64,000 bases of DNA from Pseudovirgaria hyperparasitica (Eukaryota): NCBI GenBank assembly GCA_010093815.1, contig ML996579.1; one strand, written 5' to 3'. Below, piece after piece: positions 1-64,000 of this stretch. Position 1 is the first letter of the stretch; every line of letters begins with the position of its first letter. The notes under the pieces were generated by a model, which saw only the letters and a program-made list of their open reading frames with translations, ran no database searches and was not told the DNA's origin. The position numbers were made by a program, and so were the translations under genes.

Positions 1-141
1 ACCTACCAATATTATCCAATTTAGAACGAGCCTAAATCGAACAATATGCTAGTAAGACAATCCATTGCGACCTACTCACTATCGATCATCATAGCCTTAG
101 CTGAAGCCTTCAACTACCAACATTCAGGGGTATCACAATCA

Positions 142-1949
142 TCACTGCCGCAAATCTACCGCCACCTGCCCGAAATATTCACACATCCCCCTCTCGTCAT
201 TCGCCACTGTCCTCATCGTCGTTTTGTTCGTCTCGAACACTAATCTGCTGCCTTGTCCCCACTGCTCCCAAACTGGCGTACCCCGCGCCCTCTCACGATT
301 CGGATCCAGATGTCGCACGAAACTGGTCCAGTATCCCTGCACCACCGGAATCACACCATCATTTACACCTCCTGGCAAATAACTCTGCGGCCAAAAGCTT
401 TTCGTTCCTGCGGCCCCGGGTGACCATATAGCATTGATTTCAGCGGTGTGGAACACGCCTAGTCCACTGGCTTCACTGCGGGGATCTTTGACGGACCAGA
501 GGTAGGTGTATACAGGTATGGAGTGCGAAGCATAGATGGAGGACAGAGTGAGTCCTGGGCAGAGGTAGCGGATGGAGCCATAGGCGTTGGCGCATTGGCG
601 CCAGAAGTCTGTGGATTTTGGGAAGCGTTCAGGTGTCCGTGGGAAATACTTAGATACGGCGTCGGCGTGACTCGAGTTCAGATGAGGGAATTGATTGCTG
701 AGCCATTTCGTGGACGTTTCCATGTTGGCGATATTGCGCGGGCAGAACGTCGTGCCTTCATTGAGGACATTGCTGGGCTTGTTAGATGACACTCCGGAGA
801 AAGGTGAAAGGGTATACACACCCGTAGATAGCAGGGAGCTTCACAAAATTGCCATCCTGGAACTCCTTCATCGTCACCGCACGTACGAAATCGCTGTCGA
901 TGACTGGACTGTACATGAACAGTGGCTCCCAGTGCTTGCGTGGATAAGGGACGTTGACAGCAGCTTTCTGATATGAACCGATGTCCATACCGCGCAAGCA
1001 CGCAAGCGTGTCAGACTTGCCCTTGCACCCACTATTTGCGACCAGCGCATCGTATTGATACTGCGATTCCTCGATCGTCAGCACAGGCCCAAACGACTGC
1101 GACTCTGCAGCCGTGCCATGGAACAACCCATCATCGCGCCCACCATACGCAGCAAGGTGTAATGTGATACTCGCGGCTCCAGCGCTATCGCCACCGAGAA
1201 CGACATGCTTGGGATTGCCGCCAAACTGTACCGAGCATGTTAGCCCTGCCAAGTGTGCACGGATCGGATTCAAACAAATGTCAACACGAAACGGTGACAT
1301 GCAAAGCGTTTCGAACTTCCAGCGCACGTACCTTTGCGATGTTGTCCTGGACCCACATCATGGCCTTCCTTTGATCCTTCAGCCCATTGTTCACACTGCC
1401 ACGCATCTCCTTGCTTGCCAGAAATCCGAGCGATGCGACGCGGTAATTGAAAGTGACAACGAGCATCTGCTTGTCCGCGGCGAGTAGCAGCGCTGAGCCA
1501 TTGTAATTTGCATTGGAGTCGGTGTTGAAGCCGCCGCCTGGGATGAAGAAATAGACGGGCAGTTGAGAGTCCGCGGTCGCACCTGTGGGCGCGTAGACGT
1601 TGATGAAAAGGCAATCCTCGGAAAGCGCGGGGGTGGGTGTTTGGGACAGGCCGATGCAACGGGCGCCGTGCTATTGACATGTAAACATCAGAGCATTTCT
1701 GGAGGAGAAATAAGATGATAAAGAACATACAACAGTTGCATTCTGGACATATTGCATACGTTCCGGATCCTGGGGTGGAGCAAAACGAAGGTTACCCGTT
1801 GGAGGAGCGGCGTAGCGCATTCCGAGCCATTGTGAGATCCCGTTTGAGAGGGCGTGGCCGTGATATGTCGCGTAGTCGAGGTGAACGGTTGTGCCTACGG
1901 CGTTGACGATGCTCTGCGCCAAGAAGGCGCTTATGAGGAGAAGACGCAT
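142..1949 (-). CDS. Secreted type-B carboxylesterase/lipase (alpha/beta hydrolase), 4 exons
   Basis: Signal-peptide-like N-terminus MRLLLISAFLAQSIVNAVG; LGMRYAAPPTGNLRF, SEDCLFINVYAP, FNYRV, nucleophile motif GDSAG, NEG and FHTAE catalytic-type motifs spread over ORFs joined by GT-AG introns. Confidence 0.93.
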
Positions 1950-2989
1950 CGCATCAAAGAGTAGTTGGGTGCAGAGCTTGACAACCGAGTGGATAGATGT
2001 GTATTCGAGGGATCATGGTGACATGGTGCGTACATTGGGTACTTATCTAGAGAGATGAAATTGTGAATGAGCTAAGGGAGGAAGTATGCTGGAAGCGGAG
2101 GAATGCTCGGTCATATAGCTATTGAGTCCCCAGAACACCGTTTCAATTGATGATAGCATAGCCAGCCCAGTGGACGGATTTAGCTTCAGAGACAGGGCGA
2201 CCGGGGTGACGACGATGGACCGGGTCTAGAATTAGTAGTACATGGACCAGGGCTGATCTTGTTCAGTTGGTCAGACTGTCCCTCACGCCGTTCTCAGGTG
2301 TTCTTGCCTTCGTGAAGAAGGTGAAGTGCGAGTCAATTAGTCTTGGATCAATCACATCTGCATCGCGTCAGACATTATGTCAAACGAGAGCATTCCTTTG
2401 CATGCTCTGGTGTTAGCTGTCGTTAAGAAATGAGCAACGGTTGGTTCGCGCTAAACAACAACCCACCAACTAAGCTGGAGCCACCCGGAATATCATTACT
2501 GTGGTCAGTATGGTGGCATCAGGGTAAAAGGCTTGAGCTGAACATCACGATTCACTGCTGCTAGCTGTCATGTTCCGTTCAACAATTGCTCTTGATCTAG
2601 CTACATGCACGCCATCGCGGCATCCTGTAGTCGCCCTTATGTTTACCATGACGGTGTTCTGAAGTCTCCACTGACTTACACCTGCTCAAGCCCCTGTATC
2701 CATGTTGTTTCCCTTCTTTTAGCAAGTCTGTGCCAAGAAAGGACGCTCCCAGATCTTCGGACATTCTCCGTGTTAATGGCTGATGTTTAAGCTCAATGAT
2801 CTGCATGGCGTCCGACGTCCTGGCTAAGCTTTGCCGCCTAATTGCTCGTACCCCAATGTCGGCCGAGGCGGAGATATGAATTTTATACGTCAACGCAATG
2901 CATGCAGCGTATGACGTGAACTTCGAAATGCGAGTGAAAGCGTGTAGTGGTACAATCCTGTGCCGTGACTGAACAGACATTTGTCGAGC

Positions 2990-4559
2990 TCACAGCAGTC
3001 CCTGCTTTTGCAGGTCATAATACACCTTTTCGGGCATAACATTGCCATCACCATCCTCCATTTGGACCACATTCTCGACAGTAGTCTTCTCCTGCTTCTT
3101 GTCCCTCTGCAGCTTGTCCCACAGATCAAGGGCTTCCTGGATGCCTGTTATCTCGCGGAACAGAGTTGTGTTAGTGATACCCAGAGCCTTCAAGCCCCAT
3201 GTATGTCTGGCTTCGCTGAAATGCTTGTCGAAGGCTCGGCGCCCCATATAGACGAAGTTGCCGCATATCTCGCAGGGGAATTCGACTCCAAGCCCATGCA
3301 GCTTATACAGCCAGAATGGAATCGGCTTGCCATCCCACGCAAGCGGCAGCTTCAATGGGTTGTATATTTTCTCTTCGCCATCATCATCGGACCCTTCCTG
3401 GTCTTCCTGCCCGACTGGCTCTTGTGATTCAGCATACAGTGCTGCGAGCTCCTGCGCTCTCTCTCGATCTGTCATGCCTTGTTTACGCTCAACGTTTACT
3501 CGTGTATCGCCGCGCTCTGTCTGCATGGCCGCTGCGAGCTTCCTTATGCGAAACTCTCGATCGGCCACAGCGCGTTCTTTCACTTTAAGCACAGCTGCGT
3601 TGCTTTTCGATGAGCTCGTGCCGTTGGATGCACCACTCGTACCACCTTTCTTGCTCTCTGCGGCCCTTTTATGCTTTTTGCCATTCATGTGATTCTTGTA
3701 GACGTTCTCGTTCTTGAATTCGGCTTCACAATCTGCGCACCACACACCTTCACCTGTGCCTTCGGTTTTGAGTCCACGTTGGGTAGATTCAGTGGGTTCC
3801 TCTCGCCAGCCTGGCAACTCAGCCTTCTTCCACGATTCCTCGAACTCTTGATCGAAGCTCTGAAACAGCTTGCTTAGATCTTCCAGGGGCCTTGTCTTTC
3901 GCATAAACCCTTCCAAATATTGTGAGAGCGTGCCGAGATAACTGAAATACGCATCAGTCATTTTCTCTGGTCGTTTGATCGGGCATTGCGGTGGGTGGAA
4001 AGTATCAAAGATATCGAGGTATTGAAGGTAAGATGGTCGTCGGGCGCCCTTTACGCCAGGAAGGTTTAGGTACTCCTCGTGGAGCATAGTCAAGTCAAAG
4101 TAGCGACCATAACCTTCCTCGCCTGTAAACAATGATTCGACATCCACATGCATGGTCCCTGTGGCTTCATCTGGTCCACGCCGCCTGTACGAGCGTTCAA
4201 GGTTCTCTACCGGCTCATTGGGGTATTTGCGATGATACTCCTTGATAGAGTTATATTGTTTATTAAACGACTCGAAGACGTCCCCAGCAGACAGAGATTG
4301 TATCTCACGTGCCCGCGTACCCTCACTATCCTGATAGATGTCAAGTAGTCTGGTCGACTGCTCTTGTATGCGGTTCATGAAACCGTTGACTTGGTGGTCT
4401 CGTGCCAGTCTGTCTCGTATCTATCAGACGTTAGAAAATCATATCGTAAGTGCGCTTTGTTAAACAGACGTGCTTGGGTTCATCTCGCAGTCTTTCCGCT
4501 ATCGCGTTCTCCAGTCTTTCGATGTCTTCATGAGCTAGTCTTTGATCCTCGAGGAGCAT
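2990..4559 (-). CDS. PRP9: Splicing factor SF3a subunit 3 (Prp9/Sap61)
   Basis: Exon 1 MLLEDQRLAHEDIERLE (ATG 4559), intron about 4470-4422, then FTGEEGYGRYFDL, YNPLKLPLAWDGKPIPFWLYKLHGL, zinc finger CEICGN..HF...RH and C-terminal YYDLQKQGLL. Confidence 0.96.
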
Positions 4560-4855
4560 TTTGAGTAGATGCTGGGTTTTTACGGATCACGAGCAAAACC
4601 TTTATTGGTGCTATAGAGGATATCGTGTGGAAGAACTCAGGCTCAGACAGGTCAATACTATAGTTGCGATTTCGAGTTTCCCTGGTTCCGCCTGGATTCG
4701 AGGTAGACCCGAGGTTTAACCGGACTCGCGTCAGTAGCGCGTTGAGCTCCACGTCCCCGGTTCGGAGCTCAAGCTCGAAAACATTCAACCTGCCAGTGAG
4801 CGACTCTACACTCAACGATCCAGCCTCACAACATTCGGTGGCAGCCGCAACCTGA

Positions 4856-6657
4856 ATGACTATGGCTGATCTACAAATTAAGGAAGCTACTTTGCGTGGC
4901 AGTCTTGGTCGCAGCTTTCCGGCTCAGCACGATCGCGCGGCCGTTGACCCTGTTCCAAACGGTAAAGAAACAGAACTCAAAACACTCATCAACAACGTAC
5001 TTGAAAAATGCTCTTCAGCAAACATAACAGTAGTGTACCTAAAACCTATTTTTGATGCCGTTGCTAAAAGAGATACTATCTACAGAAATGCAAGACTTAC
5101 GTTATCATATACGTTGTGCCGTCCGAAGAGCGCATTCAGAAGCTTGGTGCATACCTTGAGGCTTTGTCAAAATCACTACAAAGTCGCCCACAGAATCTAG
5201 CCGACAGGAGGAAGTGGATTGCAGACTACAGTGTAGGCCTCAGAAGACTGTTCATGCTATATCTGATTAGCGACATTCTTTATCACGTTCAAAAACTCAA
5301 AGGCAAGGAGGACTCGACGAATGCAATCAAAAGATTGGTCCTCAATATCGATGAAACCCTGATTCGAATACTTCAATTAGCCGCTGATCTCGATGTCTCT
5401 AAGACTGCAGATCGCCAGCTACATGCCAAACTGAAGGAAGTCATCAATCTCTGGAAAGAAAGAGCTGTCTTCACCGAAGCCTTCATTGACGACCTCTATC
5501 GCATTATCGAAGGTGGGGGCAAGCATGTCTCTTTATCTACCACAGGCAATTGTGATCGCCTGAGTTACGCTATTGCATCCAGAGAAGGACCCTACGATTT
5601 GCCAGCTTTGTACGGTGAAGCTAAAGGTCGATGGTACGACCAGCCAGTGGGTGTGATGATGTACAATCTCAGCCTTGAGCCAGGGAGATCGATTCGAAAG
5701 TCGAAGATGAAGCCCATGCCCATGACCAAAGGACGCGCATCTGCAGCTCTGGTCAGTGCCGTCGATGACTTCATAGCTGATCTCAAAGAAGATCGTAATG
5801 CCGCTGTGAACGAAGGTCGGATGCACAACATTGACCGACTTGGACAGATCATTGTCAAAGACAAAAAGAGTGGCAATCTGACTTTTGGCGATACCTATTA
5901 TGGCTTCTCACGCGACTTCCTTGAGACGCTGAATGCGATCAAAGCGTACAAGAAGCAAAAGCCCAGCAGGTCAAGTGACCTCACGGGGTCTTTGAGCCTG
6001 GATGAAGTTGTGAAGAAGCGCGGTGGATCGTCTGGAGAGGGGAATGGGGCCCAGCCTCATTGGAAGAAGCTCCAATTCTGGTCAGCACAAAGGCCCACGC
6101 GGTCTACAACTCCTTCCAGGAGCCGATCTCAGACACCCAGAAGGTCGCAAGACCGTTATGCCCGCTCGCGGTCTCCCAGAGATCGCTACTGCCATTACAA
6201 TCGCAGGTCCAGCTCGCGGGACCGCCGCAGAGACTCGCGTGAGCACGTCTCACGAAACAACCAACACCGCCCGGACCGCCGGTCCTCTCACGAACAAAGG
6301 AGCAGTCCTACAAATACTCCCCGCCGCCACCCACAATCCCAATGGCAGCAGTCTCCTTCTTCTTTCGCTCCGGGCCAGTATGGCCAACACATGCAGTTTC
6401 CCCCGCCGCCGCCCAATCTGCCCGTTGGCGCGCCCTGGCCTCCTCTCCCACCTCCACCTCCACCAATGGGCGGCTTCGTCCCGCCCGGTCATGCGCAGTT
6501 CCATGCGCAAGGCCAGCGGCCACCATTCCAGGTGCCGCAGGGGGGTGGTGGGCAGTTTGGCCGGGGTCGTGGTAACGGGTTCCATGGGAACCACAACGGC
6601 CAGTACAATACTGGCAACAGGAACTGGGGTGGGCCCAACCAGGGCAGGAGATACTAG
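4856..6657 (+). CDS. CID (RNA Pol II CTD-interacting)-like domain protein with RS-rich and Pro/Gly-rich C-terminus
   Basis: Exon 1 from ATG 4856/4862, intron about 5030-5085, then RRLFMLYLISDILYH and KLKEVINLWKERAVF (CID-like), SRSRS tracts and a poly-Pro/RGG-like tail. Divergent from PRP9 across about 300 bp. Confidence 0.7.
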
Positions 6658-6769
6658 ATTGCGTGGGTGGGAGGAGGAGTGGGGGCTCCTGGAGTCCTCA
6701 CAATTGTACAATAGCATAGGTATCAATGAGATACCCACAGCCTGCGATAAGGCAGGATAATAAATGACA

Positions 6770-7500
6770 TGACCGTGATTGCTTTAAGTAAATGCATGAT
6801 GTTTAGCACATGCGAGTTCGTGACATATACGTGATACATGCATAATCTAAGTTGCCATATATATTATGCCTACTATATTCATATATAAGTACAGGAATTC
6901 TATATTATCATTCTAGCGATAGCTATATATGCTAGTGTAATTACTATAGTATACAGGACATTAGTAACTGTTCTTCTTTATCTTTTAGTAGAGCCTTTTA
7001 CATATTCTTTACATCTAGAAAGAAAATTTACTCTATCTAAAAAATTATATACTAGATCTATCGTATAGCTAAGCTTACATCCTTATATATTAATATTATA
7101 TCTAATAGTATATATAGATTCTATAGTAATAGTCATGTTATATCTCTATAATATAAATGAAGCTTGTTACGCTTTTATGTCTTGAGTCATTTATATAAAA
7201 TAATACTTAGTAGAGATTTAAATAGACTAGAAGTATTATTATATCATAGAAAGAAGCTAATATATTAGTTCTGTACAGCAATAGAGATAGTTATATCCTT
7301 AGTATGTAGACTATTATACAGATAGTTTTATGTGTATGTCATATAATCTAGATGGAGAGGGGAGAGTATAGTGGTTCTGTTAGGATTAGAGGGACTTAGA
7401 ATTATAGATAAAGAGATATAAAGAGCACTATGTATAGATGGAAGTATAAGTAATAATCTAGAGATCATTGGATTATTTGGCTCTTTGCAGGTAGATGGGC
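6770..7500. mobile_element. AT-rich, RIP-like degenerate repeat relic
   Basis: Abrupt drop in GC, very frequent TpA (tatata, ctag, taga) and no ORFs, between two GC-balanced genes. The element family is not recognisable. Confidence 0.6.
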
Positions 7501-7804
7501 TAGTTGGTTCTATGCATGTTGTATATATGGAGTGTTCAGGAACTCAAGAACCTGCCTTTTCTTTTATCTAATAGCACACGAATGGGTTTCACTTCAGTTA
7601 GCAACCACATATTGAGAGATATTGTAAGGCATATTCGTGTTCTACTCCCAACGATTAAAATACGAAAGAGTACAAACCTTCTACATTATGGTTCTTGTTA
7701 TGAAGTAAAACCACTCAAAGGTATCATCGCTAAAAAGCAAGAGCACATCAACATCGCTTCTATGTTCAAACAACTCCCAAAAACACCCATGTCTCGAGCT
7801 CTCT

Positions 7805-10800
7805 CTAGACCTTCTCATTCTGCTCCGCCTCCAAAACTTTCGACAATTGCCCTGTACTTCTCCGATCCAATGTCGACTCGACGCCACTCTCACTATCCGG
7901 CTTTTGCAAGCTCCTCGTGGTACCCACACTCAACGTGCGAGCAAATGAGAAGAAGCCCTGCCTCAAGCCAAGCGGTCCACCCCTGCGCAGCGTCTTACTT
8001 GCCGCAGCAGAGTCCTCGTCGTCTGTCGCACGGAACCAACCCGTCATGCGCTTGATGCCTTTCCACATCTCCATGCCCAGCACGAAAACGAAAACGGCAC
8101 CAATTGCCAGCGCCCATTCCCAGCTGATGCCCTTGTGCTTGAACACGACTGTGTTGAAGCCGGGAATGTAGATGCAGGGGAAAACGACACAAGCACCGAC
8201 AACGACTGACCAAAACAAAAAGCGGTTCTCCCACATGTCCTTGAAGAACGGGAACTTGGACTCGGAGGAGGGGTCAAGGCGGAACATGGAACGGCGCAGA
8301 CTCTTGATCTCCCATGCGCTAATCAGGATCAGCCAGGTCAGTTCGGCGAAGACGGCGGCGCGGGCGCGGAAGACAAGGTCGCAGCTGTCGTTGTAGGACT
8401 TGTTACAGTCCATGCCCAGATTGCCGTCACCGACGCCGTAGACAATGATGACGAAGGTCATAAGCGTGAGGGTGCCCATGAGCGTGCCATAGACGAGCAT
8501 GTCGGCGATGATTTGCCAGGTGAAGACACCCTTACGCAGGTCGTGTGGCGGGCGGGTCATGATATTGTATGATGCCTTTTCTTTGCCTAAGCCAAAGGCG
8601 GGGAAGCCGGATGTAACCATGTTGATCCAGAGGATCTGGAGGGGCGAGAGAGGGAAGACGGAGAAACCATTCGAATCTTGAAAGCCAAGACCACAGATAA
8701 GGAGGACGACTTCTCCGACGTTAGAAGTGACGAGGTGGAGGACGAAGCGTTGGATATTGTCGAACATACGGCGACCTTCTTCGATAGCGCTAACGATACT
8801 TGCGAAGTTATCATCGGTTAGCACGATGTCTGATGCTCCTTTCGCGACGTCTGAGCCAGCCAAGCCCATTGCGATACCGACATCGGCAGCTTGTAGGGAT
8901 GGTCCATCATTGACACCGTCTCCTGTCATAGCAGCGTAGCGACCACGACGATGGAGGGCAGCAATCATACGTGTCTTGGTATGGGGAGCGCAGCGGGCGA
9001 TAACGAGAGGGAGCTCGGGAAGTCTATCGATTTCGTCGTCGCTCATTCCATCGAATTGAGCAGCAGTCTTTACGAGCGCGTCAGAAACGTCCTTTGGTAG
9101 AACCGAAGTATCCTTTGGGATAATGCCGACTTCTTTGGCGATCGCAGCAGCAGTACCAGGATGATCACCTGTAAGCATGTGGACACGAATACCAGCAGAA
9201 GTACAATCTTTGACAGCGTCCTTGGTCTCATTGCGTGGAGGATCATACAGACCAGCAAGACCCAGCAATGTGAGGTCTTTTTCAATCTCATTGCGCGATG
9301 TGTCAGACTTTGCGGTGATTTCATTGCCTGTCCACGTTTTGCGAGCGATTGCCAGAACTCGCAGACCTTGATCGGCTAGGAGGCCCATTTGCTCGAGGAC
9401 GGATTCCTTGATGTCCTTGGTCAAGTCGTTTTCTTGCCCATCCACACCAACCTTGGTACAGAGATCAATGATGCGCTCGACGGCACCTTTCGAAAAGATT
9501 ATTGTCTCTTTACTCTGGGGGCGCTGATATGCGACTGACATCCTCTTAACATTGCTGTCGAATGGATATTCGGCGAGTTGTTTCCATCCGTTGCCTTTCT
9601 CTAGATGGGATTTACCTTGGTCAAAACGGTGAGCAAAGACCTGGAGAGCAACTTCCGTTGGGTCACCAGTAGTCTGCCATTTATCCTCGTCATCATTAAG
9701 ACGGACAGTTGCCAAGTTGCACAGAGCGGCTGATTGCAGAAAGGCCTCAAGCCCAGGTACCATTCCAGGATTCTCGGTCAACAAATCGTCTTCACTGTTA
9801 GTTGTAGTCTGTCTTGCAGGCCGCCGCTGGTCTCGATCGGTCTTTTCTGAAGGCTCTTGAAACTTGACGTTGACAATACTTCGCTGGCGGTCGAATCGCT
9901 CCTCTCGCTCGTGTCGCTCCGCCTCAAATTCAGCTTTCGTCTTGACTGGGCCCAAGCTTATATTGCCGTTCGTTGGATCGGCTGCATCTTCAGAATTGCT
10001 GACGGTGTAAATGCCTACGCCAGGAACCCATGCTTTGCGTGTCACCATTTGCCCTTGTGTGAGCGTGCCGGTCTTGTCACTGCAGATGTTCGTGATACCA
10101 CCGAGGGCTTCAAGAGCACTGAGCTTCCGGGTCAAGACCTTTTTACGTCGCATGACTGACATGCCTGTGACGAAAGTGATGGTCAAAACAGCAATCAGTG
10201 ATTCTGGAATAATAGCAATGCCTATATCATAATTAGTATATCGCTGACTGTGAGGGAAGTATAAGTATTACTGACCGGTCGATATGGCGTAGATCGCTAC
10301 CTCATTGGTGACGTCGAAACGATTCGCACCAAAGACAACAATAGCAAGTATTAATGCACAACCGAATAATAAGTATGCAAGCTTCGAAAGTTTCCGCTGA
10401 AGCGGAGTGCCTACGGTAAGACCAAGGAATGCTCCAATGCCATCCCATGTTCGGAGAACAGCACCTTTAGCTGGCTGGAGACTTCCATGCTTCTTGCGTG
10501 ACATGGATCGATTTGGCTTCCTCTTCTTGCCTTGCATCGATGCCGCAATTAAGCCGATCTCAGTGGTCATTCCAGTGAAGACGACAATACCACGAGCACG
10601 TCCTTTAGTGACAGTTGATGAAGAGTAAGCCATGTTTACACGATCACCGACGCCGACCTGAAGCTCATCTTCACCATCAAAGTCCTTGTCCGCATCCTTC
10701 GAGACTGGAATAGCCTATTTATATTAGATGATGCTAGGCCGAGGTAGATTAATCAATCGCTTACCTCTCCTGTAAGAATCTTCTCGTCGCATTCCAAGTT

Positions 10801-11361
10801 CATGACTTCAAACAGGCGAAGATCAGCTGGGACGGTATCACCAGTCTTAAGCTGTATGACATCACCAGGTACAACTTCTGCAGATGCGATAGCATCGACC
10901 TTACCATCCCTCAGAACCATTGCTGTTGGAGACGAGAGAGCTCGAAGGGAATCCATCTGCTGCTCTGCTCTGAACTCCTGAACGAAGCCGATGACTACAT
11001 TGATGATAATGACTGCTGTGATGACACCGCCTTCGACCCAGTCCTGGACACCATAGGACAAAGCCATGGCGAAAATAAGCACCTGGAGGGAATTTAGCTC
11101 GCGTATTGGACGGAAATCAACCATGACCCATACCAAAACCATTGCATTTGCACATTGTTTTAGTAGAACTGTATACCATCTGACGCCCCCTTGCCCGTCA
11201 AGTTTGTTCTCCCCGAACTTGGACCGATTATCGTTGACTTGGGATGAGTTTAAGCCAGTGTCGGTGTTTAGCCCAAACTGTGAAGTTATCTGGTCAACAG
11301 ATAGTTTGAATGGATGCTTCTCATAACAGGAGCGAGTTTCAGAGTCCTTGGAGGAGCTCAT
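7805..11361 (-). CDS. ENA1: ENA-type (P2D) Na+/K+-exporting P-type ATPase, multi-exon
   Basis: LKTGDTVPADLRL, ILTGE, phosphorylation motif CSDKTGTLTQG, TGDPTE, MLTGDHP, MTGDGVNDGPSL, SKGAVERII; introns near 11120-11083, 10765-10715 and 10275-10222. Confidence 0.95.
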
Positions 11362-11618
11362 CTCGGAAGTAAGTGTGTGTATCTTGTGGAATTTGAGAAT
11401 AAAATAATTTCGATATTAGATGTGGTAAAATACTGGAGATGACAGATAAGTGGTAGTCTATCATTGACCGAACCACGGTTGATCTGAGGGGTAATTTGAT
11501 AGTGTTCTAAAAGTCCAAAAGTGACAGGCATGTGCCTTTCTTATAGATGGACGTCCCCAATGGATTTTCATCTTCTCGCCCAGCGATATCCTACAATACG
11601 TCAGTGGACTCAATAGCT

Positions 11619-12442
11619 GCCAAGAGACCAACCAGGCTCTTGGGTGCTTGGCGATGGAGTGAAATAGTAGCCATGCCGTACTTGGTGTTGGCAAGGCGTG
11701 CTTGCCAGTAGTGGTCGAGGACATGATCAAGACACAACTCTTCGGTTCCGGACGTTTGATGGCTTGCCAGGCTTGGCTTCCAGGCTTCAGGCGGAGGTGG
11801 CGGAGGTCTTGGGAAGAGATATTGGAAGTCAATTCGCTCGGAGGCCCAGCCCTTATCCTAATCCTAGCCACTCCGCCTGTCCCGCTCACCTTTTCCTGCT
11901 CCGCCGAATGCACTATAAGTCTTAGCGACATGGAACCAAACCCGATTACCCGAGCTATCCTCGAGCGTATACGCTATTGTCTACCTGTCGTCATGAGGCG
12001 GCTTCGACCTTAAGACTAAGGGAACGTTCCGAACGCGGACGACTATGTGGCATAGCACAGCAAGCAGAATGTGGTATCACGTCTGTCATAGCGCTGGATG
12101 AGGCGAATGAAGCTTACACTGTTCACTATCAATTCGTTGTGTGGTGCGAGTGATATATCAAGATGACTTTATCAAGACGGCACGGATAAGTTGTCCCGCG
12201 ATTATGCCTGAATGCCATGCGAACGCCTAGCCCGATGCTTGCCATGCACGTCGTGTTTTCTCCCAGGATGCCGCGAGTTGTGGGGACCCCGCCTCCGACC
12301 ACTGTGGTGCCAAGGGTTTGCCAAGCCCGCGGAGCTCGTCATAAGAGCGAGTTTGCCTCGCGAAGGCATCGACAACCGGTCCGGCATATCTACTCATGAC
12401 TCTTCGGCCGATGGGTTGTTCTAGTTTCTGCGTTTTGCCAAG
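11619..12442. promoter_or_regulatory. Cluster of seven PacC/Rim101 consensus sites (GCCARG) upstream of ENA1
   Basis: GCCARG or its complement at 11619, 11647, 11766, 11772, 12309, 12320 and 12437. Confidence 0.7.
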
Positions 12443-12510
12443 ATTGCCACCATCAACGCAATGAACCCTAGACTCGGTATCTCAATATGGAACATTAAGG
12501 ACGGCAGAAA

Positions 12511-13204
12511 TCAGCCCGCTGCTTCCTTGATTTGACCTCCTGCCTGCGGAGCCTCATCGATGAACTGGGGTGGTCTTGCTTCGTCCATCATGAAGGCGGG
12601 CAAGCCTTCTGACTCCGCTCCCAAGCCTTCAAATTCCACCTCCTCTCCGAGGGCTTCAAGCTCGGCATCTAGTTCTGCCTCGTCAACATCCTCAGGTACA
12701 TCGTAACTTCGGCTAATGCTCTCTTGTATCTCATTCCCGATGTCCATCAGATCCGCCATCTCATCTTGAAGCTTTTCGATTTTGTCTATGTTTACCTTGC
12801 CGTACTGCTTCCGAAGCTCCTTGGTCGTGGTTTTCATGGCATCTACCGTAGTCATAGTGTTCTTGAGGTTGTCCTGCATCATGCCTGCTTGTTCCATGTT
12901 CCACGATTGTTGCTGAAGTTGGTCACGTTGTGCTTCGTACATCTTGCGCTGTTGGAGCACCTTCAAGGCCTTTTGTTTGATCGCCGTCTTGCCGGGTCCA
13001 TCTCGCATCTTTGCCAGACGTGACTGATGTGTTGAAAGCTCTGCATTCAGTTTTGCTATCTTAACATCGACGGTCTCGATCCGACTATCGACCTAAGACT
13101 TGTCAGCTCAATGTGCGTCTTGGAAACATGCGACTGACATTGGAAATGGCACCACTGAGAGTGGGCTTTGGGGTGTTGCTCTTCGCACCAAACAAGCGAT
13201 TCAT
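12511..13204 (-). CDS. VPS60: ESCRT-III accessory Snf7-family protein Vps60/CHMP5
   Basis: Exon 1 MNRLFGAKSNTPKPTLSGAISN, short intron, then VDSRIETVDVKIAKLNAEL..MRDGPGKTAIKQKALKVLQQRKMYEAQRDQL..ISRSYDVPEDVDEAELDAELEAL. Confidence 0.93.
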
Positions 13205-14483
13205 GTTTGCATTAACAACTTGTAGCGTGTCAAGCAGTTCAACGTCGATTACGGAAGTTGATCATGTATCATGGGCTTGACGTACGTAACGCCGGGGCCT
13301 GGTAGTGTTGATGTTGAATCCTCACCAAAGCCCCGCGCCGGTAGGTGGCGCTAAGAATCGCTGCAATCCCGTGATACGAATTCGGACACCTACATTCACC
13401 CTACACCTCTTGCCAATTTACTTGTAGTGCAGTCTCATGACGGTCTGATCGACTCACTTAACACTCTCTTAGATAGACAGTAAGTCCCGCTGTAGTCAAT
13501 ACGTGGTAGCAATTGAAGATTGTTCTTGCGGGGGAAGCTCAAGCTAGAAGCTGCCGAAGCGCGTGCTCAGAGATAGATGGATACCTGATCCCACTTTCAA
13601 TCGAGTTGGCCTGCCCAAATCACACGTCTGTATTCCGTGACTCGAGCTTCCGGACGACATTCCCTCTCCAACATCACAAACGTTTTCTAATTTGTCGTGT
13701 CGCTGGTTTGCATATTCGTTTCTGCTTGTAACTTGCCATTCCCTTTCTACGGAACCCCTGCATCTACAGTTTGGCGTGGGATTTGCGTTCTCCGACTGTC
13801 CCTTCTCCCGATCGGTGTACCACCATTGCAGTCACTCAACCTCGTGAACATCGGCGACTCGATCGAAGTAGCAACCGTATATACTACGCAACCCATTCAC
13901 ACAAGCTCATTTCAGAGCTTCCGGGTGCTACCACTCACGCTATACAACTGCATCTATACGAAACTAGTCGCATCGAGGGAGAGCTCGTGTGAGTTGGCCG
14001 AGACCCCCTCCATAACAGACAGCCTTGACAGAATTATGAACCATACGATCTCTCTTTCGACGAAGCCTAATCACTTGACGTGCCAGGTTCAACGTTTCCA
14101 GATTTTCTCCTGAGCCAACCCTCGATCACTGCCCCGCAATCGCCCTATCATACACCTCATCAATCGTGGCTATTTGTCTGTCTGATCTGTTTGAAAGTAT
14201 TGATTTTCTCAACATTTGTGAGTCAGAACCATGCTTCATTTTCGTATGCAGGACGGGAGCTTACTTCTCGCGACTGGTATCTGAGCTGGATCAGGGGCCT
14301 TGCCGGTTCGTGCGCTCGACACAAGCTGATATCCACTACTAGTACCAAGTCACGAATACGACCAGCCTGTTCATTTCTCAATCGCTTGCATGAAAGCCAA
14401 AATTGGGCTGAAGCTACCTCATTCCCCAACGCCTCCATCGATATCTGCGTAGCTTTAGCGCTGACTGAGCGTAACGTCTCGCG

Positions 14484-17400
14484 ATGTTTTGGCGCTTCGG
14501 AAACTATGCGAACATATCCACCCTCGATACTATTCTGGACAAGCCAGATCTGACGGTAGAAGAACTGCTGGACGAGTCAGACTTGATACAAGAATTAAAG
14601 CAGCAAAATACAAAACTCATTGAGTACCTGCGAGACAGTAATGTTTTGGAGCGGCTGTTGCGATATGTCATTGCGCCAAAGGAATCGCTGTCCCCAGAAG
14701 AAGAGCCAGAAGAAGGAGGGAAGACGGAAAGGCGTGATTCTCGCGAGGGCTTCTTCTCAAGAGTGCGCGCTAAATCGAGGTCCATGTCGAACTCCAAGTC
14801 AGAAACACCCGATGAAGGGGATAGTAAAGAAGAGAAACAGCGCATGAAATACGCGTATGTGGCATGTGAAATTCTGTCCTGCGAAATCTATTCGATTTCG
14901 CAAGCGCTTATAGAGGATAATCGCGATGCTCTACGCACGTTCTGGCAATATGTCAAGCAACCTCCCCAACTTGATCCAGTACAAGCTGGATATTTCACGA
15001 AAGTGAACGAGGCACTTCTGGATAGAGATACTGGACAGATGCTTGCTTTCCTAAAGAGCATTGCTAGAGTTGTGCCGGACATGTTACAACATGTGGACTG
15101 TCCTATGATCATGGACCTCTTACTTAAGATAATCAGCCTGGAAAAGAATGAGGGAGGCGAGGGTATCGTTGATGTTTGTATTCCGCCCGCATCTAGACAG
15201 TTCATACTGACACTTGCAAGTGGCTCCAAACCCAGGATCTCGTCCCTATTTTGCTGTCATATTTATCGCCTGAATATACGGCCTCCATGCAGACTTCAGC
15301 TGGCGACTTCTTGAAAGCAATCATCACGATATCCGCCAATGCTACGACGCAAGATCAGTCTGTTATTGGTCCTAATGAACTCACTCGACAACTTGTTTCC
15401 GAAAACTGCGTCAAGTCCATGATTACTGATATGCTTAATGGTGGGAATCCGCTAACAGTAGGTGTTGGAATTGTAATCGAGGTCATCCGAAAGAACAATT
15501 CAGATTATGATCTTGAGAACCAGACTGGTCCCGTTCCAAAGTCATCCGACCCAATATATCTCGGTACCCTTCTCAGGGAGTTCGCGATGCATATACCCAA
15601 ATTCATGGATCTCATTAACAATTCACACAACATCACTACGACAAACAGCGACGGCACTAAAACAGTTAAGAGGCGAGAGATAAAAGCGGCCTTTGGCGAG
15701 AAAATAGAACCCCTAGGCTTTGATCGGTTCAAAACCTGTGAATTGATGGCTGAGCTGTTGCACTGTAGCAACATGGCCTTGTTGAATGAAAGAGGTGCCG
15801 AGGATGATGTTAGAAAGAGAGATTCGGAGCGTGACCTTTTGAAGGCAGAAGGCAAGCTACAACCCGCCCGAAGTCCTACTGTAAACGACTTCGGTACCAG
15901 CGTCGACAGCCATGGGTTCCATCATGCTAGGGCTCCCTCAAGCGAGTCCCCAGAAGAGATAAAAAAACTGGAAGTACAGAACAATACAGAAGAAGACGAA
16001 TTCGAAAAGGTCACGTCATCCGAGGCAGTATCGGACGAGATGAAGGATGATCTAGATGATAGAAAAGACATCGGCGAGCCCCTTGAACGATCACCAAAGA
16101 CACATCCACGTGGAACTCAACAAAATTCAGACCTACCAGAACCCAAAGACAAACTGCTTTCACTCAGAGAAGATGAGAATACAAATGCTGAGTCTCCTAC
16201 TGCGGCCGGCTTGACTGCCAAAGTCGAAGAACTAGAGATCGAGAACGAAAATAAAGACGACGGATCATCCTCAGTTAAGCCACCTGCCTCATTACTCACG
16301 AAGCATTTGAATGAGGAGAGTGGAAATGAGCACGATGCTACGCATCCTGAAGACAAGCCTGCACCTCTGTTTTCAGGGCCTCGATCGCATGGACCAGCCG
16401 ACTCCACGGATAAGCCGTCTCTCAATATCACCAGCCCAACGATACCAGAAAGTGAGGCATCCGAGATAACACCAATAGAAGATGCCAGCGAGTCTCAGTC
16501 TGTCATGCTCTCAGAGCAATGTGCTGGCCAGGCACCATTGTACGAAGTGGACATTGATGGATCTCCTGTCGTTGGAGATCTCTTGAAGATGAAATTCGTC
16601 GAGAACAAGGTAGTTCCGACCATACTCGTGAGTCGATAATATGTCTAAAGAGTACGTATGATTGCTGAATTATCCAGGATTTTTTCTTCAGGTTTCCATG
16701 GAACAATTTCTTACATAACGTTGTATACGATGTTGTACAGCAAGTTTTCAATGGTCCAATGGAACGCGGCTACAACCGTAGTCTTGCTATCGACCTGTTC
16801 GAGACTGGGCGCATCACAGAACGGATCATTGAGGGCCAGGAAGCGTCCGACAAATCTCAGACAGAAACGAATATGCGCCTCGGCTACATGGGTCATTTAA
16901 CGTTGATCGCTGAAGAGGTCCTCAAATTTACCGAGAGACACCCAGCAGAGCTCCTATCCCAAGCTGTGCTGGATAGAGTCACGAGCCAGACCTGGAACGA
17001 TTATGTGGAGAATACTTTGGCCGATACGCGGGAACGCGACAACGCTATACTTGGCGGTGTCAGGCCCGACATAAACGTAGGCCCTCGTCAAGCCGTGTTG
17101 AATGCTGTCAATGCAGCTTCAAGCTTCGGCGGAAATAACACATCACTGGCAAGTGCAGGCTTAGGCGGAAGCGGTTCAATAGGACTCGACAGCATGGACC
17201 TTGGCAATACTGGTGCAGGCGGATACTCCAGCTTTGGAGGAGGCCTTCTTAGTGGTTTCAACAACTCAAGCGATGAAGAGGACGAGGAGATGGAAGAAGG
17301 CGACACCACGGAAGGAAGAGAGCGAAATACAGTCCAACTGAGTGACTCGGACCAAGTGGGTGAACTCTCATTCGAAGACGTTGAGATGGAATACCGATGA

Positions 17401-18180
17401 TGCGAAAGTGTACGCTCCTGGGATTTCTTCAACTTGTCAGTCCTATTGAAGCGCTTTTGTCATTTTCACTGTGTCTCACACCTCATGTTGCTTTTGAGAC
17501 TTGCGGCACATTGCTCACGTATTCTTATGATTTCACGTACAAACTATCGCATGGAGTCTCGAGATATGGGTGCAGCAAGAGCTATGGCTCACCGCGCTTT
17601 CTCTCGGCATTGTCGAAAAGAACGCTGTGAGCGGGCGTGATAGTTTTGTTAGCAATCGAAACTATCAAGGCTACAGTCAATTGTGAGGCATGCATGGATC
17701 ATCTGAACTGCGCCATTCAACTCGGTCATATTTCTCTCTTTCCATGCGCCACCGCATGCACTACTATCGTCTTATTCTTGCTGTGCGCTTGTTTTGTCTT
17801 ACAGGTCGGCTGACAGAATTGAAAAATAGATTGTCCGCTCCCCCGACCCGGCTGAACCGCTTGGGTTCGCATCAACCTCTGAGGCGCCAGAGTCTTCTGC
17901 CATTCCTGCACCACTTGCGGTACCCCCATCACGTGCTCGTCGCCAATTTGCAGCACGGCTTGCCCAGCGCAAAGCGCAGATGGAAGCCGAGAATAAAGTA
18001 GACGACGAGGATGACGAAAGGGACAATGACGATGATGATGATAGCGATGATGCGCCACTCGAGCAGAAATTCATCACTAAACCTAAGATGAGTGTGGGCT
18101 CGAGCAGAGGACCGGAGAGATTCAGCGGTTTATTCGGCAGTGACGATGACTCTAGCGATGAGGAGTACCAAAGAGGGTGA
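14484..18180 (+). CDS. SAP190: SIT4/PP6 phosphatase-associated protein (SAP185/SAP190/Ekc1 family)
   Basis: MFWRFGNYANISTLDTILDK start; EVIRKNNSDYD, PLGFDRFKTCELMAELLHCSNM, FFRFPWNNFLHNVVYD, RLGYMGHLTLIAEE; introns about 15175-15219, 16628-16677 and 17356-17829; last exon PPSRARRQFAARLA..DDSSDEEYQRG*. Confidence 0.93.
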
Positions 18181-18626
18181 TCCGGCACCTAGCACGAGAC
18201 CTGAGTGGTTTATTGTCTCTTGGGTAGCCAGTGGCATGTTGGCTGAACGAAGAGTGTATGATACACATGATGGCTTCGCATACGAGTGGTTCGGCCATGA
18301 GAGAAACAGAAACTATGGCGGAAGTTTAAGTTCCTGCTTCACATTCACATTTCTGGCACGGGAAATTCTAGATACCAATATCATAGATAGAACGAAAGTA
18401 ATGCCTACGCGAATCTATTTACTACCACGGTGAATTACCTTCGACGGAAAATTGGGCTCAGACAGGGCTGTGACTGAACCCGGAGTTAAGGTTCGGACGC
18501 TCTTCGGCAGACCAAAAGTCGAAACACCAGCAGCACAACTAATACTCCAGCTCAACGCACAACATCCCCGAAAGCTTGGCTTTTTCAAGACTACTGGATC
18601 GCACCCGCATCATAGAGTCCATAATC

Positions 18627-19656
18627 AGTAAACATGTAATCTGAAGGAAGTGGAGAGTACTACACTAATACGACGACAGTGTCTGGTTCAGTGTCTTCTG
18701 AGTCTTCTGACTCGGACTCCTTCTCCACTTCAGATTCAGATTCATCCAACGACGAACCGCAAGCCGACCGACCACAAACCGAGAACAACGAAAGCCCCAA
18801 TACACTCCCAGCCCCTGAAAATGCCACTGATAATGCACCTCAAGACAGCGAAACTGTCTCGTCAGGGTCGTCGAAGAAGCCTGCAGCGCCCACGCCTCTG
18901 TTCCCAAACGCCGCAGTAGTTGACAAGCGCAACGCAAGCTTTCGCGTCCCCGACGAAACCCGTATTGAAATCGTACGCTGCTTGATAATCGGCTGGAAGC
19001 CCGTCGAAATCGCGCCTCGCCTCAACGTTAGCTTACACAGCGTCTACAATATTAAGAACAACTTGATGAAATATGGCTCCTCGCTCAAAAGCCCGGAGGG
19101 GCACCGCGCAGGCCGCAGACCAAAGATGACACGTGATGACGAGAAAGCACTTTTGTCATGGCTTGTCAAGAATGGCTGGAAAGAGCAGAGCGATATGATT
19201 GAATGGCTGACGAAGGAAAGGGGAGTGACCATGCAGAGGAGCTCTTTATCAAGAATATTGCGAAAGAAGGGCTGGAACGAGAATACTATCAAGAGGATGG
19301 GCGGAAAGGGATTGGAGGTCAAGAAGGACAGAAAGAGGAGAGGACCAGGGAAGAAGACGTTGATGCGGAACTCGTTGGCGGGAGAGGGAGTTGGTGCAGC
19401 GAACTCCCAACAACAACAACAACAGCAACAACAGCAGCAGCAGCAAACAGATCAGCCGCCTCAGCAATTGTCACCGCAAAATCAGCCCCATTCGCAGCTG
19501 TATCCCCCAAATACTGTTCCGAACGTGAATGTCCCTACGTCATCGAGTACTCCCATGGGCCTACCGATTGATCCTCAATTGAATTCACGTGTGACTCAGG
19601 GTCAATTTGGGTTGTACGACCTGAATGGGAACCAGGTTGGAACGAGTCATCGGTGA
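18627..19656 (+). CDS. Protein with a Tc1/mariner-IS630-type paired helix-turn-helix domain, no DDE domain, poly-Q tail
   Basis: RIEIVRCL..KPVEIAPRLNVSLHSVYNIKNNLMKYGS..AGRRPKMT..ALLSWL..MIEWLTKERGVTMQRSSLSRILRKKGW resembles fungal Tc1/IS630 transposase N-termini. Start codon inferred as A(18627)|intron 18628-18679|TG. Confidence 0.75.
19408..19446 (+). repeat. CAA/CAG trinucleotide repeat encoding poly-Q
   Basis: Run of 13 CAA/CAG codons in frame. Confidence 0.9.
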
Positions 19657-22600
19657 CCGTCGTATCTCGTTGCTAAATGTAGTCAATTTGACCTATCGCA
19701 ACTAGCTAGTACAGTTCGCGAGAACAAGACTCTTTCATCATGCTCAATCTCAAGAGACCTGCCAGGATGACTGCACCTATGTAAACCCTGGACCCGCCTG
19801 AAACGCTGTCTTTTCTTGGAGAAATCACAAAAATTTCTGTTTGAACATCTAGCAGCCACGAATACTGGGGCACTTGCAGCAAGATACAAGAGCAGCCACG
19901 TCCTATAGTAGCTATGCGACACCAGGCCGACGTGCAAAGTCTCGCTACATCTACACGATTGTCGGTCAGCGCCTATAACATGTCGTTACATGTGACCATG
20001 TCAACGACCTTGACAATCACAAGGCACCACACCGACCATGCTGGTACTCGAGTCAACCGTGGTCTAGAGAGTCAAACTACAAGGTAAAAGGGTCAATCTG
20101 TAATGATTACCATTATTCCTAGTGTTTAGTATACACAATAATAGTACAGGATCTCATGTATACGTAATCTACCAAACATAACGGTCGTCTACTTTCCGCT
20201 ATGAACCAGCAGAGCCCGATGAACAGACTCCGCAAGCCACTGACGCTGCACTTCCGGAAAACATCAACCGGTTTGTACATATATACAGATACTGATCATA
20301 GACTGTATCTGGGAAAGCAATGTTCTTATCAATGTACGCAGAATCCAGTACTTCCTTACTTAGATGGCATAGCTTGTGCTGCTATGTTACCACAATTCAT
20401 GCGTAAAAGAGTACCAACAATTACGGGAAACAACAGAGATCATACTGTCTGACGTCGAATATTTACGAAGACTAGGTGATAGATGCAGGTTCTGCCCCTC
20501 ACTTACCAGGGATGATCTCACATCTTAATCGTCATCATGCAAAAGAGACCGCACAAAGTGATCATGTTCATATACACAGCAGAACAGCCAAGGTTAATTG
20601 AAAAAAGGAAAAGTCCTAAGCTTTGATGTTTCTCTCGAGTCTGAAGAAACAACGATTCCGGCAGCACTGTCTTTCTTAATGCTACAAGAAGGATGTCTTG
20701 ATCTGATAGTATCGAGCAAGCCAAGAGAAGCCTTATAATGAGACACAACTTGCGTCCCCTCGATAAGGGAGTTCCTGTAATACAAGTGGGAGCTGAGAAT
20801 ATTATGATAGCGGATCGCCAGCTAGCTACAATGTTCTATTGTCGGAAGGATCGCTCATATGTCTGCCTCCTTGCTTGAGCGTCCTGAGGATATCGCGAAT
20901 GACTGTCTTGCTGCAAGGAGATTCTTTTTTACTAACACAAAATATGCCCTAATTAGGCGAGTCTCGTCGCACGAAACACAGAGTCACCTCAATTACAACT
21001 ATGCTGCACATGTAGACCTAGTACTGATCATCGGCGCCTAGGGTCTGTGGGTGGAGATTGTCATCACTGTGTGTGCCGGACAGGACATGGTACGTTTGAT
21101 TAAAGGCCAGCAAGGAAGTGGGACGAACCATGAGGTGTGCCGGATCTTGGCATTGGGTCATTCAGCTGCTCTGTACTTGAACGGTGTTTTTTGCGTATAC
21201 CTATGCTTAAGATGGAAGCAGGACATACGTGCGAAGGTATTGCTTATATGCGACTCATGTTTCAAGGATTGCCGGGTAGATCTCCTTGGCTGAATAGCTT
21301 GCCATTGGTGAATGGGTGCGGCGGCTGCCAATTTTCAGGGGGGATACATGGCTCATATACTCGCCTTTGCTGACTGTCGGGTGGACCATCTCTTCTCTAC
21401 TATATAACACACGCCGTGTTCCTCTCAATTTCCTAAGCAAAAGCAGAAAGTTGATGTCTGACAGTGGACATGGTACATTACCCAGCATGTACGTGGCCAC
21501 CGATGTGGTGCTCTTTATGAGAGGGAAAGACAATTGATACTTTGGGCAGAACACATGCGACCGTCACTTTGTGTCTGGGATTCGACACCTCTCTCAGTAT
21601 GGTCAGCATCTCATAGCAATGATGATGGTGATCGTCATTATCCACAGCAAGATGCAGGAACTACACAGAAGACTTTAAGAGGACAGCGGCGAGGCCAGAG
21701 AGCCTTGAGCGTTTGTATCGAAAAGAGCCACTATACCACTGTTTCGGGACATGACTCGCATTGCTTCCAATCCCAGAGACTTGTCGGAAGCAAAACAGGA
21801 TGGTTGCAAGCTTTCATGAGCAACCCAAGAAGTTTATACTTGCTGGATCATCAACACTTCACGAGCTGTTATCGGAGCGCTGTGAATGGTTGCGTCCAAC
21901 CCTAGACAAACCCGGCGTCATTGTGACGGGAAACGCGTACAAAGACTACAAAAGAGTTTTTTCTGGGCGTGGTTCTTACCACCGCACCACTTACCAGGAG
22001 GCATTCTTTACCTGCAAGAGCCGTCATGCCCAATGCTTTCAATGCGTGAGATGGAGTTCCAGTGAACACTATGTCATCATAAGTGATGAGTAGTCTTTAT
22101 GGAACGACGGAGGGCATCGCGATTCTCTACTGATGATGATTATCATTACTTGTTCACATATAAGAACGCATCGAGATAGATTCAGATTTGGAGCGGATAT
22201 AGGCCATATCTGTGAGCACAACGGCAGAAGCACATTGCGAATCTCCAGACTGAGCGGAACGCCTTGGTGGAAGGGGTTGAGGAAGATATCACCAGGTATC
22301 TAGATGAAGGAAGTCAAGGGAAGGTGTAAGATGGTCTATATATCCCTTTGGGTAACCTGGTGACTGGGCGTATTTGTGCCGGGTGGGTCTCAGAAGACAA
22401 GGTATGCTTGTGATATAACTCTATTCACAGATCTCTGATAAGGTCTATTCACGTGAACATTACTTTCTAAGACACACCCTCCATGTCCTCTCCGCTTACG
22501 TGTACCAAAGCATATTCAAATATATAACTTCTTCTGTCGCCTTCTAGAGTGTTAACCTTAGAAGTCTCGCACTACTGTGCTAACTTAGGCTAGCATATCG

Positions 22601-25600
22601 TGCTAGTTTCTTCGAAAGTACGATGTTACTTATTTCTGTTTTGGCTGTCGCCCGTCAAGACGCTTATTACGTATGAGGGGCCTCACATAAATACAATGCC
22701 GATCTTCATCGTCTAATGATGCTGGTAAATAGTACACGCAGCGAACAGTGAGCAGCTGTATTATCATAGCTTAATGCATGACAGGTCTTGAGCGGTGAAC
22801 GGTCACGTCGAATACTATATGGTATGAGCACAAGTGACTTAACCCCCTTTTCTTGGACCTGAAATTGCCGAGTAGAAACTACCATATGTAGTCACCAACT
22901 CACTCGTCTCGTGCGAGAGAAGCATATATCTACACATCTCCCACGAGTTCGACTCTGGCAAGTATAAATGTGTTTTAAGCTCATTCACTTAATACTTCCT
23001 TATACATACATGGTGCCCCCCACCAAACATACCTCAATGCGCGAATTCTCCTTCCAGGTAGACCCACCAGATCGAAAATGCGTACATGTCCTTATTCCTT
23101 TCGCTGTCTGGTCCAGAAAAACTTCTCCCAGGCGCTGCAGACGGAATCGTTCAAGCTTCGTGTTCGTGGTGCCTGTCCATCTTCCCTAAAGCAAGGAGAA
23201 AAGCACCGTGTAGTGGCAGGGCTGAGGAGCCTTGCGTTCACACTAAGGTATTTCCACTGAGCACGCTCACCTCCTCCTTACAATCCGTATAGTAGACAGA
23301 AGTTCATTATATAGTCGCTCTTGCATTGTATCGGCATATGGTTGGTTCATATGCTTAGTTATCCTTTGACGTACGAATGTATTGCATCGCCGAATAGTGC
23401 TAATAAGCACAGAACAACAACAACCACAAATACCCCTTACTAGCAAAACAGTTCACGATAACACCATCTTGTCTCAAACATCAGAAAACAACGTATAAGA
23501 ACTGTGCCTAGTCAAGAAAAAAGCAAGACAACGCGGTATCTGTGACTCGCGACTGCATCATCATGGCCAGCGAACTCCTGAACTACCAACAACCCATTGA
23601 CCTCTCAGACCAGTAATATACTTCCAATTGCCTAATAACATGCCGTCCCTTAGATGGTTCGCAGAATAGTATAATAGCATATTATAGCACGCAAAAAAAA
23701 GAAAAAAAAAAGACAATGAAGAGAGACCATACATGCGAAAGTCTCAAACACAGCTAGCCCTCTTCACAGAAACCTCTTGACAGCAACCCGGCAACCCCTC
23801 CACAAAACCCCTGAATACGATTCACCCACCATACCAAAGAGCGCCAGGTAATACCTATATATATATTTATATATAAGCCCCCAGACCCAAACTCCTTCCA
23901 AATCCCAAATTAGCAAAAAGCTTGACTACCAAGGTCTAGGAATATCTGTGATGGATGTGATGCCGGTTAGTCGGTCTAATATGGGGCCGTCTGGACTGGG
24001 GTTGCAGTGCTGATGATGTGTGGCGTTAGGATGGGGTGATGCTGATCGTCACTGCTCTCTCTATCATCATCACGTCTTACCCCTCCCTCGCGCGCCGCAC
24101 ACTAACTAGCTAGTATTGACTTATCTACAGTGCCCAAGTACACGAGGGTCTGTCTTCGGGTTTTCAGACGATCCAAGTTATAACAGCCGTGAAAGCGGAT
24201 ACCAATGTATAGATACGTAAGAATACAACGTTTAGCTTTCTTTCCCAAAAGCCCAAGAAAGCTTTACCATATAAACATTTAAAACAAAACCGAGTAGGGT
24301 TTGGTTAATGATTACTTTAGCATTTCAGAGTCTTAGAGTCTAGGTACAGGAGAATCATACGATGTATTCATATAGATTAAAGTTTTTCAGGCGAAAATTC
24401 ACTATCATCGAATGTGTCTTCTCTCTCTCTTTCTCCCCTGATACAATAACCCTAATGCACACCCAACCCAATCCCATCATGATTGATTTGGATGGGATGG
24501 GATGAAATGTACATAGAGGACTTGCCCTGCCTTGATGGTCCGGTGGTAACTTTATTGAACAAAACATCAAACGACAAAGCAGGTTTGTTCAAAGGTGGTG
24601 GTGCTACTCCCAGTCAGCCTTAACAGACGTGGTACCGGATGGCTGGTAGGCAGGTAGGTACGCAGGTACGCAGAACGAACGGGAAGACATTAAAGGGAGA
24701 CCACCAGACAGGCCTTGGTACAAAAGAACAGAACGAGACAGAACAGGCAGTACAGCACGGTATATAGGTAGAGTGGAGCGAATGTGAAAATACCCCTGAA
24801 GTCTGCTCTAAGGCCGACCGTCAGATGTACTCTACTCCACTGTCAAACATGACCCGAAGGGGTGGGCTGTGTTGCAGATCAGGCGGGGCTGCCGCCGAGA
24901 TTTGGGGTCTGGGACTGAACGATGTGGCCAGGTCCATAGAAGAGCAGTACAGCAGCAGGCTGGAGCTCCAGGACCGAATGTCCCGATCGGGTAACCAGAC
25001 CCGAAGATATTCTATTGTAGTTTGTAGATGACAGTCGTTTGTTGACTGAGTAGTTGCTATTCATCCGGATATGCAACAGTGGCTTTGGGGAAAATGATGA
25101 GCCGGCAACCCCCTCGGGGCCTGCCACCGAGTACTTTGTACGAAAGATGGAAGACGTCTGTTAGATGTCTTCCGGTGTGAACAAACATCAAAGAAGATGA
25201 GAAGGGTACACATGAGGTTGAAGTAAGCTTAGCTGTCATGTTATCGTACCTTGGTCGTGTGAACTGGAATTGAAGCTCCTGCGACCCTTAAATGAATCTA
25301 GATGGTTCCACATATACAACGGACGGTTGAACCGTGGTAGTCAGCCACAGCCACCTCGACACCGTTGCTGCACATAACCATAACCATTCAACAAGTAAAC
25401 GATATTATCAGGTTCCTCAGTGAATGGCAGCCGTCCCGAGTACCATGTACGCTGAACCAGTACCTTGTTGTGGCAAGTGAAGAGAGGTTGGTAATGGCTC
25501 GGGTGGTGCTGCTATCGGGATCGAGTGTCGGTCCGTTCTTGACGTGCCTCGTGTCAGACACATGTCTTAACACCTCAGACGGACGAGACTTGTGAGTTGA

Positions 25601-27641
25601 TGCAAGTCACTCAAACGTCGAAGGTCTATCGTCGAAGGTTATCGTCAAAAGTCTTCCCTTTGAGGACACGTGTCGCGACCAAGGGGAAGCCTCATAGCCC
25701 CAGGAAGCCTCCAACATCTTTGGTGTCTAAGATTGTAATGTACATCGCTGATCGATCTGCGATATGATCCGATGCGTCGCAACGAGCAAAAGTCTCGTGG
25801 AATGGCTGAGTCCAATATCTAGCACTTCTTTCACCTCCGAAGGTTTCGTTGCGCAGCGATTGCGTGGCCTCCGCCGAAAGCCGAACAAAGCTCGAGGTTG
25901 CTGCTGTGGTCGCGAGGATGTGTGAGATACACTGACGCAAGGAAAACATTATTTCCAGCCCAATATTGACCGACATCTACACCTCTACAGTCTCAACCAC
26001 AATGGAGTCGTCTTTTGTGCATCATGAGTGCTGTTTGGTTGCTGAAAGAGGTGTGACGATTTCGCCCCGTCATAGGGACCCAAATAATCTCATACAGTAG
26101 TATACGGAAAACCCCGCACTACTCTTCCATGGCGAGTCGAAGCTCTAGTAAGACCGTTCTTGAGGTAATCCCTCTCCACAAAAGAGTGTGCTGGTTTGAC
26201 GTGGCGGCCAAAGGAGTTGGTCGGCCTCGTGGTCTTGACTTTGTGGACATGTCGACAGCTGAGTGTGTTCCTTCGGTTGTAGCGATAGTGTACCAGGATT
26301 CGGCATCCCATTAACTTTGCTGACATAGCCACTGTACTGGCCATATAGAGCATGCATCGACGAGAGCACATCCACACCATGTACAGGTGATCATATCTCC
26401 CATGATTGGTGAATCAGGAAGATGGCGGATGAGGACTTGGTGTCGGGGTCGGGATACGAGGGTAGGAAGACGACAGGGTGATAAACCGCCCCAACAGCGA
26501 ACAGTACAGTATATTGAAGTGATAGGGAGGTCTAGGAGGGACTGGATCGGAGTTAGGAGTGAGAAGTGGATTGATGGCTGACGGCTTAGAGTGTTGTGGC
26601 TCAGGTGGCTCGATGCATCTTTTCCAAGAGAGGTCGATCGGGCTGTCGGCATTGACGCTAGTGGCTCTGGATTGTGAAACGTCATCGTCCAGCAGTTAAG
26701 AGGTATGTCGCTGCAAGCTGGAGGGAGTCCAGATCTAATGCTCGCCAAACTGTAGACCAGGTCTTAGGAGACGCCGAGGGTACGTCGAGTGTTAAGAGGC
26801 GTCGCGATGCTGATTCGAAGGACTCGAACGAGCTCAGTGAGTGCCTCTCACAACTGCTCTCGCAGCAGCAGTCCCATGCCAAGCTGCAGTAGAAAAGAGT
26901 ATGGATGGTGACTGAAGAGTGTGCGCGAAAGAATAAGGAATATGAGCCCGGGACGAAACGCGTTGAGAGAGGCGTGCAGACAGCAGGCTAATGAGGAGAG
27001 AGGGAGAGAGAAGAAAGGAGATACAGGAGTAAGGCGTCGCATGCATGCTTAATGCGTACGTAGAGTTTTTGATAGAAAAAGAAACAGGAGAGCCAAGATA
27101 TCAATGAGATAGAAAGAGGAAGAGAGAGAGAGAGGGCGCATGCGCGCGTTGTACAGCAAACTTTGAAAGAGCGTTGTGAACTGACGTGACGTGACAGGGC
27201 GGCGGCGACAAGAACGAGGGGGGGCAGCAACAGCAGCAGCCTGGGGCAACGCTCAGAACTTCATGCTGCAGCCAAGACCGGCTCAAAGTCGGGCCCTGGG
27301 CACACGGCACACCAACAGCCAATCAATAGCGAGTGCTGGAGCCCGCAGGTCACATGATCAACAAGCGATGCACCGGTCCGTCCCACGCACATAGCGTTGT
27401 TTAGACCTCACCTAAACACTCCGCCACACTTGAAACTGCTGAAACCTCTTATCAACCAACCTACCCTGTTCATAATAATAAAACAGCCAACTATGATCAG
27501 CTGCTTATCGTGTGGAGACTGGGGATTGAGGAGCCGATGCAAGTGACCTGCTCCTGTGCCCCCCTCTCCCCGCTGCCCTACCTTATTACTACTACGACAA
27601 TTACCTGTGCGCGCAGATCTTCTGTGCAAGGGGTTCGTTCT

Positions 27642-27681
27642 TTCATTCATTCATTCATTCATTCATTCATCCATTCATTCA
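27642..27681. repeat. (TTCA)n microsatellite
   Basis: About 10 near-perfect TTCA units. Confidence 0.9.
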
Positions 27682-27909
27682 CAGTCCCAAGAGACCTCAG
27701 CTGGCAGAGCATGAAGAGCACGAAGAATGTAGCCGTGAGGCGCATGTGAGGAAACACTCGCCCGCTTTCGCGGAGAGTGACATGTGAAAGCGAAAAAAGG
27801 GCTTACGCCCACTATAATACCATACAGGAGAATAATAACACCAATAGGCGGCACCAGCTCTACCTACTTAATGGATACAAATCGCTCAGCACTGCTTGAT
27901 TGACACCTG

Positions 27910-29286
27910 TCAATAGTAACGCCACATCTGTCGTTGCAGTATGGCTTGCTGGCAGTCTCCAATATCTGTGTTTGTTTGTCGCGCTACCAGGGGGTAATTG
28001 TTCGGATTCTCGTATGCCGTCACCGTTTGTGGGACGGTGCACTGGATTGAATCCAATGTGTTGTGATACTGTTGTGTAGCAGGCTGTTGTGGCGAGGTCC
28101 ACGTATTGCTTGCGTAGATGTTGTCGTCCCTCCTCTCGTCAGACCTGGCGCGTTTCGTCTCTTGCCGTGCTCGGCGGGGCTTCTCGTCGTCGCCATCGTC
28201 ACGCTCTCTCTTGCGTCTAGACATTGTTAGTCTTATGTCGTCATATGCCATACAAGACTCTTTGACTCACGAAGTTGATCCTCTGGTCTCCTTTCGGAGC
28301 CTCAGCTTGACACCCTGGTCTGCAAATGTGCGAGACATGGCCGTCGATTCTTCAAGGCCGGAGTAATCTTTGCTCGCAACGACTGTCCCGAGTAAGCTAA
28401 TATGTCTTGCATCTTCTGTGTACAGGTAGCATACCCTTGAATGTATTGGAAACGACGTTCTTGACGAAGATGGTGGTGCCTTCGTGTCTGCCTAAGAATT
28501 AGCTACTAGTTTCTCGATGTCTAGTGTGATGACTTACGGCTTTGTCTCAAAAACGCTGAATAGCAGACGAAATCTTCCTTGTTTCCTGACAGACATGTCT
28601 GCAAAAACGAAGAATGCACTCTCTATCAAAGGTGGACAAGTCAGCTCAGACACACAGAGCTTTGCACACGTCCAAAGGCCACTGACCGTTGTCTCTGTTG
28701 TCTTTGAGGCGATTTATAGATGAAACGATGGTCCCCAGTAAGACAGTCACCCCTTTGCTATCCGTGACTGGGTTGAGTGAATGCTCTTCGACCAAGGTTG
28801 CCAGGCAATAAAGGTAGGGGCTATGAGTGTAGATCCTGAACAGTGTTAGATTAAAGTATGTGACAGAGTTGACATAACATACTGTTGAGGATCCTTGTCC
28901 GTCGGAAGAACCATTTGTACTACTGGCGGGGGATCGATCGGTTTGCGCACTGTGGAGGGAGCAGTTAGCCGGAGTACGTAAAGGGGGAACATAGGTGACC
29001 TACTCTTTTCTTTACCTAGCTGGGTTACCAGAGCTTCCCTGGGCTGTTGCACGACGGTGAGTTGGATGGAACTGTTATATTTTACCAGGTCAGTGGGAGA
29101 ACTCGGCTGGTGATGTTGTGTCTGTGAAGAATCTTGTGGTGTATACCTCTCCAGTTGGTCCATAGGCGGATTTTGAATCGTTATCGTGTCTGCCGAGTAG
29201 AGATAAGAGGGCGCGGATGGGTCACTAGGATGCGGAGGATGGATGATGGTATAAGGGGGATACTGATGCTGTGGCGGAGGATCCAT
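27910..29286 (-). CDS. Velvet-domain transcription factor, VosA-like, 6 exons
   Basis: Spliced reading: [148 protein letters not shown]. Five GT-AG introns of about 50 nt keep the frame. Confidence 0.9.
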
Positions 29287-30434
29287 ATTGAGAGGTAGAA
29301 AATAGTGGGTAGTTATGTGATTAGAGAGATGAGACGTGTTGCTGGCTGGCGATGCCTGTTCCTTGCGATCAAGGTGTAGGAGTGTCAATATTATCAAAAG
29401 GCTACGAAGAGTTACACGGTCGAAAGTCGCAAGAGCGGGTACAGCGTCCTTTATGCTGTAATCTGACAGGAAGATCCAGAGCCACCAAACTCGCTTTCCA
29501 GTCGTCCAGTCCAGTTGTCCGGGCGTCCAGTTACGTGTCTAGCAGTCCGCGTCCTTGCTGAAATGCGATACTATCGCGTAAAATCGTGACGCATTCGCTA
29601 AGTCCCAAGTTATCAACGCCGATGCGGTGCGGTACGGTGCGGTGCGGAAGCGGTTCCACCTGCCCCTCCACTGTTTGGCACCAGCAGCGCTGCTGCCCGT
29701 GATGTGTTTGTTGGAAGAGACTGTAGAAGTCTACCACGGAGATGTACTTCCAAGCTTGCCCCTCCTCTTTGAACGAAGGTGGTTCAAAACTGCTGTGTCA
29801 TCCACAGCAGGTACATGAGTAGGAGGCTCAGGGTTCACGCCCTGGGCGTTGGCATTCTACACAAGCGGACTGTCGCGGAAGTGCGCCACCCAAATGGAGT
29901 GAATCGAGCTCGATACTCTTCTCGTAATGTGTTTGGAGCTGGTAGTGAATCTGAATAGAATGTTTGAACGGGAATGATATTACTGCGATCGTCGCAAGGT
30001 TTGAAAATGGTCAAAGGCCGTTAGACGAGTGAAACAGCGTGTTAGATGCTGAATCAGCGCTCGAGAGCTCAACGAGTCGCTGTCAGGCTCGAGCTGATTG
30101 CTATGCAGAAGTTGACACTGCACAGATGGAGCAGAGCAGAGCAGGCGCGAGAGGTGAAAATGGCAACGGCAAGAAGCTCAGAGGTCTAAAGAGCAGCCTC
30201 GAGCTTTGAGAAGTAATAGCAATGTACCCCACTAGTGAATAGGTTTTGGAGCTGACTCGACTTGGCAGCGATCCTCGCAGTAGCCAGACGTGTGGCTTGA
30301 GCACAAAGGAGAAGCCTGGATTGGATGAGTGAAGGTTCGGAAGCCGGCTAACGGTGAGGAACACGGGGCACTGTAGGAGAAGGCAGATGGTGTCGTCAGG
30401 CACTCAGGTCGAGAATGATGTAGGGCGGGAGTCT

Positions 30435-30533
30435 GTGTGTGTGTGCTTGTCTCTGTGCGTGTGCGTGTGGGTGTGTCTGTGTGTGTGCTTGTTTGCGTGT
30501 GTGTGTGTGTGTGTGTGTGGGTGTGTGTGTGTG
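30435..30533. repeat. Degenerate (GT)n microsatellite
   Basis: About 100 bp of interrupted GT repeats. Confidence 0.9.
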
Positions 30534-33500
30534 CTCAAAGGGCGGCTAAGGTAGTGCCCCAAAAAGTGAGAGTCGCTGAAAAATGCTGCCCAGCGAAGGA
30601 GAAGTTTGGGTCGAAGTGAACCCTGGCACCCACGAATGTATAAGGAATACGAAAGCCACTCAGCTCTGTGTCTTTCGATTAAAGCTCCGGAGCGATCTGG
30701 GAAGAGCCAGAATTGATGATGAGTAGAGGTGATCGTTAAGACCCACAGCGGCACTGCAGTCAGATGAGCGTCTGGAAGGATGTCAACATTGAAGTGAACG
30801 AGCCGACCGGGAAAGGGACCGGGCGGAGCAGAGTGGAGTATACGGGCAATATCCGGTAAGAGCAAGTTCGCTATCGTAATGGCATCTGTTATAGCAGGAG
30901 TGTTTGCAGATAATAATGACCGAGACTGTTGTTAATTGAAGCTGTTACAGCGAGTACTGCTTTTTTCTGCCCCTTGAGAAGTGAACAGGGTGCAGTAAGT
31001 CAGTGCCGGCCCAGTGTTTGGGCAGCGTAGTAGGCTCACAGTGCCAGAATTGGCCAGTGGCAGCGGAGAATTTGGCCTCTGCAGCACCAACCAGCGTTCG
31101 CAGCAGACTCTGCTCTAAACACTCTCCACCAAATCTGCCAAATCTGCCAAATCGCGAGGCCTGTCTTCTTCAACTGCCCGTCGTACTATTTGTTGGTAGA
31201 TCCGGTTCGCTACCAGACTTTGAGCCACCGGCTGTCACGATTCACCACCCCTCTTCGCCCTATGGTCGGGCCTGTCAAATGAAAGCACACCTACTATCTG
31301 ACTATCACCTGTCAAACTACCCCCGAAGCAGTCGAGTAATCAGCGCTCTAATATCCCCTCTCTTCTCTCGTTCTTGCTGAGTGCTACTGCGATGCTTGGT
31401 CGATGCGCGCACTGGAAGACGGATGAATGCTATGATGTGTACCTCTCAATCACCCTTTGCAGCGACTGAATCGACTGCGCAATTGTCTTGTCTTGCTCCT
31501 GAAGATCTGCAATGAATATAAGCGCACGTCGTTGTATCCCGACCGAGCGGCGACGCGAATTCGAAATCGCCCTCTCAGCACGCTTGAAAGTAGACGAGCG
31601 CGGAGCAATAATGGAGGCAAAGATGGCCGTCAGTGTAGTAGAACTGGCTAGTCTAGCAGACTCGATTATCTCCGATATCAATAATCATTCAAAAGGAAAA
31701 GGCTAATGGATGGAATCGGAACATACGCCGGCAGCCAACGTCCGATGAGAGGATAAGAAATCTACGACAACGACCGCCTGGCTAGTGAAGTGCTGAGAAG
31801 GGAGATAGTAGAAGAGGAAGAAGACGAAGACGAAGGCGAAGCACAACCCTGCCGCACTTGAAAGCACGAGGGGTTCCCTGACAGGAAGAGGGTTAATCAG
31901 TCTTATTACGAGTGTGTGTGTGAGTGCCATGTGCAGCGATATACTGCAGCATGGATGGATGCTTGCACAAGCGTTTCTGCTCCTGGTCTTGCTCCCTCTC
32001 CCTCCTCGTCCTCCCTCTCCAACGTCCTCCCCTCACCTTTGAAACCTAAACGTTAGTATGGCGGCATGGCCGTAGGTGGATGCGCTGCGCCCAGTCACAG
32101 TACGATGAGCGTGAAGAGGCTAGCAGTAGTAACAGCAAGCAATAGACTCCACCGCGAACTGATATGCAGCACTACTTCTGACTACTGCTGCCAGCCCTGC
32201 ACGCTTCAGCACCAATCCGGCAGGGATCGCCGCCACTTTAACCTTAACTATGTACAGACGCCCCCCGAGGTTTGTGCCTCTTCAGATGCTTCATTTATCC
32301 ATCCTTCTTCCATCTTGTATAATATCGAGAGCTTTCAGTCCGCGCTCGCCTCAGCTCTCTGTCATATCCGCCCTTGTCAGAACATGATTGAGAGACGTCG
32401 CTATTGCCGACTGTTTTGCGGCCGTAAAGTCCGGCGGGCCACACAGACTCGCCTAGAATTGATCCGTGCTCGTGGCTGGCACTTATCGATTGAGCTTCAC
32501 CACCACCACCACCATCACCAGCCTCCACTCCTTTTGGTCCGCAAGTCCCGGGGCACTTAGGCCATAATTGCCCAGATACATTGAAAGCGACATCAAGTTT
32601 ATTGACCGACAATGCTCGATTCTATTCTCAACAATATCCAGAAAGGCGCCATGACGATGCCCACCTTGCCTGCAATGTCAGCCATTGAGCATATCCCAGG
32701 GCATTCGGCCAGGTTGAGAGCGAGTCAAGCTTAATTGCTCTATCACGGGAGATGGCCATGATGTTCCACAAACGGCTAGCCACATATTCATGTGTTCACA
32801 GCGTGCGCTGTGTTCCACAGACATGCGTCACGAGGGGCAATTCTCCGAGTCGTCAACATCTTCTGCTCTGTCCTCATCAAAGTGCGTGCGGCATCAACGT
32901 CTATGAATTCAGTCAGAGTCTCTGGCTTGTCTGGGTGATTCCATGTGGATGTGCAACTTTCGATTGCGAATCTCTCGCAGTTCATTGGGTACAGGACTCG
33001 ACCCAAAACGTATGACGCCACCACCATTACGACAGCCTTGCAACCACTACGTTAAGACACATCATTCCAACATGGAAAATATCATGCCGCCTTCGACAGA
33101 GTAATTGGCGTGGTGTACTTACTACAGCATAAGCCCAAGAGGTCCGGCTTTGCAGGTATTACCCATGGTCAACCATCGTAAGACCCTACGAGGATCAACC
33201 CACTCGAAAGATAAACGGATACTTGTAACATTAGAATGTCGCTTTTCGTGAGGACTGCCTCCAGATAGGGACCTGCCTAGCCTAGCCAGGCACAGGATGT
33301 ACTCGCATACAAGTCCAAATCTCGACAGGAGGAACAGCAGCTGATCTGTCCGTTACCAATTCGAGCCGATGCACATGGAATGATGAATGTATCCGAGCGC
33401 TACCAGGATCAGCTGCAGCAGTTCGCCCCTCAGTTTCCTCTGCAAGAATGCAGAATCCTGCAGCCATAAAAACTTCCACCCTCTTTTGGCAGCTTCGTCC

Positions 33501-36500
33501 CTGCGCCTCAATGGATCTACGCTGAGCCCCACTTCTTCGTTTCAACGTTCAAACACAGCAGCTAAACGTGGCTGTTCCTTTCTTGCACCAGCCACTCATC
33601 TATTCCACTCGCTGCATTCTCACGACCATCAAAGCATCAAAACTGGTCCAGTATGTACCTAAATTACTTACGACGCGTCGTCAGCCATGTGGTAGCCTTG
33701 CTCTGGTAACACCTGAATTCTGTACTGTGGCAGCATGTGAATCGGCTGCATACGTCGTCCAAGGCCCTCACGAATCATAGTATCTCTAAAGCTCTAGATG
33801 TCCCGTGCCTTCGAGACTCTGCTTCCAGGTACTGCGGTATAACCTCGTCTCTGTCCGACTGTTACGCCTCTTTGATTCAGCACCTCATACAACCGCAGTC
33901 TTGGCTCTCTTGCATCGTTCAACATTTGCAATAGAATTCGAAAACCACGATATAATTGCTACCTCATGTAGAACGCACACATATTTTAGTGTTGCTCATC
34001 CCCAATCTAGGCTAGCGCTCTGAACCCTTCAGCTTCCTCTAACCGGCGACTTCAGGCTGGCCTTGGCCTTAGTGAAAAACGTGCTGCGTCCAGTCTAGGA
34101 CAGGATACCTCCCGGCAACCCGCGGCTTCTAGAGAGACTGTCCTGGCCAGCAATAATGGCTCAGCCTCCTTAGTACGGGTCGAAAAAGTGCTGTGGCTAT
34201 CGGATTGAAAATTAAATGTTGATGCGTATTTGCTTGTGTTTGCTTGAAGTCTCCGGTCTCAGCTGCACAATGAGATTTTGTTGTGACAGACGCCATCGCC
34301 ACTTTTCTGTTGATCTTTCGAAGCTGGATACTACGAAGGCCGATTCAGTCGAATATCCATGGCTCGCCTCACTGCTAATTCGTCTCCACTTGCATAGCTT
34401 GGGAATACGAAAAATGCTCAACGCCTTATGACATAGCGCATGGAGCGACGTACCTGGACACATACTACACTAACTTCATAGGCGGACGTACTGCGTTTTC
34501 TGTCTACCTACATGAATGACCACTCAAATACCACACTGGTGCATCTGGAGAGTTCGATTGCTGTCGGAGCGGCACTCTTCGGGTCTCCGTCGCCGCTTTT
34601 TTTTTCAAATTCGCGTGTCAAAGGAGGTCAGCGCAAAGGTTGCCCAGCCAGTATTGCTCTTCACGAATGAGATTTCCCTGTAAACGAATATTCCTAACTT
34701 GCCCGGTCCCGCGCATCTGCGCAACCGTGTTGTGGGCACGTGTGGGTATTGAAAAAATTTAATAACAGCCATAGGGGGGTGCTGGAGTGTGCTGGAGTGT
34801 GCTGGTGATATAGGGGCGCTAGAGTACCAAGTCACAGACTCATATGTTGATATCAACAGACCGGGATCAGACCTCACATATCAAGCGTTGCACGACGGCG
34901 TTCCTCGAGACTATGCATATCGCGCTATTGGTTTGCATGCGAAGCTGCCGTTGGCTTGGCTAGAGCTCTGTAGCTTTCGGCATGTTCTGGCTCATCTTTT
35001 GAAGTTCTGCCGCTAGAGTTCGTGATAGCTTTGAGAGCTTCGAAACACTGGAAGACCGCAGGGCGCACAGTCACCGCGATCGCTCCAAAACCACACAGGA
35101 TATTCTTCAACGTCCAATATGACTCGCTGCAGCTTAAAGATTTACAATACTAGTGTAAAAAATGTCGCGCACGTTCCACTTCAGAGAAAGAATTCATCGT
35201 CTTCCCAGGCGTCTGAGCGCCCGACCAGCACTTTTATTGCTCAAACCCATCTAGAGCCAACCGATCTAGCTTATGAGCATTATCGTCGCCGTCGTACTGT
35301 GCGGGTGGACCTGCTCTCTCTCTTTCGCCCCACTCACACTCCACCATGATGCAACCATTTTGAGCCACGCTAGTCTTATACGCACTCTTAAATCGATTAT
35401 CTACTCCAAATCCAGCCTCGTGATGTCCTGGACCCACATTATGCATCCGAAAGAAACTGAAGTGGTGAGTTGGTCAGCTCGATCGTGAAGGGAAAATATG
35501 CATTCGGCAGGCAAGCGCGGATGTCGTGTGGAACTTGGCTCAGTCATCTATATCCATGAACGTGAGTGAGCCTGTGACACACTCATGCGATTTTGCACTG
35601 TGGACCTAAATGCCATACCAGACTGCGCGCTGTAATGCGATAGTCTCAACGTCGACACCGATGAGTCCTCGATTCCACTCCGCACCTAAACAAACAAACA
35701 CCTCACCGCACACCGATCAGCTAGCTCACTGGCCCACTCGAGATCCTTAGCCTTGATTCACCGTTGGGCAGCATTGGAATGAGCTAGCGCATCACAACAA
35801 TGAATCATCTGTCAGCGAATATTTTGATACATGTGGGAATTGGCTGGTCAGAAGTGAGGAGAAAATATGCCTGACTGTGCGGACGCGGCCGGGATATGAT
35901 CTGACCCATCTAGGAAAACTGGCTTGTGCACAATACGACTGACCCAGGCAAGACTTCCTTTGACGCTTGAACTATGTAGTACGCGCGTGTGTGGTGTTTC
36001 TGTGAGTCCGAGGCTGGTCGTATTGCTATCGCAGTCGAACACGCTCGTAATCACACATTGTCATGGTTCGTCACTGAATGACCAGCTCAAACAGTCGGAT
36101 TCGTAAATGTACCACAACAAGGAATTCTAATATCTCATCATCGTCATCTCTTCTCCGCTTCATAGTGTTATCGAAGCGTGCTCGACTAGATAACACTTTG
36201 CTGTGCTGAACGAAGCCCTTCCTCCATCTCTCCCGCCCTCTCTTACCTACTAACTATGAACTCACTCCACGCACCACGTCATCCACCACTCTCTCTACAA
36301 CCATCACACATCTGGCATGACCAGCCATCTGCATCCATGCTTTCGAAGTACTGTTATCATTCCCGTCATACATACGACGCATACCAAGTTCGTCGCTAAG
36401 TTTCACACCAATGCTCAGAATGCATAAGAAAAAAGATAATTACAATGAGAGGCATGTACGGCATATACCAACAATCCCGCACAGTGAACCTGTTTTCCCA

Positions 36501-37099
36501 TTTTTGTTGGGTCCTTTCAATCCGTACACTGGGCGGATTCTGATATTTTGTTCCTTTTGCACCAAATACCCACCCATGACCACGCCCTGACTGGCTCTAA
36601 ATCTATAGTTAGGCGGGTGGCGGAATGAGAATGCGCAAAGAAGAAAAAAAAGGTAGTTGGGAATCGTAATGGGTCGTAGCATTATCGTACGCCTTAGGTA
36701 AGCGCTGTCATAGCTGCCCTTGGCAGTATAGGGTAAGAGCTGGACTTTGTGAACAGTCTTGTAGATGTTTGGGCTGAGCGCGCTAATGAAAACACCGGTC
36801 TGAAGAGAGAGAGTGAAAGAAATCTCATACACTGCTTGTTAAGCGACTTGCCGTTCGTACTTGATACTTGGTACTTATTCAACGACAAGTCGCATATCAG
36901 AACTCTGACGTCGCACGTCCGCACCAACCTGCACCAATTTTGCTTTTCCATCGGCGCCGGGTTTGCTTGTATGCTCCCGGATCCTTCGTCTAGTGAGTAA
37001 TTAGTGGCTTGTGGACTGCTATATGCATGTTTGTATATGGAGGAGATATGGAGGAGAAATTGGCAAATTGGGTTAGTTGTTTGATCTGGGGGGTTTGGG

Positions 37100-37103
<4 letters not shown>

Positions 37104-37196
<93 letters not shown>

Positions 37197-37206
37197 NNNN
37201 NNNNNN

Positions 37207-37299
<93 letters not shown>
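37104..37299. repeat. Long (GT)n microsatellite spanning a 10-N assembly gap
   Basis: Pure GT repeat on both sides of Ns at 37197-37206; true length unknown. Confidence 0.97.
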
Positions 37300-37301
<2 letters not shown>

Positions 37302-37437
37302 TTCCCGTAGATTTTTTTGTTGAAAGAGAGAGATAGATGGAGAGGTAGTAATTTACGTGTGTGGTTAACGTGTGTATTAGTGATAGATTAGTGCGCAGCA
37401 GAACGATACATACGTATGCATGAAAGGTTTGAATACG

Positions 37438-37536
37438 TGACGTCACGCGTGACTGGCCGGGCTCACGGCTTGCTCTACTCGTGTACACACGCGTGGGAAG
37501 AAAATACTTAGTCCACTCCTGATCAGGCTATATAAA
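37438..37536 (+). promoter_or_regulatory. Promoter-like block: CRE (TGACGTCA), two MCB boxes (ACGCGT), TATATAAA
   Basis: TGACGTCA 37438-37445 overlaps the palindrome GTCACGCGTGAC 37442-37453; second ACGCGT 37489-37494; TATATAAA at 37529. Confidence 0.45.
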
Positions 37537-38152
37537 CATTACTCACGAGTCCTACGTCTTGCCCTAGAGTCTCAAAAACAGAGACATGTAAATACACTTT
37601 CCCTCCTAAGGCCTAATCATCTACCATCATCAGCATAAACACGAGGTGTGAAAGAAAACACTGCTGTCCATGTCACGCACTCCCTGCTTATCTTATCCTA
37701 GCTTACCTTCCCAGCCGAGATTTGCACGACATGCATACCCGTCATTCTATCTGCACATATATATATATAGCCATATCTACCCACCCCCTCTCCCTCCTTG
37801 CCCGTCCCACACTCCTCTCATCCATCAGCACATCACGAAGCGAGGGTCTCATCATGTGTGTGCGTCCGATACCCACGACATTGAATCGCACATCACTGCG
37901 TAGATATCGTATCACATGGATGTATCACCGCCATCTACCAAACATGTGGTGCTGGGCTGCAAGTGGTTCTGGATCGTAGTATGGCGGACAGAAAGATCAA
38001 GATATCCACCATGTGGTCGTGCTGGGGAGGAAATGGTGATGGGGATCGTCGGCGGAGCGTGGTGGTGGCGTAGGTATGTGTGATGGGGTTGATGGGGAAT
38101 GGTGTTGTGGGATCATGGTGGAGGGTGACGGTGTAAATGATGATGGGTTATA

Positions 38153-38375
38153 GAGTGTTTGTGCTGCTGAGGGTTTGAGGAGTATTTAGGAAAGACATGG
38201 CTTACCCGGCATCTACGCTCATCGACTAGGTGTATATGTTCAACCGCACCTACCCATCTCCACATCTCCGTTCTCTTTTCTGTAACCTATAGACCATCAT
38301 AGAAACACATCCACCACATTCCAAAAGACACCATGCGCTCTCACCACCGCTTCAGAATACAGCCGTATCCATGCC
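38153..38375 (+). repeat. Copy A of a diverged ~220-bp direct repeat (promoter module plus start of a short ORF)
   Basis: Shares gagtgtttgtgct-ctgagggtt, atggcttaccc-gcatctac-ct-atcga, caaccgc, ttccaaaaga--ccatgcgct-tcaccaccgcttc and ccgta-ccatgcc with 43518-43735. Confidence 0.9.
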
Positions 38376-38437
38376 CTTATTGGAATATTGAGGTTGTAGG
38401 AGACTCACTTGTTGTATTAGAACCCCCTTTTGACTAG
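38333..38437 (+). CDS. Putative 34-aa micro-protein MRSHHRFRIQPYPCPYWNIEVVGDSLVVLEPPFD
   Basis: First ATG after the TATA-like element, in ACC-ATG context; N-terminal 14 aa paralogous to the ORF at 43693. Confidence 0.35.
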   Translation: MRSHHRFRIQPYPCPYWNIEVVGDSLVVLEPPFD

Positions 38438-39310
38438 CTCACTAGAAACCGACAGTGGGAGTGACAAACTGTATATGCGCGAAGTGTCCACGAAGCAGCC
38501 ACTCCGTCGATTCGTGCACAGAGTTCTGCTGCTCGGTGCTGAGATGTAGCTCTGGGTGTTCACGCGACCAGGTGCCCACAGCTGCGATACTTCTGACATT
38601 CGCCAAACTCTAGGACGCTTCACCCACGCAATCGCAGCATCTACGTTAATGAGCGACAAAGAGACCGGCCTTGATATATTATCGCTCAAAGATGACTACT
38701 GCATGACAATCTTGATCGAGCACGCCACAGCTAGAAAAGACCGGGCGGTGGAGATTTTACCGACTCCATTCATGCCCCAATTGATGAAGAGGGATTATTG
38801 TGAGAGGTTGGAGGGGAATTTTTATGAGTGGGTGGCTTGAGAGGGCGAGATTGGTTAGGGGGCCACTGGGACGAGCTGGATATGCAAAAGAGCTTAGGCG
38901 TAGTGAGACTGAGGTGGGCAGTGCACGTCGTGTATGTATGACTTGTGCCCGCATATAGCAATCCGATTCTTTTCGACAGGTGTGTTGTATCTGTGCCAAT
39001 AGTATCAAGATCTGGTGGAAAATGGACAGGGCCTCTTGAAATCTTCGCTGGATCATCCTTTCCGCCCTTAATAAAACATCAGCAATGTTTGTATTTATCG
39101 ACTAGATATCGTATGTCGGCCAAAGCCCTATCGAGGTCAGCGTGTCTTACTCGGAGAGACAGGAGGAGAAAAAAAGGAACGTACAGTTTCCTCGGACTAG
39201 GATTGTCCGGATAGTGAGCGGATGAGAGAAGATTGAACCGTCTGTAACAATCTTAGGGCGTTGAGGTCATCCTTGACTGGCTTTCAGACCAATCAGTGCT
39301 TTAGGGGCTC

Positions 39311-40468
39311 TCACATGGAGTACAAAATGTTCCTATCCTCGCAGTCCTCTTTAGGGTCTGATTTGGGGATCGATGTATGGTATTTCTCCATATAATCTGG
39401 TCCGATAGAGAATCTAGCGAGTCTCCACTTTGCTAGATCATCTATAATAACGTTAGTCCTCCCTCTTCTCCATCGAAACACTCCCTTGCGCCCAGAAAAC
39501 GAATATATAGTGTAGGTTCTACTTTCATTCGTTGTGTCCCCAGAAAGATCCAGCACCAAACAGTATCAGCCTGTTCGTCTTTTTATCTATTCGCACATTG
39601 CGAATTTGTAAGTCCACAGGGACCAGCACTGGTCAAATCTTCTTTCCCGAGGCTTCCAGAGGCCGAAGGAGTCGTAGAAATACTACTCGGAGTAGCCTCA
39701 CTGATAAGTCGTCCAGTTCTGAGGAGCGTCCTTGGGCAGCAGCTTCGTGATCGAGAATGTGCCGCATGCCTCTGGTGAAGAATATCTCCCAGGAGTCAGC
39801 CCAAGTTTTGTCTTGCGGGAAAGCGCCCATGTGTCGTCACATGAGAAATTCAAATTTTCCATGCGGATTCTGATGCATTGACTGTTTCTCGTATAGGTCA
39901 GCTGTCTACATATGCAATCGCGCCACCATAGAACAAAACGCTTCGACGTCAAGCTGCGCTTCAATGAGTTCGTGGAAGTCACTAATATAAGAAAAAGTGA
40001 TCTTTCAAAGAAGAACAAAGCCCCCAAGCGAGTAATCTCACTATATATATACTCAAGCATTATAGCATATAGTAATGCCATCGATTCGTACTCGCCACGA
40101 AGCATACTCGTGCCAAGCTCACCTTGAGCAATCTGTCAAGACATAATACTCATGATTAGAATCCAGAAAGAAAGCGGTGCAGGGGGAGAGGGGGGTGGGG
40201 CGCTCGTTTTGGCAAAGAAGTCTTCAGCTTCTGGGTGTCGTCCGGTGACCGATAAGTGAATTGGGCACGACCAGCCGCATTCTCCCAATTGTAGAGAAGT
40301 GACTCGTTCGTCTGAACTGCATACGTCTGCTGAGATTGTTAGCAATTGGAGACTATGGTAACCCTGCAGCGTACGGGACATAATCGCCTCATCGACGGAG
40401 ATGTTGTTTGAAAGATCACGAGGCAGGTCAGGCTTTGTTGACCACAGCTTGGGTTTACAGCCTAACAA
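39311..40468 (-). pseudogene. Fructosamine-3-kinase / protein-ribulosamine kinase family pseudogene
   Basis: Collinear fragments MLRGEYESM, NPHGKFEF, WADSWEIFF, LRLLRPLEASGKKI*PVLVPVDL (decayed HGDLW), GSFWGHNE*, PKSDPKEDCEDRNILYS, broken by in-frame stops and frameshifts. Confidence 0.85.
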
Positions 40469-40525
40469 TTTTCATTCATCAGTGCTACCATTATTTAGTA
40501 AATGCTGTAGTGCAGGCGCTTTGTA

Positions 40526-41704
40526 CTATGAATTGGACTTACTTGCCTCCCTGGCGATCCGCTGTAGGTCAGATAGAAAGACCCATCGCCCGGAGGACTT
40601 CCATCCTTGCTCTTTCCAGCTATCTGCAGTCTCTGGATAGTAGCTTAGCGTGCCGTGGATCGACACGTCGTGCGCAAAAATCACCATAACCCTGTCGTCA
40701 GCATCGAAAGCTTCAATGCTCTTTATTGTTCTCTCCGCATCCTCGAGATGTTCTGGGAAACAGGGGTCTAGGCCTAGATATGGCAGTATTTTCGAGTTGC
40801 GAGGGTGGAATTTGACGAGTTCCTCAGCGGGACAAGGGGAGGGGTTCAGACCAGGGGCATCGACGAAGTTCGGTAGAGGGAGAGCTTCGGACGGACGAAA
40901 TTCGCCTCCCAAATGAACACTGTCTGCAGCCATGAGGATGAAAGTTGGTGGGTTGGCTGAGGTTCTTGCGAGCGCATTCAAATGCCCAAGAGCGTGCTGA
41001 ACATTTTTGTAAGCATAATCTCCCACATACCAGCTGGAGAGCGCGACATCTTACCCCAGGTGCATCAAGAAGATAGAAACTGCCGTCTCCGAAATAGTCA
41101 TGCGCCCTCAATCCACCAATGTCGATCTTGAAGCTATCTGCCTCGATACCCGTGATTTTTCGACCCGCAACGTCAGTCTCCCGGAAGTGTGCGTCCGGTA
41201 CCTTGGGCCACCCAGGCATAAAACGGTCTTTGATGCCAGGGCCAACCACGAGATCGGTGTTTGGCGGAAAGCTTGCAAGATTCCCGGTATGGTCCCAATG
41301 AATGTGACTAATGAGACCACATCAGCAACAGCAAGATTGATCCCAAATAACAAAGCTTGCCTCCAGATCGCAGCGTCCAATTTGCCCAGATCAAGTCCGC
41401 CATCGCTTAATATGTCCACGAGCTCTTTCTCCACCTGGATAATCGTCCCTGATTCCTTGAGTCGAGCTACAGTTGAAGGTATAAGCTCTTCCCAGTTTTT
41501 TTTTATCCCAAGATCGAACAAGACATGGCGATCAGTATGCGTGATGAGGAACGCGTAAGAGCATAGGTCAAAAGTGTTGAGTCCAGGAAACTTCGGACGG
41601 AATAGATCGGCACAGTCGACCTTGTAAGCCCATGATGTAGTGTCAACAATTGACACAGAGACAGTCGATTCTGAAAAGGGGATCGTAATCTCGCGTGGTG
41701 CCAT
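40526..41704 (-). CDS. Metallo-beta-lactamase-fold hydrolase (AHL-lactonase-like), 3 exons
   Basis: VLFDLGIKK, spliced WSHIHWDHTGN (HxHxDH), DYFGDGSFYLLDAPG|HALGH, ADSVH, IFAHD; first intron 41360-41308 has a GC donor. Confidence 0.9.
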
Positions 41705-41916
41705 TCTTCCTGAACTAGGGTACCGTCGAAAATGATGGTAGGTATATACCCTTTCAAGAGGGCTTCGCTGTTTCCGAGTTCTATTGAATACAAGATGACG
41801 TGATAACAGCCTCAAGGAGTTCGCCTTTTCATGTAGGCTCATGCTTTGCCTAGGACGTGATGTGGTGGATGCACAGGTACCAGCGCTATGTGAAAGAGGA
41901 TTGACTAGATGTTTCG

Positions 41917-41980
41917 TACCCGTGCCACGCACGACATGGTTGAAACCATTTCAACCATGTATTAGTGCGTGGCACGAGTA
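41917..41980. mobile_element. 64-bp TA-flanked inverted repeat, MITE-like or internally deleted Tc1/mariner remnant
   Basis: TA-CCCGTGCCACGCACG-ACATGGTTGAAA-cca-TTTCAACCATGT-ATTA-GTGCGTGGCACGAG-TA. Confidence 0.6.
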
Positions 41981-42415
41981 ATACTCCAAACTTCTTAGTT
42001 AGTGGACGGAAGCTATTCCAGTTTCGACATAACGAAATCTTGCCCCGCTCGGGAGCGGGGGAACGGGTGTTTCGTCCGGTGCCATATAAATTGAGCTAGG
42101 TAACCTCCCGTCCTGAAATCGTAGACAAGGTGCTCGCGAGTCAGCGCCACCAGCCAGCTGTGATGCAACCGGTAAGTGTGCAGTCATGCAACGACCCTGG
42201 AAACTCTCGTCTACACTGATCAGTCCACGGGTTGATGATTTGGCAATGATCGACTTCTCCAAACCGTCTAATGATAAGCCATAAGCTGCCATCAGTTCAT
42301 AGCGCTCCACGGCCTTTTGACTTGGAGCTGGAAAGCGTACAAGAATTCTTACCCGCACGTAAGGCTTCCGCAACCTTCAGCGAACATCGCTCAATTTGAG
42401 AGTTCTCCGGCCACG

Positions 42416-43300
42416 ATGCAGACCCCTAGATCTACCGTTGGTCGTGTCGACAAGGCGCCCAAGGAAGTTAATGTGATTGTAAGCGGTGGTGGGGTAAGTG
42501 GTCTGTTACGTTGAAGCAAAACACTCTGAAGCAACACAGCCCTGGGGCCCCGGCACTCCATGGCCTCCAATACCCATCAATTCGTCCTGGCTCATAGCTG
42601 ATGCCCTGCCTCGAGTCATCTTTCGCAACGGCGAACGACCCAATATACGGATAGTTCTATATCCAGAGCCTGTCCCGTCTTCTTGGCACGCTATTCGTCA
42701 GGCGCTACCTCAGTTCTGGAGCGGCGACAAGCACTTCTTCCACCTGCACCACGATCCCGACACACCTTCGCATTTCCCTGTGACAGCTGTTTTGCATATG
42801 GGCATGCTTGATAAGCCCAATGAGGCTTTCCGGCTTGAACAGAATGCGTTCAAGCTGGGCTATGAACTTCCAGACGTAGATGGCAAGCGTCCTGATGAAG
42901 ACGACTTGACCGGTGGCGGCACTTGGACTGACATACCAGATCAGCTGTCTACAGAGCTAGACATAGGCTCCATCATCACAAAAGTGAAGTCAACATATAA
43001 AGTACATCGGCTCCCCCTTGTCCTGCATGTGCTGTCTTGCTTATACATGTATCTCCTGAATAGGACGCCGCCATTCGCATCTCCTACGATCCTGCTCGTT
43101 TTCTTTGCGCATATGAGTACTACACTTCGCTCGCAGCGGTATACAAGCGCAGCGAGAAGCGAAGAGTACTTTTCATGCACACTCCGATAGAGCATGAGAG
43201 CGAAAACATTCAGTACGGCGTTCAGATTGTTACGAAAGTCATTGAATCCATGGTGGAGGAATTGGAAAGCTCAGAGACAGCATCAGAACATCAAGCCTAG
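42416..43300 (+). CDS. Pyroglutamyl-peptidase I (peptidase C15), 3 exons
   Basis: VIVSGGG|PWG..INSSWLIADALP, VLHMG, FRLEQNA (catalytic Glu), SYDPARFLCAYEYYTSL (Cys), RRVLFMHTP (His); introns at about 42494-42539 and 43002-43043. Confidence 0.85.
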
Positions 43301-43517
43301 GTGTCTAGAATGCAAGTCCTTTTCAACTAATCCGGTCATTCGGTGCTACCTATCCGTGTAGAACCATTTCCTCGTCGCATATACCAGCTTAAGTCCGCAC
43401 GCTTAAGAAGTGAAAGTGAAAGCAGACCCTTAGTTCATGCATACCCATCGACCAACGAAGATGATGAGGTTCGTGGGGATAGCTGCAACCGGCGTGAATG
43501 ACGATCGATGAGTTGTT

Positions 43518-43735
43518 GAGTGTTTGTGCTACTGAGGGTTCCAGGAGTGTTGGTATATGGTTTTGGGAAGGTATGGCTTACCCTGCATCTACACTTATCG
43601 ATTTATATCTATATATCCAACCGCGCCTCCTCCTCTCCTTCCCTCCTCCGCAAACCATCACAAAAGCACACCTAGCATATTCCAAAAGAGCCATGCGCTG
43701 TCACCACCGCTTCCATATGCATCCGTACCCATGCC
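43518..43735 (+). repeat. Copy B of the ~220-bp direct repeat
   Basis: Collinear similarity to 38153-38375. Confidence 0.9.
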
Positions 43736-43833
43736 ATGTCCCGTTCGTCGTGTGTGATATTCCCGGTACTGGGCATCGCGTCATGTGTGCCCACCAAGTG
43801 CATCATGGGCTTGGCGATGTTGTATATCAGTAG
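43693..43833 (+). CDS. Putative 46-aa His/Cys-rich micro-protein MRCHHRFHMHPYPCHVPFVVCDIPGTGHRVMCAHQVHHGLGDVVYQ
   Basis: First ATG after TATATAT (43610), in GCC-ATG context; 9 His and 4 Cys; paralogous start to the 38333 ORF. Confidence 0.4.
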   Translation: MRCHHRFHMHPYPCHVPFVVCDIPGTGHRVMCAHQVHHGLGDVVYQ

Positions 43834-44410
43834 TATTGCGCGCTGATGGCGATCATCATCGCGATTGTCATGGTACGTAGTATGTGCATTGTGTCTGGCT
43901 TAGGCTCCATCGCATACAGGATCTGGCATGGAACTTCCGGCCAATTCCTTGCCGTGTGTGCCTGATCGTTTTGCGCTCCCGGGGCTTGGTGTTGAGAAAA
44001 CCGATGTGCACAGTTCTGTAGGTTGTTGGATGATGAGGTGTGGTGGGCTTTATATATGTTGGATGAGATCCATTCTTAGTATTAATCGTATTACCCGGCA
44101 TCCCATTCACAACACCCACTTACCCGCACCATTTCCCTTCACACAGTGCCAACCCGGCAGAAAGAATCCGCCAAGCAGATGCTGCGCAGTTTGGTATATA
44201 ACCTGAGCCTCTCGTCTGCCATTGCGGTTTCAAATCAGAAAACTTTCTCCGCGACAATTTAGTATAGAGAGACTCCCGAAGATATCTACACCGAATTAAC
44301 AGAGACGACTTGGTTCGTCCATGCTTCCGGTGCATTCGTCTTAGGGTTGTCATGTTGTTGGGGTGTGCCGAGTGTTAGCTGTTGGTGATGCTCTTTGTTA
44401 TCGGTTCATG

Positions 44411-44412
<2 letters not shown>

Positions 44413-44448
<36 letters not shown>
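44413..44448. repeat. (GAT)12 microsatellite
   Basis: Perfect GAT repeat. Confidence 0.95.
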
Positions 44449-44449
<1 letters not shown>

Positions 44450-46690
44450 AGGCGTGTTAAAATTCGCGCGCGTTGCGTCTGGAATGGTGACAAGTAAGGG
44501 TTAGATACGAGGAGACAGGTACGGGACGACATGGCACGGTGTTAGGATATTTGCAGAGCGGCACCCGACGGCAACATCTGCAGACTAGTACATTGTTTTT
44601 TTGCGTTTAGTTGCGAAATTCGTATCTGCTATGGATTGTATCAAGCTTTTCTTCGCACGAATGAGAACTTACTTTATGCGTTCTGCGTTCAGGGGGTTGT
44701 GAATGTGTTTCGGGGGTATGTAGGACCCGACTTATGTTGAATAGCGTTAGTGAGAGGCGAGCATCATTCACATTCATACATGATAGTAAACAAACCACTG
44801 AACAGCCACACATCTCCACCCAACTTCATACTATGTATCGCTTCCACGACCATCCCAACAACCCTCCACCCGATCCTAGCACTGTGAAAGAAACACCCTA
44901 CCCGGCACATACATCCACAACAGGAATAGCTATATAAGCACAGCTGCTCCCCAGCGTCTCCATCCCCCTGCACACTTTCTGACATTGAAATCGTATTGCA
45001 TGAAAGAATCATGGTACTCATCTCTCTCTGACGCTATATAATGCCACCTTCTATGGCTGCTCACTCTTGGACTCCAATGCTGGATAGATATGAAGACGAT
45101 GATGATGATCGTTGTGAGGTGACCTTGGTGAAGAAAATCGCTGTTGTGTACTGACGATGCTGATCTGTGTGCTGGACAGATTGTCCGCGACGGCATGTGT
45201 CCGCGGCATCATTCATTTGTGTTTTGGTAAGTGTGGCGGCGTGACATACCCTGTATGCTATTGTAGGGAATATAATAGCAGGTCACAAGGAATATACAAG
45301 GAGAGAAGGAGTGATTAGTAATGTAGGAATGATGTGAAAGCAGTTAAAAAGATAGATATGCATTGTGGACAGTCTCAATACACGTACAGGACAGTCCCAA
45401 AAGTTGTAAGGAGAGCGCTAGGGTATGATATATAAGAGGTAAATTCTATAAGAATAAACTTCTTCTATCCCTCTGCTCCCTTCCGACTACACAATTCTAC
45501 CATATCTTCGTGTAGAGTATAGACTTACCGAGGAGAGGGAATGTATCATGCTCTCTTCACCCTACTCGAATATTCGATGATGCCTCGTTGTTTGCCTCTG
45601 TAATAGTATGACTGCTCAGCATCGTGGAACGGTGACGCTCATCACCAAATTTAACCAGAAATAAGGACCATTGCTGACCAGATACGAGACAGGTACTCAC
45701 GCACTGCCCTAATCTGAAGCTGTTTTCAGGATAAGCTACTACAGCAAGAGTGTGTCTCTCAACCTTTTCGTCAGGCTAATAACCCATTAGCAAGTCCTTC
45801 ACGCAAGACCGAGGTAGAGGTGCTAAAGCATCCGGGACTTCAACAACGTAGCTGTGATATGGGGTCCTTTGAGCCGTATCCAGGCTGCCGGGTACGCCGA
45901 AATGGCGAGTTTGACTCGAGACACATTACGAAGCAGAAGACCAACGTACCCGACAAACCTACAGCCTCAGCTATTAGACACTCCAGTACTTATACAATGC
46001 CCCGTGACTCTAAATTTCTTCTTAGAGTCTACAAGGAAAGTAGAATCTATCTGCCGAGGGTCACTGCTCGTAGTATAACAACTCCAAGTACATGTTGTCG
46101 CTCCTGCTGGATAGATGTAATCAAATGATCCCGAGGAACAATGTTGGCACTATCCGCCTAAGCATTGTTCTTCATCTACGTGGGACGTTGATGATAATCG
46201 TCGCCAGGGAGTGGAGATTACGCTTAGTAGCGTCTATACAGAGGAACATCATTAAGGATGTTACAGACGACACATTGGTTGTGGCAGAAGTAGGAGTATA
46301 AGTTCCATTTCGTGAGATGGACGGCAGGTACCCACGAGGCAGTACAAAGCTCTGAAAGAAGGGTTAAGCTGATCGTATATACACAAAGGAGTGCCGGGTA
46401 GTCTGCCTGCAGTCTAAATACTACAGCACCGGGCAAGCTGGCTCTATGAAAGAGATGTCTGTTTTTACCTCTTCGAACATGACTTACCAGAGAATCATGT
46501 AGGTAAGCAAAGCCTATATATCGAAACTTTCCTAGGGAAAGACCGCGAACAAAATACTATGGCTATGTCTGCCATACTAGAACTAAATCTATGACAACAT
46601 AGCTCTAGGCTCTGGACATGTTGCTGCAAGTGCTGTTGCTTATTAGCTAAAAAAGTATCGCGAGCATAGACTGACATGACACCACCATTC

Positions 46691-47962
46691 TCACTGGCCT
46701 CCTCCAACTCCGAACATCTCCGTTCTCACTCTTTCACTGTCAACTCCATACTCCTTCAACTTCGCCTCTGCAGCACACATGAACTCCGTCGGTCCACAGA
46801 CAAAGTACCGCGTTCTCTCATCCCCTAAATGCAACAGCTCCCGCTCTCTCAAAATATCCATGTCCATCCTTCCCTGACAGTCATACTCCTCCCCCTGAGT
46901 CTCCCCCTCATCCGGACAAGTCGTAAAAAATACAACCCTCAAGCCCACATACTCCCTTTCTACATCCCTCAACCGCACACGAAACACCCTATCCACGTCC
47001 CTCCTCGCCGTATGCACCAGCGTAATCCTCCTCTTTCCCTTCTCCGCCTCCAGCATCGCCATCAACGGCGTAATACCCACCCCAGCACCCAGCAACACCA
47101 ACGGCACATTCCCATCCCCATCCCCATCCACACTCCCCTCCTTTGCCGCATCAAACCCAAAATCCCCACCCGGGCAAGAAACCTCAACCTCCCCCCCAAC
47201 CCCCATCCCATGCAAAACCCCACTCACGTACCCGCCCCTAAACCCACCCCTCCCATCCTCCCTCTTCACACTAACCCTCAAATACCCCCTTCCAGGCCCA
47301 TCACTCAAACTATACTGCCGCGCCTGCAACATACCCTCATCCCCACTCCCAGTAGCGCCCGGCACACGCACCCGCAAACTAACATACATCCCCGGCACAA
47401 ACCCCGGCACGTCCGCCCCATCCCCACGCACAAGATAAAACGACGTCACACACTCCGTCTCCATCTCCTTTCGCACAATCCGACACGTCTGCCAGCCTAC
47501 CCAATTGCTGTGCTCCACACGCGCGTAGCCAGCGCGCTCAAGCGCAATCATACTGTTCGCAAGCTCCCAATACGCAGCCGTCCACGCAGCACGTACTTCG
47601 GCACTCCACACACCCCCGGGCAGATCGCCGAGCACGCGCTGCATCGCGGCGATCAAGCCCTCGCCGACAAGCGTGTACATGGGCGGCGTGATGCCGAGGC
47701 TAACGTGCTTCGCGCATACCAGCTCTAGCATCTTCTTCAAACTGGCCTGGTCGTCGATATGCGTTGCGTATGCATGCAGAGCGGAGGCGAGGGCGCGGGC
47801 TTGGTGGGATGTGGACTGGTGGGTTGCGTTGAAGATGTTTGAGAGGTCTGGGTGGGCGGATAGGAGTGATTCGTAGAAGGAGGAGGTGATTGCTGTGCCG
47901 TGGAGGGCGAGGGCGGGGATTGTGGCTTTGATGATTGCGCGCTGGGGGGTTGTGAGGGACAT
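46691..47962 (-). CDS. YHB1: Flavohemoglobin (nitric oxide dioxygenase), intronless
   Basis: Globin domain (IIKATIPAL..FYESLL..HPDL.NIFN..QARALA..KHVSLGI..Y), FAD domain (PGMYVSL, RQYSLSD, SVKRE, GYVS) and NAD domain (GAGVGITP, YFVCGP, EMFG). Confidence 0.96.
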   Translation of the reverse strand: MSLTTPQRAIIKATIPALALHGTAITSSFYESLLSAHPDLSNIFNATHQSTSHQARALASALHAYATHIDDQASLKKMLELVCAKHVSLGITPPMYTLVGEGLIAAMQRVLGDLPGGVWSAEVRAAWTAAYWELANSMIALERAGYARVEHSNWVGWQTCRIVRKEMETECVTSFYLVRGDGADVPGFVPGMYVSLRVRVPGATGSGDEGMLQARQYSLSDGPGRGYLRVSVKREDGRGGFRGGYVSGVLHGMGVGGEVEVSCPGGDFGFDAAKEGSVDGDGDGNVPLVLLGAGVGITPLMAMLEAEKGKRRITLVHTARRDVDRVFRVRLRDVEREYVGLRVVFFTTCPDEGETQGEEYDCQGRMDMDILRERELLHLGDERTRYFVCGPTEFMCAAEAKLKEYGVDSERVRTEMFGVGGGQ

Positions 47963-47970
47963 TTTCTTGT

Positions 47971-47971
47971 G

Positions 47972-48006
<35 letters not shown>
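47971..48006. repeat. (GTGC)n tetranucleotide repeat immediately upstream of the flavohemoglobin ATG
   Basis: About 9 tandem GTGC units. Confidence 0.9.
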
Positions 48007-48007
<1 letters not shown>

Positions 48008-49240
48008 AGCGAGGGAAGGGGTCTTTGGGTTAGAGGGCTGGAAGGATGTAAGAGTGCTGCTGTATGTAGTGCGAGATATATCGGATGTAGATTTGAAAGA
48101 TATCGTAGTGGTTTTGAGGAAAGAAACATGTCCTTTATGCTCTGCCTATCCTCGTCCCTCGAGACACGGGACCCCCTGAGCCGTCTCTCGAAAGGGCTGA
48201 CAGACTTTTTCTTTTATTATTTTCTTCAAGGACTGGCTGGTGTTGTGTTCGTACTGCTGGCTCCACTGCCAGACCCTGAGTTGCATCAACCCTGGTCCCG
48301 ACGCATCGTCCTGCTCAGGCTTCTCCGGGGAGAAAAGGATCCGAGAAATGATTAATTATGCATGTGAGAGCCAAAGTTAGACTGGGCAGGTGAGATTCGA
48401 TGAGTAAGAAGATCTCGCCAGGGACATGGTGTCACAAGAACTATCATGCTGACTGATGTGGTACATCCAACTTGGGCCGTTTGCCCATGCGACGCAAGCA
48501 TTCTCTGTCAGACCCAGGGACGTGAGCGCACATGCTCTACGTTCGACACAGCATCTCCGTGGCACGTAGATATACATGGTAGGACAAACATACACCTTCG
48601 GCACAGAAGAAACAGCTCAGCATATAGATCGTCTCTGTTTGACTCTACTATTATGCTCATTACTCTTAGCTTCAATCTCCCAACAACAACATACCAGCGC
48701 AAAGCCAAAGTATGTCCCGCCATGATGCTAGTTATCTGCTATATGCAAATAATGCCCCTTTCACTTGATTGCTTTTCCTTCTAAAAGCCACCATATGAGT
48801 AAAGTATACCCATATATCATACTCTGAACTAATGCTCTGATAGGCTTTTCTTGCCTCTTAGCACTCCTGCTTGGTATCATCAAACTAATACTGTCCTGTC
48901 ACACAGGGAACAAAGGAAAACTTGGGCAAATGGGAAAATGTGGATACGGGGGCGGCGTGGAATGGGTGGGGTAAGTCTATGTTACATACGACAAGTCGTA
49001 GGTAGTGAAGAAAGGAAAGTGTGAGTATATGACCTCGTAGCCATGTTGATTGAGAAGATGCCTTCGAGTCGGCCGTTCAGTGACGGAGGATCCGACGGCT
49101 AGGTGTCAAAGAAGAGCTTTTTCCACGATGAACTTTTATGGTCCCACAATGCGCCTTCCAGAGCCGAGCGCCGATTCGCCAGAAAGTAACACGACAACGT
49201 CCACCGATGGAGAGGTGAGGAATGCTGGTGGACAAGACAA

Positions 49241-51661
49241 TCAAGCCTTCTCCTCACCCTCTTTTTTGCCAGCGTCATTGGGGGCCTCACCCTCGCCTTC
49301 GCCTTTAGACTTGACATATTCGTCATACACGTTCATAGCTTCATCAACCTTGGCACGAAGAGCGACCTCGTCGTTAATCCTGCACAGTGTTAGTGAAATT
49401 GTCCAAGTGTTTAGGTAGATATGGACTTGACTTACAGGTTGATGAGCTCGGTATTGTCCATCTCCAACAACATACCAGTGATCTTACCAGCCAACTCGGG
49501 CTGCTGAGTGTGGATCTTGGGGTACAGAGCCTCACCGAGCATCTGTTTCTGAGTCTGTGGTGGAGCAGCGTTCAGAGCGTTGACGTCAACACCATCAACA
49601 GGGGGCAATGGTCCGGACTGGCCAGTCTGACCAGGGGCAGGACGACCTTGGGGAAATCCAAGACCACCTTGGCCTGAGCGTCCATTTTGCTGGAAACCAC
49701 CACGGCCGCCTTGACCGGCTTGCTGACCACCACGCATGCCTGGAACCATCGGAGGCATCTGAGGCATGCCAGGAGCACCACCCATTGGACCACCACGACC
49801 ACCAGAACCACGACCGCCCATAGCAGCGGCTTGTACTTGAGCGACCTGCTGCAGGTACTGAGGGTTCATGTACGGAGGGAAGGCGCCAGGAGGCATGTTT
49901 GGTGGCATACCATACATTGGTGGCATTTGCTGGCCGTTGGGGCCGCCACGTCCACCTTGTTGAGGACCACCAGGGAAGCCAGCTCCGCGTCCTCCTTGTC
50001 CTCCGCTCGGCATTACGGGGAATGGCATCTGACCACGAGCATTCGGAGGCATGAAGCCCTGCTGACCAGGAGGGAAGAACATCTGGGGTTGAATGAATCC
50101 CTGGGTGGGCATGCCACCGGCGACAGCAGCCTGCTGTTGGAGACGAATTTGATTACGAGCTTGGATGGTGGCCTCGAGCTATGGCATCATGGTTAGCAAC
50201 AGAGACTAAAGTGCGCTTTCAGAGTTTGCAACGTACCTGACTCTTGCGCACATCCTTACGCTGAGCGAGAGCAACGTATAGAGGCTTGCTCTCAAACATC
50301 TTTTGATTCATCTCGGTAACAGCCTTGGTAGCCTCATCAGGATTGCTGAAGCACACGAAGCCGAAACCTTTGCTCTTGCCAAGAATCTTCTTCTCGCCCT
50401 TGATGGTGACCTTGTCCTTCTCCTTGGTGTCCTTTGACTCGTCGCCTGAGCCTTCCTTCTTGTCTTCGCTCTCTTCGTCTTTCTTTGCCTCATCCTTCTC
50501 AGTCTTTGCCTCGTCCTCATCCTTGTTTTCCTCAGCCTCAGCACCATCAGCGGGGAGAGTGTCACGCATGACCTTGGCGGAGGTAATGTTGCCGTATGGC
50601 GCAAACATATCGCGTAGCTTATCATCATCCACATCGTCATTGAGGTTTTTGACGTACAGATTAACGCCCTGGTACTTCGACTGCTTCTCAATACGGGCAG
50701 CCTCATATTGCTTACGGAGCTCCTCCTCACGTTCGTGCTTCTTCTGCGCACGGCCCACGTACAGCTTCTGACCCTTAAAGTCAGAATCGTTCAGTGTGTC
50801 CACTGCGACAGAAGCATCCTCGTGCTTGATGAAGTTGACGAAACCAAAGCCACGGCTCTTACCAGCATCATCAACAGCCAAAGAGGCGGAGGTGATAGGA
50901 CCGTGCTTCTCGAAAAGAGCGCGGAACTCTTCCTCAGTAGCCTCTAGATCAATGTTCTTGACGTAGATGTTGGTGAAATTGGCCTTCATCTCCTCAAACT
51001 TGCTCATGCGATCCTTCTTAGGAATATGGTGACCAACGAAAACCTTCTTCTCGTTCAACAACATACCGTTGACATGCTTGATGGCATTGGTGGCTGCCTC
51101 GGCAGTCTCGTAGTGAACGAATCCGTAACCCTTGGAGTTGCCTTGCTCATCCTGAGCGACCTTGCAACTGAGGATGTTGCCAAACGCGGCAAATGTATCG
51201 TGGAGAGCCTTGTTGTCGATAGCAACATCCAGGTTTTTGATGAAGACATTTCCTTGACCAGTCTTGCGCAGAGCTGGGTCACGCTGGGACCACATGATGC
51301 GGCAGGGCTTTCCTTTGATGACAGTGTAGTTGAGCTCCTCCAAAGCCTTCTCTCCGTCCTCGGAAGAGTTGTAGTTGACATAAGCGTATCCGAGAGAGCG
51401 ACGAGTAACGGCGTCACGGCAGACACGAATCGAAGCTACCTGGCCGATGGAGGAGAAGAGCTCGAACAACATGGCTTCGGTGACAGAAGGATCGAGCTCG
51501 CCCACGTAGAGGGAAGCAGAGTTGTGATGGGCAGAGGAAGGTGCTGCAGAGGTGGGAGTTGGCACCTCAGAGCCGGAAGGCGCACCGACATTGGTGTTGA
51601 TGCTGGCACCGTTGGGACCGGCCTCAGCGGGCGCCGGTGAAGTAGAAGCTTCAGCAGACAT
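49241..51661 (-). CDS. PAB1: Cytoplasmic poly(A)-binding protein, 3 exons
   Basis: Four RRMs ([42 protein letters not shown]) and MLLE domain [26 protein letters not shown]. Confidence 0.98.
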
Positions 51662-52583
51662 GTTTCTTTTCTTTGTGTTGACGTCGTTAAAGACTGAGTG
51701 GGCGATAAGATCCTGCGGAGGGAGGATATTGTCAAGAACAGAGAGCGTGCGAAGGTGAAGACCGAGTGCTCGCGTTGGCGAAGACGGCGGTCAGAATCTC
51801 AACGTGAGGGATTTGGCTTTTCTGTTCTTTACGGGGGGTTTTTTTTTTGCAAGGACGGGTTTTCGACGGTTTTCTGGAGGGGATGGGGCAAAGAGAGACT
51901 TCGCAGACTCTCCGGAGGATAGGCTTGACAAAGCTTGAAGATGTGGTTTTTTTTATGATTTTGGGGGTGGAGAAAAAGTATCAGGCGGTCGCGAAGTGCG
52001 TCTTGTAAGAATTCGGGTAGTCACGGGACCTGGCGGGAATTCGCGCTAGCCGCGAAAATTCAGTGAGGGAGCCCCCGGCCGCTAGCAGAGAGGGGGTGGG
52101 GGTGCATTTAAGCGAGCGAAAACAACATCACCGTCGTCATCATCGTCAGCATTCACTTGTGTAAGGGGTGTTGAACAACAGAGTTCATTCTCTTATGATA
52201 TCCACGTCTGAAAGGACCAGGCTCAAACGAAAGAAATCAGTTTAAAGGCCCTTGTCACTGTACACTGGGATTGGCTCACGCCGCCACATGCAAACAGCTG
52301 CTCAGGGGTTTATTCACATGCACACTGGGTAAGAGCTGGTCAGTGTGACAAGTTGTTACGTGGCATCATTATGACCCATGTCTCAATGTTGATAGCTTAG
52401 AGTATCTATCATACAAGTGCCATCATGCTATCAAAGACACTATTCCGCATCTTTAAACAGTAACGCCGCGCTCGTTAACATAACGTGATACCTTATGTTC
52501 CCATATGTAAAGTATGTACCACAATGGATCTCCAAATATACAATGAGCCGGATGTGGGTATCGTGCAATCGTCTTCTTTGCCT

Positions 52584-55500
52584 CTACTCCTGGAGGCTCT
52601 CATCCCATCCACCGCGCTCCATCAGGAAGCCTTCTACACGCTCTCGACACTCCTCCAAGCCCGTCCCTAGCGCATCTCGCCACTGTCCCTCTACCACCTC
52701 AACCTTCTCCTTCAAATCCAGTGTCAGTCTCGCCTCTTCATCTTGCCTAATGGCTTGCATCTCGGCTTCCACCGTCGCATGATCTTCCCCGGCCATATGT
52801 CTTTGCATCTCTAGCAGACGTGTACTGGCAGCCATCACGCCATTCTTGACCTCATGAAGGAGGCAGAATAGATTTGTCTGCGATTCGATGAATTGATACG
52901 CAGACTTCCTTGCATGATCGAGCAGCGAGTACAAATACTGCATAGGAAAGTCGTAGTAGGACGGATTTTCGCTGTACTCCTGAAGTGGGATCAAGATCTG
53001 AAAATCCTCAAGATCCTGCGGTACCTTTTGGACCACGGTAAGAAGTCCCGGAGCTATGTCCCAGAAGGCAGATAGCTGATCCTCCACACCGCGAGATACG
53101 TTCGCCTCTACGATCCTGAGGAATTCTTCAAAGCGTCTGAGGGTGTCTTTCTCGAATCCGACCTTGCGCTCTTGTGCATCTTTGGTAAAGAAGGCATCGA
53201 CCTCTTTGGCCTTATCTTGATTGCCTCCCATATCGTATGGGATCAGTACGTACTTCTTGTAGTATTCGTCTCGCTCTCGCTCAACTTCAAACAGATCCCG
53301 ATGAAGTTGCTCGCGCACCTCGAAAAGCCACTTTAGAAGAGTCAATTTCTCGAGTAGCTCTGGTTGCTCATCTCCTTCTTCCTGCGTTTGATTGGGATTT
53401 GACTCATGCGCTAGATCCTTCCTCAGATGATCAATTGAGGCTGTAGCCTTGGTGACTCTCTCTGAAAGCAACGCATTCAATGGGCCGTATACTTCTTTTT
53501 TATAGCCGTCGAATTCTGCCTTTGCGCATTGCTGGCTACGCTGCACTTCTTGACTGTCGAAATTGGCTTCTGCTTTGGCTGCATCGGCAAAGCTCATATG
53601 TCCCGAACGTATTTGGTCCTGTATATCGAAACGGAGATGGTTCCGTCGTTCTGCTGCTGCTGTGCGCTCTTGCTCTCGAGCTGACGCTACCCGGGATTTG
53701 AACTCATCTTTAATTGGGTTCACACTATCGAAATCGCTCAAGCTGCGTAGAACAGCACGAATAGAGGCTAAATCAGGATGGTTATTGTTGACTGCGGGGT
53801 GGTGACGAGGGTATGGCGGTGGAAGGGTGACTAGCCGAGAAACGTCAAGTTTATATGGGTCTGGAGTCGCTGGTGCAGAGTGGGTGAAGAACTGGTATGA
53901 GTGCGCAGATTGCGGGAGCTGTTGTTCGTGTAGGCCGAACTTCTCTGGCGGATACTCATTCGGACCAAGACCTGCATAGTCAATGCTAGGCCCTGGAGTA
54001 CCACTATACGGTGGTGTGCTCTCTCCATCCCACTGGAGATGTTCGCGAACTTCCTTGGGAAGACCCATATACTTTGACTCACGCTTCGATCGTTCTAGCT
54101 TCTTACCGCCTCTGCCTACTGATCCATTGGCGCTTTCTTCCCACCATCGACTGGCGGACCGTCCTCGAGAATCTTGCTCGTCTGGTACAGTGCTCACTGC
54201 CATACTTGGTATGGGTGATAGGCATGGTTGGAACCCTGTGTGATGCGGGTTCTCCCCACGGCTCTGTTGACTCGAAACACTCGCTGGTGAGTCTGGCTCA
54301 CCGCGGGCAAACGTTGTCTTCGTAACTGCTGGGCTAGGGGTTGGGAAAGGAGAGGAAGGTGTCGCAGACCGCCAATGAGATGCTGATAGAGGTGCCGTCT
54401 GGCTAGGGGTAGCGGATCGCCGTCCTGTGCCATTATATGAACGCCACATGTCCCGTGTAAGGTCGAAAATTTCGCTAGCCATGCTATCAAATGCCGCTGA
54501 ATATTGATCACGCCGTAATCGAGATTCTGCAACAATAAATTCGGCAAACATTTCAAGACGCTCTTGGTCGGTTTGAGCATTCCTTTCCCTGTCAACAAAA
54601 ATCCGATGCCTCTCGATAGCAGCTTCGGCGAAGAGGGCACCTTCTGAAGACTTAGGTCGGTTTATGGCACCAGCAATGGCCGTAGGTGTTTTCGTCATAC
54701 CAGCAGAAGGTGGACGAAATGGCGAGAGTGGAGCCTGCATCGAAATATCCTCATTGGGAACATGGAGAATGTGCGATATAGGTCGATCCAAGGCATGTAG
54801 CCTCGGTACCCCAAGTCCGGATGCGGAAGGCTCCATATGTTGCGATATGGGTGGTGTAGGAAGCGCTTTTGGAGGCACTGCCGGATTTACGGATCTTCCC
54901 TGTACCGCTTTCCCGGAGGCCTTGTCTACAGTTGGGGAGAATGGAGGAGTCGGCGCAAAAGACTCTGGCGACATCACTCTGGCCGATGGGTCTGCAGTCC
55001 GGGGCGTGGAATGAGACGATGACGGTTCGGCTTCAAGAGAGCTCTTCTTCGTCAGAAACCCTGGTGATGGCATCCCTCTGCTGCCTGCGCTCCTCGGTGT
55101 ACCCTTTGTGATGGTACGTCTCCGGCTAAGAGCGCTACCTATCGAGTCTAAAACTAAATCTGCAGGTTTGGCAGATGTGGATGGGCTGGCAGCTTGTTGC
55201 ATGTCACGAGCCCAGGGATTATTGTTTTGCTCAACGGCCGTCGGAGGCTCCCCAATGCGCTCTCTCGCAGCTCGGCTTTCATTCCTGCGTTCTCTAATTC
55301 CTCTGGCGCTTGGATCACGTTTGGCTGTATTACGGTCCAGCACACTAGGGAACACGTGTGCGGTGTGAGGCTCAGAAATTCGGCTCCCTGAAGCTGTACT
55401 TCCTTCGCCATTAGTATTGGAGTTCCAGTCCGAGCCTGTAACGGAAGTTCCAGTCTCAAGACGAAGGCCTCTTGCAGCGGGTGACTTTGAACGCCTTCGA

Positions 55501-56846
55501 GCGTCTTCCTCAACCCAATCCGCGGGCGTTGGCGGTACAGGTCCAAGCATTGTGCCTGTTTGAGGTGGTCTTCTAGTAGGGGGCCCAGGAAGAGGGATTG
55601 TGCCTCCAGCGGCGGATGAGGAGGAAGGAAAGTGATCTGGTGTCCTACTCATACTCTGTGACCGCGAATTGGTCGGTGGTGGTGGACCTGGAGGTGGTGG
55701 AGGCAGAGCCGCCCCAGGAGCTGAAGCCTGCACGGGAGACTCCGTACTACCACTTCTCCTAGACGGCCCGGCGATGCCAATTGCACCAGTGGATGCAGCC
55801 CTCCTCGCTGCAGGTGCTCGAACGTCCATGTTATAGAATTCACGCTCGTTGATGATGTGCTGGGTGCCTCGACTGGGTCCTCAATTAGTCGTCATACCTA
55901 TCAAAGAATCCAACTTCACAACGGCACTTACTGCTGCAAGTCTGGCGTCCGCATTAGGGCATCTGTAGTACCTTGCCGGAGTGATTCCATGTTGCTCGGC
56001 CCTGCTATTATCTCTGGTGCCTTATCTTTATGCCTGGACATCAGACTGAAGAAGCCTCGGTCGCCTTTGGGGCGTGACGAAGACCTATCTCGCCCGGGCG
56101 GCGGAGGGAAAGATGCACCAGCCAGTTGTGGGGTTGTATGTGCCGATATAGTTCTGTTTTGCTCCGGCGTCCTCGAACTGGATGCAACCGCTGGGCTATA
56201 TTCAGCGTGCTGCGATCCCCCAGGCGACATAATGTTCTGTACAGATGCAAAGACATTGTTCGCGTTGTGGTGGGTCGGGCTGGCAGCATGGGCCATATTG
56301 GGAGAATATGGAGGAGGAGGAGAGGGCATTGAAGCTATATTATTCACAATCAGCATTTTCCCAGCGTCTACGCATGAGGATCGGCGACATACCCTCCATT
56401 CCTGTCAGACCATCCGACCTCACAGTAGATTGAGGACTTGACCGTGGCATGAAAGTTCCACTGGTAGGGCCATGCCTCCCCCATTCTTGTGGATTGTACG
56501 ACGACACCATGGCTGTCGCGCTCCGGCAGCTCATAGGCGACTGGGAGCCTCTCGAGGAAGACGACGGCAGCGTGGTAGCAGAGGCTGGCGAGAAGACTGA
56601 CGGGGTATATGGGGAAAGCGGAGTGTTTATGGAGACGGCCGAGGCGGGTGTAGGAGGTTGTAAGAAAGTCCCGTGCTGCGCGCCTATTGTGGTAGTTATG
56701 GAAGGCGGCTGTTGTACAGCTATGCGCCGTAATGGAGACGGCTGTGCGGTACGATACAACGGCGATGAAGATATGGCAGGAGAGGTAGGATTAGGCGGGG
56801 GACCTGGAGGAGGAGGATAGACATTCCTTTGACTAGCGCCGTGCAT
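52584..56846 (-). CDS. Large uncharacterised protein: Pro/Ser-rich N-terminus, helical/coiled-coil C-terminus
   Basis: Three consecutive minus-strand ORFs joined by GTATGT/GTAAGT-type introns, 1081-aa last exon with structured-looking segments (LDVSRLVTLPPPYPRHHPAVNNNHPDL, EGDEQPELLEKLTLLKWLFE). No function recognised. Confidence 0.85.
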
Positions 56847-58030
56847 CTGGAGAAGCCTCGAGTGGCTGTCGCGAATGCGCGAATCCGAATTCACGGTTAT
56901 ACTGTGCTGTGGGAGGGTCTGCTTGAAGGAACAATTGTGGGCGTTGAGTCGTCTGTGGGTACGGGGTTTCTGTGATGGGGGCCATCTGATGGGGCGTCTG
57001 CTTAAGCCCTCAAGGATTGTCAAACGGAGATGCTACACAGATGGTATAAGCAGGACAAGCTTCTGCCTTGTAAGCCTATACACCACACCACACTGATGGG
57101 CCGATGAGTGATAGTGACTGCAGCAGTAGAATGCAGCGATTGGATGGACAGCCTCAAGCTTCTCCTCAACCTCTGTAGTCAGTGGAAAGGCTTCAAGCCC
57201 GTTTCTATTTTGGAGGTCTACTCCATGCACTAGCATGCTCATGGCTGGGGCACGCGAATACAGTGGCTTCATTGAGCGAATCAAAATGCTTGGGCGTGCG
57301 TTCGGCATTGGCAGGGGTGCAGGGCACCATGCATATCTCCAGCGCCGGCGCTTAGCTTCTTGGTCCTCTGTCACTTTGTGCTTGAGGTGCTGATGCTGGT
57401 GCCGATATTACGGCGGCCGTTGTGTTCAACGAAGATATGCTGTGTAGCAAGATAAACGGCACACGCGTATATACGGGTCCAATGTAAGAACGTTCTGTAG
57501 TGACGCCGCATGAGGGAAAATAGGAGGGCGGACCTGAAAGACAGGTTGGGATATCGATAGTAATCAGATCCTCGGCCAGACTAGACCCGTTGGAGTCAAT
57601 TTCTGGCGGGGTGACACACGGATGCTACACGTTGATTGGTGTGTTGGGTCAGCCGTCTATATATAGATCTTCCCGCAGCTCACGTGGATGTATCCTTCAG
57701 ATCCGTAAATATACGGTCAAAGAATTAAGAGTCTACTGCGAAGTAACCATCATCACTGTCACCAAATACACAGCTTATAGCCTTCTAGACCTGCAGTTCA
57801 CACAACGTGCTAGAATCCTGCGCATGAGTGATTTCGAGAACTCAAAAGCCATTAGGTTGTATCTAAGTGTAGATTGTAGGTAGCTCTGCACGTTGATCAG
57901 GTTGTAATGATGTTGATTTAGGCTATGCTATTATGAGTGTGTATGTCGCAATGCAATCATCATGTCAACCCTCTGCAGTGTGTACCAACCACCCGTCTTA
58001 CCAGAATGCCCCACACACTTGTCCGGATTC

Positions 58031-59221
58031 TTATTTCTGGTACTTGTTGTAGGTGTCAATCACCTTTTGCACTTCGTCATAACTGCCCAGGAAGATGCCG
58101 GACCGATCGTGAATATGCTCGGGCGGAACCTCAAGCATGCGCTGCATCTTACTATTGACAGCCTGACCACCAGCTATACATTCGTTAGCAAGCGGCATCC
58201 TATAAGCCGAGACGGAACTCACCATTTTCAAAAACCATAGCCATAGGAGCGCATTCGTACAGAATACGAAGCTTTCCCTTGGGGCTCTTCTTGTCTGCTG
58301 GGTACGCAAAGATACCTCCGTACAATAGAGTACGGTAAGCATCTGCCACCATGGAACCGATGTATCTCGCGCTATATGGCTTGCTCGATTCAGATCCCTT
58401 GAGGCTGTTGACCCACTCCTTGATCGGCTCTTCCCAGTAAAGACTGTTACCCTCATTCACCGAATAGATCGCGCGCTGCTTCGGAACCTTCATGTCGGGA
58501 TGGGTCATGATGAACTCGCCCAGCGCATTGTCCATGGTGAAGCCAGTGACAGGACCGTCCTTTGTGGTAATGACTAATTGCGTCGAGGCTCCATACATGG
58601 TAAATCCACTAGCCACCAGCTCCGTTCCAGGTTTCAGGATCTCTTCTTTTGTCCCCTGCGCCCCTGGCTCGAGTCTATAGATGCCGAAGATTGTACCGAC
58701 CGATACACCTGCGTCTAGATTGGACGAACCGTCGATAGGATCGCAAACGACAGCATATCTGGCATCTGGAAATTCATCAAACTTGATGACCTCCTCCTCC
58801 TCCTCCGAGACCAACATGCGTACTCTTGCACAGCTGCGCATCGCGCTGATGAACAGATCATTTCCAATCACATCAAGCTTCTTCTGATCGTCGCCCGTGG
58901 TATTTGATGAGCCCGCAAGACCAGTGAGCTACAGGCACTGTTAGCATCATGTCCGCACAGCTGCAGACTGTACGACGTACGTTGATGAGGGTAGCACGTC
59001 GAATGTAATATGCTATGCTTTTGAATGCAAATTGTAGGGCGTGGCAGAGTAACCTGAGCTCAGTGGTCAGTCTGTAGAACTGACTCAAGATGAGCGTCAA
59101 CATACGTGAAGTCTCCAGTGGCTTCTTTGTGTTTGGTTTGCTCCTCGGTCAGGAAGCGCGTGAGAGTGACAATGTCGGTGTTGACCTTTTCCGTCGGAGC
59201 TCCATTTCCGTTCGTTGCCAT
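58031..59221 (-). CDS. FBP1: Fructose-1,6-bisphosphatase class I, 4 exons
   Basis: NTDIVTLTRFL, TGDDQKKLDVIGN, VSEEEE, DPIDGSSNLD, YSARYIGSMVADAYRTLLYGGIF, KLRILYECAPMA. Confidence 0.98.
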
Positions 59222-59624
59222 GATTGCGAGTTTAATGGTCGTTGGGGTCTTTCAGGGAAAAGAGAGAGAGGAGAAAGCGATGATATTAAGATTTAGTACA
59301 GATGTCAAAGTGAAGCTTCAGATGATTCAGAAGAGCCTCGGGTGTGCGGATTAATCTGCTACGGCCTTGGAGTTTCTGCAATTACTTCAAGTATGTGCGA
59401 GGTGAGTTATGGAGGTTGGTATGGACCCGATCGTGGTGTAATGAAGAAGCAGCGAGCCGATTGTCTCATGATTAAGTATCCCGAGGTCAAACTTGTACCA
59501 GGCCGTGATTTGCCGTTCTCGTGAGAGCGGAGTGTACTGCTACAGAGTGCCAGATGACGACGATAGGTGGAGCGTTCTGATTGCGGGGCAGATTAGCTCC
59601 TTGAGGTCTCTGCAGTGCTTTCTC

Positions 59625-59637
59625 CCGACATCTCCCG
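59625..59637. promoter_or_regulatory. CCG-N7-CCG AcuK/AcuM (AOD2/AOD5)-type site upstream of FBP1
   Basis: CCGACATCTCCCG about 400 bp upstream of the FBP1 ATG; SYGGRG CreA-type sites nearby (59527, 59568, 59583). Confidence 0.65.
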
Positions 59638-60229
59638 CTATTCGGCCGGCTTCATAGCGATAAATGGCGCATCGTCTTGAGACAGCGACGGTCATGTATC
59701 AATATCATAGATGAGAAGACATTGGAGTGAAAGGAGTCCGCCATTGCTACCCTAGCACCACTCAAGTTTAATCACAGACATCGGGATCAAGTGCTCGCGT
59801 GTTCATGACCTCCAGAAGCGGTAAGGTCTGATCGACTCGGCACAGCACCGTCCTGCTGGGAAAAAGACTACATGAGCGTGCCAACCATTAGCATATTCTG
59901 TGTCAGCAGGCTCATCGATTCGTGGAATGAGGTTGGCATAACGATTATTGCTGAGAAGTCATTGGGATTCAGGCTACAACAAAGCCAACGTGGGTGTTGG
60001 ATCATTTCAGGGAGAGCCCTGGCAGGGAGAAGTGTGTAAGCTAGGCTCGAAAGAGCAAGGGAGCTATGGCCCAGCTAGCCTGCGCCGGGGAACAGCCGTA
60101 GTTCAACCGTAGTAGCGAAACTTTTTCTCGGTTACCAATTCGTCTACAAAGCTCTTCTTCACCAGCCCATCTTCAATACACATCTCGCCATGCAACTATG
60201 TAAGTACAGCTACTTCTCGTCTTTCCTTT

Positions 60230-60306
60230 CTGATGATTTGTACAACCGCAAACTAGAGTCTTTGACCTCCAAAGAGGAATGAAACTCATCGCACACGTCA
60301 GTCTGA
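60230..60306 (+). ncRNA. snR78: Box C/D snoRNA snR78 homolog, with an snR72-like second guide
   Basis: C box TGATGA 60231; guide CAAACTAGAGTC (complement of LSU rRNA GACTCTAGTTTG) before D' TTGA; CACGTCAGT before D box CTGA 60303. Confidence 0.88.
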
Positions 60307-60506
60307 CTACTGTCGCTTCACGAAAACATTTTTTCTATTACTGCAAAGTCGTCAACTGACAATTTCTCTAGTTCGCATCCGTGACGCGTCGACTTCCTCG
60401 CGCTGATGTGATCTGACAGATCTCTTCGCATCTATTAGGTGCGAAGAGTATGAGCTTTGTAAATGTAAGTCTCTGATACCCTGCCATGATAATATTTACC
60501 CTCGCG

Positions 60507-60591
60507 ATGATGACGTGTGAGCATTGCTCGCTGGAAATTACCGACCGAGTAGACTTCGGTCTCTCTGAGGCACAACAAAGGCTGTATCTGA
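60507..60591 (+). ncRNA. snR77: Box C/D snoRNA snR77 homolog
   Basis: ATGATGA 60507; guide GCTGGAAATTACCG (matches SSU CGGTAATTCCAGC with one bulge) before D' CCGA; CTGA 60588. Confidence 0.85.
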
Positions 60592-60712
60592 GCTTCAACT
60601 ATGTCACCTACTGTTCTGCATAATTGGTTGACGGTGTACTGACAAGATGAATTAGGTCGCAACAAGGCTCGCTCTTATACGGTATGGCCATCTTCTGCTC
60701 CTCGAATACTAC

Positions 60713-60795
60713 GTGATGAATGGCACTGGGCTCCGAACTCTAGAATGAAAAGGATATGCCATACTGCGACAGGCCTAGAAAACCTCGTCCACTGA
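60713..60795 (+). ncRNA. snR76: Box C/D snoRNA snR76 homolog
   Basis: GTGATGA 60713; guide GCACTGGGC (complement of LSU GCCCAGTGC) before D' CCGA; CTGA 60792. Confidence 0.85.
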
Positions 60796-60935
60796 TATCT
60801 GCCTTGTGTCTGCGACATGTCGACGGTGTTTATTATTCATGGAACTGACGTCGCGTCAGGCATCGCGTTGAACACACCGCGCATGAAACCTCTTTACAGT
60901 GTAAGTCATGTGCACCACCTCCACTCCTCCTCTAC

Positions 60936-61017
60936 GTGATGAACATCTAGATGACGAGTCTTATCTGGATTTTCCAATGCAGACACCACTTTTTTAATAA
61001 CCATTCATGCCAACTGA
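60936..61017 (+). ncRNA. snR75: Box C/D snoRNA snR75 homolog
   Basis: GTGATGA 60936; TAGATGACGAG and CCATTCATGC, complementary to adjacent LSU segments CTCGTCATCTA and GCATGAATGG; CTGA 61014. Confidence 0.88.
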
Positions 61018-61129
61018 AATGAAACTGTTCTCCTCGGCCTTTATCGCTCTTCAAGCACTGACGCTGACATGTCGAAAGAAGTCTAGACCATTGGTGTAAA
61101 GTATCTCTCCTTCCGATTGCGCGCCTTCG

Positions 61130-61204
61130 ATGATGATTCGACTTAAAAATGACAAGCATATGTCCAAGCCACCTCGGTGGTGTTGACGAGACTGTCTCAT
61201 CTGA
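61130..61204 (+). ncRNA. snR74: Box C/D snoRNA snR74 homolog
   Basis: ATGATGA 61130; guide GACAAGCATATG (complement of SSU 5' region CATATGCTTGTC); CTGA 61201. Confidence 0.88.
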
Positions 61205-61359
61205 CTGTCGTGCGGCATGATCGGCGAGCTTGCCAGCAGGTCTGAACCTCTGACTGACTGCGCATCAGATTTGTGGTTGAACATTACGAGCTGGATGTAT
61301 TCTACCAAGGTAAGCCATCTCCGCATGACGTCCCCTTGTTCAACTTTTACACCTTCCCA

Positions 61360-61443
61360 ATGATGATTTACTCTATCTCACGACGGTCAACTGAGCTACA
61401 AGTTAGCTTTGACGAAAGTGCCTGTGACAGGGCTTTGATCTGA
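61360..61443 (+). ncRNA. snR73: Box C/D snoRNA snR73 homolog
   Basis: ATGATGA 61360; guide TCTCACGACGGTC (complement of LSU GACCGTCGTGAGA) before D' CTGA; CCTGTGACAGGGC; CTGA 61440. Confidence 0.88.
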
Positions 61444-62445
61444 TCTTGACGCGCTTAGTCATGACTTTCATGCACTTGCTGCGATGGACTGTGCTGACAC
61501 TCTCGCTAGGTACGTACAGTGTGGCAGTGCATTGTGATGTTCCCTCCCTCGTCCCCGTCCTTGTCCTCGTCTTCGCCTCGTAGAGCACATGGTGCCATGA
61601 CTGGGCCGAAGTGGAAACGAGCTGTGACTGTTCTGATGAGCGAGTATTCGTATTAGTCTTAAGTTTTTAATCTAAATGTAATCTTGTTATTGCGAACCCA
61701 GCAGTGTTCAAGGTGCTTTCTCGTCAGTGGCATCGTGCAGTGAATGTGGTTGATCCTATGGCTTGTGGTGACATACCTGATACGCAGGACAGCTGGTTTA
61801 GATTTCGGAAAGGCCCGCTTATACCCAGTTTTCCAACCATACTTCCATCGTTACCTTCGAAAACCCAGCTTGCCACAGTAATGTTTCAAGCAACACGACC
61901 AGTGGTGTCAGTGGGTGTATATCTTGCTATGAGCTTTGTCTCCTACATCAGCTGAAGGTTGACTCCGCCACTTGAGGGCCGACATTGTATAGCCAGCGTA
62001 GACATTACTTCATGCGAGGAATGACGCAGTGGAGGCCCATAAGTATGCAGCGCCACAGAGCTTGATTCCTGGACCCTGACTCGATTGATCCAACGGCGGA
62101 TACGCGGATAGAAATCGAACGAGTTCCAGGCAGCTAGAGGCTCGTTGTGGACCCACAAGGCACATCAATGAACACGATCTAAAGCGTTCAGAAGGCAAGC
62201 CCGAGCGATGTTGCGCCGCGCGAGCGAGGAGAGAGCGCATAGATAAACGAAGGGTTTATCCAAAGCGGCAGTGCAATCAGGGCAGGACAGCTGAGCAAAG
62301 AAGCGAGCAAAAGAGCGCGTGCCTACCTGTGTTTCCCTCTGATATCTATATCCTATATTTTCTCGACCCTTGTTTCTGTCTACTCGTCCAGAATATCTGT
62401 CTATTCGAATTATACCCACCGTACCGCATCTGACTAAGAGCAAAC

Positions 62446-63162
62446 ATGCCCTTCTTCAAGCAAGTGACTGCAGGACTGAAAGACCTCAAGGCCTCCTACG
62501 ATCGCAAGAACGCGAATAAAGAAGGGAAGAAGCCTGACTATGGGACTGGCAGTGACCCTCAAGCGATAGCCCAGCAACCGTTCGGCCACGGGCAGGCCTA
62601 CGGCCAGCCATTCGGAAACCCTCCACAGCAGAACGGCGGTGACTATGCTCCACAGCCATCACAAGGACCACAACCTCAGGCCCAGGGACCGCCAGGCCAG
62701 AGCGTGCTTCCCGTAGGCTGGATCACGCAGTTCGACCAGAGCAGCCAGCGGTGGTACTTTGTCGAGCAAGCGACTGGCCGCACGCAATGGGAGGCACCGG
62801 CTTCTTCTGCGCCTTTTCCTCATCTTCAACAAGAACAACAACGACAACAACAGCAACAATTCATACCGCAACCCGCTGGTGCACATGACATTCCGCCTCC
62901 TCCTCCGGGACCAGCAGCAGCCGAACGCGGACAAGGCGGGAAGAAATACGTCAAGCAGGCCGCGCACCTGATCGTCGGCGCGCACAAGAAGAAGAAGGAG
63001 AAGAAGAAGCAGAAGAAACAGGCGCAGCAGCACGGCGGTGGTGCTGCGCATGAGCATGGTGGCCAGGAGGAAGAATACGAGGAAGGGGAGGAGTATGAGG
63101 AAGGGGAGGAGGGGGAAGAATATGAGGAAGAGGAGGCGTATGAGTATGAAGATTATGAGTAG
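62446..63162 (+). CDS. WW-domain protein with Gln/Pro-rich regions, Lys tract and acidic tail
   Basis: LPVGWITQFDQSSQRWYFVEQATGRTQWEAP fits the WW consensus; single 238-aa ORF. Confidence 0.85.
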   Translation: MPFFKQVTAGLKDLKASYDRKNANKEGKKPDYGTGSDPQAIAQQPFGHGQAYGQPFGNPPQQNGGDYAPQPSQGPQPQAQGPPGQSVLPVGWITQFDQSSQRWYFVEQATGRTQWEAPASSAPFPHLQQEQQRQQQQQFIPQPAGAHDIPPPPPGPAAAERGQGGKKYVKQAAHLIVGAHKKKKEKKKQKKQAQQHGGGAAHEHGGQEEEYEEGEEYEEGEEGEEYEEEEAYEYEDYE

Positions 63163-64000
63163 GATGATAATGTGGCGGTGTGTGAGGCGGAGAATGTGTT
63201 TTGTTGTAGATATAGATATAGATATAGATATACCATTGTAAGAGTATTTAATTTTAGAATCATATGTGCTTGCCATGGATCTCTCAGAAGATTATACAGA
63301 TGAAATCTACCACCCAGGCCAAACGCCAAGTCGGCGATGACGAGCGGAAGAGATTTGAGACTTTCAAGTTGTAAATACATACCCGTAATACGAAGGGACT
63401 CCGATAGCAGGAGAGCACGGAGCCAAACACCAAGACGACTCCCTCCTCATCCTTGATAAAATGTCTCAGTGCTGTACATTATACGTGCCGTTGCCGTGCG
63501 GTGCCGTGCCGTGTTATACTATGCTGTATGGCCAAAGTACCAAAGCCCCGCGCCCCCAGACACGCAAACAATAAACGTGCAGATCAGGGCGCGCCCGGAG
63601 TCCGCGAGTGCATGAGCGGATGGATGGATGGATGGATTGAAGGTGGGGGCCAAGAACGAGGTACCCGGGCGGCACCACCACGACCACGCGGCAGCCACGG
63701 AGCGGCAGTGGGAGTACTGAAGTCTTGTATATGCGTATACTATACATAGAGTACACGAGATCCGGACGTGTCGATCATCTATGTAGATATAACTATAGAT
63801 ATATAGGGCGACTGACAAGACGTACTAGTACGTAGCCATGCAACAAGGTAGACCATCTGGTACTATTCCAGCCCATAGCAGGAGGAGGAGGAGCCTGTGG
63901 TGCCTCAGGTCGGATTCTGAATCGCAGAACAGGAGAGAGAGACAGCAGAGGATAGGATCCTCATGCACCCAAGACCGTGGTGCAGAGCCGAGAGTGATAT

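Follow-up and report, generated by a model that had tools for sequence, protein, structure and literature searches.

The binding site of the budding-yeast factor Reb1 has the consensus TTACCCGG, and yeast Reb1/Nsi1 (Myb) sites include roadblock or boundary sites at gene 3' ends. The USE-TATA promoters of plant snRNA genes have a fixed spacing between the upstream element and the TATA box. Both analogies were drawn in the initial annotation of the 64-kb window, the whole stretch of DNA analysed here, in which a 9-mer, TACCCGGCA, was described as recurring approximately 30 nt upstream of TATA and as driving a co-regulated family of micro-peptide or small-RNA genes. The non-random motif and its coupling to TATA were borne out by the analysis; the interpretation as Reb1 sites, small-RNA genes or micro-peptide genes was not.

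Occurrence of the motif in the window

The exact 9-mer TACCCGGCA was found six times, at 38203, 44092 and 44899 on the plus strand and at 21270-21278, 45886-45894 and 46392-46400 on the minus strand, compared with a mean of 0.25 copies over 100 dinucleotide shuffles and fewer than six in every one of them. These are the six sites originally reported, and the two single-mismatch copies reported with them, at 37736 and 43579, were also recovered. With up to one mismatch allowed, the window contained 20 sites (8.9 expected), 15 of which fell within 21.27-23.97 kb (six sites) or 37.7-46.4 kb (nine sites), both of them gene-poor intergenic stretches. The enriched core was the 8-mer ACCCGGCA, present most often as YTACCCGGCA, with 10 copies against approximately 1.4 expected (approximately 1 in the comparison of cores). 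It ranked first or second among the 8-mers of the window and was matched in none of 30 shuffles. The excess was found in this 8-mer and in the 3' half of the motif, CCCGGCA, which occurred 15 times compared with 4.2 expected.

All six exact sites and nine of the ten ACCCGGCA sites fall in DNA that is devoid of genes with Pfam or cDNA support, and the promoters of all recognisable genes of the window are avoided by the motif sites. Like sites also cluster. Three of them, TTACCCGGCA (44091), TTACCCGCACC (44120) and AACCCGGCA (44151), are found inside 70 nt at 44091-44159 (plus strand; 44092..44159 counted from the exact 9-mer), and an inverted pair of 11-mers, CGTACCCGGCA (45886-45896, minus strand) and CGTACCCGACA (45945-45955, plus strand), occupies 45886-45955 with a gap of 48 nt and no TATA nearby. 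Both the clustering and the confinement to non-coding DNA are post hoc observations and weigh less than the observed/expected excess and the TATA spacing.

Spacing to TATA elements and downstream composition

The distance from motif start to TATA start was 30 nt at 21278 and 38203, 31 nt at 43579, 32 nt at 44899, 22-30 nt at 37736 and 19 nt at 46400, all in agreement with the initial annotation, as was the lack of a TATA at 45894. The exact site at 44092, the first of its cluster, had no TATA within 100 nt and none before +103. On the minus strand, the TATAAG belonging to the exact site at 21270..21278 begins at 21248, reading leftwards, and the core-containing CACCCGGCA (22377..22385) has TATATA 43 nt downstream. 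On the plus strand, AACCCGGCA (23785..23793), which also includes the core, has a TA-rich run 71-87 nt downstream, TACCCGTCA (37736..37744, one mismatch) precedes a (TA)n run (+22 to +30), and the exact site at 38203..38211 precedes TATATG (+30). The plus-strand module at 44884..44938 consists of GTGAAAGAAA, 5 nt, TACCCGGCA (44899) and TATATAAG at +32 and looks more like a textbook promoter than any other module. The minus-strand module at 46376..46422 consists of AGTATTTAG, 13 nt, TACCCGGCA (46400-46392) and TATATA at +19, with the motif 291 nt past the stop of the flavohemoglobin gene (46691..47962, minus strand, 423 aa).

A TATA at +30 to +32 was thus present at three of the six exact sites, and the paralogue at 43579 has it at 31 nt. 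When sets of six positions were drawn at random from non-coding DNA, 18 of 4000 sets had three sites whose spacings fell into one 3-nt window anywhere in the range 10-100 (P = 0.0045). The pattern TACCCGGCA-N15-35-TATA had three matches in the window and none in 100 shuffles. Over the downstream 150 nt, 10 of the 13 sites examined were C-rich and G-poor, with a C-over-G skew of at least 0.23 (75th percentile of the background, 0.15), a relation between orientation and skew that is partly trivial, as the motif word itself contains four C and two G. One module is spanned by an ORF of 111 codons (43498-43833). Together, the data support a non-random motif that is found in non-coding DNA only and, at three independent sites and one paralogue, has a TATA coupled to it approximately 30 nt away.

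Duplication and possible common descent of the modules

The sites at 38203 and 43579 belong to one old duplication of approximately 235 bp (38142..38375 and 43507..43735, both plus strand), with 71 % identity including gaps and 81-84 % across ungapped blocks. In the first copy, the motif and the TATA are accompanied by a C/A-rich tract and by the initial 15 codons of a small ORF; the second begins 207 nt past the stop of a plus-strand gene, its motif being TACCCTGCA (43579) and its TATA element TATATAT (43610). The second copy has lost a G of the core, so that constraint there is weak. The two segments flank a 5.1-kb block of ordinary spliced host genes as direct repeats.

The existence of this pair raises the possibility that all modules are worn relics of local duplications of one promoter-like or gene-5'-end-like segment of approximately 100-250 bp, in which case the word would recur by descent and present-day binding would be unnecessary. 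With an nhmmer profile of the pair, the module at 44886-45011 was recovered (E = 0.0038), as was a weak match at 37724-37786 (E = 3.9); the nhmmer hit takes in the motif and the TATA and does not count as independent evidence. AGTATTTAG has exactly two copies in the window (38181 and 46422), each 22 nt upstream of the motif, and GTGAAAGAAA occurs three times (0.16 expected), two of the copies preceding motif-like sites by 15 and 88 nt. The region also contains gene debris, the FunK1 shard described below. Against this, self-BLAST of the window gave the single direct-repeat pair and no further copies, and in-register flank identity was 40-47 % for the duplicated pair compared with 8-45 % (also given as 17-40 %) for the other pairs, whose flanks show no in-register similarity, so that simple repeat descent is insufficient to account for the recurrence of the motif. 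Decay that erased the flanks to 17-40 % identity should not have spared a 9-mer in six copies. Descent from one segment is considered unlikely, and a site that is recognised by a protein remains the preferred reading.

An LTR or transposon family was considered as the source of the repeats and rejected, on the single pair found by self-BLAST and on the lack of transposon domains (reverse transcriptase, integrase, DDE; gag, pol, transposase) in 249 stop-to-stop ORFs, a result that also speaks against the modules being duplication relics. The scan took in ORFs from 45 aa upwards in 19.7-24.5, 37.55-38.9 and 43.3-46.7 kb, and ORFs from 65 aa upwards in 17.4-19.7, 24.5-37.5 and 38.9-43.4 kb. The matches obtained were the FunK1 shard, velvet and an HTH-only ORF at 18640-19653, together with a weak match to Lactamase_B (E 5.9e-4, below the Pfam cut-off) and two sub-threshold matches (PF15822 and PF10587).

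Chance and Reb1-type sites as less likely explanations

The motif was picked post hoc, by eye, from one 64-kb window, and on a reading of chance plus local composition it would be an extreme word selected by hand, with TATA coincidences supplied by TA-rich intergenic DNA. The raw count is unremarkable: shuffles usually contain some complex 9-mer at 6-8 copies, and the excess of TACCCGGCA therefore resides in the observed/expected ratio and not in the count alone. The unrelated word ACGGAGATG is present seven times. By Poisson P value, TACCCGGCA was the top 9-mer of the window that is not of low complexity (4e-7 under the order-1 and 1.3e-6 under the order-3 model), and a 9-mer as extreme was seen in one of 30 Markov shuffles under each order and in one of 40 in a separate run, giving a family-wise P of only approximately 0.03. 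Separate lines nevertheless concur, namely the observed/expected excess, the location of all six exact sites in non-coding DNA, the P value of the TATA spacing and the clustering, and chance with local composition is regarded as a rather improbable explanation.

A Reb1-type (Myb) general regulatory factor, whose sites would mark transcription-unit boundaries and exclude nucleosomes or block read-through and would not drive tiny genes, is about equally improbable. All six exact sites contain TACCCGG, which corresponds to seven of the eight bases of the Reb1 consensus, and the full consensus is present at the two sites preceded by T (38202 and 44091); the preceding base is C at three sites and G at one. 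The sites at 43579 and 46400 are located 279 and 291 nt past the stops of two expressed genes, on the same strands as these genes. The enrichment does not follow the Reb1 core, as TTACCCG occurred seven times (3.2 expected) and TACCCG[ACT] 13 times (12.9 expected), the excess being in CCCGGCA and ACCCGGCA. In four of the ten core sites the T required by Reb1 is replaced by A, C or G, contigs read across 43579 and 46400, and such a downstream site is present at only two of the approximately 13 gene-sized ORFs or genes recognised in the window. Among the papers listed, none linked Reb1 motifs to filamentous fungi.

Transcript contigs across the modules

In the contigs of two public runs, ten joints resembled those left by introns, and nine of the ten had canonical intron ends; from this we infer that the contigs are cDNA. 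Three of eight modules (38203, 43579 and 46400) lie within such RNA-derived contigs continuous with neighbouring genes, in the case of 38203 in antisense orientation and at 43579 and 46400 together with the genes upstream of them. The presence of these three modules inside transcripts that originate elsewhere counts against dedicated tiny genes. No contig began directly downstream of a module among the contigs of the two runs; contigs cannot reveal RNA starts, and their layout is compatible with promoters.

Module 38203 is crossed by contigs of the spliced gene of a metallo-beta-lactamase-fold protein (40462..41704, minus strand, 357 aa), which go on to 38131 in a long, spliced 3' tail. In this tail, one cDNA-type contig uses the opposite strand of the site, TGCCGG|GTAAGC, as a 5' splice site, so that the reverse complement of the motif forms the donor of a low-depth 593-nt GT..AG intron (37613..38205, minus strand; joint 37611|38205, depth 3, side 28) within which the motif copy at 37736 also lies. 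That the word is in general an RNA signal of the opposite strand, TGCCGG|GTA as exon end and 5' splice site, is very improbable even with this donor and the paralogue sequence TGCAGG|GTAAGC, since the other sites read GTAATA, GTAGGG, GTAGAT, GTAGTC and GTACGC, G at intron position 5 is present at three of the six exact sites, contigs run unspliced across 43579 and 46400 and, in one case, across 38205, and the splice depth is low (3 vs 17).

Search for small-RNA and micro-peptide products

Small-RNA genes, as proposed initially, were not supported. An Rfam search of 37400-46800 gave nothing at E up to 1, and in 19600-26000 there were just two matches, both at chance level. The folding of eight putative transcript starts was no better than that of shuffles (z -2.03 to +1.88), and no terminator-like run of at least five T was present within 300 nt at eight sites. 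Motif-TATA modules of this kind are absent from the window's genuine snoRNA cluster (60.5-61.4 kb).

The proposal of micro-peptide genes fared no better, with no coding signal found. In the paralogous small ORFs (38334 and 43694), six of the first 15 codons differ, five of them non-synonymously, and the similarity ends thereafter. None of nine small ORFs was found in the protein collection, in which the neighbouring flavohemoglobin is present, and the small ORFs gave no match to Pfam. Among 27 stop-read-through frames behind nine modules there was one Pfam match, the sole coding trace, to a shard from inside the pseudogene of a FunK1-type fungal protein kinase (38430..38780, plus strand); the shard has an in-frame TAG and corresponds approximately to residues 300-420 of homologues of approximately 800 aa.

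Proposed function of the motif

The over-representation, non-coding restriction, orientation and TATA coupling of the motif and the clustering of like sites are best, if tentatively, explained by ACCCGGCA being a candidate binding site of a sequence-specific DNA-binding protein of this Eurotiomycete-like fungus, located upstream of intergenic TATA elements. At a subset of the sites (21278, 38203/43579 and 44899, more loosely 37736 and 46400) the motif stands 20-32 bp upstream of a TATA and a G-poor tract, which is how upstream elements are laid out in TATA-containing RNA polymerase II promoters. A protein would bind the ACCCGGCA sites, transcription would start approximately 30 nt past the TATA, and the products would probably be condition-specific non-coding or decayed units and not micro-peptide or small-RNA genes. 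The literature searched gave no paper in which the word is named as a fungal element.

A much more speculative version of the same idea is that of a lineage-specific Eurotiomycete promoter class with a dedicated factor, in which YTACCCGGCA at a fixed distance of approximately 30 bp from a TATA would drive unannotated non-coding or micro-ORF transcripts, clustered in gene-poor stretches near developmental and stress genes (velvet and flavohemoglobin) and silent in the one condition sampled; this is doubtful.

At present the word is an ordinary candidate cis-element, and the analysis mainly removes the stronger claims of a Reb1 site, a small-RNA promoter class and a micro-peptide family. If it were enriched genome-wide with the same TATA spacing, it would mark out a set of unannotated transcripts as a regulon and give a handle on its factor, in a fungus to which no sequenced relative comes as close as 90 % protein identity.

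Comparison with known systems

Plant USE-TATA snRNA promoters resemble the modules in the fixed spacing of approximately 30 nt between upstream word and TATA in several copies, but no snRNA, snoRNA, Rfam family, terminator-like T run or stable fold follows here. With yeast Reb1/Nsi1 sites the motif shares TACCCGG and, at some sites, the location at gene 3' ends, whereas the Reb1 core is not enriched, the excess requires the additional GCA and contigs cross two of the sites. The two 235-bp copies of motif and TATA, arranged as direct repeats around a 5.1-kb block, are reminiscent of solo LTRs or dispersed promoter-bearing repeats; here, however, the block contains host genes, BLAST gave no further copies and the other sites share only short words. 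TATA-containing RNA polymerase II promoters of filamentous fungi differ in that the present sites avoid the promoters of recognisable genes, but they show the same short oriented word tens of bp upstream of a TATA, the G-poor pyrimidine- or C/A-rich tract after it and the clustering of like sites.

Motif frequency and spacing to TATA

The exact 9-mer TACCCGGCA was found six times in the window, against 0.25 copies expected, at 38203, 44092 and 44899 on the plus strand and at 21278, 45894 and 46400 on the minus strand, as the initial annotation had it. With up to one mismatch there were 20 sites (8.9 expected), 15 of them in two gene-poor stretches, 21.27-23.97 kb (six sites) and 37.7-46.4 kb (nine sites), and the promoters of all recognisable genes in the window lacked the motif. 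On dissection the enriched unit proved to be the 8-mer core ACCCGGCA, with 10 copies against about 1-1.4 expected; nine of these core sites are within the two gene-poor stretches.

The distances from motif to TATA likewise agreed with the figures reported initially. TATA starts 30-32 nt downstream in three of the six exact sites, the per-site background chance being 0.015, and with the 3-nt spacing window free to lie anywhere from 10 to 100, this was equalled in 18 of 4000 sets of six randomly chosen non-coding positions (P = 0.0045). The composite pattern of motif and TATA occurred three times, compared with 0 in 100 shuffles. C-rich, G-poor DNA follows 10 of the 13 sites examined (skew of 0.23 or more, the 75th percentile of the background being 0.15), a C-over-G skew which is partly expected because the motif word is itself C-rich. 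On the over-representation and spacing statistics we favour the motif as a real cis-element and, from where it sits with respect to TATA and the G-poor tract, as a candidate upstream promoter element. Since the motif is missing from recognisable gene promoters and concentrated in gene-poor DNA with pseudogene debris, the modules (motif sites with TATA downstream) may be promoters of unannotated, condition-specific units, which would probably be non-coding or decayed; we regard this reading as possible rather than probable.

Kinship among modules and word statistics

Descent of the modules from old local duplications is rather unlikely. Self-BLAST of the window returned one repeat pair, 38142-38375 and 43507-43735, with 71 % identity including gaps and 81-84 % in ungapped blocks, and because both are carried by this single pair, modules 38203 and 43579 represent one event. 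For all other module pairs in-register identity was at chance level. There is a hint of older, faint kinship in shared words and in a profile match: AGTATTTAG has exactly two copies in the window, each 22 nt upstream of a motif, two of the three copies of GTGAAAGAAA are directly upstream of a motif-like site, and a profile built from the duplicated pair matched the module at 44886-45011 (E = 0.0038). No transposon domains were detected in 249 ORFs scanned, and in a metagenome scan a 20-mer from the duplicated module had a single chance match (L001, 37 % GC) without other similarity. The two copies of 235 bp stand 5.36 kb apart as direct repeats and flank a 5.1-kb block with two expressed genes; such an arrangement across 38142-43735 would be consistent with a partial tandem duplication of some age.

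Because TACCCGGCA had been chosen by eye, the frequency of equally extreme words in shuffles was checked. In Markov shuffles it is common for complex 9-mers to reach a raw count of 6-8 copies. When observed counts are set against expected ones, TACCCGGCA takes first place among complex 9-mers, an equally extreme 9-mer appearing in one of 30 shuffles and in one of 40 in another set, and ACCCGGCA ranks 1-2 among 8-mers, its level being reached in none of 30 shuffles. We consider it quite improbable that the motif excess is due to chance. That the sites are bound by a Reb1-like boundary factor appears distinctly unlikely too, as the analogy with Reb1 did not extend to enrichment of its words: TTACCCG occurred 7 times (3.2 expected), and TACCCG with A, C or T as the next base 13 times (12.9 expected).

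Second among over-represented complex 9-mers, and unexplained, was ACGGAGATG/CATCTCCGT, with seven copies against about 0.6 expected, at 29736, 38263, 40395, 46715, 48552, 53631 and 57024. The commonest 8-mer of the non-coding stretches is CATCATCA; GAT/ATC-rich words are generally common across them, and a (GAT)n microsatellite lies at 44408-44450.

Sequence downstream of the modules

Small-RNA genes, one of the products initially proposed, received no backing from Rfam, which gave no matches between 37.4 and 46.8 kb with E values up to 1 allowed. Eight putative transcript starts folded no better than shuffles, and no T runs of 5 or longer were present within 300 nt downstream of the modules. 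The ORFs behind the modules are short. Micro-peptide genes, the other proposed product, were not borne out in the paralogous small ORFs, where five of six changed codons were non-synonymous, and none of nine small ORFs looked up was present in the protein collection.

When the 27 frames behind nine modules were read with stops as X, the one Pfam match was to a FunK1-type fungal kinase, at 38430-38780 on the plus strand (PF17667, E = 1.4e-15, one in-frame TAG read through), covering profile positions 51-138 of 387. Word-based protein searches with this shard gave no match; a full HMMER search gave 177 relatives, the best being a protein of 809 amino acids with 46 % identity, matched at residues 317-420. 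With 150 of the 177 relatives as tblastn queries, the window was matched only at 38430-38780. The shard is an isolated internal pseudogene piece, not the product of module 38203: as it corresponds to residues ~300-420 of homologues ~800 amino acids long, with no N-terminal part between module and shard, module 38203 was rejected as the promoter of the kinase pseudogene.

Transcript contigs

Contigs of two public sequencing runs (X1 and X2), the kind of which is unrecorded, were aligned over 37400-48400. They show 10 joints, one spanning 593 nt and the others 46-85 nt, and since all but one of the joints carry canonical GT/GC..AG ends on a consistent strand, we infer that both runs are cDNA-derived. 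The contigs define a gene for a metallo-beta-lactamase-fold (MBL-fold) protein of 357 amino acids (41704 to 40462, minus strand) with a GC..AG intron at 41308-41360 in both runs, a spliced plus-strand gene at 42.4-43.3 kb, and the flavohemoglobin gene. In the divergent promoter region of the MBL-fold and plus-strand genes there is a ~64-nt palindrome (41917-41980, 81 % self-complementary). The MBL-fold contigs extend to 38131, more than 2 kb beyond the stop codon, as a long, further-spliced tail on the minus strand (introns 40327-40374, 39242-39314 and 39128-39184, plus 37613-38205, which is optional); the span 38131-40462 is either a spliced 3' tail of unusual length or an overlapping non-coding RNA.

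Three modules, 38203, 43579 and 46400, are inside RNAs of these genes. Module 37736 is within the intron 37613-38205, the plus-strand contig continues to 43643, spanning motif 43579 and its TATATAT, and the flavohemoglobin contig continues to 46296, spanning motif 46400. On the opposite strand, site 38203 is the donor tgccgg|GTAAGC of the 593-nt intron, the splice having a depth of 3 and the unspliced exon contig one of 17, and it is very improbable indeed that the motif is an antisense splice signal. The proposed cluster of tiny transcription units left no positive sign in the contigs over 37400-48400, in which the contig-free spans 43639-46207 (X1) and 43644-46616 (X2) are no evidence of silence. 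Because contigs reveal neither starts nor ends of RNAs, promoter activity at the modules is compatible with them.

Other features of the window

The window is fungal, encoding SF3a60 (a spliceosome factor), a CID-domain protein, a P-type ATPase, a SAPS protein, a five-RRM protein, a velvet-domain protein and the flavohemoglobin. The flavohemoglobin is a singleton of its protein cluster at 90 % identity; a metagenome scan with it gave 203 pattern matches, none from relatives. The velvet-domain gene (~28270-29540, minus strand) has 7-8 kb without a Pfam-recognised ORF on either side (19.7-28.2 and 29.6-36.4 kb). Four C/D-box snoRNAs, Afu_300, Afu_513, snR75 and snR73, lie at 60500-61445 on the plus strand with a spacing of ~200-400 nt, two of them matching families described from Aspergillus fumigatus, and probably form a single polycistronic or intron-hosted cluster. 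On the strength of this gene content and these snoRNA families we describe the window as Eurotiomycete-like.

An ORF of 338 amino acids (18640-19653, plus strand), separated from the first motif cluster by 1.6 kb, has paired-type HTH domains (HTH_23, HTH_32) without a transposase catalytic domain; it may be either a DNA-binding protein that has been domesticated or the remnant of a transposase. At 37100-37300, a long (GT)n microsatellite is broken by a 10-N assembly gap (37197-37206). A weak Pfam match to a ZIP transporter (36694-37527, minus strand; E 5e-4, below cut-off) was treated as a low-complexity artefact because it sits on the translated (GT)n tract.

Comparison with known elements

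In literature full text the 9-mer and its complement appeared as primer coincidences, and listings and term searches gave no named fungal element with the motif word. For CCCGGCA as an Aspergillus cis-element a single, unrelated paper came up. Searches for Reb1 with TTACCCG in filamentous fungi had no match, the papers listed for Reb1 with Aspergillus were yeast-centred, and the main text of an Aspergillus ATAC-seq paper (PMC8419926) contains none of CCCGG, CCGGG, CCGGC, GCCGG, 'novel motif' or Reb1. The initial annotation, in which a Reb1-like motif about 30 nt from TATA drives a cluster of micro-peptide or small-RNA genes, holds as an observation and only in part as an interpretation; the motif is an ordinary candidate cis-regulatory element.
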